Shown here: positions 1 to 64,000 of the stretch, piece after piece
How the letters are laid out: each line of letters starts with the position of its first letter
How positions within the stretch are numbered: position 1 is the stretch's first letter
NCBI GenBank assembly: GCA_027317865.1
Contig: DAHVQG010000005.1
Coordinates: 136,209-200,208, forward strand
DNA length: 64,000 nucleotides
Direction: 5' to 3'
Origin: Bdellovibrionales bacterium
Lineage (GTDB): Bacteria; Bdellovibrionota; Bdellovibrionia; Bdellovibrionales; UBA1609
The notes under the pieces: generated by a model
Database searches by the model: none
Told to the model about the DNA's origin: nothing
The model's input: only the letters and a program-made list of their open reading frames with translations
Translations under genes and position numbers: made by a program

Positions 1-1399
1 CGATGAAAAGCAAAACATTTCGGGAATCACTTTTTGCCAGGGTAAAATCGTAAAAGTCGATAGCGAAAATACGATTTTGCAAACCAAGAAACTTCTTATT
101 CAACATGGTTTTATTACGGAGCGTGAACTGAGCGAATTTAAAGGCCAAGGTAGCGGCCACGATCTTGTTAAGTCGCTCATCAATGAGGGACTAATGAGCC
201 CCCATGTTCCATCTATTATACAAACCGAAACCATAGTCGCTGAAATTGCCAAGCTTATTATCCCGGAACGAATCAACATTAACTTTGTTCCAGACCGAAA
301 AATTGAGCCTAGCTCCGATCATCTCGACATGTCGTTTCTTATCCATCAGCTAAATGATTTCATACAAACGATTATACCTGCGGATTGGCTTAAGAGTTTC
401 TATAAACCATGGTCAGGATTTCCGGTTCAACAAGGGCCGGGATTTAAAGACCTAGCGCAATTTGCCAATCTGTCAACTTTGCAGGCGGCAAAACATTTGA
501 TTCCCGCCATTAAGGATGACATTACAATTGATGAACTCATTTCAAGCAATATTGCCAATGAAGAAATCGTTTTGAAGGCGCTCCATCTTCTGATGTTGCG
601 ACGGGTGTTCGTGTTTAAAGAAACGCGCAAGGCAGTCAGTTTCGATGAACACATCGGGCGGATTCGCTCCATGTACGAGGCGCTTCACGATAAAAATCCA
701 TTTGAAATATTTAAATACTTCGGTCTTGGCGAAAAGCCGAAGCCGGCTGACGTGGCGCGAGTTTACAAAGAATTCGCCAAGGCAAACCATCCCGATATAT
801 TGCCGGCAAAGATCGATCCAGAAATTAAAAAACTCAACGATGACTTGTTTTCTAAGGTAACGGCGGCGTACGAAATTTTAAGCAATGAAGAAAAGCGCCA
901 AGCATTCATGAATTCGCTCAAACAAGCGGAAGCTGAAATGCAGATTAAAAGCGATGAGCTTGTGACGACAGCTGCAGCGGCCTTGAACAAGGGGCGATAC
1001 AGCGAGGGGCTACAAGCGCTTTTGAAAGCGGAGAAGCTTTATTCTTCCGAGCGGAGCCGTTTGCATCTTCTATGGGCAAAGCTAAAACTCGACGGACAAA
1101 TGCCAGCGGAGCAGCTGCCCGAAGCCGAAGATGAGTTACGTAAAATGTCGGCCGGCACGCGCAATACGGGGCTTTGGCACTATGTATTTGGTTTATGTAA
1201 GGTGCAACAAGGTGATATCAAGGTCGCGCAAGATTATGTGCGAAAAGCGCTTCAAGAAGACGCCAATTTAATGGATGCGCGCCGTGAACTCGTTGCGCTC
1301 AAAGCACAAGTGCCGAAGAAATTGTCAACCGAAGACATTTTAACTGGTGATATCTCACAAGTAATTAAAGGGTTTTTCGGTGGTAAAAAAGGCGCGTAA
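1..1399 (+). CDS. DnaJ (J-domain) protein with C-terminal TPR-like region, 5'-truncated by window edge
   Basis: The frame is open from position 2, so the true start lies upstream. J-domain signature (NPFEIF..VYKEFAKANHPD..FSKVTAAYEILS) followed by helical TPR-like repeats. Confidence 0.85.
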   Translation, partial: DEKQNISGITFCQGKIVKVDSENTILQTKKLLIQHGFITERELSEFKGQGSGHDLVKSLINEGLMSPHVPSIIQTETIVAEIAKLIIPERININFVPDRKIEPSSDHLDMSFLIHQLNDFIQTIIPADWLKSFYKPWSGFPVQQGPGFKDLAQFANLSTLQAAKHLIPAIKDDITIDELISSNIANEEIVLKALHLLMLRRVFVFKETRKAVSFDEHIGRIRSMYEALHDKNPFEIFKYFGLGEKPKPADVARVYKEFAKANHPDILPAKIDPEIKKLNDDLFSKVTAAYEILSNEEKRQAFMNSLKQAEAEMQIKSDELVTTAAAALNKGRYSEGLQALLKAEKLYSSERSRLHLLWAKLKLDGQMPAEQLPEAEDELRKMSAGTRNTGLWHYVFGLCKVQQGDIKVAQDYVRKALQEDANLMDARRELVALKAQVPKKLSTEDILTGDISQVIKGFFGGKKGA

Positions 1400-1408
1400 A
1401 AGATCCGT

Positions 1409-2383
1409 CTACAAATAAGGATCGTTTGCCAGCAAATAATTTTTAACGTAATCGGTGACGCCCGCCTCTAAATCGTATTGTGGCGCGGAAAGTCTTTGGG
1501 CCATAGCCCTTTCCATAACGGCTTCGGTAAAATATTGGTATTGATTGCGGATGTGGCTCGGCATTTCAATCCAGTCGATATTGAGTGGCTGGTTCATTTG
1601 GCGGAATACAGCCGCGGCTAGGCTCAGCCAAGTTCGTGCTTTGCCGTAACCCAAATTGTAGATACCCGAAACAAATTGCGACATGTCGGCAATTTCAAGC
1701 ATCCATCGCGTAATGTCTTTGACGTATACAAAATCGCGCAGTTGCTCACCGTCTTTATACTTTGGATTATGCGAGCGAAAAAGTCGCAACTTCCCGGAGG
1801 CTTTGATTTGCAAAAATGCTTTATAAACCACGCTGGCCATGTCGCCCTTATGGTATTCATTCGGGCCATAAACGTTGAAAAACCTTAGCCCAGCCCATCT
1901 CGGCGGCACATTTTTTTGCGCCAGCGCCCAGAGGTCAAAATCACGCTTTGAGCGACCGTAGAGGTTCAGCGGCGAAAAAGTTTGCGTATTCGTCGCATCG
2001 TTAAACCCCGAAGTGCCATCGCCATAAACCGCGCCGCTACTCGCGTAGATAAAAGGAATCGAATTTTCGTGGCAGTAAATAAAAAGCGTTTTTGGCATTT
2101 CAATGTTGTTTTCGACAAGTTTTTCCCAATCGGTTTCGGTTGTCGACGAAATCGCGCCCAAGTGAAAAATGATTTCCGGCCTTTGATTTTTCGGCAGAGA
2201 AAGTAGCCAATCTAAAAAGGACTTCGGATCAAAAAAATTTTGATACTGAGCTTTACGAAGCGGCTCCGGTCTTTCTTTTAGATCGACCGGATCGACACAA
2301 ACGATATCATTTCGTCCTTTTTCGTTAAGCAGACGAACTAAAGCCGAACCGATAAAACCGTTTGCTCCTGTGACTACAACCAT
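1409..2383 (-). CDS. hldD: ADP-L-glycero-D-manno-heptose 6-epimerase
   Basis: VVTGANGFIGS Rossmann motif, HLGAISSTTE, YASSGAVYG, YGRSK, RFFNVYGPNEYHKG. Start trimmed to ATG at 2383. Confidence 0.92.
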   Translation of the reverse strand: MVVVTGANGFIGSALVRLLNEKGRNDIVCVDPVDLKERPEPLRKAQYQNFFDPKSFLDWLLSLPKNQRPEIIFHLGAISSTTETDWEKLVENNIEMPKTLFIYCHENSIPFIYASSGAVYGDGTSGFNDATNTQTFSPLNLYGRSKRDFDLWALAQKNVPPRWAGLRFFNVYGPNEYHKGDMASVVYKAFLQIKASGKLRLFRSHNPKYKDGEQLRDFVYVKDITRWMLEIADMSQFVSGIYNLGYGKARTWLSLAAAVFRQMNQPLNIDWIEMPSHIRNQYQYFTEAVMERAMAQRLSAPQYDLEAGVTDYVKNYLLANDPYL

Positions 2384-2393
2384 AAAGACATTT

Positions 2394-4244
2394 TTAGATG
2401 CATTCTTTGTGACCGTCAATGATACGCAATATCACTTCCTGAAGCGCATCTTCGCCGAGGGGGTTTTCTCTAGCGGATTGTTTGGGGCCCTGGCGTTTTA
2501 TGAGTGAGTCAATCGTGCGTTGCATGTCGGCCACTTTGATCCTATGGCGGCGAAACTTACTGAGGATTTCATCCACAATATAAAGTAATGCATCTCCGGT
2601 CATTCGGTCTTGCCGGTTCGATTGTTCGGCGTTCTCGCGAAATGACTGGCCGAATTTCTTCAGGTCTCGTGGATTTAAGGTCGCTGTGATTTTTCGCACA
2701 GTCTGAACGTACAGCGATTCGAAGTCCCGTATTTGTTTAAGTAGAGTTTTGGTTGGGCGTTTGTCTTTGCCTCTGGCAGATTTTGCCAACATCATCACAA
2801 ACAATTGTTCGGGAGCAATGTGTGACCATCGCGTATTTCTTTGAATCGTGTCGTCGACAATTTTAGATAAATCGATAAGAGCCCGGCGCATGTTAAGAAT
2901 GGCAGGGCGATTTACGCCGTCGGGTACTTTTTTTAATTTGTAACGTGTTTTAGCGGACTCCAAGGTTCGAAAAGATGCATAAAGTTGGTGAGTCAGGACG
3001 GGATGGCGTGTTTGTAAGAATGTCGCGGCGGCGTCACTAAAGCCGACTTGTTTTAAAAAAATCTTGGTTACAGAGATGTCAAATTCACGGTCAAAAATTC
3101 GCGTCGACCAGTGACTTCTAAACTGTTCAAGCGGTCGTTTTTTTCCATACCTTAAAAAGTCGACGGCTTGGGCGAAGGTTTGAATAATAGCCCTGGCTTT
3201 TAATCGCTGTTCGTTCAGCGTTGTGGAGAATCTTTCTACATCGTCATAGCGGTATTGGTCGTGTCTTAGCCCGAACTGTCGGATACTCCCGTAATCGATA
3301 ATGCCGCCGTTGGCGAGCACGTTGTCGCCGTCCCAATCAAGCCATGCAAAGATGTATTCGCGATCAAGCTTCGCCGCAAATTGAGCAAAAGTCTGAGCCA
3401 AAGTTTTAAGTGTAAGTCGGTCGCGATCTTCATGTTTGGTATCAAAAGGCAAACGGCGATTGGCATGCTCGCGCGAAATAAAGTAGTCCACGGATTTTCG
3501 TAGCGACTCGTATTGATTTTGTTTCAAATGCATAAATATGTGGGCCGGCCGCATGAGATTCGGAGCCGCGCGCACGCCGATACTGTTGCCGCCGCCAATA
3601 TCTATGACCGCCAAAACACGTTCGGTATCAACCCCGTTTTGGTAAAAGATTTCTGATAAAATTGCCGCGCCCAAAAGCTCGTCAATGTCGGCAAGGCCAC
3701 AACCGTAACCATATTGAGTAGACCCGGAGCGAATTGGCTTTTGTGCTTCGACAAAGCCTGGCGAAAGGCAAGTGACGCCCGTGCCTCGGCTACTGATGTC
3801 CCACGTTATGCCATTATGCCGGATTTGGCCGTTCCAAATTGAGCGCCCGTCACCTGATGTTGTTCCGCGTTTGTCCGGATGTTGTAACTGCAGATATCGC
3901 GTTGCCATGTAAGGGTGGGGTTTTAATATGCTAGGTAAATAGCGAACATTTTGTTTTTGGTCGTATTCATTAATAATTCGTAGACAAAATGTGTCTAATA
4001 TAGTGCGCTCAAGCTTCTTATTTAATACGCGAGCATGCGTTGCAGTGATAAGGCCCATTTCTTTTGCAAGATCAAAATTAAAATAGACGACCCGCCCGGC
4101 AACAATCTTGCGGACAGGATAAAGCACGTAGGAGTTTGGCATTGCGCTTTGCCATTCGTGCTGACCATTAAGTTCGGCAAATCGCGAATAAGGTTCGGTC
4201 GAAAATTCGCGACTGTGCCATTTTTGTTTAGAGATGCGGCCCAT
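2394..4244 (-). CDS. SelO/YdiU-like pseudokinase-fold protein adenylyltransferase (divergent)
   Basis: GDGRS, RGTGVT, DN..(GG)IIDYG and RY motifs in SelO order; SE..(G)V.T.R segment. Confidence 0.75.
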   Translation of the reverse strand: MGRISKQKWHSREFSTEPYSRFAELNGQHEWQSAMPNSYVLYPVRKIVAGRVVYFNFDLAKEMGLITATHARVLNKKLERTILDTFCLRIINEYDQKQNVRYLPSILKPHPYMATRYLQLQHPDKRGTTSGDGRSIWNGQIRHNGITWDISSRGTGVTCLSPGFVEAQKPIRSGSTQYGYGCGLADIDELLGAAILSEIFYQNGVDTERVLAVIDIGGGNSIGVRAAPNLMRPAHIFMHLKQNQYESLRKSVDYFISREHANRRLPFDTKHEDRDRLTLKTLAQTFAQFAAKLDREYIFAWLDWDGDNVLANGGIIDYGSIRQFGLRHDQYRYDDVERFSTTLNEQRLKARAIIQTFAQAVDFLRYGKKRPLEQFRSHWSTRIFDREFDISVTKIFLKQVGFSDAAATFLQTRHPVLTHQLYASFRTLESAKTRYKLKKVPDGVNRPAILNMRRALIDLSKIVDDTIQRNTRWSHIAPEQLFVMMLAKSARGKDKRPTKTLLKQIRDFESLYVQTVRKITATLNPRDLKKFGQSFRENAEQSNRQDRMTGDALLYIVDEILSKFRRHRIKVADMQRTIDSLIKRQGPKQSARENPLGEDALQEVILRIIDGHKECI

Positions 4245-4270
4245 TACAACAGCCAGATCGGCATTTTGGC

Positions 4271-5299
4271 TTATGAGCTAAACTCAATCAGCGCAATACC
4301 ACCACCTGGGTTCGAAAAATTTGTAACCTGACCGGAATAAAGTCGAGCGCAAACAAGCTGGATGTCGGATTTATAGACAAAAAACCGCAAATCAAATTTC
4401 TTGCCCATCCACTCGCCGGGCGGCCGGTATTCTTGAACAATGTAATCTTTGGTCAGAATTTCTTGAAACATTTTTTGACTTATCGAAGACCCGCGATAAA
4501 CGGCCTTGGCACCAAACGAAGAGCGTGGCTTAAAAAATAGTTTTTTTCTTTCGGCCCATATTTCATCAGCCGTCTTAAACGAGCCAATGTGTCGGCAGGG
4601 AATTAAAACATTCGAAACGCTTTTTAATGAAAAATCAACAAGCCGCGCTTTATCCGCAAGAAGCAAATACTCGCGAGGATGTGGCGATAGCGCGATTTGA
4701 TTTTGACTCCAAGTGGCCCACAATTTAGCTGACGACGGCGACTCCAAATAAAAGTCCGTGAGCCGATTATAAATAAAACCGTTTTTTATTAGAAGTTCCG
4801 GAACAGGCAAGTCGTTAATATCGTAAATGGAACAATCGCGAACCCCCCACGAACGAAACAAATCTTTGTACATTAGAAATTCAAAATACGTCTTTTGCGC
4901 GGTCGGGTTTTCGTCAACGATGGCGATCCATTCAGGTGGAATTATCGTTTTATTGATTTTAGACCACTCGTCAAAGAATGACTTGTGGAGTGTTTCAAGC
5001 GCACGCTTTGCTGCGCGTTCGTCAAGCTCGGCAGTTAAAAGATATTGCGAAGCGTTCGTATTGATTTCAATAAGTGATAACTGTTCAGTCGAAAAATCGT
5101 AGTGAAAATCATAGGACATCAATACCGACGAATCGGTTGCTGGCATATCAAAAACGGCGATGAGACGTGGATCAGTCAATTTTTGGCGGAGCTCGCGTAG
5201 CCAGTCGGGTGAGTGTGCATATTCAAATATTTCTTTAACCGCGACCTGTGCCCGTTCAAAAACAAAACGCGGCAGGCGCACAATGGTTTGCGCCACCAC
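4271..5299 (-). CDS. Circularly permuted ATP-grasp amide ligase-like protein
   Basis: YDFH...LIEINTN near the N-terminus; FFKP..SFGAKAVY, YIVQEY and FDLRFFVY later. Confidence 0.65.
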   Translation of the reverse strand: MVAQTIVRLPRFVFERAQVAVKEIFEYAHSPDWLRELRQKLTDPRLIAVFDMPATDSSVLMSYDFHYDFSTEQLSLIEINTNASQYLLTAELDERAAKRALETLHKSFFDEWSKINKTIIPPEWIAIVDENPTAQKTYFEFLMYKDLFRSWGVRDCSIYDINDLPVPELLIKNGFIYNRLTDFYLESPSSAKLWATWSQNQIALSPHPREYLLLADKARLVDFSLKSVSNVLIPCRHIGSFKTADEIWAERKKLFFKPRSSFGAKAVYRGSSISQKMFQEILTKDYIVQEYRPPGEWMGKKFDLRFFVYKSDIQLVCARLYSGQVTNFSNPGGGIALIEFSS

Positions 5300-5386
5300 G
5301 TTTTTTAAATGATTTTGAAGATCGTCGACGGCGGTGAGAGATGGATACTTTTGAACAAGGCCGTCAACGAATTTTGTATAGTTCAG

Positions 5387-5911
5387 TTACTTCACCTGAA
5401 CGTGTTTTTGCCCTGGTTTCCAGCCTGCGCCGCAGAGTTCGCCGGATTTCAGGCCCTGCAAAACACGCAAAATTTCATTGGCGTCACGGCCGACGTCAAG
5501 GTTGTGAATTCCCATGTACTGAATGACACCTTCAGGATCAATAATGAACGTTCCGCGAGTTGCTACGCCTTTGTCTTGAAGCAACACGCCGTAATCGCGC
5601 GCCAGTTGTTTTGTTACGTCGCCAATCAATGGATAGCCGAGGTTACCAAGATCGTCTTTTAGCCAACGTTTGTGTGAGTGTACGGAATCGATACTGCAGC
5701 CTAGAACTTCTGCGCCCGCTTCTTTAAATGACTTGAGGTGGTCGCGAAATTGCGTGATTTCAGTTGGGCAGACAAAGGTAAAATCAAGCGGATAGAAAAA
5801 TAACACCACATACTTGCCTCGATAACTCGACAGGCTGACGTCTTTAAAATCTCCGCCATCGACAACGGCTTGAGCAGTAAATTGCGGTGCGGGTTGACCA
5901 ATCATTGGCAT
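5387..5911 (-). CDS. ahpC: Typical 2-Cys peroxiredoxin (AhpC/Prx1)
   Basis: FFYPLDFTFVCPTE peroxidatic motif; resolving Cys in ELCGAGWKPG; AAAGGAGA RBS before ATG 5911. Confidence 0.93.
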   Translation of the reverse strand: MPMIGQPAPQFTAQAVVDGGDFKDVSLSSYRGKYVVLFFYPLDFTFVCPTEITQFRDHLKSFKEAGAEVLGCSIDSVHSHKRWLKDDLGNLGYPLIGDVTKQLARDYGVLLQDKGVATRGTFIIDPEGVIQYMGIHNLDVGRDANEILRVLQGLKSGELCGAGWKPGQKHVQVK

Positions 5912-6031
5912 ATTATCTCCTTTGTTAATCGGTGATCTTGTCAGGTTTATCTTTATCTGCCACAAGTCTGTGTTGTCAGCAAGAAACGCAAACCTTTACC
6001 AAATTGAAACTGGGCTGATGACGGAGATGAA

Positions 6032-6799
6032 ATGCGAATTGTCACTTGGAACGTGAACGGGGTACGCGCTGTAGCCAAAAAGGGTCTATTAGAATTTATC
6101 CAAAAAACAGATCCCGACATTTTTTGCGTGCAAGAATCCAAAGCTCACCCCGATCAATGCGAAGAAAAACTTATCAAACCGTTAGGGCGCACGAGCTATT
6201 GGTCGTCGGCTTATCGCCCGGGTTATTCGGGCACAATAACCTATCTAAAAGCGGCGCCAGTTTCAGTTCAACAAAGTATCGGGATTAAAAAATTCGATTG
6301 CGAGGGCCGGTTTGTTATTACCGAACAAAACGGATTTTTACTGTACAACGTTTACTTCCCAAACGGCGGGTCCGGCGAAGAGCGTCATCGATTCAAGCAG
6401 GAGTTTTTAATACGCCTTAAAGAGCATTTACTTAAAAAACTTCATTCCGGGCACGAAATCATATTAGTTGGAGATTACAATATCGCGCCCGAAAACATTG
6501 ATGTTTACGATCCGGTTAACCTTGCAAACCAATCTGGTTTTTTACCCGAAGAGCGGCGTTGGTTTGGGGAGTTTCTGGCTGATGGGTTTGTGGATTTATT
6601 TCGCCACTTTCATTCCAACGAAAAATTTCGCTATACGTGGTGGAATTATCTCGACCAAGGTCGTACCGGCAACCGTGGCTGGCGAATCGATCACATTTGT
6701 GTCAGCCGCGGGTTAATGAGTCGAATGAAAAGTTGCGAAATTTTAGATGACGTCACGGGCTCAGACCATTGTCCGGTGACCTGTGAATTAGATGCTTGA
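6032..6799 (+). CDS. xth: Exodeoxyribonuclease III / AP endonuclease
   Basis: WNVNG, CVQESK, NVYFPNG, GDYNIA, YTWW, RIDH and SDHCP motifs. Confidence 0.95.
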   Translation: MRIVTWNVNGVRAVAKKGLLEFIQKTDPDIFCVQESKAHPDQCEEKLIKPLGRTSYWSSAYRPGYSGTITYLKAAPVSVQQSIGIKKFDCEGRFVITEQNGFLLYNVYFPNGGSGEERHRFKQEFLIRLKEHLLKKLHSGHEIILVGDYNIAPENIDVYDPVNLANQSGFLPEERRWFGEFLADGFVDLFRHFHSNEKFRYTWWNYLDQGRTGNRGWRIDHICVSRGLMSRMKSCEILDDVTGSDHCPVTCELDA

Positions 6800-6853
6800 A
6801 AAACCATCCAACATTGGCGTTAGACTGCACCTTTAATGTACCATCTAAAAGCC

Positions 6854-7318
6854 ATGAAACGAGTGCGTTTAGTAGTTGTGATCTTTGCATTTTTTGCGTT
6901 TGCTCAAGCTCGCGCGCTTTGCGTGAAAGTTCAAATGGCGACTTTGCGGGCCGGCCCCAGTTTTCGCGATGCTATTACTTGGCGGGCTGGTTTATACACG
7001 CCACTTGTTGAGCTGGCGTCGCAAGGGGGATGGTTTAAAGTAAAAGATATGGATGGAGATATACAGTGGATCCCCATGGGCGATGTGTCGCAAAACATGG
7101 AGTGTCTCTCTGTTCGCGTTCAATCTGCAATTCTCAGAATGGGACCCAGTCGAAAGGCGAAACTTGCAAATATTGTTGAAGTGGACCGCTATACGCCGTT
7201 TAAGCAAATCGATGAAAATGGCGATTGGTATAAGGTTGAAGCGAGTTGGGGTTCAACCTATTGGATTAATGATAACGCGGTCTGGCTCCCACTTCGCATA
7301 ATGCGAGTTAGTTTTTAA
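6854..7318 (+). CDS. Exported tandem bacterial SH3-domain protein
   Basis: Signal peptide ending ARA; two repeats of LR.GPS....(Y)TP.....(G)WxKV....(W)I. Confidence 0.75.
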   Translation: MKRVRLVVVIFAFFAFAQARALCVKVQMATLRAGPSFRDAITWRAGLYTPLVELASQGGWFKVKDMDGDIQWIPMGDVSQNMECLSVRVQSAILRMGPSRKAKLANIVEVDRYTPFKQIDENGDWYKVEASWGSTYWINDNAVWLPLRIMRVSF

Positions 7319-7433
7319 GATGTTTTAAGTTTTTTGCTTGCTTTACATCATGCGTTGTGTGTAAATAGTTCAGTTCCAAATTGGAACTATTACAAAATTG
7401 GTACCTAGCCATCAGCGACAGGGGGGAAGCGAA

Positions 7434-7805
7434 ATGGCGTTATCAAAATCTCTCGTTGAGAAGTGCAAAAGAGCGCTACTTGAAGCTAAGGCCGACATTC
7501 TGAACAGAGTACGCGACGTTCGTGAGGACTTACACTCTTCAGAGGACGGCAAGGCCGGAGATGAAGGCGATCAAACAGTTCGCGCTCTAGCTGAAAACGA
7601 AGCGCTTTCAAACAATGAACGGCTTCGTGGCCAACTCATGGAAATTGAAATGGCCTTATCGCGCATTGAAAACGGCACCTATGGCATTTGCGAAGAAACC
7701 GAGGAGCCAATTGAACCTGAACGATTATTGGCAATCCCGTGGACGCGTCTCAGCATTGAGGGCGCGGAGATTCGCGAATCAGTCATGAAACGTTACGCGC
7801 GCTAG
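7434..7805 (+). CDS. dksA: DksA/TraR family RNA polymerase-binding factor
   Basis: Coiled coil with DEGD tip; ALSRIENGTYGICEETEEPI..ERL.AIPW; GGGGGG RBS before ATG 7434. Confidence 0.85.
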   Translation: MALSKSLVEKCKRALLEAKADILNRVRDVREDLHSSEDGKAGDEGDQTVRALAENEALSNNERLRGQLMEIEMALSRIENGTYGICEETEEPIEPERLLAIPWTRLSIEGAEIRESVMKRYAR

Positions 7806-8848
7806 ACTTGGTTTGTAAGAGCCGCCCAGCTGCATAGCTGAAATAGCAGGCGAGCTCCAACATTACCATCCCATTCGTCATCATTTGGGCCTGGCGCGAC
7901 TTCGTTTAAATCAAATCCAACTATTTTTCGGCCAGAGCGGCTCACTTTTTCAAGCAGATAAGAGGCTTGATCAAAACTCAAGCCGCCCGGCACGGGTGTC
8001 CCGGTGTGCGGGCAAAATTCCGGTGAAAGGCCGTCGATGTCAAACGATACGTAGACGAGTTTTGGTAGAGAGCTCACAATTTTTTCGCAAATTGATTCCC
8101 AAGGTTCACCCGTGAACAGTTGACGTTTCAGCTCTTGATCAAAGAACGTTTGAATTCTTTCGGTTTGTTGTCGAATAAATTCGGCTTCTTCGCGGCAATA
8201 ATCGCGGATGCCAACTTGCACCAGTTTTTGCGGTGGTTTTTTCAATTGACAGACATTGCGCATAATCGAAGCGTGCGAGAACTGAAAACCTTGGTACGCA
8301 AGCCGCAAATCGGCGTGCGCATCAATATGTAAAACTCCCACTTTTTCGGCTCCGTGCGTCTCGCATATGGCACGGATCGCTCCCAAGGGCGTTGAGTGAT
8401 CGCCGCCAATTACTACGGGCACCTTGTCTTGCTCTAGAATTTCTTTCGTGCGTGTATAAACGGTAGCGACCATTTGAGCGCAACCTGAATTTACTGTTTC
8501 TAAATTATTGATCGCTTCGCGAGAAGTGATCGCGCCATTATCGTCCCATTCTTGAATCACCTGCTGCGCCAGCGGTTTGAGGCGCTCACTCTGTTCATAA
8601 AGCGCTTTCGAGTCAAAGTGGTTATCCCAAAAAAAACCAGCGGTAAAAGCGTCGGCGGCATCATTGCTAAAGCGCGGGTCATAAAGATCAACTTGTGGAC
8701 TTGCGCTATAAATAGCTTCTGGCCCGCGACTTGTGCCACTGCCATACGATGTTGTAACCTCCCATGGCACGGGCATCAGGATAATAAGTGAAGAATCATA
8801 ATCGGCACAAAGGCCAAATATTCCGTCGGATTTTCTTTGCTTCGTCAT
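7802..8848 (-). CDS. speB: Agmatinase (ureohydrolase family)
   Basis: GGDHS, DAHADL, SFDIDGLSP and GTPVPGG motifs. Start trimmed to 8848 because the longer ORF reads through the tandem repeat. Confidence 0.88.
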   Translation of the reverse strand: MTKQRKSDGIFGLCADYDSSLIILMPVPWEVTTSYGSGTSRGPEAIYSASPQVDLYDPRFSNDAADAFTAGFFWDNHFDSKALYEQSERLKPLAQQVIQEWDDNGAITSREAINNLETVNSGCAQMVATVYTRTKEILEQDKVPVVIGGDHSTPLGAIRAICETHGAEKVGVLHIDAHADLRLAYQGFQFSHASIMRNVCQLKKPPQKLVQVGIRDYCREEAEFIRQQTERIQTFFDQELKRQLFTGEPWESICEKIVSSLPKLVYVSFDIDGLSPEFCPHTGTPVPGGLSFDQASYLLEKVSRSGRKIVGFDLNEVAPGPNDDEWDGNVGARLLFQLCSWAALTNQV

Positions 8849-8885
8849 GGCCAGAGGTTTTAATAGAGAGTCATTGAAACTGCAA

Positions 8886-8960
8886 CCCGAAGACGCAAGT
8901 CGTGAGGGAACCCGAAGACGCAAGTCGTGAGGGAGCCCGAAGACGCAAGTCGTGAGGGAG
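8886..8960. repeat. Three tandem copies of a 25-bp hairpin unit CCCGAAGACGCAAGTCGTGAGGGA(A/G)
   Basis: Read directly: 8886-8910, 8911-8935 and 8936-8960, identical except for the last base, with no spacers. Confidence 0.97.
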
Positions 8961-8985
8961 CGATTCAAACTGTTGGGGGAAAGTT

Positions 8986-10695
8986 ATGAGGAATTCGAGG
9001 GGTAAAATGTTGCAATTTAGCGCCGTAATCGCGGGCCTTTTTTGTTTTTTGTTCGTGCCGAATGCATTGGCTGCTCCAAAACACTTACGCGGCCATTTTG
9101 TTGGCCACCACCAAATGCGGCCGTCAGAGGATGTAATTGGCAATCCGAATGCGCCGGTTGGTGGGACTTTTTCTACGACCCTTGATGCCGAGCCGGATTC
9201 GTTAAATCCGTTAAAATCGACAGATGCCTATGGGGCTGCCGTTCAAAGTTATTGTTTCGACACGCTATTGCAACACAACATTCAAAACTATCAATATGAA
9301 CCAAGTTTGGCCGTTCGATGGTCGGTTGCTCCTAACGGGAAATATTATACCTTTTGGCTTCGAAAAGACGCTAAATTTACGGACGGAGAGCCGGTTACGG
9401 CTTCTGACGTCAAATTTAGTTTCGACGCCTTTAACAACCCCAAGCTCGCGGACGCTGTTAACGAAGTATATTTTCAAAATATCGCCAGCGCGAAAGTTCT
9501 TGGACCGTACGAAGTTCGTTTTTATGTTAAGAGAAAATATTTTCTAAACCTCGATACCATCGCGACGATGGATATTTTGCCAAAATCGGTTTACGGCAAC
9601 CCGAAAAAAAATATGTCCAGGCAAATCGTCGGATCCGGTCCGTATAAACTTGCCAAGTTTAATCAAGGCCAAGAAATCGTACTTGTTCGAAACAATAATT
9701 GGTGGGGGTTTAAAACACCGCAAAATCGCGGGTTTTATAAATTTAAAAAAATTATTTTCAGAGTGATAACCAATCAAACCGCTCAACTCGAGGCGCTCGA
9801 ACGCGGGGATCTCAGTTTTCTTGGGCTGACCCCCGAGCAATTTGTGAAAAAGACTTCGGGTTACCCTTGGGGTAAAAAAGTTTTTAAAAGGCAGGTTGAA
9901 AATTCAATACCACACACGGAAGGTTTTATCGGGCTCAATTTTGCATATCCTTTATTTAAGGACGTGCGTGTGCGGCGTGCCTTGTCGCTTCTTTTGAATC
10001 GCAAGCTTATGATCCAAAAGTTTTATTTTAACAAATATTCGGCCGCGACAGGGCCGTGGTATAGCAAGAGCCCTGACGCCGACCCTCGTGCGAAGCCTTT
10101 TGCATATAATCCGTCTTTAGCGCGTAAACTTCTAAAAGAAGCGGGGTGGGCGGATACGAATCACGACGGTGTTCTTGATAAAATGATCAACGGCCATCGG
10201 GTGGATTTTCGTTTTTCAGTTATAAATGGCGGCGGGCCATGGGCGAAAATTTTGACTTTTTATCAGCAAGAACTACGTAAAAACGGAATTCAGCTAATCA
10301 TCAAACAGGTCGACTGGAATTCGCTTGAAACAGATATCAATGAGGGCAAATTTCAAGCGGTTGCTATGGCCTGGGGTGGTGTTGTTTACAATGACCCGAA
10401 GCAAATTTGGGCATCGAGCAGCCACGTCAACGGCGGGTCTAACTTTATCGGATATTCGAATCCGAAGGTTGATCGGTTGATCAATGAGGCTCGTGAGGAT
10501 TTAAATCTGAGAACGCGTGAACCAATGATGCATGAGATTTATTCTCTTATTCGAAACGATTACCCGTACATTTTCTTGTGGAGTCCGAAATACAGTCTCT
10601 ACGCGTATGACAGCAAAATGCATATGCTACGGCCGACTTATAAATACGATATCGGCACTGGGACATGGTGGGCGAACGAAAAAGTGGCTCCGTAA
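8986..10695 (+). CDS. Peptide/nickel ABC transporter substrate-binding protein (family 5, OppA/DppA-like)
   Basis: Signal peptide; LA..W.V..NGK.YTF.LR...KF.DG.PVTA.DVKFS family signature; GSGPYK; D.RVRRALS. Confidence 0.92.
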   Translation: MRNSRGKMLQFSAVIAGLFCFLFVPNALAAPKHLRGHFVGHHQMRPSEDVIGNPNAPVGGTFSTTLDAEPDSLNPLKSTDAYGAAVQSYCFDTLLQHNIQNYQYEPSLAVRWSVAPNGKYYTFWLRKDAKFTDGEPVTASDVKFSFDAFNNPKLADAVNEVYFQNIASAKVLGPYEVRFYVKRKYFLNLDTIATMDILPKSVYGNPKKNMSRQIVGSGPYKLAKFNQGQEIVLVRNNNWWGFKTPQNRGFYKFKKIIFRVITNQTAQLEALERGDLSFLGLTPEQFVKKTSGYPWGKKVFKRQVENSIPHTEGFIGLNFAYPLFKDVRVRRALSLLLNRKLMIQKFYFNKYSAATGPWYSKSPDADPRAKPFAYNPSLARKLLKEAGWADTNHDGVLDKMINGHRVDFRFSVINGGGPWAKILTFYQQELRKNGIQLIIKQVDWNSLETDINEGKFQAVAMAWGGVVYNDPKQIWASSSHVNGGSNFIGYSNPKVDRLINEAREDLNLRTREPMMHEIYSLIRNDYPYIFLWSPKYSLYAYDSKMHMLRPTYKYDIGTGTWWANEKVAP

Positions 10696-10705
10696 GGTTT
10701 GTTTT

Positions 10706-11764
10706 ATGTGGAAATATATTGTTCGAAGACTTCTGATTATGATCCCGACGCTGTTCGGGATCTGTCTTTTTTCGTTTGTCATTATTAATATGGCTCCGGG
10801 TGGTCCGATTGAACAGCGGATCGAGCAACTTCGATTCGCTGGGGCGGCCGGCGGTTTTGCGGGGCGCGGTGGTAGTGAGGCGCTCGCCAACAGCCAGTCC
10901 GGAATTCCACAGAACGTGATTAATGCGCTAAAAAAACAGTACGGTTTTGATAAACCGTTACCGGTCCGTTTTTGGATTTGGCTCAAAGATGTTTGCACTC
11001 TAAATTTTGGCAATAGCTTTAGTTATGACGAGCCTGTCACTCAGCTCATACTAAGCAAAATGCCGGTGTCGTTACAGTTCGGAATTGCCTCACTTATTCT
11101 TACATACCTCGTGTGTATTCCGCTTGGAGTGATGAAGGCGGTGCGCGATGGTACGCCTTTTGATTCCGTATCGAGTTTTATTTTGTTTCTTCTCTATTCA
11201 ATCCCGCCGCTCATGCTTGGAATTTTGCTTATGGTTTATTTTGCCGGTGGTTCGTATTTTCATTGGTTCCCGGCCATAGGCACTATTTCTGATAATTACG
11301 CGTCACTTACGTTTTGGGGCAAAGTGTGGGACCGAGTTCATCACTTTGTATTGCCGCTCATTTGTTACATGGTTAACAGTTTTACCGCCCTCACGTTTTT
11401 GATGAAAAACTCGCTTCTTGACGAGATTCGACTTGAATATGTGCGCACGGCTCGCGCCAAAGGTTTGAGCGAAAAAATTGTCGTGTATAAACATGCATTG
11501 CGCAACGCCTTGATTCCGATCGTCACAGGGATGGGCGGATTTTTGGGAATATTCTTAGCGGGTTCTATTATCATCGAACAGATTTTTTCACTCGATGGTA
11601 TCGGTCTTTTAGGTTACAACTCGGCACTCAGCCGCGACTACAACGTTCTAATGGCGCTTATTTTTATTTCAGCCGTATTAACGCTGTTTGGCCGACTTAT
11701 CAGTGATTTGCTTTATGTTGTTGTCGACCCGCGCATTCACTTCGACGGGCGAGACGATGGTTAA
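10706..11764 (+). CDS. Peptide ABC transporter permease (OppB/YejB-like)
   Basis: YIVRRLL..IPTL, YGFDKP, EYVRTARAKGL EAA loop, HALRNALIP, DPRI. Confidence 0.92.
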   Translation: MWKYIVRRLLIMIPTLFGICLFSFVIINMAPGGPIEQRIEQLRFAGAAGGFAGRGGSEALANSQSGIPQNVINALKKQYGFDKPLPVRFWIWLKDVCTLNFGNSFSYDEPVTQLILSKMPVSLQFGIASLILTYLVCIPLGVMKAVRDGTPFDSVSSFILFLLYSIPPLMLGILLMVYFAGGSYFHWFPAIGTISDNYASLTFWGKVWDRVHHFVLPLICYMVNSFTALTFLMKNSLLDEIRLEYVRTARAKGLSEKIVVYKHALRNALIPIVTGMGGFLGIFLAGSIIIEQIFSLDGIGLLGYNSALSRDYNVLMALIFISAVLTLFGRLISDLLYVVVDPRIHFDGRDDG

Positions 11765-11791
11765 CGGTATGACAATAGTTGAAGGACATCG

Positions 11792-12814
11792 ATGATCGAG
11801 CGCTGGGTACAAAATCCGCTGCTTTTAAAACGCATTCGCCGCTTTAAGAAAATGAAGCGGGCGGTTGTCGCGTCTTGGATTTTTGCTTTTATGCTCCTTT
11901 TGAGCCTGACGGCCAATTTGTGGGCAAATTCAAAACCGATTGTAATGGATTTTCACGGCAAGATTTATTGGCCCGTTTTTAAATCCTATTACCCCACAGT
12001 ATTTGGCGAGAATAACAGGCTCATTACCAATTATCGCAAATTAAAACTTGGCAAAGGTGACTGGGCCATTTGGCCACCGGTTCGGTGGAACCCGTATGAA
12101 AGCAACTTGTCTGTTGCGAATTATCCATCCCCACCATCAAAGCAAAATTGGTTTGGAACAGATTCAAGCGGCCGCGACGTTCTATCACGTCTTATTTATG
12201 GATTTCGCTACAGTATTTCTTACGCACTTCTCGTATGGATCGCAACTTATGTTTTGGGGACAATTGCCGGTGCGATCATGGGATATTGGGGCGGGCCAAT
12301 TGATTTGTGGGGCCAGCGTGTGGTTGAGGTTTTTGAATCGATGCCGGGGCTACTACTGCTCATCACATTAATTTCGATTTTCAGCGCGACCCTGCCTCTG
12401 TTGATTGTATTTACAACCATTTTCGGTTGGATGTCGATTTCGCTTTATATGCGCGCTGAGTTTTTACGTCTTCGCAATCGCGAGTTTGTTGAAAGCGCGC
12501 GCGCGCTCGGCGCCTCGCGCTGGCGAGTGATTTTTGGACACATTTTGCCAAATGCTTTGAGCCCAATTTTCACCTTCAGTTCGTTTTCTATCGCGAGTTC
12601 CATAGCTTCATTAGCCGCTTTGGATTATTTGGGATTTGGTCTTCCGCCGCCAACTCCGAGTTGGGGCGAGCTTTTAAATGAAGCTCAAAAGAACTTTACT
12701 ATTGCCTGGTGGCTCGCGGTTTTTCCTTCGCTTGCGTTGTTTATTACGCTAGTTGTTCTGAATTTAATTGGTGAAGGAGTGCGTGAAGCATTCGATCCGC
12801 GCAAAGTGAGTTAG
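11792..12814 (+). CDS. Peptide ABC transporter permease (OppC/YejE-like)
   Basis: WFGTD..GRDVLSRLIYG, EFVESARALGA, HILPN, PSWG, AFDPR. Confidence 0.92.
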   Translation: MIERWVQNPLLLKRIRRFKKMKRAVVASWIFAFMLLLSLTANLWANSKPIVMDFHGKIYWPVFKSYYPTVFGENNRLITNYRKLKLGKGDWAIWPPVRWNPYESNLSVANYPSPPSKQNWFGTDSSGRDVLSRLIYGFRYSISYALLVWIATYVLGTIAGAIMGYWGGPIDLWGQRVVEVFESMPGLLLLITLISIFSATLPLLIVFTTIFGWMSISLYMRAEFLRLRNREFVESARALGASRWRVIFGHILPNALSPIFTFSSFSIASSIASLAALDYLGFGLPPPTPSWGELLNEAQKNFTIAWWLAVFPSLALFITLVVLNLIGEGVREAFDPRKVS

Positions 12815-12861
12815 TCTAGGCTGACGTAGCGTCAAGGTCGCAAAAAACTGCAAATCAAAAT

Positions 12862-14796
12862 TTAATCTTCGAGGTATGTATAACCAGCAAGGCCTTCTTC
12901 GTAATGTTTCATGAGAAGCCGTGCCTCGGTATGACTGAGAGAACCCGATAAAATTGATTGTTCGGTTGCCTTGCGCACAAGTTCAACAAGTTCAGACCGG
13001 CCGTAGTCGAGGTAACTCAAAACTTCAGTAACCGTGTCACCGTAAAGAACGTGGTCAACCGTGTAAGTGCCGTTTTCGTTGATCGTAATATGAACGGTAT
13101 CTGTGTCGCCAAATAGATTGTGAAGATCGCCCAATATTTCTTGATAAGCTCCGGCAAGAAACGCTCCCAAATAATAGGGTTGACCGGGGATTAGATCGTG
13201 AACCTCGATATAGCCTTGTTCGCTGCCCGCGTCGGTGTCGATAAAATGTTCAAGTTTGCCGTCTGAATCGCAAGTCAGATCGGCAATGGTCGCGCGACGG
13301 TCAGGTCGTTCTTCTAATCGATGAATTGGCATTACCGGAAAAACTTGATTAACAGCCCATGAATCGGGCAGAGACTGAAACACAGAAAAATTACAAAAAT
13401 ACGTATCAGAGAGTTCTCTTTGTAAATTCCAATAAATGTCTTCGGCGTCGGCTCCCGCGTCTTTCGCAATTTTGGTCATCTTCGTTGAAATCGCCCAGTA
13501 TAAATCTTCGGCTTTTGCGCGTTGTTCGAGACTGAGGCCGCCAAACGAAAAGAGTTGCAAGGTGTCGTTTTTCTTCTCAATGAGATCGTTATAAAACTCG
13601 TTGATATTTTTGTGATTCACATTTTCATAAATGTAGAGAAGGTCTTTGACGAGCAAAGAATCTTTTTTATCGATCGTAAACGGTAACGAATGTTTTTGTA
13701 CTTCGTTCATGCCGAGCACGTCAAAAATCAAAATTGAACTGTGAGCCACGAGCGCACGACCGGATTCTGAAATGATATTGGGATGGGGTACGTTGCGTTC
13801 ATCACAAATCGCTTGCAAAATTGACACGACGTCGTTGGCGTATTCCTGTTCACTGTAATTGGTCGAACTGTCTGTTTTTCCGGTACCATCGTAATCAACA
13901 CCAAGACCGCCGCCGACATCGATATATTTGGGGGATGCGCCGAGGGTAAATAGTTCGGTAAAAAATCGAGCCGCTTCTTTAATAGATGCCTTAATCGCTT
14001 GAATCGAAGGCACCTGCGAACCGATGTGAAAGTGCAAAAGCTCGAGACAGTCGAGCATGTTTTCATTTTTTAAAATGTCGATCGCGTGCACAATTTCAGA
14101 TGGAGTGAGCCCAAACTTCGATCGAGCTCCTGAAGACTCGACCCACTTGCCCGAACCTTGCGTATTAAGTTTGGCACGAAATCCGATCTTGGGTTTAATA
14201 TTCAATTTTTTTGATGAAGCGATGATGATCGAAAGTTCGGCCAAACGATCAACAACGATAAACGTGCTACGCCCCAATTTTTGCGACAAAAGCGCCGTTT
14301 CAATATACTCGACGTCTTTAAAACCGTTGCAGATAATGTGCGCATGCGGGGTATCCATAAACGCGAGCGCAATCAAAAGTTCGGGTTTACTGCCGCACTC
14401 AAGTCCGAGACTATTTTCTTTACCGAAATCGACAATTTCTTCAAGAAGGTGGCGTTGCTGATTGACTTTAATCGGATAAACGCCCGTGTAGGTACCTTGA
14501 AAACCATTCTCTCGAATTGAGTTCTGAAAACACTGCGAGATAAGAGCCACACGGGTCTGAACTATGTTGGGAATTCGAACTAAAATCGGCGGGCGGACAC
14601 CACGATCAACAAGATCTTGAACTAGGCGATGCAGATCAAGTCCTGGTTTGTCTTTAAATGCCGTCACTTCGACATTGCCGGAGGAGTTTATGCGAAAAAA
14701 CCCTGAACCCCAACTGTTGATGCCGTAAAGCTCCGCACTTTTTTCAACCGACCAGCTCATATTTGGCTCGTGGCCCGTCTCCATTTCGAAGTTCAC
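12862..14796 (-). CDS. speA: Biosynthetic arginine decarboxylase
   Basis: YPIKVNQ PLP lysine, HFHIGSQ, DVGGGLG, ESGRA, TCDSDG, GAYQEILGDLHNLFG. Exact start uncertain (14796, 14784 or 14760). Confidence 0.95.
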   Translation of the reverse strand: MNFEMETGHEPNMSWSVEKSAELYGINSWGSGFFRINSSGNVEVTAFKDKPGLDLHRLVQDLVDRGVRPPILVRIPNIVQTRVALISQCFQNSIRENGFQGTYTGVYPIKVNQQRHLLEEIVDFGKENSLGLECGSKPELLIALAFMDTPHAHIICNGFKDVEYIETALLSQKLGRSTFIVVDRLAELSIIIASSKKLNIKPKIGFRAKLNTQGSGKWVESSGARSKFGLTPSEIVHAIDILKNENMLDCLELLHFHIGSQVPSIQAIKASIKEAARFFTELFTLGASPKYIDVGGGLGVDYDGTGKTDSSTNYSEQEYANDVVSILQAICDERNVPHPNIISESGRALVAHSSILIFDVLGMNEVQKHSLPFTIDKKDSLLVKDLLYIYENVNHKNINEFYNDLIEKKNDTLQLFSFGGLSLEQRAKAEDLYWAISTKMTKIAKDAGADAEDIYWNLQRELSDTYFCNFSVFQSLPDSWAVNQVFPVMPIHRLEERPDRRATIADLTCDSDGKLEHFIDTDAGSEQGYIEVHDLIPGQPYYLGAFLAGAYQEILGDLHNLFGDTDTVHITINENGTYTVDHVLYGDTVTEVLSYLDYGRSELVELVRKATEQSILSGSLSHTEARLLMKHYEEGLAGYTYLED

Positions 14797-14802
14797 TTTA
14801 GT

Positions 14803-17187
14803 TCACTTCACAATCAAATTCAAAATTTTGCCAGGTTTATAAATGACCTTCGTTAATGCCATACTTCCTATGGCATTCGCAACTGTATTTATCGATTTTG
14901 CCAACTTTATCGCTTCTTCTTCGGTTGTAGTGGCGCTCACTCGAATGCTCCCGCGGGCTTTGCCGTTCACTTGCACGCCCATCTCTATTGTATCGTCGAT
15001 CGTTAGAGCCTCATCGTAGCTCGGCCAGGGCGCCAGAGAAACCAAACCTTCGCCTCCTAACCGATTCCAAATCTCTTCTGCTATGTGTGGTGCAAATGGG
15101 GCCATGAGCTGCGACAGCGTTCTAAGCATGGCTCGGGGGCGGACGTCAGCTTTGTAAATATCGTTCGTTAAAATCATCATAGCCGATACGGCCGTGTTGA
15201 AATTGAGAGATTCGATGTCTTCTCCCACTTTCTTTATTGTTTTGTGGAGCTGCTTGAGGAGTGTTTCAGGTATGTGATCCGCATCGCTGACAACAATTTT
15301 GTCATTTTCGTCGAAGCACAATCGCCAGACGCGATCAAGAAAACGGCGCACCCCCTCGATGCCTTTTGTATCCCATGGTTTATCTTTATCAAACGGGCCG
15401 AGAAACGAAATGTACATGCGGCAGGCGTCGGCGCCGTAAGCGTTGCGGACGTCATCGGGATTGACGACGTTGCCTCGCGACTTGGACATGCGTTGGCCGT
15501 CCGGCCCCATGACAACGCCTTGGTGAACGAGCTTTTGGAATGGCTCATCCGTCGAAACTAGGCCGCAATCGTATAAAACCTTATGCCAAAATCGAGAATA
15601 CAGCAGGTGGCCAACGGTGTGTTCGGCGCCGCCGAGATAGAGATCAACCGGCATCCAATATTTTTGCGCTTCAAACGAAAACGGCGCCGTTTTATTTTTC
15701 GGATCTGTATATCTCAAAAAATACCAGCTTGAGCCGGCTGATCCGGGCATTGTGTCGGTATCGCGTTTAGCGCCGCTGGGGTGGTTGACAAAGTTCGGCA
15801 CCCGCGCAAGCGGAGGTTCACCTTTTTCTGTTGGTTGGTAATCAGCGACTTCGGGTAGTGTGAGCGGCAATTCTTCAAATGGCAATGCCCGTGTCGAGCC
15901 GTCGTTTTCGTGGAGAATTGGAATGGGCTCTCCCCAATAGCGTTGTCGGCTAAAAAGCCAATCGCGAAGTTTATATTGAATTTTTCGCTCGCCGAGTTTG
16001 CGTTTTTCAACTTCTTCAATTGCGCGCGAAATCGCGGCCGTTTTAGTTAGCCCGTTTAAAAAATCGGAATTTACCGCAACGCCGTCGCCTTCAAATGGGA
16101 GGGCATCTCCTCCCTCTACAACTTTGACAATTGGTAAACTGAATTTAGTGGCAAACTCGAAATCACGCGCGTCATGTGCGGGTACCGCCATTATGGCTCC
16201 GGTACCGTAATCCATGAGGACGTAATCGGCTATCCAGACGGGGATCTGAGTCTTAGTAAACGGATTCATTGCATAGGAGCCCGTGAATACTCCCGTTTTT
16301 TCGTTAGCGACTTTTCGGTCCACTTCGCTTTTTTGCTTGGTGCGTTCACAATAAGAGCGCACGGCGCTTTTTTGATCCGCAGTGGTGAGTTTTGTAACAA
16401 GTGGATGCTCAGGCGCTAAAACCATAAAAGTCGCGCCATAAATAGTGTCAGGTCGGGTCGTGAAAATTTCGATGGAACCGGCTGGCGATTCAAACCGTAC
16501 AAGTGCCCCTTCGCTTTTGCCAATCCAGTTGCGTTGCCCTTCTTTGGTGGCTTCAGGCCAATCAACGGTATCAAGACCGCTAAGTAAGCGCTCCGCATAC
16601 TCGGTGATTTTCAACATCCACTGGCGCATATTCACGCGCACGACCGGGTGGCCCCCGCGCTCGCTTTTGCCGTCGACGACTTCTTCATTGGCCAAAACCG
16701 TGCGAAGTTCGGGGCACCAGTTTACGGGCGCTTCTTTTTGATAAGCAAGTCCGCGTTCATAGAGTTTTAAAAAAATAAACTGTGTCCATTTATAAAATTC
16801 CGGCTCGCATGTTGAAACTTCACGATTCCAATCGAAACTATACCCGAACGACTGCAGTTGCCGCCGAAAGTTGGCGATGGCCTTATTGGTGGTAGTAGCG
16901 GGATGAATGCCAGTCTGAATCGCATACTGTTCAGCCGGAAGTCCAAAAGCATCGTAGCCCATGGGGTGAAGTACATTAAATCCACGTGCACGTTTATAAC
17001 GAGCTACAATGTCTGTAGGCGTATACGAAGCAAGGTGACCGACGTGAAGGCCGGCTCCTGATGGATATGGGAACATATCCAGCGCGTAGAACTTCGGGCG
17101 TTGAGGGTCCAGGTGCGCTGCAAAACTTTGTTGATCAGCCCATACCTTTTGCCATTTGCTTTCAATTTCTAAGTGTCGAAAAGCCAT
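14803..17187 (-). CDS. leuS: Leucine--tRNA ligase
   Basis: MFPYPSGAGLHVGH (HIGH motif), FTTRPDT editing domain, RMSKS (KMSKS motif), DWLFSRQRYWGEP. Confidence 0.98.
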   Translation of the reverse strand: MAFRHLEIESKWQKVWADQQSFAAHLDPQRPKFYALDMFPYPSGAGLHVGHLASYTPTDIVARYKRARGFNVLHPMGYDAFGLPAEQYAIQTGIHPATTTNKAIANFRRQLQSFGYSFDWNREVSTCEPEFYKWTQFIFLKLYERGLAYQKEAPVNWCPELRTVLANEEVVDGKSERGGHPVVRVNMRQWMLKITEYAERLLSGLDTVDWPEATKEGQRNWIGKSEGALVRFESPAGSIEIFTTRPDTIYGATFMVLAPEHPLVTKLTTADQKSAVRSYCERTKQKSEVDRKVANEKTGVFTGSYAMNPFTKTQIPVWIADYVLMDYGTGAIMAVPAHDARDFEFATKFSLPIVKVVEGGDALPFEGDGVAVNSDFLNGLTKTAAISRAIEEVEKRKLGERKIQYKLRDWLFSRQRYWGEPIPILHENDGSTRALPFEELPLTLPEVADYQPTEKGEPPLARVPNFVNHPSGAKRDTDTMPGSAGSSWYFLRYTDPKNKTAPFSFEAQKYWMPVDLYLGGAEHTVGHLLYSRFWHKVLYDCGLVSTDEPFQKLVHQGVVMGPDGQRMSKSRGNVVNPDDVRNAYGADACRMYISFLGPFDKDKPWDTKGIEGVRRFLDRVWRLCFDENDKIVVSDADHIPETLLKQLHKTIKKVGEDIESLNFNTAVSAMMILTNDIYKADVRPRAMLRTLSQLMAPFAPHIAEEIWNRLGGEGLVSLAPWPSYDEALTIDDTIEMGVQVNGKARGSIRVSATTTEEEAIKLAKSINTVANAIGSMALTKVIYKPGKILNLIVK

Positions 17188-17207
17188 GTCTCCGTTATTC
17201 TAAGAGT

Positions 17208-18203
17208 ATGTCTTCAAAGTCGCAAAACGAAAAAAGAAAAATTTTAGCGGTCGACGACGACTCTGAAAGCCTTAAGATCATCAGTCAAGCCTTGCTTTGG
17301 GAGGGTTATCAGATCGAAACGGCGACTTCCGGCCGTGAAGCGCTCGACAAAATCGCCAATTGGGCGCCAAACCTGGTTCTACTTGACGTGAATATGCCCG
17401 ATTTAGACGGCCTCGATACGCTAAAACTGTTACGAAAAAGCGCCGATTACGTGACGACGATTTTCGTTTCTGCACAGTCCGAATCAGAAGACATCATTCG
17501 CGGGCTTGATGCGGGCGCGGACGATTATATATGTAAGCCGTTTAACCCGGCGGAACTTTTGGCGCGCATACGCTGCCACCTTCGCATCAAAGACATTCGC
17601 GATGAATTGAATCGTGCCAACTCGAAGCTCAAAGAACTTGTTGATACAGACGACCTCACGGGTCTTTTTAATATGCGTTCTCTTTATCAGAAACTCGATT
17701 TTGAGATTAACCGTGCAGCTCGCTATGACCGAATGGTCTCAGCCATCATGCTCGATATGGATCATTTCAAACTGGTTAACGACGGCAATGACCATCTTTT
17801 TGGCAGTTTTGTGTTGTCACAAATAGGCCAGATTATTCGCGACAATATTCGAAATGTCGATTTTGGAGCGCGCTACGGCGGCGACGAATTTCTCGTGATT
17901 TTGACAGAGACGAGTCTTGAGGGGACACGGGTTTTTTGCGAGCGTCTGCGACATCTTATTGAATCTCATATCTTTCAAAACGAACAACATCATCAGCAAA
18001 TGACCGCCAGTTTTGGTTTTGCCGTCGCCGGACACGAAAATAGAGGTATCGACGCGCGTACACTTGTGCGTTATGCTGACCGCGCTTTGTACCGTGCTAA
18101 AGAAAGCGGCCGCAATTGCGTCGTGGGACATGAAACTGACAACGATAATTTCGCTCAAAAGCCTCAGGTTTATTTTCGCGCGACCAAACGCCGATCGGGG
18201 TAG
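17208..18203 (+). CDS. Response-regulator diguanylate cyclase (REC-GGDEF)
   Basis: REC domain (AVDDD, LLDVNMP, KPF); D.LTGL.N; intact RYGGDEF with RNVD I-site; AKESGRN. Confidence 0.93.
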   Translation: MSSKSQNEKRKILAVDDDSESLKIISQALLWEGYQIETATSGREALDKIANWAPNLVLLDVNMPDLDGLDTLKLLRKSADYVTTIFVSAQSESEDIIRGLDAGADDYICKPFNPAELLARIRCHLRIKDIRDELNRANSKLKELVDTDDLTGLFNMRSLYQKLDFEINRAARYDRMVSAIMLDMDHFKLVNDGNDHLFGSFVLSQIGQIIRDNIRNVDFGARYGGDEFLVILTETSLEGTRVFCERLRHLIESHIFQNEQHHQQMTASFGFAVAGHENRGIDARTLVRYADRALYRAKESGRNCVVGHETDNDNFAQKPQVYFRATKRRSG

Positions 18204-18209
18204 ACCCCA

Positions 18210-19214
18210 ATGACCGATAACTCCGCGCTTTCGAATCGCACCTCAAGAATTCGCTCCATTGCCGCGTATGCCTCATTGCTGATTAGCATTGTTGTTTTAT
18301 TCTTGAAAATTTGGGCCTTTCATAAAACCGGGTCTCAGGCCATTTACTCCGATGCGGTCGAGAGTATTGTGAATATTATTACGGCCATCGTTGCCATTGG
18401 CGTTATTGTTTACGCATCAAAGCCGGTGGATAAGGATCATCCCTACGGTCACGGCAAAATCGAATATGTTTCGGCGGCATTTGAAGGTGGGCTAATTTCA
18501 TTTGCCGCAATTCTCGTTATTTTTGATGCGGTCAAGGCGCAATTTCATCACGAACAGCTCAGCCAACTTTCGGCGGGTCTTTGGCTTCTCGTTGCTTGCG
18601 CACTCATTAACTGGGGCGCCGGTTATTTTCTAAAATTTATGGGCAAAAAACATGCCTCGCCGGCTCTCGAGTCGTCAGGAGTTCATCTTCTTACTGATTT
18701 TGGCACCACAGTTGGCGCCCTTGTCGGCGTTGCCCTTGTCAAATCGACTGGATTAAATTGGATTGACCGTGCGGTTGCGGTATTGCTCGGGTTATGGATG
18801 GGTTCAGTTGGGTTAAAATTGGTTCGACAGTCGGCTTCGGGTCTACTTGATGCCGAAGATCTCAAGCTCTTAGAGCGCCTTGCCGTACTATTCCAAAAAT
18901 TTGCATCGAATGGAATCATTCAAATTCATCACGCGCGCATCATTCGATCGGGGTGGTATCATCATATAGATGCCCATGTTGTTGTTCCTGAATTTTGGAG
19001 CATCAACGAAGCCCACGCGCGTCTTGAGCAATTTGAGGCGTCGGTATTTGAAGCTTATGGTTATAGAGGAGAGGCCAATTTTCATCTCGACCCATGTAAG
19101 CGAAAATACTGCGCCGGTTGCGACTTTCCGGATTGTCCTGTGCGCCGTGAAAAATTTGTCCGTCGCATGCCCGTTGTACTGGAACATTTACGTTCTAAAG
19201 AAGAACCGGTATAG
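18210..19214 (+). CDS. Cation diffusion facilitator (FieF-like) with Cys-rich tail
   Basis: SDAVES, HPYGHGKIE, HLLTD, multiple TM helices, C-terminal H.D.H. Confidence 0.9.
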   Translation: MTDNSALSNRTSRIRSIAAYASLLISIVVLFLKIWAFHKTGSQAIYSDAVESIVNIITAIVAIGVIVYASKPVDKDHPYGHGKIEYVSAAFEGGLISFAAILVIFDAVKAQFHHEQLSQLSAGLWLLVACALINWGAGYFLKFMGKKHASPALESSGVHLLTDFGTTVGALVGVALVKSTGLNWIDRAVAVLLGLWMGSVGLKLVRQSASGLLDAEDLKLLERLAVLFQKFASNGIIQIHHARIIRSGWYHHIDAHVVVPEFWSINEAHARLEQFEASVFEAYGYRGEANFHLDPCKRKYCAGCDFPDCPVRREKFVRRMPVVLEHLRSKEEPV

Positions 19215-19224
19215 CATTTTTCAA

Positions 19225-19896
19225 ATGCGATTTTCAAGCGAGATCAAGAATCCAACTTATTATGTTCAGGCGCTGCACGGTGAATATTCCCAGTGGGCCT
19301 ATGCCGAGCAAAAAGCGGCCAACATGAAGGGCCACTGGCGCGAATCGGCTTTTGGCGATACGGCAGAAATACCGATTGATCTTGAGATTGGCACGGGCAA
19401 TGGTTTTTTTTTCGCCCATCGCGCGGCCCAGTTTCGTAATCGCCGTCTTGTCGGGATTGAAATTAAGTTTAAACCGCTCATTCAATCTATTCGTCGCGCA
19501 CTTGCTAACAATTGCCAAAACGCTCGCGTCGTGCGTTATCATGCCGCTCGTATTGATGAACTATTCGCTCAAAGCGAGATTAACGATATTTTTGTTCATC
19601 ATCCGGACCCATGGGAACACCCTCGTAAGCACAAACGGCGACTTCTCAATCATGATTATTTAAATAAATTATTTAATCTGCAGCTAACGGGCTCGGTTCT
19701 TGAATTTAAAACAGATAGCAAAGATTATTTTGTGTGGGCAAAAAAAGAGATTGAAATGACCCCATATCGACTCGAACGGTATACCGAGGATTTGCACGGC
19801 TCGGAATGGGCCAGCGAAAATTTCGTGACCCACTTTGAAAGCATATTCATCAAAAAGGGACTACCTATTTATTATATGCGGTTAATGCGCCCGTAG
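19225..19896 (+). CDS. trmB: tRNA (guanine-N7)-methyltransferase
   Basis: LEIGTGNG, GIEI, PDPW..RKHKRRL, FKTD, THFE. Confidence 0.92.
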   Translation: MRFSSEIKNPTYYVQALHGEYSQWAYAEQKAANMKGHWRESAFGDTAEIPIDLEIGTGNGFFFAHRAAQFRNRRLVGIEIKFKPLIQSIRRALANNCQNARVVRYHAARIDELFAQSEINDIFVHHPDPWEHPRKHKRRLLNHDYLNKLFNLQLTGSVLEFKTDSKDYFVWAKKEIEMTPYRLERYTEDLHGSEWASENFVTHFESIFIKKGLPIYYMRLMRP

Positions 19897-19900
19897 GTTT

Positions 19901-21364
19901 TCAGTCCACCCTCGTGCACATATTGTCATCGTGAATAGCTTGTGAGAATGGCCGCGTTGAGGGCGTATGGTTATCATAGCAATCCTCCCACCAATTCGGC
20001 ATGACGCGAACGCAGTTATTGCCGTAAGCGGTGTTGTCCCCAAAAGTGTCGTCCGTTACGGTTTCAGAAAACCGCCGTTCTAGCCGGACGGTTTGAAGGA
20101 TGTTGTTTACGGCAAGACTTAGCGTTGGTTTTGAAATTTGATAAATAGGTATCACCTTGGCGTCATATTGCACAGAATACATAACGGGTACCCGCCACTG
20201 GTCACAAACAAAGTCGTGTGGAACGTTACTGATGCTCACATCAACGCTTTGACCTGGCGCCAGGGCAAAGGTCATCGCGCCGTTAACGACGGTTGAAGGC
20301 CCGTGGATTGAAATTTCCGTTGGGATTTTAACTTTTGCCCAAGTGTAGCTCCCATCTTTAAAAAGATGATTTTCAAATTGAAGTGTCGCGCGCGAAAGTG
20401 GCGGGATTGCAAAATAGAGTGTTTTATCCCCATGATTTTTCACCACGTAGTTGCGCCAAGTGTAGTCAAAAATGTTGTGGCTACTCATCATATTTGGGTA
20501 ATTTGTCGCAACCGGATCGACCGAAAATTGGGGTTCAACCATGGTCATTAAAATCAGATTCGAAGCTGCTGCAACACGTGAGGCACGGTTATAAACGATA
20601 AGCCGGCAGTACTGTTGAGACGCATATTTTCTTGCTGCGACTACAGGATCAACTCCCCCACGAGGAGTAAATTGCAATCCGAACAAGGGGCTGCCGTAAA
20701 GGTCTTTTTGAATCATGGCCTCGTCGACTTCGCATACAAGAGCCGATTTGGCTGAATCTACCCCTTGAATTTGAACCCGGAAATTTGCGAGATGATTGTA
20801 ATCGAGTCGAAGAAATCCGTCGTTGTCAGACAGCGCATGACTGACGTCAAAAATCCGTATCTGTGTGTCGTGTGAGTCTTCAGTGGTCAAATGAACCTTA
20901 GGGAACGAAAAGCTGTGGGTCGAACCGTTCGCCGCACTGATCGTAAAGCGCATTGAGCAGTTCAGTTCCGTTGCGCCACCCCAAACATCATTGAGTAGCG
21001 TTTTAGCCGAGAAAAATTGTACAACCTTGTATTCGGCTGAATATGGCAGAGTCACTGTATCTGTACCAATGGGCTGATTGAGAACTGAACACGCGCTTTG
21101 TACTTGCAGTGTCGTAAGGCCGCGGCCGTTATCGTAAACTGGCGTCAGTCTCATTTTGTCGTTTGTGTTGAGCTTAATGGCTTTATTTGATTCCGCTGTA
21201 TTGAGGGCGACCCGTTTGCCATTTCGGCGAAGAACAATAGGTTCGTGAACCAGCATGCCGGTTGGCCCCCAAGATTTGTTTGAATTAGTGTCCGAACTGC
21301 AAGAAATAAGTCCAACAGTTAAGACAAAGGTGCAGACGAGTAACATTTTTTGCTTAGTATTCAT
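19901..21364 (-). CDS. Hypothetical lipoprotein, beta-rich, Cys-containing
   Basis: MNTKQKMLLVCTFVLTVGLISC lipoprotein signal; AAGGGAGG RBS before ATG 21364. Confidence 0.75.
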   Translation of the reverse strand: MNTKQKMLLVCTFVLTVGLISCSSDTNSNKSWGPTGMLVHEPIVLRRNGKRVALNTAESNKAIKLNTNDKMRLTPVYDNGRGLTTLQVQSACSVLNQPIGTDTVTLPYSAEYKVVQFFSAKTLLNDVWGGATELNCSMRFTISAANGSTHSFSFPKVHLTTEDSHDTQIRIFDVSHALSDNDGFLRLDYNHLANFRVQIQGVDSAKSALVCEVDEAMIQKDLYGSPLFGLQFTPRGGVDPVVAARKYASQQYCRLIVYNRASRVAAASNLILMTMVEPQFSVDPVATNYPNMMSSHNIFDYTWRNYVVKNHGDKTLYFAIPPLSRATLQFENHLFKDGSYTWAKVKIPTEISIHGPSTVVNGAMTFALAPGQSVDVSISNVPHDFVCDQWRVPVMYSVQYDAKVIPIYQISKPTLSLAVNNILQTVRLERRFSETVTDDTFGDNTAYGNNCVRVMPNWWEDCYDNHTPSTRPFSQAIHDDNMCTRVD

Positions 21365-21392
21365 TGCGAAACCTCCCTTTGGGAGGGGCGTT

Positions 21393-21410
21393 ACGCAACT
21401 AACGTGCCAA
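21393..21410 (-). promoter_or_regulatory. Sigma-54 (-24/-12) promoter
   Basis: Minus strand reads TTGGCACGTTAGTTGCGT, matching TGGCACG-N4-TTGC with exact GG-N10-GC spacing, about 30 nt upstream of the ATG. Confidence 0.8.
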
Positions 21411-21437
21411 TTGGTTCGCAGGGTGCATGAACGCGCG

Positions 21438-21725
21438 TTACCAATAGGTGGTATCGATAACAATGTCGTTTAAAACACAGGTTTGGCAACTGATTCGAAA
21501 TTCGCGGCTGACATTTTGGCGCAATTTTAGGTCATGCTCCAGCGTGCTTTCAGGGCTCAAATTTTCGGCGCCGGCGAGAATTCTCACGCGGCATTTCGAA
21601 CACACCCCTTCGCCGTGACAAGAACTTGCGACAGGCAAACCGTGAGCCAGTAAGGCACGCATGAGATTGGCTCCCCGTTCAACGGTGATGGGTGGAATGG
21701 GCTTTACAAAATTAATTTGTGGCAC
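21438..21725 (-). CDS. 2Fe-2S ferredoxin
   Basis: C-x5-C-x2-C (CHGEGVCSKC) plus RISCQ. Confidence 0.9.
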   Translation of the reverse strand: MPQINFVKPIPPITVERGANLMRALLAHGLPVASSCHGEGVCSKCRVRILAGAENLSPESTLEHDLKLRQNVSREFRISCQTCVLNDIVIDTTYW

Positions 21726-21768
21726 GGCTATACTTTACTAAATGGAGCGGGCCAAATATATAGGTCTT

Positions 21769-22422
21769 ATGAAAAATGTCCTGGTTTTTGGCGCAAGCCG
21801 CGGCCTTGGTTGCGCGCTCACACAAGAGATTTACAAGCAATTTCCGGAGTGTCGGTTTTTGCTGATCGCGCGTACTACAAACGACGTAATTCCCGAACAT
21901 GTCGGTAGATGGGCTCAAATGGATCTCTCGCGGCCATCTTCTCAGGCGAGCGCATGTGAAGAGATGATTGTATTTCAGCCGAGCCACGTCATTTATGCCG
22001 CCGGTGGTGGCCCTTACGGGTTGTTCGAAGCCAAAGCGATCGATTCGCATCTTTGGGCCACAGAAGTCAATTATCTAGCTGTTTTGCGAATATTACATTT
22101 TGCTCTCCAGGCCCGCAAAAAGATGCCGGGGCTTAAACAATTTGCGGTTGTCGGTTCAGCCGTGGCAGGTAAAGCTCCCGATCCAATGGCCTCGAGTTAT
22201 GCAGCCGCTAAACATGCTTTGCGCGGGTTAATCGGGTCTGTCGCTCTTGAAAAACCGTGGTTTGATGTGAAACTCTATGAACCTGGCTATATGGATACGG
22301 ATCTTTTGCCTAAAAACTCTTGGCCGCGCACGAAGGGGATTGTATCGAGTCCGAATGACGAAGCAAAAAAAATGCTTCATTTTTTGCAAGCAAAAACGAC
22401 ATGGGATGGAGGATTGGCATGA
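21769..22422 (+). CDS. Short-chain dehydrogenase/reductase
   Basis: GASRGLG, YAAAK, PGYMDT. Confidence 0.85.
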   Translation: MKNVLVFGASRGLGCALTQEIYKQFPECRFLLIARTTNDVIPEHVGRWAQMDLSRPSSQASACEEMIVFQPSHVIYAAGGGPYGLFEAKAIDSHLWATEVNYLAVLRILHFALQARKKMPGLKQFAVVGSAVAGKAPDPMASSYAAAKHALRGLIGSVALEKPWFDVKLYEPGYMDTDLLPKNSWPRTKGIVSSPNDEAKKMLHFLQAKTTWDGGLA

Positions 22423-23369
22423 GCGAGATTGAAAAAACCAGAAAAGTTGAAAATGTTATTATTGTTGGTTCAGGACCCGCCGGTTTAACTGCGGCGATCT
22501 ACTCAGCGCGCGCAAATCTGAGCCCGTTTATGATTGAAGGCGAAGAAGTCGGCGGTCAGTTGATGACGACAACCGAGGTGGAGAATTATCCGGGATTTAC
22601 AAAAGGCATTATGGGACCAGAGCTAATGACCATAATGAGAGAACAGGCCGCGCGTTTTGGCACGCGATTTTTATCGAAAAATGTAACCAAAGTTGATTTT
22701 TCTAATCGTCCATTCAAAATTTGGGTGGGTTCGGATCTTTTTGAATCACGAGCGGTGATAATTTCAACCGGCGCTTCGGCGAAGTATTTAGGATTAGCTA
22801 ACGAACGGCGTCTTTTGGGCCGCGGGGTTTCAGCCTGTGCGACTTGCGACGGTGCTTTTTTTCGAAACCAAAAAGTTGCGGTTGTCGGCGGCGGCGACAC
22901 GGCGATGGAAGAAGCCAATTTTTTAACTAAATTTGCGTCGAAAGTAGTTGTCATACATCGACGCGATCACTTTCGCGCCTCTAAAATTATGGCCGAGCGG
23001 GTTCTGAATAATCCAAAAATTGAAGTCATGTGGGATTCTGAAATTGCTGACGTAGTTGGCGATGATGGTGTAACCGGTGTCAAAGTTAAAAATCTGAAAA
23101 GTGGTGAACTTCGCGATGTTCCGCTTGAGGGAGTGTTTATCGCAATCGGGCACAAACCCAACACCGAAGTTTTTAAGGGACAAATTGCACTCGATGAAAC
23201 GGGCTACATTGTGACGGAGGGCAAGTCGACCTATACGTCTGTGCCCGGAGTTTTTGCGGCCGGTGATGTACAAGACCACGTTTATCGTCAGGCCGTCACT
23301 GCGGCGGGCACGGGTTGCATGGCGGCCATCGATGTCGAGCGGTGGCTTGAAAAATCGGCGCATGTTTAG
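22419..23369 (+). CDS. trxB: Thioredoxin-disulfide reductase
   Basis: GSGPAG, CATCDG, GGGDTAMEEA, HRRD, GDVQD..RQAVTAAG. Confidence 0.97.
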   Translation: MSEIEKTRKVENVIIVGSGPAGLTAAIYSARANLSPFMIEGEEVGGQLMTTTEVENYPGFTKGIMGPELMTIMREQAARFGTRFLSKNVTKVDFSNRPFKIWVGSDLFESRAVIISTGASAKYLGLANERRLLGRGVSACATCDGAFFRNQKVAVVGGGDTAMEEANFLTKFASKVVVIHRRDHFRASKIMAERVLNNPKIEVMWDSEIADVVGDDGVTGVKVKNLKSGELRDVPLEGVFIAIGHKPNTEVFKGQIALDETGYIVTEGKSTYTSVPGVFAAGDVQDHVYRQAVTAAGTGCMAAIDVERWLEKSAHV

Positions 23370-23481
23370 CCGAAATTCGAAAATACATTCTTAAAGATTT
23401 ATCGGGCGATACATTCTCAATCAGCACGAGCTTGACGACGGAAAACTCTTAATTGAAAATAGATATTCGACACAATGTCTG

Positions 23482-24579
23482 TTGGAGGGCACCACGATCA
23501 AAACGATCTTTGTTGTCGGCTTAGTGATTAGTTTAGCACTGACTTTTAGTGCTTGTTCCGTAAATAATGGACCATCTGGAGCATCTGAAGATGCCTCTAT
23601 TAGTGGCCTCGCAGCCGAGGCGGTTGGCGGCGCACTCAATTTTAGTTTGAGTAGCGGCACCTTTACAATGTCAGAAATGCGCTCTCAACAATCGCTTTTT
23701 TCTTGGCTCAATCTATTTTCAGGAATTGCCCACGCCAGTACCTCAACGTGTCCGACAATATCCGATTCTAGTAGCTCCGGCCCCAACACGTGTTCGTCGG
23801 CGAGTAACGTCGCGACTCTAGATTATTCCGACTGCAGCTTTGGAAATTCATCCGCCACGTGGAACGGCTTTACTCAACTATCTTTTTCTGGCGCGACGGC
23901 TCTGGCGTGCGGAACTTTCCCCTCGCCAACTAACGATACGTTACTGCGACAGGCCGTAGCATCGGCAGGTGGAGCGGCGGGGACACTAACTCGGACTTCA
24001 TCATCTGGAACGGTGTTGACTGTTGATGACACAATACACGGCATTGATGGGAATTATCAGGGCGACACTTTTAACGGGAGCGCACCGAGTAATTTTTCAT
24101 TCACGCCCTTTAATTCTGGTGGTGGTAAAGAGGTCGTGTTTAATGCCAGCGGCCAGCAAACCTCCGTGACAATAGCTGAACATTTGTCGGGGTCCTTGGA
24201 TGGTAATGCGCTCTTCGATCATACCATCGCGGGCACAGTTAATGTGAGCGAGTCGGGTTCGGGATCGTCGACAGTTTGGACGGCAACAGCGGGTACCGTT
24301 TCAAGTGGAACATGTTCTAATGGCGTAACGGGTTACGATAATGTGATGAAAATGATGGGACAAACATGCTTTGAAAATGTGACGTACAATGCGACTTGCT
24401 GCCAGCCTATTTCGGGCACAATAGTTACTACGTTTACCAACACAAGCAATAGCCCAAGTACCGCAATAGCGTGTATGAGCGGTCAAACCGAAACGCTGAC
24501 GATCACCGGTTGTGGTAAGGCAACTTATACGAGTTGCACAGGAGCAACGACATCAGTCAATTTGGATCAATGCTTTTAA
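23482..24579 (+). CDS. Ser/Thr/Gly/Cys-rich hypothetical lipoprotein
   Basis: Hydrophobic stretch with lipobox FSAC; mature part is S/T/G/N-rich with many Cys. Start ambiguous (TTG 23482 or ATC 23497). Confidence 0.75.
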   Translation: MEGTTIKTIFVVGLVISLALTFSACSVNNGPSGASEDASISGLAAEAVGGALNFSLSSGTFTMSEMRSQQSLFSWLNLFSGIAHASTSTCPTISDSSSSGPNTCSSASNVATLDYSDCSFGNSSATWNGFTQLSFSGATALACGTFPSPTNDTLLRQAVASAGGAAGTLTRTSSSGTVLTVDDTIHGIDGNYQGDTFNGSAPSNFSFTPFNSGGGKEVVFNASGQQTSVTIAEHLSGSLDGNALFDHTIAGTVNVSESGSGSSTVWTATAGTVSSGTCSNGVTGYDNVMKMMGQTCFENVTYNATCCQPISGTIVTTFTNTSNSPSTAIACMSGQTETLTITGCGKATYTSCTGATTSVNLDQCF

Positions 24580-24688
24580 TGCCGGCGCGTTCAAATTACA
24601 TCGCACCACGAGTTGAATTAGCGATCGACTTCGACCGCTACGTATAATAGGGTTTTGAGAGCAGGCGATACCGAGTGAAACCTTAAAT

Positions 24689-25189
24689 ATGAAGCGAATA
24701 GATTGCCGAGACTTAGTTTCAAAAATTGCGCAAATAATTGACGAACGCGTAAAAGCGGAGTCGGTTGTGCAGATCGGTGAGGTTCGGGCCATTCGTGACG
24801 CAAAAAGGACGCGCGAGCCGGCTCGGTTGTGGTTAATTGATGACGATGAATCGATTCGCCGGGCCCTCATTCGAATATTTGCCGACGATAATTACCAAAT
24901 TTTTTCAGCTGCAAATGCAAACGAAATCGACCAAGTTCTAGGCGGAGGCGCTCCGAATCTGATTCTTCTTGATATTGGTCTGCCGTGGATAAACGGATTT
25001 GAACTGGCCGAGTTAATGAAATCGCATCGAGATCTTGCGCAAGTACCGATAGTGTTTATTTCCGGCCAAAACTCAATGCCGATAATTAAAAAAGGGTTTC
25101 AAGTCGGGGCTCACGATTTTATTACAAAGCCGTTCGATATCGAAGCACTCAAAAAAACCGTGAAAACCCTTTTGGCTTTAAACTCTTAA
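24689..25189 (+). CDS. Receiver-domain protein with short N-terminal extension
   Basis: LIDDD, LLDIGLP, FISG and TKPF motifs; no output domain. Confidence 0.85.
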   Translation: MKRIDCRDLVSKIAQIIDERVKAESVVQIGEVRAIRDAKRTREPARLWLIDDDESIRRALIRIFADDNYQIFSAANANEIDQVLGGGAPNLILLDIGLPWINGFELAELMKSHRDLAQVPIVFISGQNSMPIIKKGFQVGAHDFITKPFDIEALKKTVKTLLALNS

Positions 25190-26892
25190 AGAGTCAGCGG
25201 TATGCCCTTCGGGATCGCGCTCAAAAGCTTTTTAGTATATTCGTGTTGCGGGTTTTTATAGATCGATACCGCATCGGATCTTTCGACAATTTCACCATTA
25301 TACATAACAGCCACTTCGTCAGCGATGTAATTCACGACGGCCAAATCGTGCGAAATAAAAACATAAGACAAATTGAATTCGTCCTGCAAATCGAGAAGTA
25401 AATTGAGAATTTGTGCTTGCACTGACACATCCAGCGCTGATACGGACTCATCGCAAACAATAAATTCGGGTTCTACGGCGAGCGCTCGCGCAATGCAAAT
25501 ACGCTGGCGTTGCCCGCCTGAAAACTCATGCGGATACCGATTCAGCATCGAAGCGTCAAGGCCCACGCGAGTGAGCAGTTGCGCCGTTCGCTCGACTCGT
25601 CGTTTGCGGTCTGTTTCGAGCTTATGAATAATCATGGGCTCCATAATAGCTGCGCCGATGGTCATCCTTGGGTTAAGAGACGCATACGGGTCTTGAAATA
25701 CAATTTGCATTTTACGCCGGAGCTGTCGCATTTCTTTCGGAGACAATTTACCGATATCTTGACCCTTATACCGAATGTCACCTTCTGTCGTTTCGATAAG
25801 TCGCACGATCGCTCGTCCAAGAGTGGTTTTTCCACAACCCGATTCACCGACGAGGCCAAGAGTGCGGCCCTTTCTTACTTCTAACGTCACTCCGTTTACG
25901 GCTTTTACAAAGGATTTCGGTTTGCCGAACAGAGTTTTCTCAAGCGTAAAATATTTTTTGACGTTTCGAATTTCAAGTATGACAGGATTTTCTGCTGTAA
26001 TCGGACGTTGCACCTTCGGTGTTTTGAGAATTGATAGGTCGAACTTTTTTTCTTGGCCGTCTTCGGTCATAAAGTCAGTGATTGTGGGTAACCGGCGCGG
26101 ATTTTTATCAAGCGTCGGACGGCAGGCCATAAGACCTTTGGTATAGGGATGTTTGGCGTTTTCAAAAATCTCAGATTTCGGACCTTGTTCAACAATTTGG
26201 CCCTTATACATGACGACGACCTGGTCCGCGATGTCACCAACGACGCCCAAATCGTGGGTGATGAAAAGAACGCTCATCCCGTATTTTTTCTGTAGCGACG
26301 AGATAAGTTCAAGAATTTGCTTTTGGATCGTCACATCGAGCGCTGTTGTCGGCTCGTCGGCAATCAAAAGCTCGGGTTCGCACGAAATGGCCATCGCGAT
26401 CATTACACGTTGTCGCTGCCCACCGCTGAGTTCATGAGGATAGGAATTAATACGCGATGCCGGATTGGGGATTCCAACTTGATCCAACAGTTCAACCGTG
26501 CGCGCGAGTGCTGCGGATTTGCTCATCCCTTTGTGGAGCATGAGGGCTTCAGCTACCTGATCGCCGATTGTAAAAACCGGGTTAAGACTCGTCATCGGCT
26601 CTTGAAAAATCATCGAAATTTTATTGCCGCGAATGGTACGAATTTCACGTTCTTTGAGTTCGAGAAGATTTTGTTCTTTATAAAATATGCGGCCGCCTTT
26701 TATTTCACCCGGAGGCGAAGCGATCAGCCGCATTATTGAAAGCGAGGTCACGCTTTTACCCGATCCGGATTCACCGACGAGGCCGACAGTTTTACCTTTT
26801 GGGATTGAAAAAGAAATCCCTTTGACGGCGTGGATAACGCCTTCATCAGTTTTAAAATCGATTACAAGATCTTCGACTCGAATAAGATCCAT
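25186..26892 (-). CDS. Peptide ABC transporter ATP-binding protein with two fused ATPase domains (OppD-OppF/YejF-like)
   Basis: Two Walker A motifs ([16 protein letters not shown]), two SGGQRQR signatures, DEPT/DESV, HPYT. Confidence 0.95.
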
Positions 26893-26963
26893 TGCCCCAC
26901 CTCGTGATCAAACATCCACCGAGTATGGGGTTTAAGTCAACTCCCGCGCGACGAAAACGCAAC

Positions 26964-27620
26964 TTAAGCAAGCATTTGAATCAGTTGCGATAAATCACTG
27001 TACGATTTAAGCCGTGCGTGGGCGCCGGCGCTGATTAGATCAACAACAGGGGTGTACCCGAATTCGATGGCAATGGACCGGACGCCCGCGTTTTGGGCGG
27101 CTATAATATCGGGCAACCCATCGCCGATCATTAACGTTTGTTCAGGCATCGCGTGAGCCTCGCGCATAGCCGCGTAAAGCGGAATCGCCGACGGTTTTGG
27201 TTGTTCGTGGGTGTTGCCGCCGCAAATATGCCTCCATGAGAATTGGGCCAGCGGCGAGCGGGAGATAAGTTCGTAAATGTAATCATCATGCTTATTGCTC
27301 ACAATCGCAATTTCATTTGGCCACCCTCGTAAGAATTCGACAACGCCCGGAAACGGTTCGGTTTCTTCGAGAAACGTTGATTTATAGTGCCGGCGAAAGT
27401 CTTCCAGAAGCTTGTCGCGTGATCCTAAACGATTTTGGGTGGCATCATCCAGTTGAGCAATAAGTGAACTGAGCCCTAGACCAATAAATGTTCGAATTAG
27501 CTCGTCGGGGAGCGGCTTTTCACCGCGTTCGCGCATGAGCCGATGCATGGCGCGTGCAATGCCTGGAGCGGTATCAAATAGCGTTCCATCAAGGTCGAAT
27601 ATGAGTAGTTTAAACATCAT
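26964..27620 (-). CDS. HAD family hydrolase (phosphoglycolate phosphatase-like)
   Basis: FDLDGTL, SNK, KPS, IGDG..D. Confidence 0.88.
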   Translation of the reverse strand: MMFKLLIFDLDGTLFDTAPGIARAMHRLMRERGEKPLPDELIRTFIGLGLSSLIAQLDDATQNRLGSRDKLLEDFRRHYKSTFLEETEPFPGVVEFLRGWPNEIAIVSNKHDDYIYELISRSPLAQFSWRHICGGNTHEQPKPSAIPLYAAMREAHAMPEQTLMIGDGLPDIIAAQNAGVRSIAIEFGYTPVVDLISAGAHARLKSYSDLSQLIQMLA

Positions 27621-27622
27621 GC

Positions 27623-28432
27623 CTAAACCGGCGTGGCTCGAGCTCGCAAAAAACTCTCGACAAACATTTTGTAAGGATCTGCGTCATCTTTCATTCCCGT
27701 TAAGTGGCGCGAATGAGGCAACATTGACTTTTGTAAATCAATTTGACCAAAACCCGCGGCGAATAACTCATCGATCATATCCGGTTGAACAAGCGTATCG
27801 GCTGTCGCCTGAAGGCTGAGAACCGGAAAACCTTTTGGCAAGGATTTAAGCGCGCAATCGGCGTCTTCATCATAATGGGCGCGGCCAAAAATTCCCGCTG
27901 CAAATATTGCGACTGAGCGGCGAAAAGCCGGCAGACGAAACATCGGATTTTGCGAGATTAAATCATGACCCAAGATGGGGACAGTAAAGAGTCCTTCATT
28001 CACGAAATGTTCAATCGCTCTTTGCATGTGTTTAAATGGACCACCGTCACAAATCCATCCTTTAATGTCGATGGCGTGCCGGCGATAAATCGCCATAAGT
28101 GCGGCAATCGACCCGTAAGAAAAGCTGAAAATAAATTTTTCGTCGGCTATCGAGCCCAAAACATCTTCGATTTTGTCAGCCCACAAATGGCGGAGTCCAA
28201 ATCGCCATTCGCGACTGAGCGGAAAACGCGGCAGCTCCGTCACGTTGCTGGCCGGCAGATCAAAAGTTATAGCGTCAAACCCGAGCTCATTTACAAATTC
28301 TATGTGCCTGTGAAAGGTGTGGCGATTTCCGCCATAGTTGTGCACAAAAACGATCACCTCGCGAAATCGCCGTTTGTCCCGCGCCGGGTGACGTTCAAAA
28401 AGCGCTTCGGTTCGCACGATTGCGGAGGTCAT
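27623..28432 (-). CDS. Alpha/beta hydrolase fold protein
   Basis: FVHNYGG, SFSYG nucleophile elbow, D..V and a late His. Start trimmed to 28432. Confidence 0.65.
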   Translation of the reverse strand: MTSAIVRTEALFERHPARDKRRFREVIVFVHNYGGNRHTFHRHIEFVNELGFDAITFDLPASNVTELPRFPLSREWRFGLRHLWADKIEDVLGSIADEKFIFSFSYGSIAALMAIYRRHAIDIKGWICDGGPFKHMQRAIEHFVNEGLFTVPILGHDLISQNPMFRLPAFRRSVAIFAAGIFGRAHYDEDADCALKSLPKGFPVLSLQATADTLVQPDMIDELFAAGFGQIDLQKSMLPHSRHLTGMKDDADPYKMFVESFLRARATPV

Positions 28433-28457
28433 TTTGTTCTTTCTAGAGCGATCAGTT

Positions 28458-31322
28458 CTAATGCTGTGGCGGCCGTGTCCAAAGTTCATGCCAATTCGAG
28501 CGTCCGGTTTCTCGAGTATCGCCATCAAGCAGTCTGAGAGCATCTTTAGTGATAACTGTTTGTTCCAATGCAGTTTCGCTTAAGACCTTACCGCAGGCGT
28601 CAACAATCGAATCGGCGTCGATATGGTGATATTTATAAACATCGCTCGGGCGTCCGCACTTAGAATGTTTGCGAACTGCAAGAGCTTCGTGGCGCACTCC
28701 CACTAGAGAGCCGATGTTATCAAGAAGTCCCGGTTCGCCATCGTGAACGCTTACGATCGGAATTCTGCGGCCCGCAACCGTTAAAACTTCAGGCGTTTCA
28801 AGGTGGCCGTTTTGCATAGGTTTAACAAACAATGTGGAGTCAATTTGTAAACCATGACGCAGATGATGGTAGTCGTTTTCGTGAGCCAAATTTCCTAGAA
28901 GCAGATCGGGGCTAGTGACAACAATGACGTTGGCATAAATTCCGCGATCGAGAAGAGCTTGCGATGCTTTGATTGCCTCGGTTGTCGGCGAGCCCAAAGA
29001 AAAAATGTGGACCACATTATCGCCCGGTTCGTAGCCCGCGTAGCCGCGATAGTCGATCAAGTAATAAGCGCCCGAGAGTACGTCGGCGCGTATTTGCAGC
29101 AAAATTTCAGCGTCATCAACCGGCGCGACAGTGCTTTCATCTATTGCGCCATCGAGAGTAAAATTTTGCGCATGAAGACCTGCAGTTTGTGCCCAGTCAA
29201 CGGCGCTCTCAGATTTAAACCGTCGTTGCATTCGCAAGTATTTTAGAAAATCTTTTTGATCCACGCCGCGCGTGACGCCACGGATATGAACGCCCGTGCG
29301 GCCGTCGTTGTCGTGGGTCATGTGCCGGCGAATCGATTCGCAGAAAATCCAGTCGAGCTCTTGAACGAAAAACGGCTCCCATAAGATTTGGTTCGGAATT
29401 TGTATGTCTGACTTCCAGCCATGTTGGGCGCCTTCGGGCGAGAGCGTCACCCCTGAAGGAGTGCCGACTAGAATAAAACTCGACTTCCAGTAAAGGTCAT
29501 AAAAATATTGATCTAGCGCGCGCTTAACAAAAAAATCGTAGACCGTCATTAGCGGCAAAACGGGAATGCCTAGAATGTCGCGCAGGCGGCCAAACGATCC
29601 GAGGCATGACATGACATTAGCCTCAGCAATTTCGAATCGCAGAAAGCGATCGGCCACCTGTTCTCCCGGAACAAGATCGGGCGTGCCGTGATCTTTGACG
29701 TGAAGCTCTTCTTCGACGTCGGCGGTAATTTCGGCGCCGAAAATTTTGCCATCCATTGTTGGATTCAAATTCGTTGACGTACCGACATCAGGTGCCATTT
29801 CGACCATAAGCTCAGCGGCCGCCTTCCATTTTTTTTCAGAATCTGTTAGTGCCCGCATTTTTTCATTCAGGTTTTTAAGTGGCGTGTTGGCGATTCGGGT
29901 GAGTTTCGATGTGAGCTGGCCAAGCATCCATTGCGTATGCGGATAATTTGCCATTTTGAAGTTAATGTCTAATGACGGCGGCAAAGTTTCAGTGGCCGAG
30001 CCATTGGCATCGCTAAATTCGGACATCGCTTTAGTAAATTTTGCGACATTGCGGGCCTTAAGCGCATGCTGTTCTTTAATTTGCGCGTAGAGTTCATCGC
30101 CGCGTTTGCGCAAATATTTGCCTTCTGCAGAATCAGAGCTAAAACCGGCAAAAAGTTGCTCGGGTTTCAGTCCGGTTTCCTTTTGCAAGCGATCGAGCTC
30201 TTCGCGTTCGGGTAACGCCGAGTGGTTGCCCGACTGCCCGGCCATTTCAAGGCCCCAGCCTTTTATTGTATGGGCGATTATGAGCGTGGGGCGGCGCGGA
30301 TCGTTTTTGCTCGCTTGAAACGTCTCCAGTAAAACATCAAAATCATGCCCGCCGAAATCATGCAACAGTTCGTGTATTTCTTTGGCCGTCATGTTTTTCA
30401 AAAATTTATCGAGATTTTTAATTTGCCCGCCGTGATGATCGCGCAAATACGGTACCAGTTCGCTCGAATCTTTGACGAGGAGGAGTGCTTGTAATTCGTA
30501 ATCGTTGAGTTCGTGTTCGAACCATTGGCGAAACTCTTCGCCGCCTGGCCGGCCGAAATATTTGAGACGTTTGCGGCCGTGACGGGCTTCAAGAACTTCC
30601 CACCCGTTGGCCTCCATCACGCGTTTTATGCGCTGATCGTCTGTGTAACCCATGACCTTGTTGTTGGGGATGCGATGTCCGTCAAGCGATTGACGGTTAT
30701 AATCGATAATCCAAGTTAGGTTGCCGACCTCGCGTTCGGCAAGATCCGGGATCGCCTCATGCAGCGAACCTTCGCGAAATTCAGAGTCGCCGCAAACGCA
30801 CCAAAAATGGGCGTCGGGGACTTCAAATTTGTGTTGCCGGGCATAGCGGTACGCGAGGGCAAGATACCCCGCATTGACCGGCGGTATGCCAACGGTGCCT
30901 GACGGTAAAAAGTTATGGTGATCGGGATCATAGGCGGAGTGATAAGATTGTAAAACGGGTTCGCCGTTTTGCGAAAACGCGCGAAGGCCGTGCATCGTCT
31001 GATTTTTTTCATCTTCTGAAAAACGCGAAAGATCTTCATGCAAAAATAAATTGAGCAGATAGTTGTAAGCATGATCTGCCGGCGAGGCGTGTGGTTTATT
31101 GGCAACGTGATCAAATCCGGATTTCATAACCAAATGAATCGCGCCTAAAATATGCAATGCGCTTGCCGAAGCCGACGCGTGACCGCCAACTTTTGGATCG
31201 CCCTTTTCTTTATTGTCGCGATGGTTTGCGACGTCGATCATGCGGCAGGCAAGGTAGTGCGCGCGCCGAACAATTGCGTTCATGACATTCAAATCCAAAG
31301 ACGGCATCTTTGTGTTTTTCAC
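28458..31322 (-). CDS. aceE: Pyruvate dehydrogenase E1, homodimeric AceE type
   Basis: KVGGH..AS, HASP, GDSE..EG TPP motif, N.QSLDG, HTIKGWG, EGAQH. Confidence 0.85.
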   Translation of the reverse strand: MKNTKMPSLDLNVMNAIVRRAHYLACRMIDVANHRDNKEKGDPKVGGHASASASALHILGAIHLVMKSGFDHVANKPHASPADHAYNYLLNLFLHEDLSRFSEDEKNQTMHGLRAFSQNGEPVLQSYHSAYDPDHHNFLPSGTVGIPPVNAGYLALAYRYARQHKFEVPDAHFWCVCGDSEFREGSLHEAIPDLAEREVGNLTWIIDYNRQSLDGHRIPNNKVMGYTDDQRIKRVMEANGWEVLEARHGRKRLKYFGRPGGEEFRQWFEHELNDYELQALLLVKDSSELVPYLRDHHGGQIKNLDKFLKNMTAKEIHELLHDFGGHDFDVLLETFQASKNDPRRPTLIIAHTIKGWGLEMAGQSGNHSALPEREELDRLQKETGLKPEQLFAGFSSDSAEGKYLRKRGDELYAQIKEQHALKARNVAKFTKAMSEFSDANGSATETLPPSLDINFKMANYPHTQWMLGQLTSKLTRIANTPLKNLNEKMRALTDSEKKWKAAAELMVEMAPDVGTSTNLNPTMDGKIFGAEITADVEEELHVKDHGTPDLVPGEQVADRFLRFEIAEANVMSCLGSFGRLRDILGIPVLPLMTVYDFFVKRALDQYFYDLYWKSSFILVGTPSGVTLSPEGAQHGWKSDIQIPNQILWEPFFVQELDWIFCESIRRHMTHDNDGRTGVHIRGVTRGVDQKDFLKYLRMQRRFKSESAVDWAQTAGLHAQNFTLDGAIDESTVAPVDDAEILLQIRADVLSGAYYLIDYRGYAGYEPGDNVVHIFSLGSPTTEAIKASQALLDRGIYANVIVVTSPDLLLGNLAHENDYHHLRHGLQIDSTLFVKPMQNGHLETPEVLTVAGRRIPIVSVHDGEPGLLDNIGSLVGVRHEALAVRKHSKCGRPSDVYKYHHIDADSIVDACGKVLSETALEQTVITKDALRLLDGDTRETGRSNWHELWTRPPQH

Positions 31323-31340
31323 CGGAAATTTCTCCTGATT

Positions 31341-32294
31341 TTAGCGGTAAGCAAAGAGATCTTTTAGCACCATCGGGCTTGAGTTGTCAGCCTGCAGAAT
31401 GAAGTCCCAATTGATGCGTATATAGCCGTCTCGGCCAACTATGCCTTTCGGCGGGTGAGGGAAGGGCGCCGCTTCACGAAAAGCTTCGACAGCCGCGTCA
31501 TCCAATTCTTTAATGCCACTTTGTCCCACAACCTCGACCTTAACCAGGTTGCCGTTACGATCGAGCACAATAATAACGCGTGTAATATGGTCTTCCGTTG
31601 ACGCGATGGTGCGGCCCTCTGCAAATATTTTTAAAACCTGTTTGCGCACGCACGGTGCCCAGTACTGTCGAATGCGGGAGCGTATGCGCTGATAGTACGT
31701 GTAATAAATAAACTGTTTGGTGCTGAGTAGTGTTTCAAGACTTGGCGTCGTATTTTTTAAATAATCGTCGGTTTGGCTTGGTGCCACTCCGTTGCCGACT
31801 TCGTTGTTGTCAAAATTCATGATCTGAGTGGGATTAAAACGTGGCGATAGATCGGCCAACGTCGGGAGCGTGCCTCGCGTATGCAGCCGTAATTTTGAGT
31901 TTCGTGTCGCGCCGAGCGAATGGCTGGCAATTCTCTGGCGGTTGCGAGATGCGTAATCGTTACCCCCCGTTCCGTCGGTATTGCGAAATGCCCCGAAGTT
32001 TCGCGCGCGGGTTTGGTGAATAACGAGTTGGTTATGCGCGCTTAAATATTTGGCGTTGGGTTTGACCTCGTTGTTAATCGCTTGGTCGGGTTGCTGAACA
32101 ATTTGTTGGTGAAGCTCAAGTCGTTTAACCGCGGGGCTTTTGTCGAGAATTGTAACTTCAATTTTTTGAGCGCGCTTCGGGGATGTGTGAACTTCAGTTA
32201 GACGAAGACCCAGCCAGATCCCGGCATGAATTAATAAAGATAATAGAAGACAAACAATAAGACTGTTCTGCAGCAAGGCTCGCCAATAGCGCAC
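31341..32294 (-). CDS. TonB-family energy transducer
   Basis: N-terminal TM with SLLIH; C-terminal SG...LD.AA..A...AAPFP.PP. Confidence 0.85.
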   Translation of the reverse strand: MRYWRALLQNSLIVCLLLSLLIHAGIWLGLRLTEVHTSPKRAQKIEVTILDKSPAVKRLELHQQIVQQPDQAINNEVKPNAKYLSAHNQLVIHQTRARNFGAFRNTDGTGGNDYASRNRQRIASHSLGATRNSKLRLHTRGTLPTLADLSPRFNPTQIMNFDNNEVGNGVAPSQTDDYLKNTTPSLETLLSTKQFIYYTYYQRIRSRIRQYWAPCVRKQVLKIFAEGRTIASTEDHITRVIIVLDRNGNLVKVEVVGQSGIKELDDAAVEAFREAAPFPHPPKGIVGRDGYIRINWDFILQADNSSPMVLKDLFAYR

Positions 32295-32376
32295 AAAAAC
32301 TCCTTTTCATTTTTTCGGAATAACAAGCCTATTTTTTGAGTTAATATTTGCGATGTTTTGTCTTAAACTTTTTAAT

Positions 32377-33108
32377 ATGGTTTTGGATGTGTGGGGAAAG
32401 ACCGACGTCGGTCTCAAGCGCGATAACAATCAAGATAGTATTTTGGTTGATAAAAATTTGTCGCTTTTCATTGTGGCAGACGGTATGGGCGGCCATCGCG
32501 GCGGTGAAGTTGCTTCGGCAATGGCGGTTGAAACCGTTCATGAGGTTCTAGAAGAGCAGCTCGAATCTAGCCAAAAGGTTGTTCCGCGAGAAACGCTCAA
32601 GATGGCTTACCGTGAAGCGAGTCGGCGCATTTTTCATAAAAGTAATCACGAGCGCACGGAGCTAATGGGCATGGGTACGACGATGGTCCTGGCATTTGCT
32701 TATGAGGGTAAATTGTATGTGGCCAACGTTGGTGACTCGCGTGGATATTTGTTTAAAGAAAACAATTTGTGGCAAATTACAGAAGATCACTCTCTAATCA
32801 ACGAGGCCATTCGCGCGGGGACAGTTGATCCAAACCGACCTGACGCAAGTCTTGTTGGGCGAAACGTGATCACTCGCAGTGTCGGTTTTGAAGAAGACGT
32901 GGATGCGGACGTCATCGAGCGTGAATTGATTCCGGGCGAGATCTACCTTCTCTGTTCCGACGGATTGTGTGGACTCGTGTCGAACGAACGGCTAGCCGAA
33001 ATTTTTCGAAAAAATCCGCCCGGTTCAACAGTTGAGAAATTTATCGACGAGGCAAAAAAAGCCGGTGGTGACGATAACATAAGTGCGATTGTCATTAAGG
33101 TAAACTGA
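32377..33108 (+). CDS. PP2C-family Ser/Thr protein phosphatase
   Basis: TDVG..R..NQD, VADGMGGH, NVGDSR, CSDGL, GG.DNIS. Confidence 0.95.
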   Translation: MVLDVWGKTDVGLKRDNNQDSILVDKNLSLFIVADGMGGHRGGEVASAMAVETVHEVLEEQLESSQKVVPRETLKMAYREASRRIFHKSNHERTELMGMGTTMVLAFAYEGKLYVANVGDSRGYLFKENNLWQITEDHSLINEAIRAGTVDPNRPDASLVGRNVITRSVGFEEDVDADVIERELIPGEIYLLCSDGLCGLVSNERLAEIFRKNPPGSTVEKFIDEAKKAGGDDNISAIVIKVN

Positions 33109-33180
33109 GCTGAGCGCGCCGCATTGTTAAAGAATTTTCTGCTGACTTGGCCGCCCGTGTCTAAGATATTGGGGGGATTA

Positions 33181-34209
33181 GTGGAATCAAAAACTTATAC
33201 TTTTCTTATTACCAGTAATCGTGAAGGTAAGACGCGAACTCTTACTGTACGTTCGTCTTGGCTCAAAGCGTTTGCCGCCTTATCGATCATCTTTGCGGTT
33301 TTAATAGCTGCCGCCGGGGTCGATTACTTTGGACTTCTTCTGAGCCAGAGCCAAAGTAAACGTCTTCAAGCCGAGAACGCGCAGCTCACTCGGGAATTTT
33401 CAGTTGTTAAAGGTAAACTCGCGACCTTAGAGAATAGTCTTGATCAAATTCAAACATTAACGACAAAAATTAAACTCATCACTGACGTTGGCGATAACGA
33501 CCGGGTGATGAATTTATCCATTCCGCAAGTGCCAAGATTTCATCAAAATATGGCGTTATATGAAAATCACGTTTCGGGTGTCGATGCCACTCGAGTTCCG
33601 GCGTCTATAGCACAGCCGTTTCAACAGGATGCCACATTTTTGCAGCGCCCAGTGCTTGATGTCATCGATGGGGAGCTTGCGGCAACGCCGAATGATAAGT
33701 ACGCCAATCTTTCGATTCGAATTGATCGCGCGGTTCAACAGTCTCGCCTTGAAGAGCAAGGTGTAATTCGACTGCAAGAACTCTTGCAAGAGCGGCAGTC
33801 GATTCTCAATTCAACGCCAACAATCATGCCCGTTCACGGATTTTTTAGTTCGCCCTTTGGCTATCGTCCTGACCCATTTGTACCGGGCGGTCTCGATTTT
33901 CACCCTGGCGTTGATATTGCGGCTCCGATCGGCACACCTGTACATGCCACTGCGAACGGAGTTGTATCGTTCGTCGGTTATGATGCGGGATACGGCAAGC
34001 TGGTCGAGATTGATAACGGTTACGGAGTTCAGACGCTCTTCGGGCACAATTCGCAAATCTACGTGCAAGTGGGCCAGAAAGTAACGCGTGGTGAAGTTAT
34101 TTCGGCCGTCGGCGATACGGGCCGCTCAACAGGGCCCCATTCGCATTACGAAATTCGAGTTGATGGGGTGCCCGTCAATCCGATGCAATACATTTTAAAT
34201 CCGCCATAA
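33181..34209 (+). CDS. M23 family metallopeptidase with TM anchor and coiled coil
   Basis: HPGVD, GYG..V.I, TGRSTGPH.HYE; GGGGGG RBS before GTG 33181. Confidence 0.92.
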   Translation: MESKTYTFLITSNREGKTRTLTVRSSWLKAFAALSIIFAVLIAAAGVDYFGLLLSQSQSKRLQAENAQLTREFSVVKGKLATLENSLDQIQTLTTKIKLITDVGDNDRVMNLSIPQVPRFHQNMALYENHVSGVDATRVPASIAQPFQQDATFLQRPVLDVIDGELAATPNDKYANLSIRIDRAVQQSRLEEQGVIRLQELLQERQSILNSTPTIMPVHGFFSSPFGYRPDPFVPGGLDFHPGVDIAAPIGTPVHATANGVVSFVGYDAGYGKLVEIDNGYGVQTLFGHNSQIYVQVGQKVTRGEVISAVGDTGRSTGPHSHYEIRVDGVPVNPMQYILNPP

Positions 34210-34249
34210 GATTGATTTATTTGCGGCGATCAGAGTACGCTAAATAGAG

Positions 34250-35368
34250 ATGCGTGCACAAATTGATCGCGGACTTTTTCTTGCTATAGTGTTTTTAATG
34301 GGCCTTGGGCTCGTGCAGATTTATTCCTCGAGTTATATTTTCGCGATCGAATCGTTTAATGACGGCCTATTTTTTGTAAAGAAACAAGCTTTATTTATTC
34401 TTATTGCAATCGCGATTCTTTTGATCGTGGCGTATTTGCCCTGGCGTATTCTTGAACGCTTGGCGCTCGTGGCTTGGGGTCTTGCCGGGATTGGCGTTAT
34501 GCTCACGATTGTGCCGCATGTGGGAATTCGAACCGGCGGGGCCTCGCGCTGGTTGCCTGTTCCGGGCGGGTTTCACTGGCAGCCGAGTGAATTTCTAAAA
34601 TACGGGACGCCTGTGGCCATGGCTTACCTTTTGACGTCTTCGAAAAAATTTGTCGAATTGCGGTTGCGCGCGATTTTGGCTTGGGGTTTGGTCGCCTTGC
34701 CTGTTGTACTGCTATTGCGGCAACCGGATTTTGGATCGTTTGCGATCATAACCGTGGTCGTATTTTGCATTTTGTTTTCGCGCGGCTTACCACTTCGTTA
34801 CGTTGTGGGGGGGCTGGCGACGATGGCGGCGTCGTTTTATTTTCTCATCGTTCGCTACCGTTACCGGATGGCACGGGTTTTGGCGTTTTTGAACCCGTGG
34901 GCGGACCCGCAGCACAAAGGTTTTCAGGTTATTCAAAGTATGCTGGGATTTTATTCGGGCGGTTTAACGGGAGTTGGTTTAGGCCGGGGTCAGGCAAAGT
35001 TATTTTTTCTCCCCGAGGCGCACACGGATTTTACATTGTCGGTTTTGGGTGAAGAGCAAGGTTTTATCGGAGTTGTTCTCGTCATGCTTCTTTTGGGTTA
35101 TCTTGTGCTGCGCGGAATGCAAATCTCCGCCCAAGCTAAAGATGAACGGCAGAAAATTATCGGATTGGGTGTGACGATAACATTTGCCATTACGGCGCTT
35201 GTCAATGCGGGGGTGGCTATGGGGCTTCTCCCGACAAAGGGACTCGGAATGCCATTTTTAAGCTATGGTGGCAGTCAACTAATTGCAATTTCATTCGCTC
35301 TTGGCATTCTTCTGAATATTGATCGAGAAGGGCATGAAAAAGCTCTGCGATCTTATATCAAGGTGTGA
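34250..35368 (+). CDS. ftsW: Peptidoglycan polymerase FtsW (SEDS)
   Basis: RW, QPSEF.K, QPDFG, PEAHTDF, P.KG..MPFLSYGGS; position before murG. Confidence 0.93.
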   Translation: MRAQIDRGLFLAIVFLMGLGLVQIYSSSYIFAIESFNDGLFFVKKQALFILIAIAILLIVAYLPWRILERLALVAWGLAGIGVMLTIVPHVGIRTGGASRWLPVPGGFHWQPSEFLKYGTPVAMAYLLTSSKKFVELRLRAILAWGLVALPVVLLLRQPDFGSFAIITVVVFCILFSRGLPLRYVVGGLATMAASFYFLIVRYRYRMARVLAFLNPWADPQHKGFQVIQSMLGFYSGGLTGVGLGRGQAKLFFLPEAHTDFTLSVLGEEQGFIGVVLVMLLLGYLVLRGMQISAQAKDERQKIIGLGVTITFAITALVNAGVAMGLLPTKGLGMPFLSYGGSQLIAISFALGILLNIDREGHEKALRSYIKV

Positions 35369-35380
35369 TAAGCACAACCC

Positions 35381-36499
35381 GTGAACGGCGAGACAGTGAA
35401 CAGCAAATCAATCAGTCCACGCATTATATTTGCTGGTGGTGGAACCGGCGGCCACATTTATCCCGCGCTGGCGATGGCTGACGCGGTAAAAAAATTCAAT
35501 CCTGATTCGCGCATCGATTTTGTCGGGACGCCATCGGGGCTTGAATCTAAACTTGTTCCGCGCGCAGGTTACCCGCTTCATTTTATAACGGTTGGCCGTC
35601 TTCATCGCAGCGTCGGCGTTTTCGAGCGAATCAAAACCTTGATCATGATGCCGCTTGCGATGATAAAGTCATTTTATTTAATTTTTAAATTACGACCGAC
35701 AGCGGTTGTGGGCGTCGGTGGCTATGCGTCGGGTCCGATAGTGCTCGCCGCGGCATTGATGAGGATTCGCACTATTATATGGGAGCCGAATGCATATCCT
35801 GGGCTAGCCAACCGCATCTTGGCGCAATTTGTCGATCATTGCCTTGTCGTTTTTAACGAGGCGGCCGGAATTCTAAAAAACAAAAATGTGACCCGCGTGC
35901 ACATGCCAGTGCGCCGAGAAATCGAAGAACTTACTCCCAACGTAATTGCCGGTAATGAATTGCATCTGCTTGTGTTTGGGGGCAGTCAGGGTTCACGCGC
36001 GCTCAATAACGTTTTACTTGAGAGCGTAAAAATAGGCGGCGAATGGTTGCACGACGTAAAGATCGTGCATCAGGCGGGCGCTCTCGATTTTGCGCGCCTT
36101 AAAAACGATTATGCGGCGATTGCCGGGATTCGAGATTTTCTCGAGGTGCACGAATATTTGCACGATATGCCTTCACGACTGAAGTGGGCCGATGTTGTCG
36201 TGGCGCGCTCGGGTACTGGTACCATTTCGGAGCTTGCCGCTTGCGCAAAGGCTGCGATATTGGTGCCGCTACCAACGGCGGCGGATGATCATCAAACCAA
36301 AAATGCCCAAGCTTTGGTTAAAATGAATGCGGCCATTATGATTCCACAGAGAGAATTTACGGCTGAACGTCTGATGAACGAAATATCAGAGATAAAAAAT
36401 CATCGTGAAAAACTGCGAGAACTAGCGCACAATGTCCAATCTTTTCATCGCAAACAGGCGGCGGATGAGATCGCCAAATTATTGTTGGCAGATGCTTAG
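35381..36499 (+). CDS. murG: Undecaprenyl-PP-MurNAc-pentapeptide GlcNAc transferase
   Basis: GGGTGGHIYP, GGYAS, EPNA.PG.AN, GGSQG, HQ.KNA. Confidence 0.96.
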   Translation: MNGETVNSKSISPRIIFAGGGTGGHIYPALAMADAVKKFNPDSRIDFVGTPSGLESKLVPRAGYPLHFITVGRLHRSVGVFERIKTLIMMPLAMIKSFYLIFKLRPTAVVGVGGYASGPIVLAAALMRIRTIIWEPNAYPGLANRILAQFVDHCLVVFNEAAGILKNKNVTRVHMPVRREIEELTPNVIAGNELHLLVFGGSQGSRALNNVLLESVKIGGEWLHDVKIVHQAGALDFARLKNDYAAIAGIRDFLEVHEYLHDMPSRLKWADVVVARSGTGTISELAACAKAAILVPLPTAADDHQTKNAQALVKMNAAIMIPQREFTAERLMNEISEIKNHREKLRELAHNVQSFHRKQAADEIAKLLLADA

Positions 36500-36519
36500 A
36501 GACAAAGCGAGGAGCAATA

Positions 36520-37896
36520 ATGAATTTTCGATTGGCTGGTGCGCGGATTCACTTCATCGGAGTCGGTGGTGTGGGTATGTGCGGGCTTGCCGAGCTTCTT
36601 TACAATATGGGCGTGCAAGTTAAGGGCAGCGATTTGTCTGAAAACTCGCATACGCACCATTTGCGTCAGCTCGGTATAAAAATTTCGATCGGCCACAACC
36701 AAGAGAATTTGCGCGACGTCGATGTAGCCGTTTTTTCTTCGGCGGTTAAACCGAGTAATATTGAGTATCAAACAGCTAAGCGTCTCGGCATTCCGTTAAT
36801 CCCACGCGCTGAAGCGTTAGCTGAGATAATGCAACTCAGACGCGGAATTGCGATTGCGGGCAGTCACGGTAAAACAACAACAACGAGTATGACTGCGACC
36901 ATTTTTATTCATGCCAAAACCGATCCAACGATTGTTATCGGCGGCCGACTTGATCTCATAAAATCAACGGCAAAACTCGGTAGCGGTGAGTGGCTTATCG
37001 CTGAAGCGGATGAAAGCGACGGGAGTTTTAACCGGCTCACTCCCGAAATTGCGATTGTGACCAATATTGATAATGATCATTTAGACCACTTCGGGAGTCT
37101 TCGCGCGCTCGAGAACGCGTTTGTTGAATTCGCTTCGCGGATTCCATTTTATGGGGTCGCGATTGTTTGCGGCGATTCGCCCCGAATGCGTGAGCTTTTT
37201 GAGGCGTTCCCGAAACGAATTTTATTTTACGGATTTGACGCAGCTAACGAATACCGTATTGAAGGCAAAAATTCGCAATACCGTCTCTACTATTGCGACC
37301 ACGAAATCGGCGGTTTTAAATTGCAAATCCCCGGACGGCACAATGCGCTGAATGCGACAGCGGCGATTTTGGCTGGTCATGTTTCGGGTTTACCGCTTGC
37401 GAAGTGTTTCGAGGGTATCGCGACGTATTCAGGCGTCGATCGGCGTTTTCACAAAAAAGCGAACGTGCTCGGCATCGACATTTATGACGATTACGGTCAT
37501 CACCCCACTGAAATTTCGGCGGTGATCTCGGCATTTCGCGAGCAGTTTCCGAAACGGCGTCTGGTGATTTTATTTCAACCCCATCGGTTTTCTCGTACCC
37601 GGCAATGTTGGGATCAGTTTCTTAATTGCTTTGAAAACTGCGACAAACTGTATCTTTGCGATATATATCCCGCAGGCGAAATGCCCATTGCGGGCGTCAG
37701 CGCACAAAAACTTCTCGAAGAAATTCGCCACAGTGACCGCTGTTATTTGGGAGCAAAAAACACGGCCGGCGCGCAAATTGTGCAAGACTTACGGCCGGGT
37801 GACGTCTTTGTGACCTTGGGCGCCGGGGATGTTTGGAAAATTGGCGAAGAAGTTGCCGATAAATTGCAGAACAAAAGCGATGTGAGCAAGACATGA
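36520..37896 (+). CDS. murC: UDP-N-acetylmuramate--L-alanine ligase
   Basis: HFIGVGGVGM, GSHGKTTTT, EADESD, DDYGHHPTE, FQPHR. Confidence 0.97.
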   Translation: MNFRLAGARIHFIGVGGVGMCGLAELLYNMGVQVKGSDLSENSHTHHLRQLGIKISIGHNQENLRDVDVAVFSSAVKPSNIEYQTAKRLGIPLIPRAEALAEIMQLRRGIAIAGSHGKTTTTSMTATIFIHAKTDPTIVIGGRLDLIKSTAKLGSGEWLIAEADESDGSFNRLTPEIAIVTNIDNDHLDHFGSLRALENAFVEFASRIPFYGVAIVCGDSPRMRELFEAFPKRILFYGFDAANEYRIEGKNSQYRLYYCDHEIGGFKLQIPGRHNALNATAAILAGHVSGLPLAKCFEGIATYSGVDRRFHKKANVLGIDIYDDYGHHPTEISAVISAFREQFPKRRLVILFQPHRFSRTRQCWDQFLNCFENCDKLYLCDIYPAGEMPIAGVSAQKLLEEIRHSDRCYLGAKNTAGAQIVQDLRPGDVFVTLGAGDVWKIGEEVADKLQNKSDVSKT

Positions 37897-38813
37897 CGGA
37901 CATCCCCAAATTTATTGAAAAACAGAAGCCGTTGCGCGAATTCAATTCGTGGCAGGTTGGCGGCAGTGCCGAATTTTTTTGCGCACCTGAAACATTAGAA
38001 GAAATTCGAAGTGCGTGGGCATGGGCGCAGAACGAGGGCATTTCTGTTTGGATATTAAGCGGAGGTTCTAATATCTTAGTGCCTGACGAAACATTGCCTG
38101 GTTTAACTATGCGGCTACATAATTTTTCGGGAATCGAAAAAATCGAGGAGCCAAATGAGGCGGCTGTGGGCCTGATTCGAATTCATGCACGAGCGGGCAC
38201 GCCGAAATCAGAAGTGGCAAAGATTTTTTTAAAACACCGGTTGGCTCCCGCCGTGTTTTTAACCGGTATACCCGGGGATATGGGTGCAGGTGTTGTTATG
38301 AACGCCGGCATTGGTGAAGCGCGTACGCCGCGAGAATTTTGCGAAATTGTTTCACAAGTCGAAGTGCTAAGACCTGACTTAAGTCTAGTTTATTTAGATG
38401 CAAAGGAGCTGCGGTGGGAATACCGCCATTCTTCAGGATGGCAGCCGGGCATAATCACTAAAGTTGTGGTGGAGTGGCCGGCCGCTCCAGATGCCATGGT
38501 AACCAATGCTGTGCGTGAGCAAACGCGCAAGCGCGTAGCAACTCAACCGCTCGAATTGCCCAATTGCGGTTCGGTGTTTGTCAACCCGCACGGGCACAAG
38601 GCAGCGCAGCTCATTGAAAGTTGCGGGCTCAAAGGTTATCGCGTGGGTGGTGCGTGTGTTTCGAAAAAACACGCAAACTTTATCGTAAATGATCAAAACG
38701 CTTCGGCGGCCGATATATGGCAAATCATCGAACACGTGCGCTCACGCGTTTCATCTGAAACCGGAGTACAACTTGAAACTGAGATTGTGAAACTGGGCGA
38801 TCATCCGCTATAA
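37893..38813 (+). CDS. murB: UDP-N-acetylenolpyruvoylglucosamine reductase
   Basis: GGSN, GIPG..G..MNAG, YRHS, QP...PNCGSVF.NP, KHANFIVN. Confidence 0.95.
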   Translation: MTDIPKFIEKQKPLREFNSWQVGGSAEFFCAPETLEEIRSAWAWAQNEGISVWILSGGSNILVPDETLPGLTMRLHNFSGIEKIEEPNEAAVGLIRIHARAGTPKSEVAKIFLKHRLAPAVFLTGIPGDMGAGVVMNAGIGEARTPREFCEIVSQVEVLRPDLSLVYLDAKELRWEYRHSSGWQPGIITKVVVEWPAAPDAMVTNAVREQTRKRVATQPLELPNCGSVFVNPHGHKAAQLIESCGLKGYRVGGACVSKKHANFIVNDQNASAADIWQIIEHVRSRVSSETGVQLETEIVKLGDHPL

Positions 38814-38821
38814 TTTCTGTA

Positions 38822-39757
38822 ATGCAAAACGCAAAAAAGAAGGTTGTTCTTCTTCAGGGCGGATTGAGTGCCGAGCGTGAGGTGAGTCTCTCGACGGGGC
38901 GCGGTTTTGCCCAAGCGCTTGTTGAGCTGGGTTATCCTTTTGAAGTTATCGACTGTAAAGAAGATTTGCTTACGCGAATAACTCAAGCCAAAGAAAATGG
39001 TGCCGAAGTGGCGCTTCTCGCGCTTCACGGTAAATATGCTGAAGACGGCATCGTGCAAAGTATTTGCGAGTACATAAAACTACCGTACAGCGGGAGCGGA
39101 GTTCTCGCTTCGGCGCTCTGCATGGATAAAATCTTTACCAAAGAAGTTTTAAGCAATCATAAAATCCCGATCGCCAAACATCAGCTCGCGCATAAAAGCG
39201 AAATTGCGCAATTTCAGTTGGAGTTGCCGTTACCCGTAGTTGTAAAACCCTCGCGTGAAGGTTCAAGCGTTGGCGTTACAATTGTTCAGGACCAATCGCA
39301 ACTAAGGAGCGCGCTAGATGAGGCGGCCAATCACGACCAATATATTTTGGTTGAAGAATTCATTTCTGGTGTTGAAGTGACAGTTCCGATTCTTGACGAA
39401 AAGGCGCTCACGCCGATTGAAATTGTGCCCAAGACCGATTTTTACGACTACAAAAATAAATATACGGCCGGGCGAACGGATTATATTTTGCCGGCACGGC
39501 TTTCTGAGCGCACGTTGAAACTCACTTGCGATTATGCATTACAGGCATTTCATGCGTGTCGTGTGCGCTGCTACGGGCGCGTTGATTTTCGAATAACGAC
39601 TGACGGCCGGCCCTATGTGCTCGAAGTTAATACTCTGCCGGGATGTACGCCAACGTCATTGCTCCCGAAATCGGCCCTGCACAGTGGAGTTTCGTTTAAT
39701 CGCCTCGTTGAAATTCTCGTGGAGCGTGCAACTCTCGATTACAAGGGAGTGAAATGA
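38822..39757 (+). CDS. ddl: D-alanine--D-alanine ligase
   Basis: GG.S.EREVSL, LHG...EDG, KP..EGSSVG, YDY..KY, EVNT.PG.T..SL.P. Confidence 0.96.
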   Translation: MQNAKKKVVLLQGGLSAEREVSLSTGRGFAQALVELGYPFEVIDCKEDLLTRITQAKENGAEVALLALHGKYAEDGIVQSICEYIKLPYSGSGVLASALCMDKIFTKEVLSNHKIPIAKHQLAHKSEIAQFQLELPLPVVVKPSREGSSVGVTIVQDQSQLRSALDEAANHDQYILVEEFISGVEVTVPILDEKALTPIEIVPKTDFYDYKNKYTAGRTDYILPARLSERTLKLTCDYALQAFHACRVRCYGRVDFRITTDGRPYVLEVNTLPGCTPTSLLPKSALHSGVSFNRLVEILVERATLDYKGVK

Positions 39758-40518
39758 ACGACTCGCGCGGGCGAAATAAATTTTCGGTTGCCGTGAAAGT
39801 TGTGGTGTCGCTTCTCGCTGTTTCGTCTATTGTTTATGCGATTTTTGCACTTATTACGTCGTCCGTGTTTCGTATTCAATCGCTCGACATCTTACCGGTT
39901 AGAGAACCGAACGTAACAAGTTTTGATAAGGTGAAAGAGGCATTGCGCGTTCGTTTGCACCCGCTTCTGGGTCAGTACATATGGCATGTGGATCTAGAAT
40001 CTGTACTTACCGAAGTCGAAAAAAATCAACTTGTGAAAAGCGCGAAGATCCGGCGTATTTTGCCTAACCATTTGCAAATTGATGTGACCTTGCATGTACC
40101 AATTGCCAGCGTAATGGGACGACGGACCAGTGAAGTCTTTCCGCTGGCGCGTGACGGGGACCTTTTGCCGCCGCTGAGTTTGAACGACGCTATTAACGGC
40201 CCGATTCTGAGTGGAATGAAATTTCTGATTCATCCCAAGCTTCGTAAAGAAGCCGTTAAGCTTTTGCTTGCGCTACCCAAAAAAGGTTGGCTTAGTTTGC
40301 GCAATATTTCTGAAATATATTTTGATAAAACGCGCGGCTTTGCGATGACCGTGAGCCCATCAGGCGCCGACGTTTGGCTCGGTTCGAAAAATTTTGCGCA
40401 ACACGAATTGCATGCACAACGTGTGCTGAACTATCTTGCGGATCGGCACCTGACTGGACGCATTATCGATGCGCGACTTGACGAAAAAGTTGTTGTCAAG
40501 CTGCGTAATGCTCCCTAG
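39754..40518 (+). CDS. ftsQ: Cell division protein FtsQ/DivIB
   Basis: Single TM, POTRA-like VKSAKIRR.LPN.L.I, C-terminal IDAR; lies between ddl and ftsA. Confidence 0.85.
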   Translation: MNDSRGRNKFSVAVKVVVSLLAVSSIVYAIFALITSSVFRIQSLDILPVREPNVTSFDKVKEALRVRLHPLLGQYIWHVDLESVLTEVEKNQLVKSAKIRRILPNHLQIDVTLHVPIASVMGRRTSEVFPLARDGDLLPPLSLNDAINGPILSGMKFLIHPKLRKEAVKLLLALPKKGWLSLRNISEIYFDKTRGFAMTVSPSGADVWLGSKNFAQHELHAQRVLNYLADRHLTGRIIDARLDEKVVVKLRNAP

Positions 40519-40577
40519 GCTTAAATAGAGGCTTTCAATGGATGAAAGTCGCACGCCGTTGAACAACGACCGAGGAC

Positions 40578-41864
40578 ATGATGTCGACGATAGCTCCACG
40601 CCAGCACAGCCTGATTTGTGGTCTTGATATTGGGACGACGAAAGTCGCTTTCGCAATCGCCAGTGCTACTTCCAAAGGTCTTGAAATTTTAGGTCTCGGC
40701 CAAGTCGCCCATCAGGGTTCACGTCATGGTGTGATCGTGAATATTGAATCGGCAGCAGAAGCGATTCGCAAAGCTCGAGAAGAAGCGGAATTGATGTCCG
40801 GTCTTCGTGCTGATTCAGTTTGGGTCTCGATAGGCGGAACGCATATTCAATCTTTTGATTCGCATGGGATGGTTGCTGTCGCGTCGCGATCTGGCCGCGT
40901 CCCGACAGCTAATAACGGCCGAGAAGTGACGGCCGAAGACATTACACGTGTCATCGAAGCCGCCAAAGCTGTTGCGCTCCCGTCTGACCGGCAAGTGCTT
41001 CATGTGCTGCCCAAAGATTTTAAACTGGATGGACAAGAAGGTATCGCCGATCCAACCGGCATGAGCGGCGTTCGCCTTGAATCTGCGGTTCATATCATTT
41101 CGGGCAATCAAGCGATCATTCAAAATGTTATCAAATGCGTGGAAAAGACCGGTCTTAGGGTGTCGGGTCTTGTCTTGACACAACTCGCTTCAGCGCTTGC
41201 GGTTTTAAGTGAAGACGAAAAAAATTTGGGGGTCGCCGTTGTTGATATCGGCGGCGGCACTTGTGACATAATCACGTTCGTGCGCAATCATGCGACACAC
41301 ACCGCGTGCATACCTGTCGGCGGGCAAAATTTCACTCACGATGTGGCACTCGGCCTTCGCACGACGCAAGTGAATGCCGAAGAGATTAAAAAGAAACACG
41401 GGCATACTGTCCCGGCTGCAGCTGATGATGGCGAAAGCATTGAAGTTGAAACCGTCGGCGGGCGTGCCCCAAGATCAGTGGGGCGGGCCAATTTGGCGCG
41501 CATATTAGAGGCGCGGGCCGATGAAACGCTCAGACTTTTGCACAAAGAATTAACTGAAAAAAGTTTTAATTCAAAACTTGGTTCTGGGGTGGTGCTTACC
41601 GGTGGTGGAGCAGAACTCCAAGGGTTTATTGATATGGGAGATTTTATTTTTGATATGCCCGTACGCAAAGGTGTACCTCGCCGTTTGAGCGGTCTGACTG
41701 ATGTCGTCAGTCAATCGGCATTTGCAACAGTTGTCGGACTTTTGTGTTACGGTTACGAAGTCGAGAAGGCATCTATTATCGGTCGAGAAATTAATCCAGG
41801 AATTAAAGTTCGTTTTGAAGGATGGGGTCAACGAATTAAGGACTTTATCGCGAAGTCAATTTAG
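40578..41864 (+). CDS. ftsA: Cell division protein FtsA
   Basis: GLDIGTTK, G.SGVRLE, VDIGGGT, GVVLTGGG. Confidence 0.96.
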   Translation: MMSTIAPRQHSLICGLDIGTTKVAFAIASATSKGLEILGLGQVAHQGSRHGVIVNIESAAEAIRKAREEAELMSGLRADSVWVSIGGTHIQSFDSHGMVAVASRSGRVPTANNGREVTAEDITRVIEAAKAVALPSDRQVLHVLPKDFKLDGQEGIADPTGMSGVRLESAVHIISGNQAIIQNVIKCVEKTGLRVSGLVLTQLASALAVLSEDEKNLGVAVVDIGGGTCDIITFVRNHATHTACIPVGGQNFTHDVALGLRTTQVNAEEIKKKHGHTVPAAADDGESIEVETVGGRAPRSVGRANLARILEARADETLRLLHKELTEKSFNSKLGSGVVLTGGGAELQGFIDMGDFIFDMPVRKGVPRRLSGLTDVVSQSAFATVVGLLCYGYEVEKASIIGREINPGIKVRFEGWGQRIKDFIAKSI

Positions 41865-41873
41865 GGAGGATCC

Positions 41874-43418
41874 ATGTTTGAGCTCGAAGAAACTTCAAGT
41901 GTGGGCGCCAACATTAAAGTAGTGGGTGTTGGAGGCGGCGGCGGAAACGCCGTTCAAACGATGATTGAGGGCGGACTAAACGGTGTTGAATTTTTGGTTG
42001 CTAACACCGATCGCCAGGCCCTCGGGGCAAACAAGGCCAGCAAAAAAATTCAGTTAGGCAGTGAACTCACAAAGGGCCTCGGCGCTGGCGCGAATCCTGA
42101 AATAGGCAAACGTGCCGCAATCGAATCGTACAATGATATTATGGAGAGTCTTGAAAACGCCGACATGGTTTTTGTTACGGCAGGCATGGGTGGCGGAACT
42201 GGAACCGGCGGAGCCCCGATTGTGGCAAAGATTGCCAAAGAACTTGGTGCGCTCACCATTGGCGTTGTTACCCGGCCATTTATGTTCGAAGGTAAGAAAC
42301 GGAAAAAACACGCCGATCTTGGCATCGCCGAACTTCGCGAAAACGTCGATACGCTCATTGTCATACCTAACCAAAAATTATTGACGGTTGCGAGCGAAAA
42401 AACACCGCTCCTTGAGACCTTCAAAAAAGCCGACGAAGTGCTATTGCAAGCGGTGAAAGGTATTTCCGATCTTATTAACATTCGCGGGCTCATCAATTTG
42501 GACTTTGCCGATATTCGCACGGTTATGGTGAACAAAGGTATGGCAATTATGGGCACCGGTATAGCTCGCGGAGACAATCGAGCCGTTGAAGCCGCCTCGC
42601 AAGCTATTTCATCGCCACTTCTTGAGAATATTTCTATCGAAGGTGCAACCGGCATCATTATTAACGTAACCGGCGGGCCGGATCTCACTCTTTGGGAGGT
42701 CAACGAAGCGTCGACACTTGTTACCGAAGCTGCCCATGAAGACGCCGAAGTTATTTTTGGCGCGGTTATAAATCCGGATATGAAAGATGATATCCATGTG
42801 ACGGTCATTGCAACCGGATTTCAAAATCAGCCTACAGAGGTGGCATCAGAACAAATTCAACGCATGCAAGCCGCAGCTCAGGCACAACTTGACAGCATGA
42901 CCCAGGCTGAAATTTATCGAAATTTTATGAGCCAAAATTTGGTTAAAAAATCACCCGCCGTATCACATGATGTATTGTCTGGCCATTTGCACACTCCTAT
43001 GGCGCCGGCACAAACCGTTTCGTCCCCGGCATTTTCGACACCTCCTTCTGCGCCTGTTGCAACAGCAGCGCCGGCACCAATGCCTAAAACAATTCCAACT
43101 CCGTCGCATGATGAAGGTGTGGGTTTGCCCGTGCAAGGTGATATGTTATCGCCGCTACCACCGCAAGAACCGGAGTCCGAGCATAAAATGTTGCCGCGCG
43201 ATCTTTTGATTGCGAAAGCGAAGGCTTATCGAGAGGCTAAAGGTCGTGTTGACGCTGAACAATTATCTATGGCTTTTCATGACGAACTCGCATCGAAACA
43301 AGCCGAAGGCGAATTGGCTCGCGACAGCAAAGACGCGGCAAAATCTCCGTTTGGATCAGACAATCTTGATATACCGGCCTATTTGCGCAGACAAATGGAA
43401 GGGGATATAACACCCTAA
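41874..43418 (+). CDS. ftsZ: Cell division protein FtsZ
   Basis: [25 protein letters not shown]-terminal LDIPAYLRR peptide. Confidence 0.98.
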
Positions 43419-43448
43419 TTGAGTCTAAGAATATTTTCGGCTTAAGCG

Positions 43449-43474
43449 ATTGCGAGCGGATTTCTTGCAATTTT
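43449..43474 (+). terminator. Possible weak intrinsic terminator after ftsZ
   Basis: ATTGCGAG-N7-CTTGCAAT stem followed by only a short T run. Confidence 0.3.
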
Positions 43475-43502
43475 AGCTCCAGAGCTTAAACTCGACTCGT
43501 CC

Positions 43503-44255
43503 ATGAAAGCGTATTTTTTATCGGATATTCATTTGCAATCTATCGAGGAGCCGAACGCAAAACGGCTCCTTAGTTTTTTGCAGTCGCTCAATTCGCCTGA
43601 AGACATCACCCATCTTTTTTTATTGGGTGATATTTTTGATTTGTGGATAGCCGATCATTTTTATTTCATTCAGAAATTTGTCGATATTAGCAGTGAATTC
43701 AAGCGGCTAAAAGAACTTGGCGTTGAAATTCATTATTTTGAAGGCAACCACGATCTTTACTTAGAGCACTACTTTGGCCAGGAGTTGCAGATTCAAATTC
43801 ACACTAAGCCAGAATATTTTCAGCTCGGGCGTTTTCGCGTTCGGGTCGAACACGGCGATCAAATGGATCCGGCTGATCGCGGGTATCGTTTTTTGCGATG
43901 GCTTTTAAGATCTCGTGTTATGACTTGGCTCGCTCCGCGACTGCCGAGCCGCTTAATTGTTTGGTTAGGTGAAAGGATGAGCGGCGCAAGCCGTAAATAC
44001 ACGTCGTCGCTAAAAACCATATCTTCAGAACAGGCAATGGAAGTCATTCGCCTCCACGCGCTTCGAGTTTTCGTAGAAAGGCCGTTTGATTTTCTCATTT
44101 GTGGCCATGTTCACGTCAATTTTGATTATATTTTGCCCGAAAGCGACCAAGCCAGGGTTTTAAATTTAGGCTCGTGGCATGAGCGCCCGCGTGCCGCTTT
44201 GCTCTCCGACAATGGGCTCAATCCGGATGTCGCGTTTTTTAAATCATCGCACTAG
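43503..44255 (+). CDS. lpxH: UDP-2,3-diacylglucosamine diphosphatase
   Basis: SDIHL, LGDIFDLW, GNHD, HGD, Y..LR, GH.H, LGSW. Confidence 0.82.
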   Translation: MKAYFLSDIHLQSIEEPNAKRLLSFLQSLNSPEDITHLFLLGDIFDLWIADHFYFIQKFVDISSEFKRLKELGVEIHYFEGNHDLYLEHYFGQELQIQIHTKPEYFQLGRFRVRVEHGDQMDPADRGYRFLRWLLRSRVMTWLAPRLPSRLIVWLGERMSGASRKYTSSLKTISSEQAMEVIRLHALRVFVERPFDFLICGHVHVNFDYILPESDQARVLNLGSWHERPRAALLSDNGLNPDVAFFKSSH

Positions 44256-46048
44256 TGTCGCGGCACTAGCCGTAACAAGTCGGCGGCATTTGCAAGCGAG
44301 CTTTTCGTAATTTTTTCTCCAGAAAGCATGCGAGCGATCTCGCGTACGCGTTTTTCATGCGAAAGTTCATCAACTGACATTCGAACGCCGCTTGGTTTCG
44401 TGCCAGCGCGCAGTTCAGAGTAGGCGCTTTTATCCTGAGAATCGTCGACGATCTTTTGAATAACAAAATGCGTCTGCGCAAAGGCGGCCACTTGCGGCAA
44501 GTGAGTGACGCAAATAATTTGTTGGCCCGCAGCAATCTCAGCTAGTTTACGGCCGACCTTTTCTGCTGTGACGCCGCTGATACCGGCGTCCACCTCATCA
44601 AAAATAAATGTCTGTGGGAGAGCGCTTGTATGATTTGCTGCGCTCCTGACGTGCGATTGGGCGACGGCGCGTTTCAGTGCTAGCAAAATGCGGCTGAGTT
44701 CGCCTCCTGAAGCAAATTTAGCAAGAGCACGCGGCTCATCGTCTTTAGAGTTTTGAATTTGAAATTCAACATCACTTGAGCCGGACGGCGTAAATTCGTC
44801 TAGCGCATTCACCTGAATGCTAAACAATAGACCCTTCATGTTCAAATCGGCCAGTTCGGCGTTGACGTTTTTAGCAAAAATCGCGGCGCCCTTACGGCGC
44901 TTTGCGTGAAGGTCGGCCGCGAGTCGCTTAAGCTCAAGTTCTTTCTGGCTCGTTAATTTTTCAAGCCGTTTGATTTCATCGTCGGAGCGTTCAAGTTGCG
45001 AAATCTCGCTTTCGATTTGCTCCAAAGCTTGCAAGACAGACTCCGTCGTACCGCCGTACTTCTTTTGCAGTTTTCGAATTTGGCTAACTCGCTTTTCTAA
45101 ATCATCCAAAATAGCGGGGTCTTGCGAAAACTTTTGCCCGTATTCGCGTAACTGGTAAACCGCGTCTTCGATGAGTGTCTTTGCCTGCGTTAACACTTCG
45201 AGATTTTGCGCCAGGGTTGCGTCGATGTTTGCAAAAATTTGCCCCTGCTGTATCACCCGATGGAGCCGCACGAGTGCCGATTCGTCATCGCTGTAAAGAG
45301 CCGACTCGCCGGCAGCAATAAATTCTAACAGCCGTTTTGAATCTTTTTGGAGTTGCAGCTTTGCCGCGAGCGAGTCATCGTCCTGCGCATTGAGCTCAAC
45401 TGAACGAATTTCGTCTCGTTGAAAAGTTAAAAAATCAAGTCGCTGTTCCCGAGCGTTCGCTAAATTTTTTAAGTTGGCTAGGTCGGTAGTTATGCGCAGG
45501 TGCTCTTGATACAATTTATTAAAAGTCTGCCTAAGTGGTAGAGTGCCGATCGCTTCGTCGAGATTTTCAAGATGAAATGATTTGGACTGCAAATTGCGAT
45601 TTTCGTGTTGCCCGGTCATTTCAATAAGCGGGGTGGGGCGCCCCGTCAGTTCAATCAAGGGCGCAACAATTTCACGTAATTGTTGAAGCGTTGATAAACT
45701 GCCATTTATGTAGACGCGGTTTTTGCCGTCGTTCGCAATTATCCGCTTTACCACTAGAAGGTCGTCCACGTCAGAATCTTGATTGGCGTCTGAAATTCCG
45801 GTTGTCACCAAGCGTGATTTAATGTCCGGCCTTTTGGCTATGTCGAATAAACCTTCAACGGTTGCGCTGGTGGCGCCCGTTTTAATGGCGTCGCTCACTG
45901 ATTTTTCGCCCATTAAAAGCGCAAGACTTTTGAGAAGAACCGATTTTCCAGAACCCGTTTCGCCGCTGAGCACGTTAAAGCCAGGGCGAAAAACAATATT
46001 CACGCGATCGATAATAGCGAAATTTGCGACTCGAAGTTCGGTTAACAC
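44252..46048 (-). CDS. recN: DNA repair protein RecN
   Basis: NFAII, GETGSGKS, GQHE, ASGGELSR, FDEVDAG, THLPQVA, EIARMLSG. Confidence 0.97.
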   Translation of the reverse strand: MLTELRVANFAIIDRVNIVFRPGFNVLSGETGSGKSVLLKSLALLMGEKSVSDAIKTGATSATVEGLFDIAKRPDIKSRLVTTGISDANQDSDVDDLLVVKRIIANDGKNRVYINGSLSTLQQLREIVAPLIELTGRPTPLIEMTGQHENRNLQSKSFHLENLDEAIGTLPLRQTFNKLYQEHLRITTDLANLKNLANAREQRLDFLTFQRDEIRSVELNAQDDDSLAAKLQLQKDSKRLLEFIAAGESALYSDDESALVRLHRVIQQGQIFANIDATLAQNLEVLTQAKTLIEDAVYQLREYGQKFSQDPAILDDLEKRVSQIRKLQKKYGGTTESVLQALEQIESEISQLERSDDEIKRLEKLTSQKELELKRLAADLHAKRRKGAAIFAKNVNAELADLNMKGLLFSIQVNALDEFTPSGSSDVEFQIQNSKDDEPRALAKFASGGELSRILLALKRAVAQSHVRSAANHTSALPQTFIFDEVDAGISGVTAEKVGRKLAEIAAGQQIICVTHLPQVAAFAQTHFVIQKIVDDSQDKSAYSELRAGTKPSGVRMSVDELSHEKRVREIARMLSGEKITKSSLANAADLLRLVPRH

Positions 46049-46087
46049 GAGATTCCCTTCATATTTTGGCGTTCAAACAGCCCACTT

Positions 46088-46906
46088 TCAAAAAGCAAAA
46101 TGCAGCCCTTCACTTGCAAAAAGACCCATCTCATTGCCGTTGGTAAAAGTGTTCGGAACACTCAGATACTCAATCTCAAATGTCAGCGCGACGCGAATCG
46201 CTTGGCCGGTCGAATGCAACGAAAACCCCGCGAGCGGACCGCCAAAAAACGCATAACGATCATCGGAATACGGCGTGCCCGTCGGGCCACCATCGCGTAA
46301 TTGTGCGCGTAAATGGCTTGTCCCCGCTTCGAGGCCCGCGTAAACGCCGAACCAGCTAGCTGTGGCATGCCCCCACGAGTTGGCAAAAGTAAGCGTGTCG
46401 GCATTCAACGAGCTTACAAAAATATTGTTACCAAAGATACTGTCGCTTGAGCTGTTTGACCATGTGGCAGGATTATCTTCGTAACCGCTAGCCGACGTAT
46501 AACGAAAGCGCATGCCGGCGTAATTGTCACCCGCCTTTGTTTCAAAATAAGAGGGGCCATACCATTGATGTATAACGGCTAAACTGAATTCGCCGCCGCC
46601 AAAAACAGAAGCGTCAGCTTCTAATTCGGCATCGTAAGTTTTCGTAATTCCGCGTGCGACTCGAAAGCCCGTAAACATTTGCGGAAAGACACCCGCGCCG
46701 GGTTGAGAGCCAGACGGAAAATTTCGCGGTCCTACAGTTGGGCCAGCACCGTCCAGTAAGGCAACATCCCATTTTCCTTTACCCAGCGTCTGCGCCGAAT
46801 TGTCTTCATGAACCGGAATTGCAACCGCGCAACCAAATAGCGAAGCGCCGATGAGCCCCACGATCAGAATTTTCATTAAGGATTGAACGGATTTTGCCTC
46901 AGCCAT
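46088..46906 (-). CDS. Hypothetical lipoprotein, probable outer-membrane beta-barrel
   Basis: Lipobox LFGC, alternating amphipathic beta-strands, C-terminal GLHFAF. Confidence 0.6.
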   Translation of the reverse strand: MAEAKSVQSLMKILIVGLIGASLFGCAVAIPVHEDNSAQTLGKGKWDVALLDGAGPTVGPRNFPSGSQPGAGVFPQMFTGFRVARGITKTYDAELEADASVFGGGEFSLAVIHQWYGPSYFETKAGDNYAGMRFRYTSASGYEDNPATWSNSSSDSIFGNNIFVSSLNADTLTFANSWGHATASWFGVYAGLEAGTSHLRAQLRDGGPTGTPYSDDRYAFFGGPLAGFSLHSTGQAIRVALTFEIEYLSVPNTFTNGNEMGLFASEGLHFAF

Positions 46907-47809
46907 TTATCGCTCTCCGAATTTTAATTTTTCACGAAGCAAATCGAAATATCGGTGAGTTGGCCGTCTCAGCATGTAATGATTGCATTTTGCGCGAGTC
47001 ACAATCACTTCGTCCCCCGCGATCAAATTCCCCCCCGTTTGACCATCTACTGTGAGCAGTGCTTTTTGTTTTTTCTTTAGAAGTTTGAAGGTGAGAGCCT
47101 GATCATCCGGGAACAAAATTGGCCGGTGGGTAAGCGAATGCGGGCATATCGGAGTTACGACAAAAGCGCGAACATGGGGATGTAAAATTGGTCCGCCGGC
47201 GGATAAATTGTAGGCTGTTGAACCTGTAGGTGTTGCAATGACGATCCCATCGGCCTTGACGTCGCCAACCAAATTTTCTTTTGAGTACATTTCAATGCTG
47301 ATGAGTTGGCTGAATTGACCACGTTCAATCACCACGTCGTTGAGCGCTCGAGCTTCACTAATAATTTTGGAGTGACGGTGAACTTTTACGTCGATCATAG
47401 CACGCGGTCGCATTTCCATTTTTCCATCGAGAGTCATCTGCACGACAGAATACAAATCTTGTCTGCGATTTTCGGTAAGAAATCCAAGTGAGCCCATGTT
47501 CACGCCGAGAATCGGAATTTTCTGGCCGGCAAGCATTCGGACGGCGTGCAAATAGGTGCCGTCACCGCCCAAAACAATCACGAGGTCGACAGCCTTGAGC
47601 CAAGACTCTTTTACTTTTTTAACTTTATCGCTCAGTTTTTGCTGGGGATGGCTGAAGACTTGAATCGCACGCTTTCTCAACCACTCCGAGAGCTCAAATG
47701 CGCTTTTGACCGCGTTACTCGATTCTGGCCGATGCACGATTACCACTGATTTTATCTCGCGCTCAAAAGGAACGGGACGATAAGCATCAGACAAACATTT
47801 CTTGTTCAT
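46907..47809 (-). CDS. nadK: NAD kinase
   Basis: GGDGT, G.LGFL, LND, DG...ATPTGSTAYNLSAGGP. Confidence 0.96.
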   Translation of the reverse strand: MNKKCLSDAYRPVPFEREIKSVVIVHRPESSNAVKSAFELSEWLRKRAIQVFSHPQQKLSDKVKKVKESWLKAVDLVIVLGGDGTYLHAVRMLAGQKIPILGVNMGSLGFLTENRRQDLYSVVQMTLDGKMEMRPRAMIDVKVHRHSKIISEARALNDVVIERGQFSQLISIEMYSKENLVGDVKADGIVIATPTGSTAYNLSAGGPILHPHVRAFVVTPICPHSLTHRPILFPDDQALTFKLLKKKQKALLTVDGQTGGNLIAGDEVIVTRAKCNHYMLRRPTHRYFDLLREKLKFGER

Positions 47810-49857
47810 GTAACCTCATCGATAAGGCCGTCGCGACGTAATAACGCGTCGGGATCCGGTTCGCGACCGCGAAAGCGTATGTATAGCTCCATGGGATGTT
47901 CTGTTCCGCCGCGAGATAAAATATTTTCGCGAAATTTTTGTGCAACATCCTTGTTAAAGAGCCCGCACTCTTTAAAATATTCAAACGCGTCGGCGTCGAG
48001 ACTTTCAGCCCATTTGTAACTGTAATACCCGGCCGAATACCCGCCGCCAAAGATATGTGAAAAGCTGCACGTAATATTAATCCCTTCGACCTTGGGCAAA
48101 ACACGCAAACGGTCGGCAACTTGGTCTTCAAATTTTGCGACATCTGAGATTTTAGACGAGTCGGCTGTGTGCCAAGCCATATCGAGATTTGCCAGCATAA
48201 CCTGACGCAATGACTGATAGCCTGCCAAGTAGCGCGAACTATCTTTAATTTTTTTCACAAGGTCGGCGGGTATCAATTCGCCCGTTTTGTAATGGCGCGC
48301 GAATATATCCAGACTCTCTTTTTCTTTGATCCAATTTTCCATAATCTGTGAAGGCAACTCGACAAAATCCCAGTAGACATTCGTACCGGCAAGCGAGCGG
48401 TAACGGCAGCGAGATAATAGACTGTGAAGCGAGTGACCGAATTCATGAAAAAGCGTATTGACTTCGTCGAACGTAAGAAGTGACGGCTCATTTGCGGATG
48501 GTTTTGTAAAATTACAAACGACCGACACGTGGGGATGATCGACTTGTCCGTGAAATAAACCTTGCTCGAAATAATTGGTCATCCAGGCGCCGCCGCTCTT
48601 ACTTTCGCGCGGATAAAAATCGGCGTAAAAGAGGCCGACAAATTCATTCGTTTTTTCGTCGGTGACTTCGAATGTTTTTACGTCGGGGTGCCATACCGGG
48701 TACGCATCTGACTCCTTGAACATCAAACCGTACAACCGCCGCGCGTGTTCGAAAGCTCCTTTTACGACGTTTTCTAATTTAAAATACGGGCGCAGATCGT
48801 CTTGAGAAAACTCGAATCTTTTTTCTTTTAACCGTTCAGACCAATATGCAAAGTCCCATGGTTCAAGCGGTATCGGGGCGCCTTTAGATTTTGCGAAATC
48901 TTCGATTTCTTTCACATCGCGACGTGCCGCCGGCAGTGATGCCACTTCGATTCGTTTCAGAAATTGCATGACACGATCTGGGGACTCGGCCATGCGCCGT
49001 TCGAGCATGAACTCCGCATGATTTTTATAGCCCAAGAGTCGCGCTCGTTTCTCGCGCAATTTCAAAATTTGCAAAATAAGTTTTCGATTGTCAAAGTTGC
49101 CGCCAAATGCCCGCGAGCCGTAGGCGCGATACATTTTCTCGCGCGATGGCCGATGCGCTGCAAACTGCATAAATGGGATATAGCTCGGCATTTGAAGGGT
49201 AAAAAGCCACCCATCGAGATTTTTCTCTTTTGCGGCAGCGGCGGCGGCCGTCAATACGATGGCGGGCAAACCGGCAACTTCATCACGCTTAGTGAGGTGG
49301 AGAGTAAATTCGTTTGTCGCCTTTAATACGTTGTCAGAAAACTGCGGGCTGAGTTTTGATAGCTCTTCATCAATTTTTCTAAGTTCGGATTTTTTCTCAT
49401 CGTCGAGTAAAGCTCCGTTGCGAACAAAATCGAGATAATATTTTTCAAGTAGTTTTGATTCTTCAACGTTAAGATTAAGCTTCTCGCGAAGCTCATAAAG
49501 GCTCTTGATGCGCGCAAACAGTTTCGTATCAAGCAAGATATCGCTTGCGTAGTTTGCAAGTAGGGGGCCAATTTCAAGCGCTAAATTTTGAAGCTGATCA
49601 TTCGTGTGCGCATGTAGCAGGTTATAGAATGTGGTCGAAACCAAATCGGCGTCTTCACCCGCGGTTTCAAGCGCCACGATTGTGTTTTTAAACGTCGCAG
49701 GCTCAACGTCGTCGCGAATACGCGAAATTTGTTTTTTTGCCGCAGCTAAATTTTCTTTCAGTGCCGGCAAAAATATTTCAGGAGTGATTTTGTTAAACGC
49801 GAGAGCGTGATGGGGTAGATCCAAATACTTGAAGGGTTCTAAATTTTGTGACGCCAT
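47806..49857 (-). CDS. M3 family metallopeptidase (oligopeptidase A / Dcp-like)
   Basis: K.GGAW, TLFHEFGH, WDFVELPSQ.MENW, GGYSAGYYSY.WA. Confidence 0.95.
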   Translation of the reverse strand: MASQNLEPFKYLDLPHHALAFNKITPEIFLPALKENLAAAKKQISRIRDDVEPATFKNTIVALETAGEDADLVSTTFYNLLHAHTNDQLQNLALEIGPLLANYASDILLDTKLFARIKSLYELREKLNLNVEESKLLEKYYLDFVRNGALLDDEKKSELRKIDEELSKLSPQFSDNVLKATNEFTLHLTKRDEVAGLPAIVLTAAAAAAKEKNLDGWLFTLQMPSYIPFMQFAAHRPSREKMYRAYGSRAFGGNFDNRKLILQILKLREKRARLLGYKNHAEFMLERRMAESPDRVMQFLKRIEVASLPAARRDVKEIEDFAKSKGAPIPLEPWDFAYWSERLKEKRFEFSQDDLRPYFKLENVVKGAFEHARRLYGLMFKESDAYPVWHPDVKTFEVTDEKTNEFVGLFYADFYPRESKSGGAWMTNYFEQGLFHGQVDHPHVSVVCNFTKPSANEPSLLTFDEVNTLFHEFGHSLHSLLSRCRYRSLAGTNVYWDFVELPSQIMENWIKEKESLDIFARHYKTGELIPADLVKKIKDSSRYLAGYQSLRQVMLANLDMAWHTADSSKISDVAKFEDQVADRLRVLPKVEGINITCSFSHIFGGGYSAGYYSYKWAESLDADAFEYFKECGLFNKDVAQKFRENILSRGGTEHPMELYIRFRGREPDPDALLRRDGLIDEVT

Positions 49858-49913
49858 ATTTTCTTATATGGCGTCCTGAGTTCATGCGTCTATCAAAAAT
49901 TTTGAGCCGGTCT

Positions 49914-50600
49914 TTAGCTGCCGTGAGCTTGAGTTTTTTGGTGGTAGATGTACATGAAAGCACCTGCGCCGAAGCCCGTGCCGGCAACTCCCGCACTATA
50001 ACCATTGTATGGATAGTACCCAGGCCAAACAACGGGTACGGCACCTTGATAGTTAAAGGAGTTCCACGAACTGACTTGATCGCACTGGGTAATGCCAGTC
50101 ACGGGATCAACCGAGAAAAATCCGCAATTGTTCATCATGCCAGGTGAAAATTGGTACGGAAGGCCCGTGAAGTTGGTATATGCGGGCCCAACAATTGGGT
50201 TAATCCCTGGATTGTAAATTCCCGAACAGCTGTACGGTGTAGCGCCCATGTTGTACGGATAAGCGCCGGTATTGTACGGGTACGCGCCGTTATATGGATA
50301 TGCGCCACTATACGGATAAGCTCCACTGTAGGGGTAAGAGCTCGCGCCTGTTGCGCTACACAAAGTCGTTGAAACCGCCTGACCGCCGTGCCAAGTGTCG
50401 ATACAATTGCTTTGGCCCGGAATACCTTGCCACTGATATTCGCCGTTACCGCAGTTAGTGGCGTTCATATTGTAGCAAGCTCCATTGGGAGCGCAGTAGG
50501 TCTGATTATTGTTACTAGAACCATGATTACAGGCAGCTAGGAACGACAGACCAGCCATTATCGCAGCAAATTTCACGATTTTTAGCGTTACCCTTTTCAT
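49914..50600 (-). CDS. Tyr/Gly/Asn/Pro-rich lipoprotein with YPY(S/N)GA repeats
   Basis: Lipobox LAAC; AGAGGAGA RBS; six imperfect YPYxGA units. Confidence 0.75.
   Translation of the reverse strand: MKRVTLKIVKFAAIMAGLSFLAACNHGSSNNNQTYCAPNGACYNMNATNCGNGEYQWQGIPGQSNCIDTWHGGQAVSTTLCSATGASSYPYSGAYPYSGAYPYNGAYPYNTGAYPYNMGATPYSCSGIYNPGINPIVGPAYTNFTGLPYQFSPGMMNNCGFFSVDPVTGITQCDQVSSWNSFNYQGAVPVVWPGYYPYNGYSAGVAGTGFGAGAFMYIYHQKTQAHGS
50232..50336 (-). repeat. Coding repeat, about six units of 18-21 bp (YPYSGA, YPYSGA, YPYNGA, YPYNTGA, YPYNMGA, TPY)
   Basis: Read from the translation; units differ at synonymous positions. Confidence 0.85.
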
Positions 50601-50775
50601 ACGGATTTCTCCTCTAGCGAAAGACTATGAAAAAAATGGGCCAACATTAGCGAACGGTAAGCTATTGATTCGTCGCGCAAAAAGGCGGGGCACAGCGACA
50701 ATTTACGTACTTAGGGCCGAGATTTGTCACTTCCGAAGCATTGGTTTACCGTGTCTATTATAAGGAGGGAGTGGC

Positions 50776-51348
50776 ATGAAAAGCGCTCAATTCAATATTA
50801 CTGTTGGGCTTATTTTTCTGCTTTTGGCAGGCGGTTGGAGCGTGCGGTCTTACGCCATGGTTGAACATCGATTCGCGCGCACCTATATGTCTAAAAACTA
50901 TCTTACAAACGGCATATTTACCGGCGGTCAATCTTCGACAAGTAGTACGAGTTTTAGCATTTTGGGGATCCGTAGAATTTATGCCGCCCGGCAAAAAATT
51001 GAACGTGTGGTTGTTAAACTTGGAGACGACAAAGGGCACCCACTGATTGATAAAGTCAGCTACTTTCACGTCGCGATTAACGATCATCTCCCGAGAATCG
51101 AAATGGATCTTTCGCAAACGGTAGCTTCAAACGTCAATGAGCAAAAATTAAAAAAGATATTTTTGGGCTCTCCTTATGTAAAAAGCGCGCAGATCAATTT
51201 TGATCCGACGGATATGAGTATGACAATTCAGCTACGGCTAAAAAAGCCGGTTGAAGCCGAAGTCTTTGAACTGAAACGCAAAAATAGCGCGGGCAAAATC
51301 GTTCTCGATATGAAAGCGCTGTCCGGTAGAAGTGCTCGTGCAAGTTAG
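50776..51348 (+). CDS. Exported basic protein, AMIN-like domain
   Basis: Signal peptide ending SYA; ERVVVKL, PRIEMDL and KIVLDM resemble AMIN R.V.D strands; AAGGAGG RBS. Confidence 0.55.
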   Translation: MKSAQFNITVGLIFLLLAGGWSVRSYAMVEHRFARTYMSKNYLTNGIFTGGQSSTSSTSFSILGIRRIYAARQKIERVVVKLGDDKGHPLIDKVSYFHVAINDHLPRIEMDLSQTVASNVNEQKLKKIFLGSPYVKSAQINFDPTDMSMTIQLRLKKPVEAEVFELKRKNSAGKIVLDMKALSGRSARAS

Positions 51349-51354
51349 GGTTAG

Positions 51355-52140
51355 ATGAAACGACTGTTATTTATATTTTGGACGATATCGATATGCGCTC
51401 CCGCATACGCTTATGTTTTTAACTATCAGAATTCGGGAGTGGCGCCGTTCTTTGGCGCGACAGCCGCCGATACACTTCAATCTTCGCAGGCCTTTTCGCG
51501 AACAAGCGGTTCGGTTACTGATTTTTCTAGTGGAGTTCAATTTGGCTTCAGCGGCCAATTGGGAATTCAATTTAATATAAACCGCGATTTTAGTTTTCGT
51601 ATCGGAGCCGAAGCTTATCAGGGTAAATCGATAAATGCGGTCGGCACGCGCGCCTCTGATGGTGCCAATTTAATGACCGTTAGCAGTTTGGCCACAGTTT
51701 TAAATCCCAATGCCGGAATTCAATATAATATGTTGAGTTCGCGTAGTGGGCGAATTTATCTGTTGCTCGATGGCGGCTACGCAATGGCAACGGTGGCAAA
51801 CAACGATTCGCTTACTAGTACGGGCGTAACCCAGTACAGCACAAGTAGCAGTAGCATCGATGAAAAATGGAGCGGTGATACAACTTCTTATGTTGCTGGC
51901 GTAGGGGCCGAATATCACGCGTTTTCAAATACGACCATCGCACTTGAAGTCGGCTATCGCCAAATGCAATTTGATAAATTCACGTACGCCAATTCGGGTT
52001 ATGCGATTCGCGGGTCGAGTGAGACTTCTGTTTCAAGCGGCCAGATCGTGACTGATAACGGCGGTGCGCCGGTAAGTCTCAATATGAGCGGCGTTTTCGC
52101 CGGGGTTGTTTTTCGCTTTTATATTCCGCCCGAATATTAG
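51355..52140 (+). CDS. Outer-membrane beta-barrel protein
   Basis: Signal peptide ending AYA; strands GVGAEY, LEVGYR and GVVFRFY. Confidence 0.7.
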   Translation: MKRLLFIFWTISICAPAYAYVFNYQNSGVAPFFGATAADTLQSSQAFSRTSGSVTDFSSGVQFGFSGQLGIQFNINRDFSFRIGAEAYQGKSINAVGTRASDGANLMTVSSLATVLNPNAGIQYNMLSSRSGRIYLLLDGGYAMATVANNDSLTSTGVTQYSTSSSSIDEKWSGDTTSYVAGVGAEYHAFSNTTIALEVGYRQMQFDKFTYANSGYAIRGSSETSVSSGQIVTDNGGAPVSLNMSGVFAGVVFRFYIPPEY

Positions 52141-52165
52141 TCCGTGCGGCAATTCAATCAGCGCT

Positions 52166-52217
52166 AAAAAGAGAAGCCCCTCATCCTTCGCAGCGGGAGC
52201 TGCCGGAATTGAGGGGC
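52166..52217 (-). terminator. Intrinsic terminator on the minus strand
   Basis: GCCCCTCA...TGAGGGGC stem enclosing TCC/GGA and GCAGC/GCTGC, followed on the minus strand by TTCTCTTTTT. Confidence 0.65.
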
Positions 52218-52400
52218 AAATTGGAAGGGGGTAAGGGTTAACGGATGCCTTTTTTGGGTTTCGCGTTGCTATTGGGTCCTTTCTCGCTGGGCGGGCGACA
52301 CGCGACATTGCGTATTTCCCGCTTAGCAATTTCGCAACACAATAACCTTACCGCGTCTTCATGATCCTGATTTGAATGCCGTATGGAGTCTTCTTAACAC
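52166..52400 (-). ncRNA. Candidate structured small RNA
   Basis: Lies in a 300-bp intergenic region with nested helices and an orphan minus-strand terminator; I recognise no known family. Confidence 0.45.
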
Positions 52401-52442
52401 GATGCTTTGACTGCCAAACACAAATAATATTATGAAGTTAAT

Positions 52443-54899
52443 GTGCAGCGGCGATTTAATTTAATATTTTGGCTTGGCATGATGGCATTCGTGCTGGTTT
52501 CGAGTCTATCGGCGTGGAGGCTTGTTCAACTTCACAATGAAATTCGTCTGCGCGATCAAACTTCAGCCGTCGAGCAAAAACTAACCGACCTTTACACAAC
52601 CCTGCTAAATGCCGATGTAACATTTTTAGTTTTGCGCGACACCGGCGCTGTTGCAGAGGCGAGAAAACTTTTGCGTCTCATTGCCCAGGCGCGCACGAGC
52701 GTGACTCAATTGACGAATATGGTGCCGCCCGGAAGTCCGATTCGTTCTGAAGTCTTGCGGCTTGATAAAATGGTGAGTGAAAAACTCTCGCTCAGCGAAA
52801 GAGTCACATTAAATATTAATTTCAATTCTGGTGAACCATTTCAACGAGTTCTGGTTATAAAAAATGATTTGTTACTCACCGAAAAGGTGAATGAAACGAT
52901 ACAGTCGATCGAGGCCTATTTAATCACCAATTTAGACCGGCACCGTGCTCACGTTGACCGCTATTTTGACGTCAACTTACTCAGTATCGGGGCGACGGCG
53001 ACGGTTGCGTTTGCGTTAATGCTGACGTTTGCGGGACTGGTTTGGAGTGAAATTCGCAGACGACGTTTACTCGAGGCGGATCTGCGCCAGGCTCAGCAGG
53101 CGGCAATTCATGCTTCTGAACTCAAGTCACAGTTTCTTGCTACTGTCAGTCACGAAGTGCGCACACCGCTCAACGGGATTATAGGGATGAGCGAATTACT
53201 ACAACAAAGACTCAAGGGCGAAGCGGGCCAATTTGCGTCTGTTATTCAAGCGTCGGGCAGAACGCTTTTACGAATCGTCAATGACCTGCTTGATTTTTCA
53301 AAAATCGAAGCCAATAAGCTCAACGTTGAAATTCAAGAAGTACGATTGAACCAGATTCTTGAAACGGCGGTAGATTTATTTAATCCACGAGCGGCACAAA
53401 AGAGACTGCGCATTTATTGTTCGTACCCGATCGAGTTTAACGATTTATATGCCTCCGACGGAGTGCGAATATCCCAAATCATACAAAATCTTCTCAGTAA
53501 TGCGGTCAAATTTACCCAAAAAGGCTTTGTTGAGCTTAAGGGTCAGATCGTAGCGACACAAGAGGAACTGTTGACGTTGCGATTTGAGGTTGCCGATACC
53601 GGGCCAGGAATTGATTCGGTTCAGTCGGCGTCCATATTTGAGCCATTTTTTCAAATTAAACCTGATTTTCAAAATGAAGGCACCGGGCTCGGCCTTGCCA
53701 TAACTAAACGCCTAGTTGATTTGTTGGGTGGTCGAATCGGTCTTCAAAGCCGCCCTGAAGTAGGGTCTTTGTTCTGGTTTGAACTGCCGCTTCGTCGTTT
53801 GAAACGTGAATTTTCAATAGCGACGCTCGCGTTGAAGGAAAAACGAATTTCAAGTTATCAGTTACTGCCAGAAGACGTGGCTTTTCTACGTCGGATGGCA
53901 GGATATTTAGGCGGCGAATACGTTGAATCGCTCCAACAATTGAAACCAGACGACTTTGTTTTCACGTACAAGGAACATTTAAAAAATCTCGACGTTAAAG
54001 CAGAAATTTGGTTGATCGGATTTGAAACCGATCTAGCGTCTTCCGACAGGCGGCATATCGGTTACGCGCTCAGTCCGGGGCGGTTTATCAAAGCCTTAGT
54101 TCGTCGTTCGGCCACGGAGCCTGTTGTGCAGCCGGTAACGGCATCGCCTGTTGATTCAATAGCCGGATCGATTTTACTTGTTGAAGACAATCCGACAAAC
54201 CAACTTTTGGCAAAAACCCAACTTGAACAACTCGGCTATCGAGTCGAGGTCGCCAGTAACGGCGCTGAATGTCTTGAGTCCCTTCGCAAAAATTCTTACC
54301 GGCTCATTTTGATGGACTGCCGAATGCCGGTCATGGACGGATTTGAGGTTACGCGGCGAATCCGTGAGAGGGAGCAAGCGGAGCGGCTGGCGCGTATGCC
54401 GATTATCGCAATGACCGCTCACGCGCTTGAAGATGACCGGCAACGGTGCTTGGCTGCCGGGATGGACGATCACATAGCCAAACCAACCGATGTCCATCGA
54501 CTTCACAGACTCATCCAAAAATGGGCTCCGGATTACTCGGTTGTCATCGATTCCGCCGTTGTGAGCGATCTCGAAGCCAAGACGTCAAAACAAGTTGTGA
54601 ATCGGCTTTTTCGCTCATTTTACGATACCCTTTCGCAAGGATGCACACAGTTCGAGACGCTTTCGAGCAGGCGCGACTGGGCGGCGCTCGGGTCGCTTTG
54701 CCATCAACTGCGTTCAGCGGCTGCAGCGGTTGGGGCTTTGGTCCTCAGCCGCTCTCTTGAGCGGGTCGAAAATATTGTAGAACAAAAAATGGAGCCTGAA
54801 ACGCGAGACATTGAAGAGCTCGTGCGCCTGTCTAAATCAGTTCTTGAAGAATTAAACCGCCGCTTGTCTGAAAATTCTGCTGTGGACATTGTAAATTGA
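52443..54899 (+). CDS. Hybrid sensor histidine kinase (CHASE3-like sensor, HisKA, HATPase, REC, HPt)
   Basis: Two TMs; SHEVRTPLNG; NLLSNAVKFT; DTGPG; GTGLGL; LMDCRMP; CHQLRSAA HPt. Confidence 0.93.
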   Translation: MQRRFNLIFWLGMMAFVLVSSLSAWRLVQLHNEIRLRDQTSAVEQKLTDLYTTLLNADVTFLVLRDTGAVAEARKLLRLIAQARTSVTQLTNMVPPGSPIRSEVLRLDKMVSEKLSLSERVTLNINFNSGEPFQRVLVIKNDLLLTEKVNETIQSIEAYLITNLDRHRAHVDRYFDVNLLSIGATATVAFALMLTFAGLVWSEIRRRRLLEADLRQAQQAAIHASELKSQFLATVSHEVRTPLNGIIGMSELLQQRLKGEAGQFASVIQASGRTLLRIVNDLLDFSKIEANKLNVEIQEVRLNQILETAVDLFNPRAAQKRLRIYCSYPIEFNDLYASDGVRISQIIQNLLSNAVKFTQKGFVELKGQIVATQEELLTLRFEVADTGPGIDSVQSASIFEPFFQIKPDFQNEGTGLGLAITKRLVDLLGGRIGLQSRPEVGSLFWFELPLRRLKREFSIATLALKEKRISSYQLLPEDVAFLRRMAGYLGGEYVESLQQLKPDDFVFTYKEHLKNLDVKAEIWLIGFETDLASSDRRHIGYALSPGRFIKALVRRSATEPVVQPVTASPVDSIAGSILLVEDNPTNQLLAKTQLEQLGYRVEVASNGAECLESLRKNSYRLILMDCRMPVMDGFEVTRRIREREQAERLARMPIIAMTAHALEDDRQRCLAAGMDDHIAKPTDVHRLHRLIQKWAPDYSVVIDSAVVSDLEAKTSKQVVNRLFRSFYDTLSQGCTQFETLSSRRDWAALGSLCHQLRSAAAAVGALVLSRSLERVENIVEQKMEPETRDIEELVRLSKSVLEELNRRLSENSAVDIVN

Positions 54900-55020
54900 A
54901 AGAATTTTCTACATTATAGCCGACATTTTTTTCAAAACCAGGCGCTATCCTACCGTGCCGATTTTAAAACAATTACATTCACGGCCACAGTAGAACAGTC
55001 TGCGTTCCGGGGGGGGGACT

Positions 55021-58000
55021 ATGATCGGTTCAGTTTATAAAAGGTCTTGCTTTAAATTTTTAGTAGTCACTTTATTACTTGGAGTTTTGACTCCATTATT
55101 GGCATATGCGGCGCCACCAAGGCGGATACTAAAAGCGGGACATAAAGCCAACTATATAAAAAAGCAGATTGCGGATATTCGGTTCGGAACGGCAAAAAAA
55201 GAAGCGTTTCAGAAACAGGTTCACGCTGTTGCCAAAACGTTAAACGGCCAAATTCTCGGGCAAGAAAAAACCGTCGCTGTTTTGCAAGACCGATTATTGC
55301 AATATATCGAGTCATTTCCGAACCGAACCGGCGAACCTGTTGCACTTAACTTAATCGGTCTACCTGGAGTTGGCAAAACGGGGATGCTGAAATCGCTTGA
55401 GTCAATCGGTCTACCTCTTGTGATCTTTAATGCCCAAGATTACGCGTCTAATGAAGGTAACCGAAGTTTTGCTAACGATTTATTTCTGTCCCTTATTAAT
55501 CACGGAGCACTTCGAGTAGTGAATGGGAATTGGGTTGTTAACGAGCCGCTTGTTGTTGTCATTGATGAGTTGGATAAAGTGCCGGAAATCGACACGAGCA
55601 AAAACGAAAAAACGCAGACTTTGATCGGCACCATCAACTCAATTCTTTCAGAAGGAGCCTTCAGTGCTAGCGGGATAAACGTAAATGTGTCGAATTTGAT
55701 GCTGATTACGACGATGAATTTTTCGCCAAATGATATCGAGTTATTCACCTCAAAAGTATTGGGCGAAAATAAGAATTTTTACGATTTATCGATCGATGAT
55801 TTTTTGAAGTTCGACCAATGGATTCGGACCCAACCGAGCGCGCGCTATCGCGTTCTATCTAAGATGTTTCGCTCAAATACGGTTAGCCGGTTGGCGCCGA
55901 ACACGGTTATTGTGCAGCCGTTGAGCCGAGCGGTTTACGAACGCATAATTAAATTGGTAGTCGACTCCACGGCACAATCGGCAGAAAAAAAATCCGTACG
56001 CGTGAATTTTGATTCGTCCTTCGTTGATTTTCTGAATACTCATGCGATTTACGCGCCATCAGGGGCGAGAGAAACTATATTTAGAGTTAGGGCTCTTGCG
56101 GAGCAACTCATTAACTTTGGTACCAAAGCCAAGGACCCTCACGGAGACGCAACAGTCGACCGGCCGAGAGATTTAAATATTTCAATAGTTAATAACGTTG
56201 CCCATATTCAGGTAACTCCATTAGTGAACAGGGATGGATTATTAAAGAAACGGGATTCATTTACTATCGAGGCGGCCTACGACCCGGGTGCAAAGCTGTT
56301 TTTAGCGCCCAAAAATTTGGCAATGCAAAAGCCGCGATATCCAAACAAAACGCGGCAACCGAGAGTTACGAAGAAGGATGTGTTAGCCGCGCGATATCCT
56401 CCGACCGCAAATATCAGTAGTGACATATATGACAAGATTAATTCCGTTCTGCTGGGGCAAAAGGATGCTGTCGGACTTGTACTTGATGACATGAAAAAAT
56501 ATTTGAGTCGGCCGGGGCCGGCGACACTTGAGCCATCGGCGCGCATTTTGAGCGGGTTTCCGGGCATTGGTAAAACAGAACTCGTGAAGAATGTAGCCGA
56601 ACAGCTTCAACTGCCGGTTGTTAAGGTTAATCTACAGCAGTTTGCCTCTGATTCGCCCGATACAGTTAAAGATTTTGTGGCGTATTTGAACGAAAACATC
56701 ACGGCGGCACGAATGCAATCCGTTAAATCGGGTCATGCCGGCAAATATATTTTATTGTTAGAAGAACTCGATAAAGTTTTTGAAGTCGACCCGCAGACCG
56801 GTAAGTTTGTTAATCGACCCATTATGGGCGTGATTAAAGATCTTCTGGGCGACGGTCAAATTACGACATCGTCCCGTATTGGCGCGGGCGCGCGTATCGA
56901 CATTCGCGACGCGTTTATTATGGTTACAATGAATTTTTCGGTCGATCGGTTTGGTTTTAAGGCCGACCCGCGATTGACGTCAATTCGCGATGTCATGAGG
57001 GCGTGGCGCAAACTAAGTTTTTCACCAATGGCGCTCAAAGAACTTTTGGGAACAATGTTTTTGCCCGAAACCGTGAGCCGGATGATGTCGCGTTTTACCG
57101 TAATGAAACCTCTTGATCAAAACGACTTTCGCGAACTCATTCGCCGGCAAGTCGAACGTGTGGTTCGATCTCGGTTGCTCGATTCAAACGGCAGAAATGT
57201 CGCTAAAATTGATGTCGAATTAGCGCCGAACTACGAAAAATATCTTGAACAAGAGACGGTTATCCCTTCAGAGGGGGGCCGCTATACTGTCGTTTCGGTG
57301 CAAAATAAAATTGCTTCAGATTTAGAAGCCGCATTACAAAATCTGCCGCGGCGGAAAGAAATCGAGGCGGAGCCGCTAAAGATCATTCTCGATTATGATT
57401 TCGCCACTTCTGAGGTCGCCGTAAAAATGGTTCCGCTTGAAAAAGGCGGGGAGAAACCAGTTGAAGACGTTTTGCGCCGAAGGGTCGCTCTACAATTTCC
57501 ATCGTCGGAGCTAAAAGGAAAAATTCCAGCCCAACGCTTGTGGATCGCCGCTCACGAATTTGGCCATGCCTATATGGGGCTGCGGTTGGGTCTTGCGATT
57601 GAAAATGTGGTCGTTGTTCCACCAACACCTGGAGTTGGGGGTTACGTCAAATTTGCCGCCGGTTCCGGTGCTGAGGGCAATTCGGCACGCAATATGATTT
57701 TTTCAGTCTATTCGGCGCTTGCTTCACGAGCATTCGAACGCATCGTCATGAGCACGAATCCGAGTAACGACACAAGCGTTCTTGATGTGACAAGTGGGCC
57801 GTCCAGCGATATCCGTCAGGCGACCTATCAACTTTACACCGCAATTTACGAACTTGGGTTTGACCCTCAGGGCGGCACTATCGACACCAATTTTAATTTA
57901 GGCGTTGGACGTTATGCGAGTATCGACAACATGCCCGGTAAATTGGTTGAGAATTTGGGTCAGTTAATGCGGGCCATGGAGAACTATATGGTTTCTGATT

Positions 58001-58308
58001 TTCTAAATCTGCATCCAAAAGAGTGGTATGTTGAAAAAATATTGGCGCTCGCGCGAAAAGGGGAAATGAACGGCGAAGAGTTTACCCGGTTAGTGGGTTT
58101 TGAGCCGATTAACGGTAATACCGGTCATTTGACGGATCATATTCGGCGTTTTTTTGGCGAATCGGCGGTGGAGTCGGCGGATAGTCCGACGCAACAAAGA
58201 GTTCTCGAAGCGCAAAACGCGTACATTTCCGAGTTTATTAAATTACTTCGCGAAAAATTGCATTCTAAGACGGAATCAGACTGTGCAAATATTTTGCAGG
58301 GTGCGTAA
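55021..58308 (+). CDS. Signal-peptide-bearing tandem AAA+ ATPase fused to an FtsH/M41-type zinc protease domain
   Basis: Signal ending AYA-A; Walker A GLPGVGKT and GFPGIGKT; Walker B IDELDK and LEELDK; HEFGH...ASRAFE...SGPSSDI. Confidence 0.85.
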   Translation: MIGSVYKRSCFKFLVVTLLLGVLTPLLAYAAPPRRILKAGHKANYIKKQIADIRFGTAKKEAFQKQVHAVAKTLNGQILGQEKTVAVLQDRLLQYIESFPNRTGEPVALNLIGLPGVGKTGMLKSLESIGLPLVIFNAQDYASNEGNRSFANDLFLSLINHGALRVVNGNWVVNEPLVVVIDELDKVPEIDTSKNEKTQTLIGTINSILSEGAFSASGINVNVSNLMLITTMNFSPNDIELFTSKVLGENKNFYDLSIDDFLKFDQWIRTQPSARYRVLSKMFRSNTVSRLAPNTVIVQPLSRAVYERIIKLVVDSTAQSAEKKSVRVNFDSSFVDFLNTHAIYAPSGARETIFRVRALAEQLINFGTKAKDPHGDATVDRPRDLNISIVNNVAHIQVTPLVNRDGLLKKRDSFTIEAAYDPGAKLFLAPKNLAMQKPRYPNKTRQPRVTKKDVLAARYPPTANISSDIYDKINSVLLGQKDAVGLVLDDMKKYLSRPGPATLEPSARILSGFPGIGKTELVKNVAEQLQLPVVKVNLQQFASDSPDTVKDFVAYLNENITAARMQSVKSGHAGKYILLLEELDKVFEVDPQTGKFVNRPIMGVIKDLLGDGQITTSSRIGAGARIDIRDAFIMVTMNFSVDRFGFKADPRLTSIRDVMRAWRKLSFSPMALKELLGTMFLPETVSRMMSRFTVMKPLDQNDFRELIRRQVERVVRSRLLDSNGRNVAKIDVELAPNYEKYLEQETVIPSEGGRYTVVSVQNKIASDLEAALQNLPRRKEIEAEPLKIILDYDFATSEVAVKMVPLEKGGEKPVEDVLRRRVALQFPSSELKGKIPAQRLWIAAHEFGHAYMGLRLGLAIENVVVVPPTPGVGGYVKFAAGSGAEGNSARNMIFSVYSALASRAFERIVMSTNPSNDTSVLDVTSGPSSDIRQATYQLYTAIYELGFDPQGGTIDTNFNLGVGRYASIDNMPGKLVENLGQLMRAMENYMVSDFLNLHPKEWYVEKILALARKGEMNGEEFTRLVGFEPINGNTGHLTDHIRRFFGESAVESADSPTQQRVLEAQNAYISEFIKLLREKLHSKTESDCANILQGA

Positions 58309-58318
58309 TCAGTTTCGC

Positions 58319-59008
58319 TCAGCCGACAATGAAGCGGTATCCGGCTCCTACGACTGTTTCGATTTTGCACTTCGAGTTGCTGATTTTCTTTCGAAGGTGG
58401 GCTACGTGCGTATCAACCGTGCGATCTGTGACGGATACGTCGTATCCCCACACGTCGTTAAGCAGAGTCTCTCGCATAAGGACGTGTTCGGGTGCCTTTG
58501 CAAAATACGTGAGAAGTCGAAACTCAAGGGTTGTGAGATCAAGCGGCTCAGCGGATTTGGACCCGACCAACCGTACTTTTTGTTTTAGCAAGTCAAGTTC
58601 GAGATCGCCCACTTTGATCGTCTCGCTACGGCTCGCGTCTTTCTCAAATTTTCGAAGGCGTGCCGCGACCCGCGCTTTAAGTTCGATTGGATCAAACGGC
58701 TTCGTCACAAAATCTTCGGCGCCAACGGAAAAGGCCATGACTTTGTTCGCCGTGTCCGCGCGCGCACTTAGAATCATAACCGGCGTTGATCGTGTTTCGG
58801 GTTTTCCGGCAAGTTCGGCCAGAAATCTCAAACCATCTCCGTCAGGCAAACCAATATCCAATATGATCATTTGAAAAGGCTGCTTGTTTAAAGCCAGTGC
58901 TGCGTCTCTGAGAGTTGAACAGAAAATCGTATGATATTCTTCAAGGCTTGATTCAAGCAATATCCGGATTTCCGGGCTGTCTTCAATGACAAGAATATCT
59001 TTGGCCAT
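58319..59008 (-). CDS. OmpR/PhoB family response regulator
   Basis: REC (IED, LDIGLPDGDG, KPF) plus winged helix (LT..EF.LL, RTVDTHV..LRKK, ETV.G.GY). Confidence 0.95.
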   Translation of the reverse strand: MAKDILVIEDSPEIRILLESSLEEYHTIFCSTLRDAALALNKQPFQMIILDIGLPDGDGLRFLAELAGKPETRSTPVMILSARADTANKVMAFSVGAEDFVTKPFDPIELKARVAARLRKFEKDASRSETIKVGDLELDLLKQKVRLVGSKSAEPLDLTTLEFRLLTYFAKAPEHVLMRETLLNDVWGYDVSVTDRTVDTHVAHLRKKISNSKCKIETVVGAGYRFIVG

Positions 59009-59031
59009 GACGATCCTATACTACAGCGGAT

Positions 59032-60834
59032 TTAGTTGTACAATGCTTCGATCTCGGCGCAATATTTCTGGTCGCAAACTTTGCGTTTCACCTTTAAGCT
59101 CGGCGTAAGTTCGCCACTATCAATAGTGAACTCGCCCGGTAAAATCGCAAATTTTTTGATCGACTCGTGGCTGGCAAGACGGGAATTTACGTCGGCAACA
59201 GCGTCCTTTATTAAATTATAGATTGCTGAATTTTTCGTCAGATCGCCTTGACTCGCATACTCGATGTTTTCGCTAGCGGCAAATTTTTTGATCGTTGCCC
59301 AATTTAAAGTGATTAGTGCGATTATATATTTCTTTTTGTCGCCGTGAATGAGCACGTTCGAAATGTACGGGTTTGATTTTAATAAATTTTCAAGTTTTTG
59401 CGGGGCAACGTATTTGCCATTTGCCGTTTTAATTAAATCTTTCTTTCGATCTGTAATTCGTAAAAAGCCATCGTCGTCAAGAAAACCAATATCACCAGTT
59501 TTAAAAAAGCCACCGGCAAATACCTCGTTTGTCGCGGCTTCGTTGTTATAATATTCACGCATAACCTTTTTCGATTTAACTAAAATTTCACCGTCTTCGG
59601 CGAATTTTATTGTTACGTCCCCAATGGGGCGGCCGACGGTACCGATTTTATACGCGATTGGGGTATTAAATGCGACCCCCGCGGTCGTTTCAGTTAAGCC
59701 GTAGCCTTCGCAGATAAGAAGCCCGAGTCCGTGAAAAAATCGTGCAATGTCTTCGCTGAGCGGCGCTCCGCCTGAGACGGCAAAACGAAGCCGCCCGCCC
59801 AAGTTTTCTCTGACTTTAGAAAAAACCAATGTGTCGGCAATTTTGTGCTCAAGCAAAAGTGGTAAATTTAGCGGGGATCTATTTTGTTCGGCTTCGCTCA
59901 CTTTTTGGCCAATTGCAAATGCACGGTCGAACACCCGCTTTTTCGTTTTGTTGTTTTCGATTTGCGCAAGAAGGCTTGCATATATTTTCTCAAAAATGCG
60001 CGGAACAGAAATTATAAAAGTCGGTTTTACTTCAATGAGATTAGCGCGAATTTTTTCTATACTTTCAGCAAACGAGAGAAGGTAGCCGGCGTAGACATTA
60101 CCCCAGGCTTCGAGTCGGCCAAGAATGTGGGAGTAAGGTAAAAAACTGAGGCTTACGTCTTCGTGGGTGACGGCGACAATTGAAAACGCGTCCGTCACTT
60201 CACTCATTATTTGTTCGTGGCAAAGTACAACGCCTTTAGGTGAACCCGTTGTGCCGGACGTGTAGACGAGCGTTGCCAAATCGTCGAGCTTAACTTCGCG
60301 CGCGCGGTCGAAATAAGTTCGCGAATCCGCTTTAAGTTGTTCCCGGCCCGTTTCGAGCATTTCAGACCAAACCATATGTGTCGGTGAACTCGCCGCTGAA
60401 GTGTAGCTCTTACTTTCAAAAGTTTTGGCGTCGATTCCGATGAGTAATTTGATATCGGGCAGCGGCCCTTTTAGGCGCCGCCATTTTTCATATTGATTGG
60501 CGTTTTCAACAATGACGGCCGAAGCCCCGGAATTTTTAATTATAAAATCCATGTCGTCATCGGTGTTATTCGGATAGACGGGGACTGTCACAGCGCCGAC
60601 CCCCATAATAGCAAGATCAGCGATAATCCACTCCGGCCGTGTCGACGAAATTATGGCGATGCGGTCCCCGGGCATAATGCCGGACTTGATGAGCGCCGCA
60701 CCAAATGCCTCGATGAGGGCGACGTATTCCCGCCAATTGTAGCGTATCCAGCGGCCCTGATCTTTGAATTGAATAGCCGGAAAATCGGCGTATTTTTCGC
60801 GCCGCTCGAGCAAGTAATTAAATAGAGTCTGCAT
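59032..60834 (-). CDS. Long-chain fatty acid--CoA ligase
   Basis: YTSGTTG.PKG, FLP.SH, SGGAPL, EGYGLTET, TGDIG, DRKKD, ELTP.LK.KR. Confidence 0.93.
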   Translation of the reverse strand: MQTLFNYLLERREKYADFPAIQFKDQGRWIRYNWREYVALIEAFGAALIKSGIMPGDRIAIISSTRPEWIIADLAIMGVGAVTVPVYPNNTDDDMDFIIKNSGASAVIVENANQYEKWRRLKGPLPDIKLLIGIDAKTFESKSYTSAASSPTHMVWSEMLETGREQLKADSRTYFDRAREVKLDDLATLVYTSGTTGSPKGVVLCHEQIMSEVTDAFSIVAVTHEDVSLSFLPYSHILGRLEAWGNVYAGYLLSFAESIEKIRANLIEVKPTFIISVPRIFEKIYASLLAQIENNKTKKRVFDRAFAIGQKVSEAEQNRSPLNLPLLLEHKIADTLVFSKVRENLGGRLRFAVSGGAPLSEDIARFFHGLGLLICEGYGLTETTAGVAFNTPIAYKIGTVGRPIGDVTIKFAEDGEILVKSKKVMREYYNNEAATNEVFAGGFFKTGDIGFLDDDGFLRITDRKKDLIKTANGKYVAPQKLENLLKSNPYISNVLIHGDKKKYIIALITLNWATIKKFAASENIEYASQGDLTKNSAIYNLIKDAVADVNSRLASHESIKKFAILPGEFTIDSGELTPSLKVKRKVCDQKYCAEIEALYN

Positions 60835-60874
60835 GGCCCAGAACGTGCCAGAATTTTTGAAAAAAGAAAAGGTT

Positions 60875-63034
60875 TTACCGACTGGCCGGGCGACGGCCGC
60901 TGTGAAGGCGCAGAATAATCGCTAAATGTTGGTTCTGCTCTAGGCGAACGGTGCGCTCCGCCCAAGAGCCCGTAATGGGGTTGATCGCTCGTATTGTGAC
61001 GGGGGAGTTAGCCGGTATAGCGTAATCGCTCAGCGGCAAATCGCTGTCGCTGAGTCGGCGGCCGTTAATATAAATATGCGTATAAATCGGCGGCCTGACA
61101 TCCACGTCAATGTAACCGATTAACGCTGGTTGAAGTGTGGCGGTAAAAGTCGGGCCAGTCATTTTGAAGTTGAGGTTATACTTGTTGTAATCAAGGTATC
61201 GATCAAGCGACAACCGTATTGAAAAACGTTGATTCGTCGGAACGTTGACCACCCCAGGGGTGGTTTGGCCGGTGTCGGTGCCATTGACATAAATTTCCGC
61301 GCCCGAGGGCACGCTGTTGACGGTCAGCCCCGCCGTCGGTGGAGTTGGCAGAATCGTCGGCTTTTCGGGTGACACAGAAGCCAACCCGACCGCTGTGTCG
61401 AGAGCCGAAGTATTGATGCGAATCGAATTGTTCGGCAGTGAAGCGGGCGTCGGTGAATTTTGCGCCACTCCGAATAAGTTGCGAACGACCGTTTCGACAT
61501 GATTTGTCTGCATCGGAAAATAATTCGCAACGACAACGTAAGTAACAATCATCGCGGCAAGAAAAATCATCACATTTAAAGCTGGATTTGATGACGAGCG
61601 CTTATGCCTTTTGTGTTGTCGTCGCGGTTTATCTGGGCGAAACGGGGCCGGAGTGTCAGATTCAAGAGTCGCGTTTGGCGTTACAAGCGGGCTGTCATTT
61701 GACAAATTCATCGGCATTTTGCCGGTTACAACGATCCGCTGTTGCAAATTCTGCGACAAAAGACTCGCGTTTAGCAAGGGCGCGCCATTTTCCGCAGTTG
61801 GCAGTTCAATCTGCTTTTTCTCGCCTGTGCTCTCCGCAACGGGCGGCTTTGTGACTGTCCCTTCTGGGATGTCTGACTCGCTAAACGTTTCGGTTTCGGT
61901 GACGGAAGGTTCGCCTTCCGCTTTCATTGTTTGAATTGACTGAATGCTTACTCCTGTGCCAGCGCGGATGGAGTTTTTAGAGGTCTTCATCGTCGGCATT
62001 TGCGGAAATGAAGTCACCATCGTTTTTTCGCCTTCGCCTTTGACAACGGCCGGGCGAAACGGGATTTTCGCGTATTCGACTTGCCGGCTACGGAGTTCAA
62101 TAATTTCGTCCGTATAAAGCGTTTTTATAAAAACTGAAAAATCATGCGGTGAAAAGTCAGGGTATTGTCGATTTAAAAACCGGTTGAGATCCCGGTGCAT
62201 TGCCGCAGCCGTTTGGTAGCGCAAGTTACGATCACGCGTCAGCGCCTTCATCACAATTCGTTCTAATTCGGGCGAAACAGTCGGATTAAGTTTCGCAAGA
62301 GAAGGTACATTGCATTCACGAATTTTACGAAGTGTATTGATTTCGTTATTGGCAATAAAAAGTCGGTCGTTGGCGAGAAGCTCCCACAGCACGATGCCGA
62401 GAGAAAAGACGTCGGTTCGTAAATCGGTGGGTTGGCCCTCTGCTTGTTCCGGGCTCATATAGCCAAATTTGCCTTTGAGCGTACCGGAACGGGTTTTTTC
62501 GATTTGACTTTCGGCTTTGGCGATACCGAAGTCGATGATTTTCACTTCCCCTTCGAAACTAATCATTATGTTTTGCGGACTCATGTCACGGTGGATGATA
62601 TTGAGCGGTTTGCCGGTCGCGCTGTTGAGACTGCGGTGCGCGTGATCGAGCCCCGCAGCGACCTCTTTAATCATGTAGACGATTTGATCGAGTGAAAATT
62701 TATGCGAAGAACCTTTCATTTTGTTGAGAATTTGTCGAAGGTTTCGCCCTTCGACAAAATCCATCACCAAAAAAAGTTGGTTCTTTTCTTGGCCGAGTTC
62801 GTATATCGAAACAATATTACCGTGCGACAGATTCATCGCGATTGTCGCCTCGTCTTTGAACATTTGTAAAAACTCAGGATTATCAGAATACTGCGCAAGA
62901 ATCTTTTTGATCGCGACAAATTTGCCGATCCCGCCAGCCCCAGGGGCGCGCGCAAGCCACACCTCGGCCATCCCGCCGGTTGCGAATTTCTCAAGGAGAA
63001 TATATTTGCCAAAATACTCGTATTTTTGCGACAC
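60875..63034 (-). CDS. Membrane Ser/Thr protein kinase with C-terminal PEGA-like domain
   Basis: GGMAEV, VAIK, HRDMSPQN, DFG, YMSPEQ; TM helix; VNSVPSGAEIYVNG...G.TP. Confidence 0.93.
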   Translation of the reverse strand: MSQKYEYFGKYILLEKFATGGMAEVWLARAPGAGGIGKFVAIKKILAQYSDNPEFLQMFKDEATIAMNLSHGNIVSIYELGQEKNQLFLVMDFVEGRNLRQILNKMKGSSHKFSLDQIVYMIKEVAAGLDHAHRSLNSATGKPLNIIHRDMSPQNIMISFEGEVKIIDFGIAKAESQIEKTRSGTLKGKFGYMSPEQAEGQPTDLRTDVFSLGIVLWELLANDRLFIANNEINTLRKIRECNVPSLAKLNPTVSPELERIVMKALTRDRNLRYQTAAAMHRDLNRFLNRQYPDFSPHDFSVFIKTLYTDEIIELRSRQVEYAKIPFRPAVVKGEGEKTMVTSFPQMPTMKTSKNSIRAGTGVSIQSIQTMKAEGEPSVTETETFSESDIPEGTVTKPPVAESTGEKKQIELPTAENGAPLLNASLLSQNLQQRIVVTGKMPMNLSNDSPLVTPNATLESDTPAPFRPDKPRRQHKRHKRSSSNPALNVMIFLAAMIVTYVVVANYFPMQTNHVETVVRNLFGVAQNSPTPASLPNNSIRINTSALDTAVGLASVSPEKPTILPTPPTAGLTVNSVPSGAEIYVNGTDTGQTTPGVVNVPTNQRFSIRLSLDRYLDYNKYNLNFKMTGPTFTATLQPALIGYIDVDVRPPIYTHIYINGRRLSDSDLPLSDYAIPANSPVTIRAINPITGSWAERTVRLEQNQHLAIILRLHSGRRPASR

Positions 63035-63082
63035 TGGAGCCTGAAATCCTCCATCATAGGTATCGGAAAACTGGTGGTTTTA

Positions 63083-63673
63083 ATGAAATGGATTGGCCTG
63101 ACCGGAGGCATTGCGACCGGCAAAAGTACCGTTTCAGCTATTCTTCGCGACCTTGGTCGGTCCGTTATCGACGCCGATGTGCTGGCGCGCGATGTTGTGC
63201 GGCCCGGTTCGCCGGGGCTAGGCGAAATTATCAAGACATTTGGCGGGAATGTTTTAACGCCAAACGGGGAACTTGATCGTAAAAAATTGGGTGAAATCGT
63301 TTTTTCTGATGAGCACAAACGCGAACAGCTTGAGGCGATTTTACATCCATTGATAGAAGAAAAGCGCGCCGAAGCGCGCCGCGCGCTTGAGCGGCAAGGT
63401 TGTGAGCTTGCTTTTTATGACGTACCACTTTTGTTTGAAAAAAATTTGCAAAACGAATTCGACGCAACTGTTTTAGTTTATGCGCCTCGAGACTTGCAAG
63501 CAAAACGACTGCGGGAGCGATCAGGCATGTCAGATGATGAGATTTCTCGCCGTTTGGGAGCGCAGTTGCCGATCGACGAAAAATTGCCGCGGGCAACCCA
63601 TGTTTTGCGAAACGAAGGGTCGCTTGCCGATTTACGCCAGCAAGTGAAAGCATTGGTTGCGAAGTTAGAGTAA
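63083..63673 (+). CDS. coaE: Dephospho-CoA kinase
   Basis: IGLTGGIATGKST, IDAD, LDRKKLG, HPLI, DVPLLFE. Confidence 0.96.
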   Translation: MKWIGLTGGIATGKSTVSAILRDLGRSVIDADVLARDVVRPGSPGLGEIIKTFGGNVLTPNGELDRKKLGEIVFSDEHKREQLEAILHPLIEEKRAEARRALERQGCELAFYDVPLLFEKNLQNEFDATVLVYAPRDLQAKRLRERSGMSDDEISRRLGAQLPIDEKLPRATHVLRNEGSLADLRQQVKALVAKLE

Positions 63674-63763
63674 TTTCGTAATTTGTGCGCGATTTTATTA
63701 TGCGAACCCCTCTGTCAGCGTTGCTCGTTTATTTCGCGGTTTAGTTAAACTCATCGGCGCAGT

Positions 63764-64000
63764 TTAGTTAAACCCGCCGTGTGTGCCGGTGAATTGGTGT
63801 TTGTAGCGGTATTCAAAGGCACGTATCGTCGGCCCGCAGTTATAGAGCATGTGTTTTAGACACGCTTCATAGTAGCCTTTATCGATGTCGGCAAAGATAT
63901 CGTCACCCACCGGGTTAATGTCTCCGGTTAAAGAGGCCGGAGTTCGCTTTACTGTGATTGTGTTTTTTGCGTACTTGCCGCCTGGTAAGTAGTTCGCAAG
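63764..64000 (-). CDS. 3' end of a hypothetical protein, 5'-truncated by window edge (absent from the ORF track)
   Basis: 78 open codons from the window end (LANYLPGG...KRTPAS...DIFADIDKGY...GGFN) ending in TAA at 63764. Confidence 0.6.
   Translation of the reverse strand, partial: LANYLPGGKYAKNTITVKRTPASLTGDINPVGDDIFADIDKGYYEACLKHMLYNCGPTIRAFEYRYKHQFTGTHGGFN

Follow-up and report, generated by a model that had tools for sequence, protein, structure and literature searches.

A signal-peptide-bearing protein with two Clp-D2-type AAA+ modules and an M41 protease domain in a Bdellovibrionales bacterium

INTRODUCTION

FtsH is built with a single AAA module of the classical clade, crosses the membrane twice and has its body in the cytoplasm. 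Torsins contain a single AAA+ module and no protease; they have neither an arginine finger nor the pore-loop aromatics and are weak ATPases. The bacterial periplasm has no ATP pool. To our knowledge, ATP-dependent proteolysis is confined to compartments that contain ATP (the cytoplasm, the organelle matrix and the ER), and we know of no extracytoplasmic ATP-dependent protease in bacteria. Export signals on an ATP-driven protease are odd, since no bacterium is known to power proteolysis with ATP beyond its own cytoplasm.

Here we describe P0001, the product of a gene in a window of 64,000 nucleotides (the whole stretch of DNA that was analysed) from a Bdellovibrionales bacterium. Sequence profiles and folds confirm the domain order proposed in the initial annotation, which is a signal peptide, two Clp-D2-type AAA+ modules and an M41 protease. 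That annotation knew of no characterised protein of such architecture, and our literature search likewise found no description of a signal-peptide double AAA+ M41 protein. The terms AAA, FtsH, M41 and ClpB do not occur in the article text of PMC11656739 and PMC12546842, whose supplementary tables could list P0205-type relatives. New here are a near-terminal cysteine tag, its spread on other signal-peptide proteins, two paralogues and a missing pore loop.

RESULTS

Gene structure and overall fold

The reading frame encodes 1095 residues from an ATG start and is the sole long frame at the site (Table 1). A G-run resembling a Shine-Dalgarno sequence lies just 5' of the ATG at 55021. The second in-frame methionine, M122, lies within Walker A, so a shorter start cannot keep the ATPase domain. 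The GC content of the gene (0.44–0.49) is genome-like (0.474). A promoter and terminator scan at the gene gave matches no commoner than in shuffled sequences, and none of the 7 sequencing runs listed is RNA. Neighbouring genes in the window encode a hybrid histidine kinase, an OmpR-type regulator, an acyl-CoA ligase-like enzyme and a Ser/Thr kinase. The full-length model has a pLDDT of 88.2, and its best Foldseek matches are two-ring ClpA, ClpC and ClpB chains (E ~1e-17, ~780 columns).

Table 1. Positions of the P0001 gene and its features in the window
Feature	Position	Strand	Basis
Whole gene, 1095 codons and stop	55021..58308	+	ORF reading
Signal peptide, residues 1-30; AYA before the presumed cleavage site	55021..55110	+	sequence heuristics
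AAA+ module 1, ~residues 45-372; Walker A 55357-55380, Walker B 55552-55578, N233, R290, R350, ClpB-D2-small-like lid	55153..56136	+	profile, alignment, fold
Beta-rich linker 1 (strands 383-421), then low-confidence stretch	56137..56355	+	model secondary structure, pLDDT
AAA+ module 2, ~residues 446-775; Walker A 56554-56577, Walker B E581-E582 56749-56775, N638, R687, R754	56356..57345	+	profile, alignment, fold
Beta-rich linker 2 (strands 786-821)	57346..57510	+	model secondary structure
M41-type zinc protease domain; HEFGH (H845-H849) 57553-57567, E906-R907, TSGPSSDIRQAT with D930 57790-57825	57511..58170	+	profile, model
C-terminal tail; C1088, single Cys of the mature protein, in C-x-x-I-L context	58261..58305	+	family and genome comparison

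ATPase modules

The two modules are homologous to each other (26% identity over 302 aa, E 3e-22), and the Walker A, Walker B, SR and sensor motifs reported for them earlier are borne out by alignment. Motif positions were set by alignment to the ClpB D2 of the same genome. Walker A spans G113-T120 in module 1 and G512-T519 in module 2, and Walker B is D182-E183 and E581-E582, respectively. Sensor-1 is N233 and N638, the arginine is R290 and R687, and sensor-2 is R350 and R754. The sensor-1 Asn, the Arg finger and the sensor-2 G-A-R all match ClpB D2 positions. Across 44 aligned homologues K119/K518, E183, E581/E582, N233/N638, R290/R687 and R754 are invariant (44/44), and R350 is kept in at least 90%. 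Such conservation shows that the motifs are no chance matches. D182 is the only other listed ATPase or zinc-site residue that varies, and position 182 is Glu in 26 of the 44. The E-E form of Walker B, first read as a peculiarity of module 2, is thus not one; E-E rather than D-E is the family consensus in both modules.

Each module alone superposes well on CLPB, ClpB D2 and ClpX in VIA-align (Z 21–22, rmsd 3.2–3.7, 289–309 aligned residues) and shows the large and small subdomain fold. Module 1 (residues 54-401) matches ClpX 6wrf_C with Z 21.8 and rmsd 3.5 over 308 residues. Module 2 (residues 462-817) matches human CLPB 7xbk_E with Z 22.2 and rmsd 3.2 over 295 residues, and ClpB D2 4fcv_A with Z 21.0. 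These folds agree with the expected ClpB D2/ClpX-like modules and, as described below, FtsH-type protease domain. The family profile finds ClpB/Hsp104 D2 in the PDB at E 1e-15. P0001 passes the Pfam model AAA_2 (PF07724) marginally, with 28.4 bits at a cut-off of 27. Over the 44 members, AAA is matched by all, AAA_2 by 27 (E<=0.001) and ClpB_D2-small by 22.

The canonical aromatic pore loop 1 is absent from both modules in the alignment with the genome's own ClpB D2, which has the loop. The aligned segment is replaced in both modules, and it is variable and indel-rich across the family, so that classical threading is not assured. Module 2 has a conserved loop after Walker B, with F587, R599 and P600. 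In the earlier description as an unfoldase-protease, the term unfoldase is weaker than it seems, because neither module has the canonical loop.

Protease domain

The motifs HEFGH, LASRAFE and TSGPSSDIRQAT are present as first claimed. H845, E846 and H849, E906 and R907, and D930 are invariant in all 44 aligned homologues. From motif likeness, D930 would be the third zinc ligand. P0001 itself scores 25.9 bits against Pfam Peptidase_M41 (PF01434), below the gathering cut-off of 29.9; the model is matched by 34 of the 44 family members at E<=0.001, with a best E of 5.7e-14. The family profile matches FtsH protease in the PDB at E 3e-12. The model of the domain is confident (pLDDT 87.2, pTM 0.86), and its Foldseek search gives 36 matches at E<=0.001; among the matches listed, all are FtsH, AFG3L2, YME1 or FtsHi. 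Against FtsH 3kds_F the E-value is 1.4e-5, with a TM-score of 0.53 over 205 columns. The enzyme is predicted to be active, as its ATPase and zinc-site residues are kept across 44/44 homologues (R350 in at least 90%; D182 varies).

Predicted N-terminal export signal

The N-terminus is as first quoted: K7, R8 and K12 are basic, F13-P33 carries no charge, and residues 28-30 are AYA. P0001 has this one hydrophobic segment and no other hydrophobic span. Our own signal-peptide heuristic is passed by 47 of 60 homologues, and by 1 of 60 when applied from residue 60 onward; this heuristic is permissive, because 652 of 1992 ORFs of the genome pass too. It replaced two others, a first criterion that was unspecific (50/60 homologues, 885/1992 genome ORFs) and a stricter regular expression (38/60 vs 375/1992). 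A further 7 of the 60 homologues have a clearly hydrophobic N-terminus. The outcome that homologues lack the signal peptide or start downstream of it, which would have told against the initial annotation, did not occur.

By these heuristics the Sec (SPase I) features are present: a basic n-region, a core of ~7–15 residues and a small-x-small c-region. In the homologues the n-regions have a net charge of +1.66 with nearly no acidic residues, and the hydrophobic core has a median of 14 residues. The whole hydrophobic segment may comprise only 19 residues, small-x-small sites often have acidic residues after them, and some members carry an Ala/Pro-rich spacer of 140–215 aa after the segment. A basic Y-[RK]-[RK] after the segment is conserved, and the next 15 residues have a mean net charge of +0.92. 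It is the properties of the signal peptide that are conserved in the family, not its sequence. Export of the family is well supported by these features; the cleavage site and the actual export of P0001 itself are presumed from them.

C-terminal cysteine tail

Of 60 homologues, 52 have a cysteine among their final 25 residues, and none of the 60 has one in any of the 7 control windows placed upstream. The remaining mature chain has a median of 0 Cys. In the genome, a C-x-x-[LIV]-[LI] tail is found on 20 of 587 signal-peptide-like ORFs, and displaced windows of these ORFs give counts of 0–2. Where ORFs lack a signal peptide, the tail is not enriched (11 of 1405 vs 4–13). The tag is a second, independent mark associated with export. 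We considered C1088 as a protease-specific Cys switch blocking the zinc, and dropped this reading, since signal-peptide ORFs unrelated to P0001 are also enriched in this tail. P0001 ranks 13th of 141 long ORFs for low Cys content, and the ClpB-like and ClpA-like ORFs of the genome are equally Cys-poor.

Paralogues and family distribution

The architecture is not unique. The same genome encodes two more signal-peptide AAA_2-M41 proteins, P0205 and P0206, and the wider group of their type occurs in 40 of 401 sampled genomes. Like P0001, they have a signal peptide, ClpB-D2-like modules (two or three), an M41 domain and a basic tail that contains a single Cys, the same C-terminal tail as in P0001. 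For one of the two, the relatives fetched from other genomes (10 of 10) likewise have a Cys near the C-terminus. Unlike P0001, this type is much nearer to canonical ClpB/ClpV D2 (E 1e-55 to 1e-76) and retains a G-Y-[IV]-x pore loop in its last module. P0001 and P0205 do not match significantly by BLASTP (E 0.39). The second of the two paralogues lies within a same-strand gene cluster, together with a signal-peptide-bearing EEP nuclease, SLOG/LOG proteins and a ribose-phosphate diphosphokinase-like (PRPP-synthetase-like) protein. The last scores 152 bits at a cut-off of 113 and belongs to an ATP-using family.

The P0001 family has 109 representatives at E<=1e-30 among 1.84 billion, and the genome that encodes P0001 has a single copy. 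It is patchy, being present in 13 of the 401 genomes sampled from its phylum, and a scan of genome contigs confirmed at least 4 family loci. It is also found in 3 of 301 sampled genomes (MAGs) labelled Elusimicrobia, so that, going by names, the family is not confined to predators; these members have no Cys tail. Across 15 family loci there is no conserved neighbour, other than a generic receiver domain in 3. No relative of P0001 was found on viral contigs. A search for shorter relatives gave 6 matches of 376–536 aa; these look like fragments rather than split or single-module forms. In the ESM Atlas there are look-alike clusters with M41 and D2-small, some labelled viral or Bdellovibrionota, which we take as leads only.

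DISCUSSION

Proposed function

We propose, with a probability of roughly 0.45, that P0001 is a self-contained AAA+ protease that is exported by Sec and most likely works on prey-cell contents with prey ATP. Made with a cleavable Sec signal peptide, it would leave the cytoplasm of its producer. Once exported, it may form a ring as Clp and FtsH do. The two stacked ClpB-D2/ClpX-like tiers would bind and hydrolyse ATP and pass protein substrates to the C-terminal FtsH-type zinc protease chamber by ATP-driven threading. As the bacterial periplasm lacks ATP, the enzyme most likely acts where prey cytoplasm, including its ATP, is available, that is, inside or beside a prey cell under attack, where it would belong to a prey-directed secretome. 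The tail with its single Cys would be a lineage-wide mark of this secretome and could serve as a sorting, attachment or modification signal. The producer is probably a predator. A role as predation effector, as we infer it, has circumstantial support from the paralogue cluster and from the secreted nucleases of Bdellovibrio: signal-peptide nucleases of B. bacteriovorus are described as secreted into the bdelloplast, the compartment in which the prey cytoplasm is broken down (PMC7925074).

Several points stand against this proposal. The periplasm lacks an ATP pool, and ATP-dependent proteases outside the cytoplasm have no known precedent in bacteria. The organism is known from metagenome DNA only, with its phylum deduced from named homologues, the pore loop is absent, the signal-peptide heuristic is permissive and the family is patchy with no conserved neighbour. 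The members labelled Elusimicrobia have no Cys tail, and P0001 falls below the M41 cut-off.

Other readings of the same protein

Alternatively, P0001 may be an exported enzyme that acts in the producer's own envelope (periplasm or surface). It would then be unconnected with prey and would degrade proteins of the producer or of the environment, with ATP from some other source or only in extracellular traces. Its export signals would be identical to those of a prey-directed enzyme, the MAGs labelled Elusimicrobia are not known predators, and no prey-related neighbour is conserved in the 15 loci. We consider this unlikely, since ATP sites that are invariant in both modules (44/44) make little sense in an ATP-free compartment, and since the gene cluster of a paralogue includes exported nucleases and nucleotide enzymes, which have cytoplasmic substrates. 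A further reading is that the exported modules are no longer motors. Somewhat as in torsins, they would form a scaffold for assembly or substrate binding that does not depend on nucleotide. The lack of a canonical aromatic pore loop in either module, the E-E consensus of Walker B in place of D-E and the matches of 22 of the 44 members to the Pfam Torsin model would suit such a scaffold. Yet the Walker A Lys, catalytic Glu, sensor-1 and Arg finger are kept in both modules in 44/44, sensor-2 is invariant in module 2 and at least 90% conserved in module 1, and the arginine that torsins miss is present. ClpB D2, not torsin, tops the PDB profile search. A scaffold is, in our judgement, improbable.

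The ATP problem would be solved if the N-terminal segment were an uncleaved reverse anchor (N-out, C-in). The protein would then be a cytoplasmic protease tethered to the membrane, analogous to FtsH but with a single span, and could draw on ATP in the usual way. The conserved Y-[RK]-[RK] and the positive charge of the following 15 residues (+0.92) are consistent with this orientation. The n-regions are more basic (+1.66), however, and nearly free of acidic residues, and the short cores and segments, the small-x-small sites with acidic residues after them and the long Ala/Pro-rich spacers all argue for a signal peptide instead. The C-terminal tag of P0001 is moreover enriched only on signal-peptide-like ORFs. 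We regard a reverse anchor as very improbable. The general form of the prey-ATP proposal, namely that Bdellovibrionota-like predators export by Sec whole ATP-dependent unfoldase-proteases with a hitherto undescribed single-Cys C-terminal tag, which dismantle folded prey proteins on the victim's ATP, is tentative, and the odds are somewhat against it.

Implications

The AAA+ proteases of this conserved family, and of a wider superfamily within one phylum, combine intact ATPase sites with two export marks. Such proteases would either break the compartment rule or mean that predators deliver energy-dependent machines to their prey and run them on prey ATP. If they are indeed Sec-exported, Cys-tagged and driven by the victim's ATP, they would represent the first extracytoplasmic ATP-dependent proteolysis in bacteria, and the tag would mark out a new route by which the proteins of a prey-directed secretome, nucleotide-consuming enzymes among them, are sorted or attached. 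The lone Cys in an otherwise Cys-free exported protein makes a possible new C-terminal sorting signal accessible to study. P0001 also provides mechanistic work with an AAA+ motor that lacks the canonical pore loop.

Relation to described AAA+ proteins

Torsins, which are ER-luminal and eukaryotic, share with P0001 a D2-like AAA+ module behind a signal sequence and the lack of pore-loop aromatics. In contrast to torsins, P0001 has R290 and R687, which are invariant in the family. The Pfam model Torsin (PF06309) does not match P0001 itself at E<=1, although 22 of the 44 family members match, and no torsin is among the best 60 of 142 PDB profile matches, with ClpB D2 on top. The torsin precedent suggested in the initial annotation therefore stands as a general D2 likeness and fails as a specific one.

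The Hsp100/Clp proteins (ClpA, ClpB and ClpC) resemble P0001 in their two stacked AAA+ tiers and provide the best whole-model Foldseek and VIA matches. P0001 shares the D2-type motifs, the sensor-2 G-A-R and the D2-small lid with Clp D2. It differs in that both tiers are D2-type duplicates, that it has no Clp N-domain, middle domain or aromatic pore loop, that its protease is fused rather than a separate ClpP, and that a signal peptide is present. Scores against the NCBIfam models are far below their cut-offs for ClpA (44.1 vs 993 bits), ClpB (33.2 vs 1232) and ClpV.

FtsH, m-AAA and i-AAA proteases, like P0001, join an AAA+ ATPase and an M41 protease in a single chain and have the HExxH, the E-R and the Asp of the third-ligand motif in common with it. 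P0001 is not an FtsH orthologue (23.5 bits vs a cut-off of 600 for FtsH_fam, TIGR01241); unlike FtsH it has two ClpB-D2/ClpX-like modules, a signal peptide and no further hydrophobic span. Four other proteins, P0169, P0188, P0189 and P0197, also combine a D2-type AAA with M41 in a chain of ~1125–1175 aa. Unlike P0001, they are cytoplasmic, with no signal peptide; from sequence reading, their second ATPase is a classical FtsH-type AAA, with a receiver-like domain between the modules.

Gene and domain structure of P0001

P0001 is a 1095-residue protein with a signal peptide, two AAA+ modules and an M41 protease domain. A run of G resembling a ribosome-binding site lies directly upstream of the ATG of its gene. 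The next in-frame methionine, M122, is inside the first Walker A motif, so a shorter start could not keep the domain. The GC content of the gene is 0.44–0.49, compared with 0.474 for the genome. The motifs quoted in the initial annotation are all found in place in the translation. The features discussed here are collected in the table.

Coordinates of the features (G000, genome of the window; C, its contigs; L, numbered loci)
Feature	Location	Strand	Description
P0001 ORF	window 55021-58308	+	only long open frame there; 1095 codons, ATG start
Repeat protein	window 49914-50600	-	228 aa, signal peptide; tandem G-A-Y-P-Y-like repeats, rich in Tyr, Pro, Gly; no Pfam family
P0205	L028 (G000:C22:92359-95850)	-	1163 aa, signal peptide, AAA_2 + Peptidase_M41, Cys tail
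P0206	L029 (G000:C37:76460-80812)	-	1450 aa, lipobox-like N-terminus, AAA_2 + Peptidase_M41, Cys tail
P0206 cluster	L030 (G000:C37:70000-89000), ORFs 1794-18984	all -	signal-peptide neighbours, tail in several
Tagged ORFs, examples	L030:2872-4380, 4377-6443, 10786-12402, 14156-15598, 15595-17199	-	Cys tail
Further tagged ORFs	L042-L059		Cys tail, genome scan of G000
Deaminase-like tagged ORF	L051 (G000:C11:250929-251543)	-	204 aa, hydrophobic N-terminus, Cys tail

The reading of P0001 in the initial annotation, two Clp-D2-type AAA+ modules followed by M41, is borne out by profiles, alignment and models. Pfam AAA matches the protein twice (E 8.6e-17), the AAA_2 match is marginal and ClpB_D2-small matches weakly at residues 301–351. 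Peptidase_M41 covers residues 837–956 with an E-value of 1e-5 and 25.9 bits, just below the cut-off of 29.9. In NCBIfam, the best-scoring models are those of ClpA, ClpB and ClpV, matched in their D2 parts, and that of FtsH, matched in its protease part; every score falls far short of the equivalog cut-off. Modules 1 and 2 duplicate one another, with 26% identity over 302 residues (E 3e-22). When both were aligned to the D2 module of the genome's own ClpB, Walker A, Walker B, the sensor-1 Asn, the arginine finger and the sensor-2 G-A-R were located in each. An AlphaFold2 model based on an alignment of 60 homologues has high confidence (mean pLDDT 88.2), and its best Foldseek matches as a whole are two-ring ClpA, ClpC and ClpB chains with E-values of about 1e-17 over about 780 columns. 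In VIA-align, module 2 (462–817) superposes on human CLPB (7xbk_E) with Z 22.2 and an rmsd of 3.2 for 295 aligned residues, and on ClpB D2 (4fcv_A) with Z 21.0; module 1 (54–401) matches ClpX, e.g. 6wrf_C, with Z 21.8 and an rmsd of 3.5 for 308 residues. A separate model of residues 821–1095 (pLDDT 87.2, pTM 0.86) gives, among the Foldseek matches listed, only the protease domains of FtsH, AFG3L2, YME1 and FtsHi, with 3kds_F at the top (E 1.4e-5).

The catalytic residues are invariant in all 44 aligned full-length members: Walker A K119 and K518, Walker B E183, E581 and E582, sensor-1 N233 and N638, arginine fingers R290 and R687, sensor-2 R754, the zinc site H845, E846 and H849, and also E906, R907 and D930. 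For sensor-2 R350, conservation is at least 90%. The E-E form of Walker B, which the initial annotation pointed out in the second module, is the family consensus in both modules and hence a family trait rather than decay of one module. In the alignment to the genome's own ClpB D2, neither module shows an equivalent of its aromatic pore loop, and the matching stretch is variable and rich in indels across the family in both modules, which calls for caution about classical threading. Conservation is strong in the loop directly after Walker B, which in module 2 carries an aromatic residue at position 587 in 39 of 44 members, R599 in all 44 and P600 in 43. This loop is a candidate substrate-contacting element.

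Family size and distribution

A word-indexed search returned 68 relatives of P0001 (611–1273 aa, 32–62% identity), nearly all metagenomic. The few named ones are 'AAA family ATPase' from metagenome-assembled genomes labelled Bdellovibrionales or Elusimicrobia, or automatic 'ClpA'. The family is small, as a profile search of 1.84 billion representatives gave only 109 proteins at E<=1e-30, fragments included. Its distribution is patchy, with members in 13 of 401 sampled genomes (10 of 203 genera) of the window's phylum and in 3 of 301 genomes from the phylum to which an Elusimicrobia-labelled member belongs; the window's own genome has one copy. Judging from its closest named homologues, the organism of the window is probably one of the Bdellovibrionota. 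Seven members (P0022, P0024, P0028, P0029, P0050, P0053 and P0055), including the Elusimicrobia-labelled ones, carry a 140–215-residue Ala/Pro-rich spacer between the signal and module 1.

Single-module relatives of 650–750 aa, with one D2-like AAA and an M41-like domain, were also observed (P0124, P0123, P0132, P0147, P0156, P0142, P0145, P0150 and P0166). A signal peptide and Cys tail occur in some of them (P0132); in others the N-terminus is long and disordered and a signal peptide is absent. The HExxH site has been lost from P0147, P0145 and P0142. Cytoplasmic D2-plus-FtsH fusions are present among the representative-search matches as well.

N-terminal signal and C-terminal cysteine tail

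P0001 carries two export-linked marks, a signal peptide and a Cys tail. The signal-peptide rules used here demand a net positive n-region, eight consecutive uncharged residues with high hydropathy and a small-x-small site at 14–42. They are passed by 47 of 60 homologues and, when applied from residue 60 onward as an internal control, by 1 of 60. Genome-wide they are permissive, with 652 of 1992 ORFs passing and membrane proteins also caught. Among the 13 failing members, 7 still have an obviously hydrophobic start and 6 are seemingly truncated or mis-started. The sequence of the N-terminal segments varies and their character does not: the n-regions average a net charge of +1.66 and contain hardly any acidic residues, the hydrophobic core has a median of 14 residues, and the small-x-small site is often followed by acidic residues. 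Such a pattern is that of a cleaved Sec signal, not of an N-out anchor.

At the other end, a cysteine lies within the last 25 residues in 52 of 60 homologues, usually as C-x-x-hydrophobic-hydrophobic after a basic stretch. Each of seven upstream control windows contains Cys in 0 of 60, and once the first 35 and the last 25 residues are set aside, the median number of cysteines is 0 (mean 0.23). The eight homologues without it are the seven long-spacer members and one divergent protein. A genome scan looked for C-x-x-[LIV]-[LI] within 18 residues of the C-terminus. Among 587 signal-peptide-like ORFs with no additional membrane span, 20 have this tail, often after basic residues, compared with 0–2 when the window is displaced 30–120 residues upstream. 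No enrichment is seen among ORFs that lack a signal peptide (11 of 1405 vs 4–13 in displaced windows). This enrichment on signal-peptide-like ORFs indicates that the tail, on sequence grounds, generally marks the exported proteins of this organism. An earlier reading of C1088 as a zinc-blocking switch was dropped after the scan found the tail on such ORFs generally. Possible roles are sorting, covalent attachment, lipidation or disulfide pairing. No description of the tail was found in a literature search and no NCBIfam model matches it; it could represent a sorting or attachment signal not yet described. No Pfam family was assigned to 13 of 20 further tagged ORFs. The tagged set also includes a toxin-like enzyme, L051, which matches cytidine/dCMP deaminase and MafB19-like deaminase models.

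P0205, P0206 and their neighbours

A scan of the genome for ORFs with a signal peptide and a P-loop gave two more proteins of the same frame. P0205 has two AAA_2 stretches (E 1.3e-32) and an M41 match of 62.5 bits, above the cut-off; P0206 has three AAA modules and an M41 match of 49.3 bits. In both, a basic stretch and then the Cys tail form the C-terminus. Compared with P0001, the two lie much nearer to the canonical D2 of ClpB and ClpV, and BLASTP detects no similarity of the two to P0001. Of the 401 genomes sampled from the phylum, 40 (in 30 of 203 genera) encode relatives of P0205. At the 10 loci fetched, one of them from the window's own genome, all are 1116–1453 aa long with a near-terminal Cys, and most have signal-like N-termini.

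The P0206 cluster contains a signal-peptide nuclease of the EEP (endonuclease/exonuclease/phosphatase) family, two SLOG/LOG-domain proteins, a ribose-phosphate diphosphokinase-like protein (TIGR01251, 152 bits vs a cut-off of 113) and four proteins without a Pfam family; a signal-peptide ParB-like nuclease adjoins it. With these exported-looking nucleases and nucleotide enzymes, the organism appears to export several enzymes acting on nucleic acids or nucleotides, ATP among them, that is, on normally cytoplasmic substrates. Such export makes sense if the target is another cell's contents. In B. bacteriovorus, as reported in PMC7925074, signal-peptide nucleases are secreted into the bdelloplast, where prey cytoplasm is degraded. 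Fluorescent fusions have been used to localise Bd0934 and Bd3507.

Proposed mode of action

P0001 would be exported via Sec, losing about 30 residues, the mature protein would assemble into a ring, and ATP from the prey contents would drive substrates into its M41 chamber. We consider this the most likely working, with a probability of about 0.45; cleavage, export, ring assembly, threading and the site of action are all steps that we infer. What the analysis establishes is the gene, its folds, the conserved catalytic residues and both export-linked marks. The architecture and export signals are well supported by computation, and a role as effector is plausible and unproven. Action in the producer's own envelope, with prey not involved, would agree with the Elusimicrobia-labelled members and with the absence of conserved gene neighbours, but it leaves the conserved ATP sites unexplained and seems unlikely. 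A nucleotide-independent scaffold formed by the AAA+ modules would suit the missing pore loop but is at odds with the invariant catalytic residues, and is distinctly improbable. An N-out anchor with a cytoplasmic body would solve the ATP problem. However, it conflicts with the N-terminal charge pattern, the short hydrophobic cores and a tail common to exported proteins speak against it, and we give it very little weight beside Sec export and action on prey.

Comparison with known systems

The full-text literature search gave no description of a signal-peptide-bearing AAA+ protease or of the tail. The main texts of two Bdellovibrio articles (PMC11656739, PMC12546842) mention none of AAA, FtsH, M41 and ClpB. 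To our knowledge, torsins are the only AAA+ proteins known behind a signal sequence. They are described as the only AAA+ proteins of the ER and nuclear envelope (PMC7175109). Judged from Pfam and a PDB profile search, the likeness to torsins, the loose precedent proposed earlier, goes no further than general D2 likeness. Two metagenomic proteins of about 1020 aa, P0165 and P0178, combine an N-terminus resembling a signal peptide with three ClpB-D2-like modules in a row; the modules retain the aromatic pore loop, and a protease domain is absent. Exported-looking Clp-D2 ATPases thus exist beyond the P0001 family. P0001 itself resembles a two-tier Hsp100 unfoldase joined to the protease of FtsH, but it belongs to neither family, since the equivalog cut-offs are missed by wide margins.
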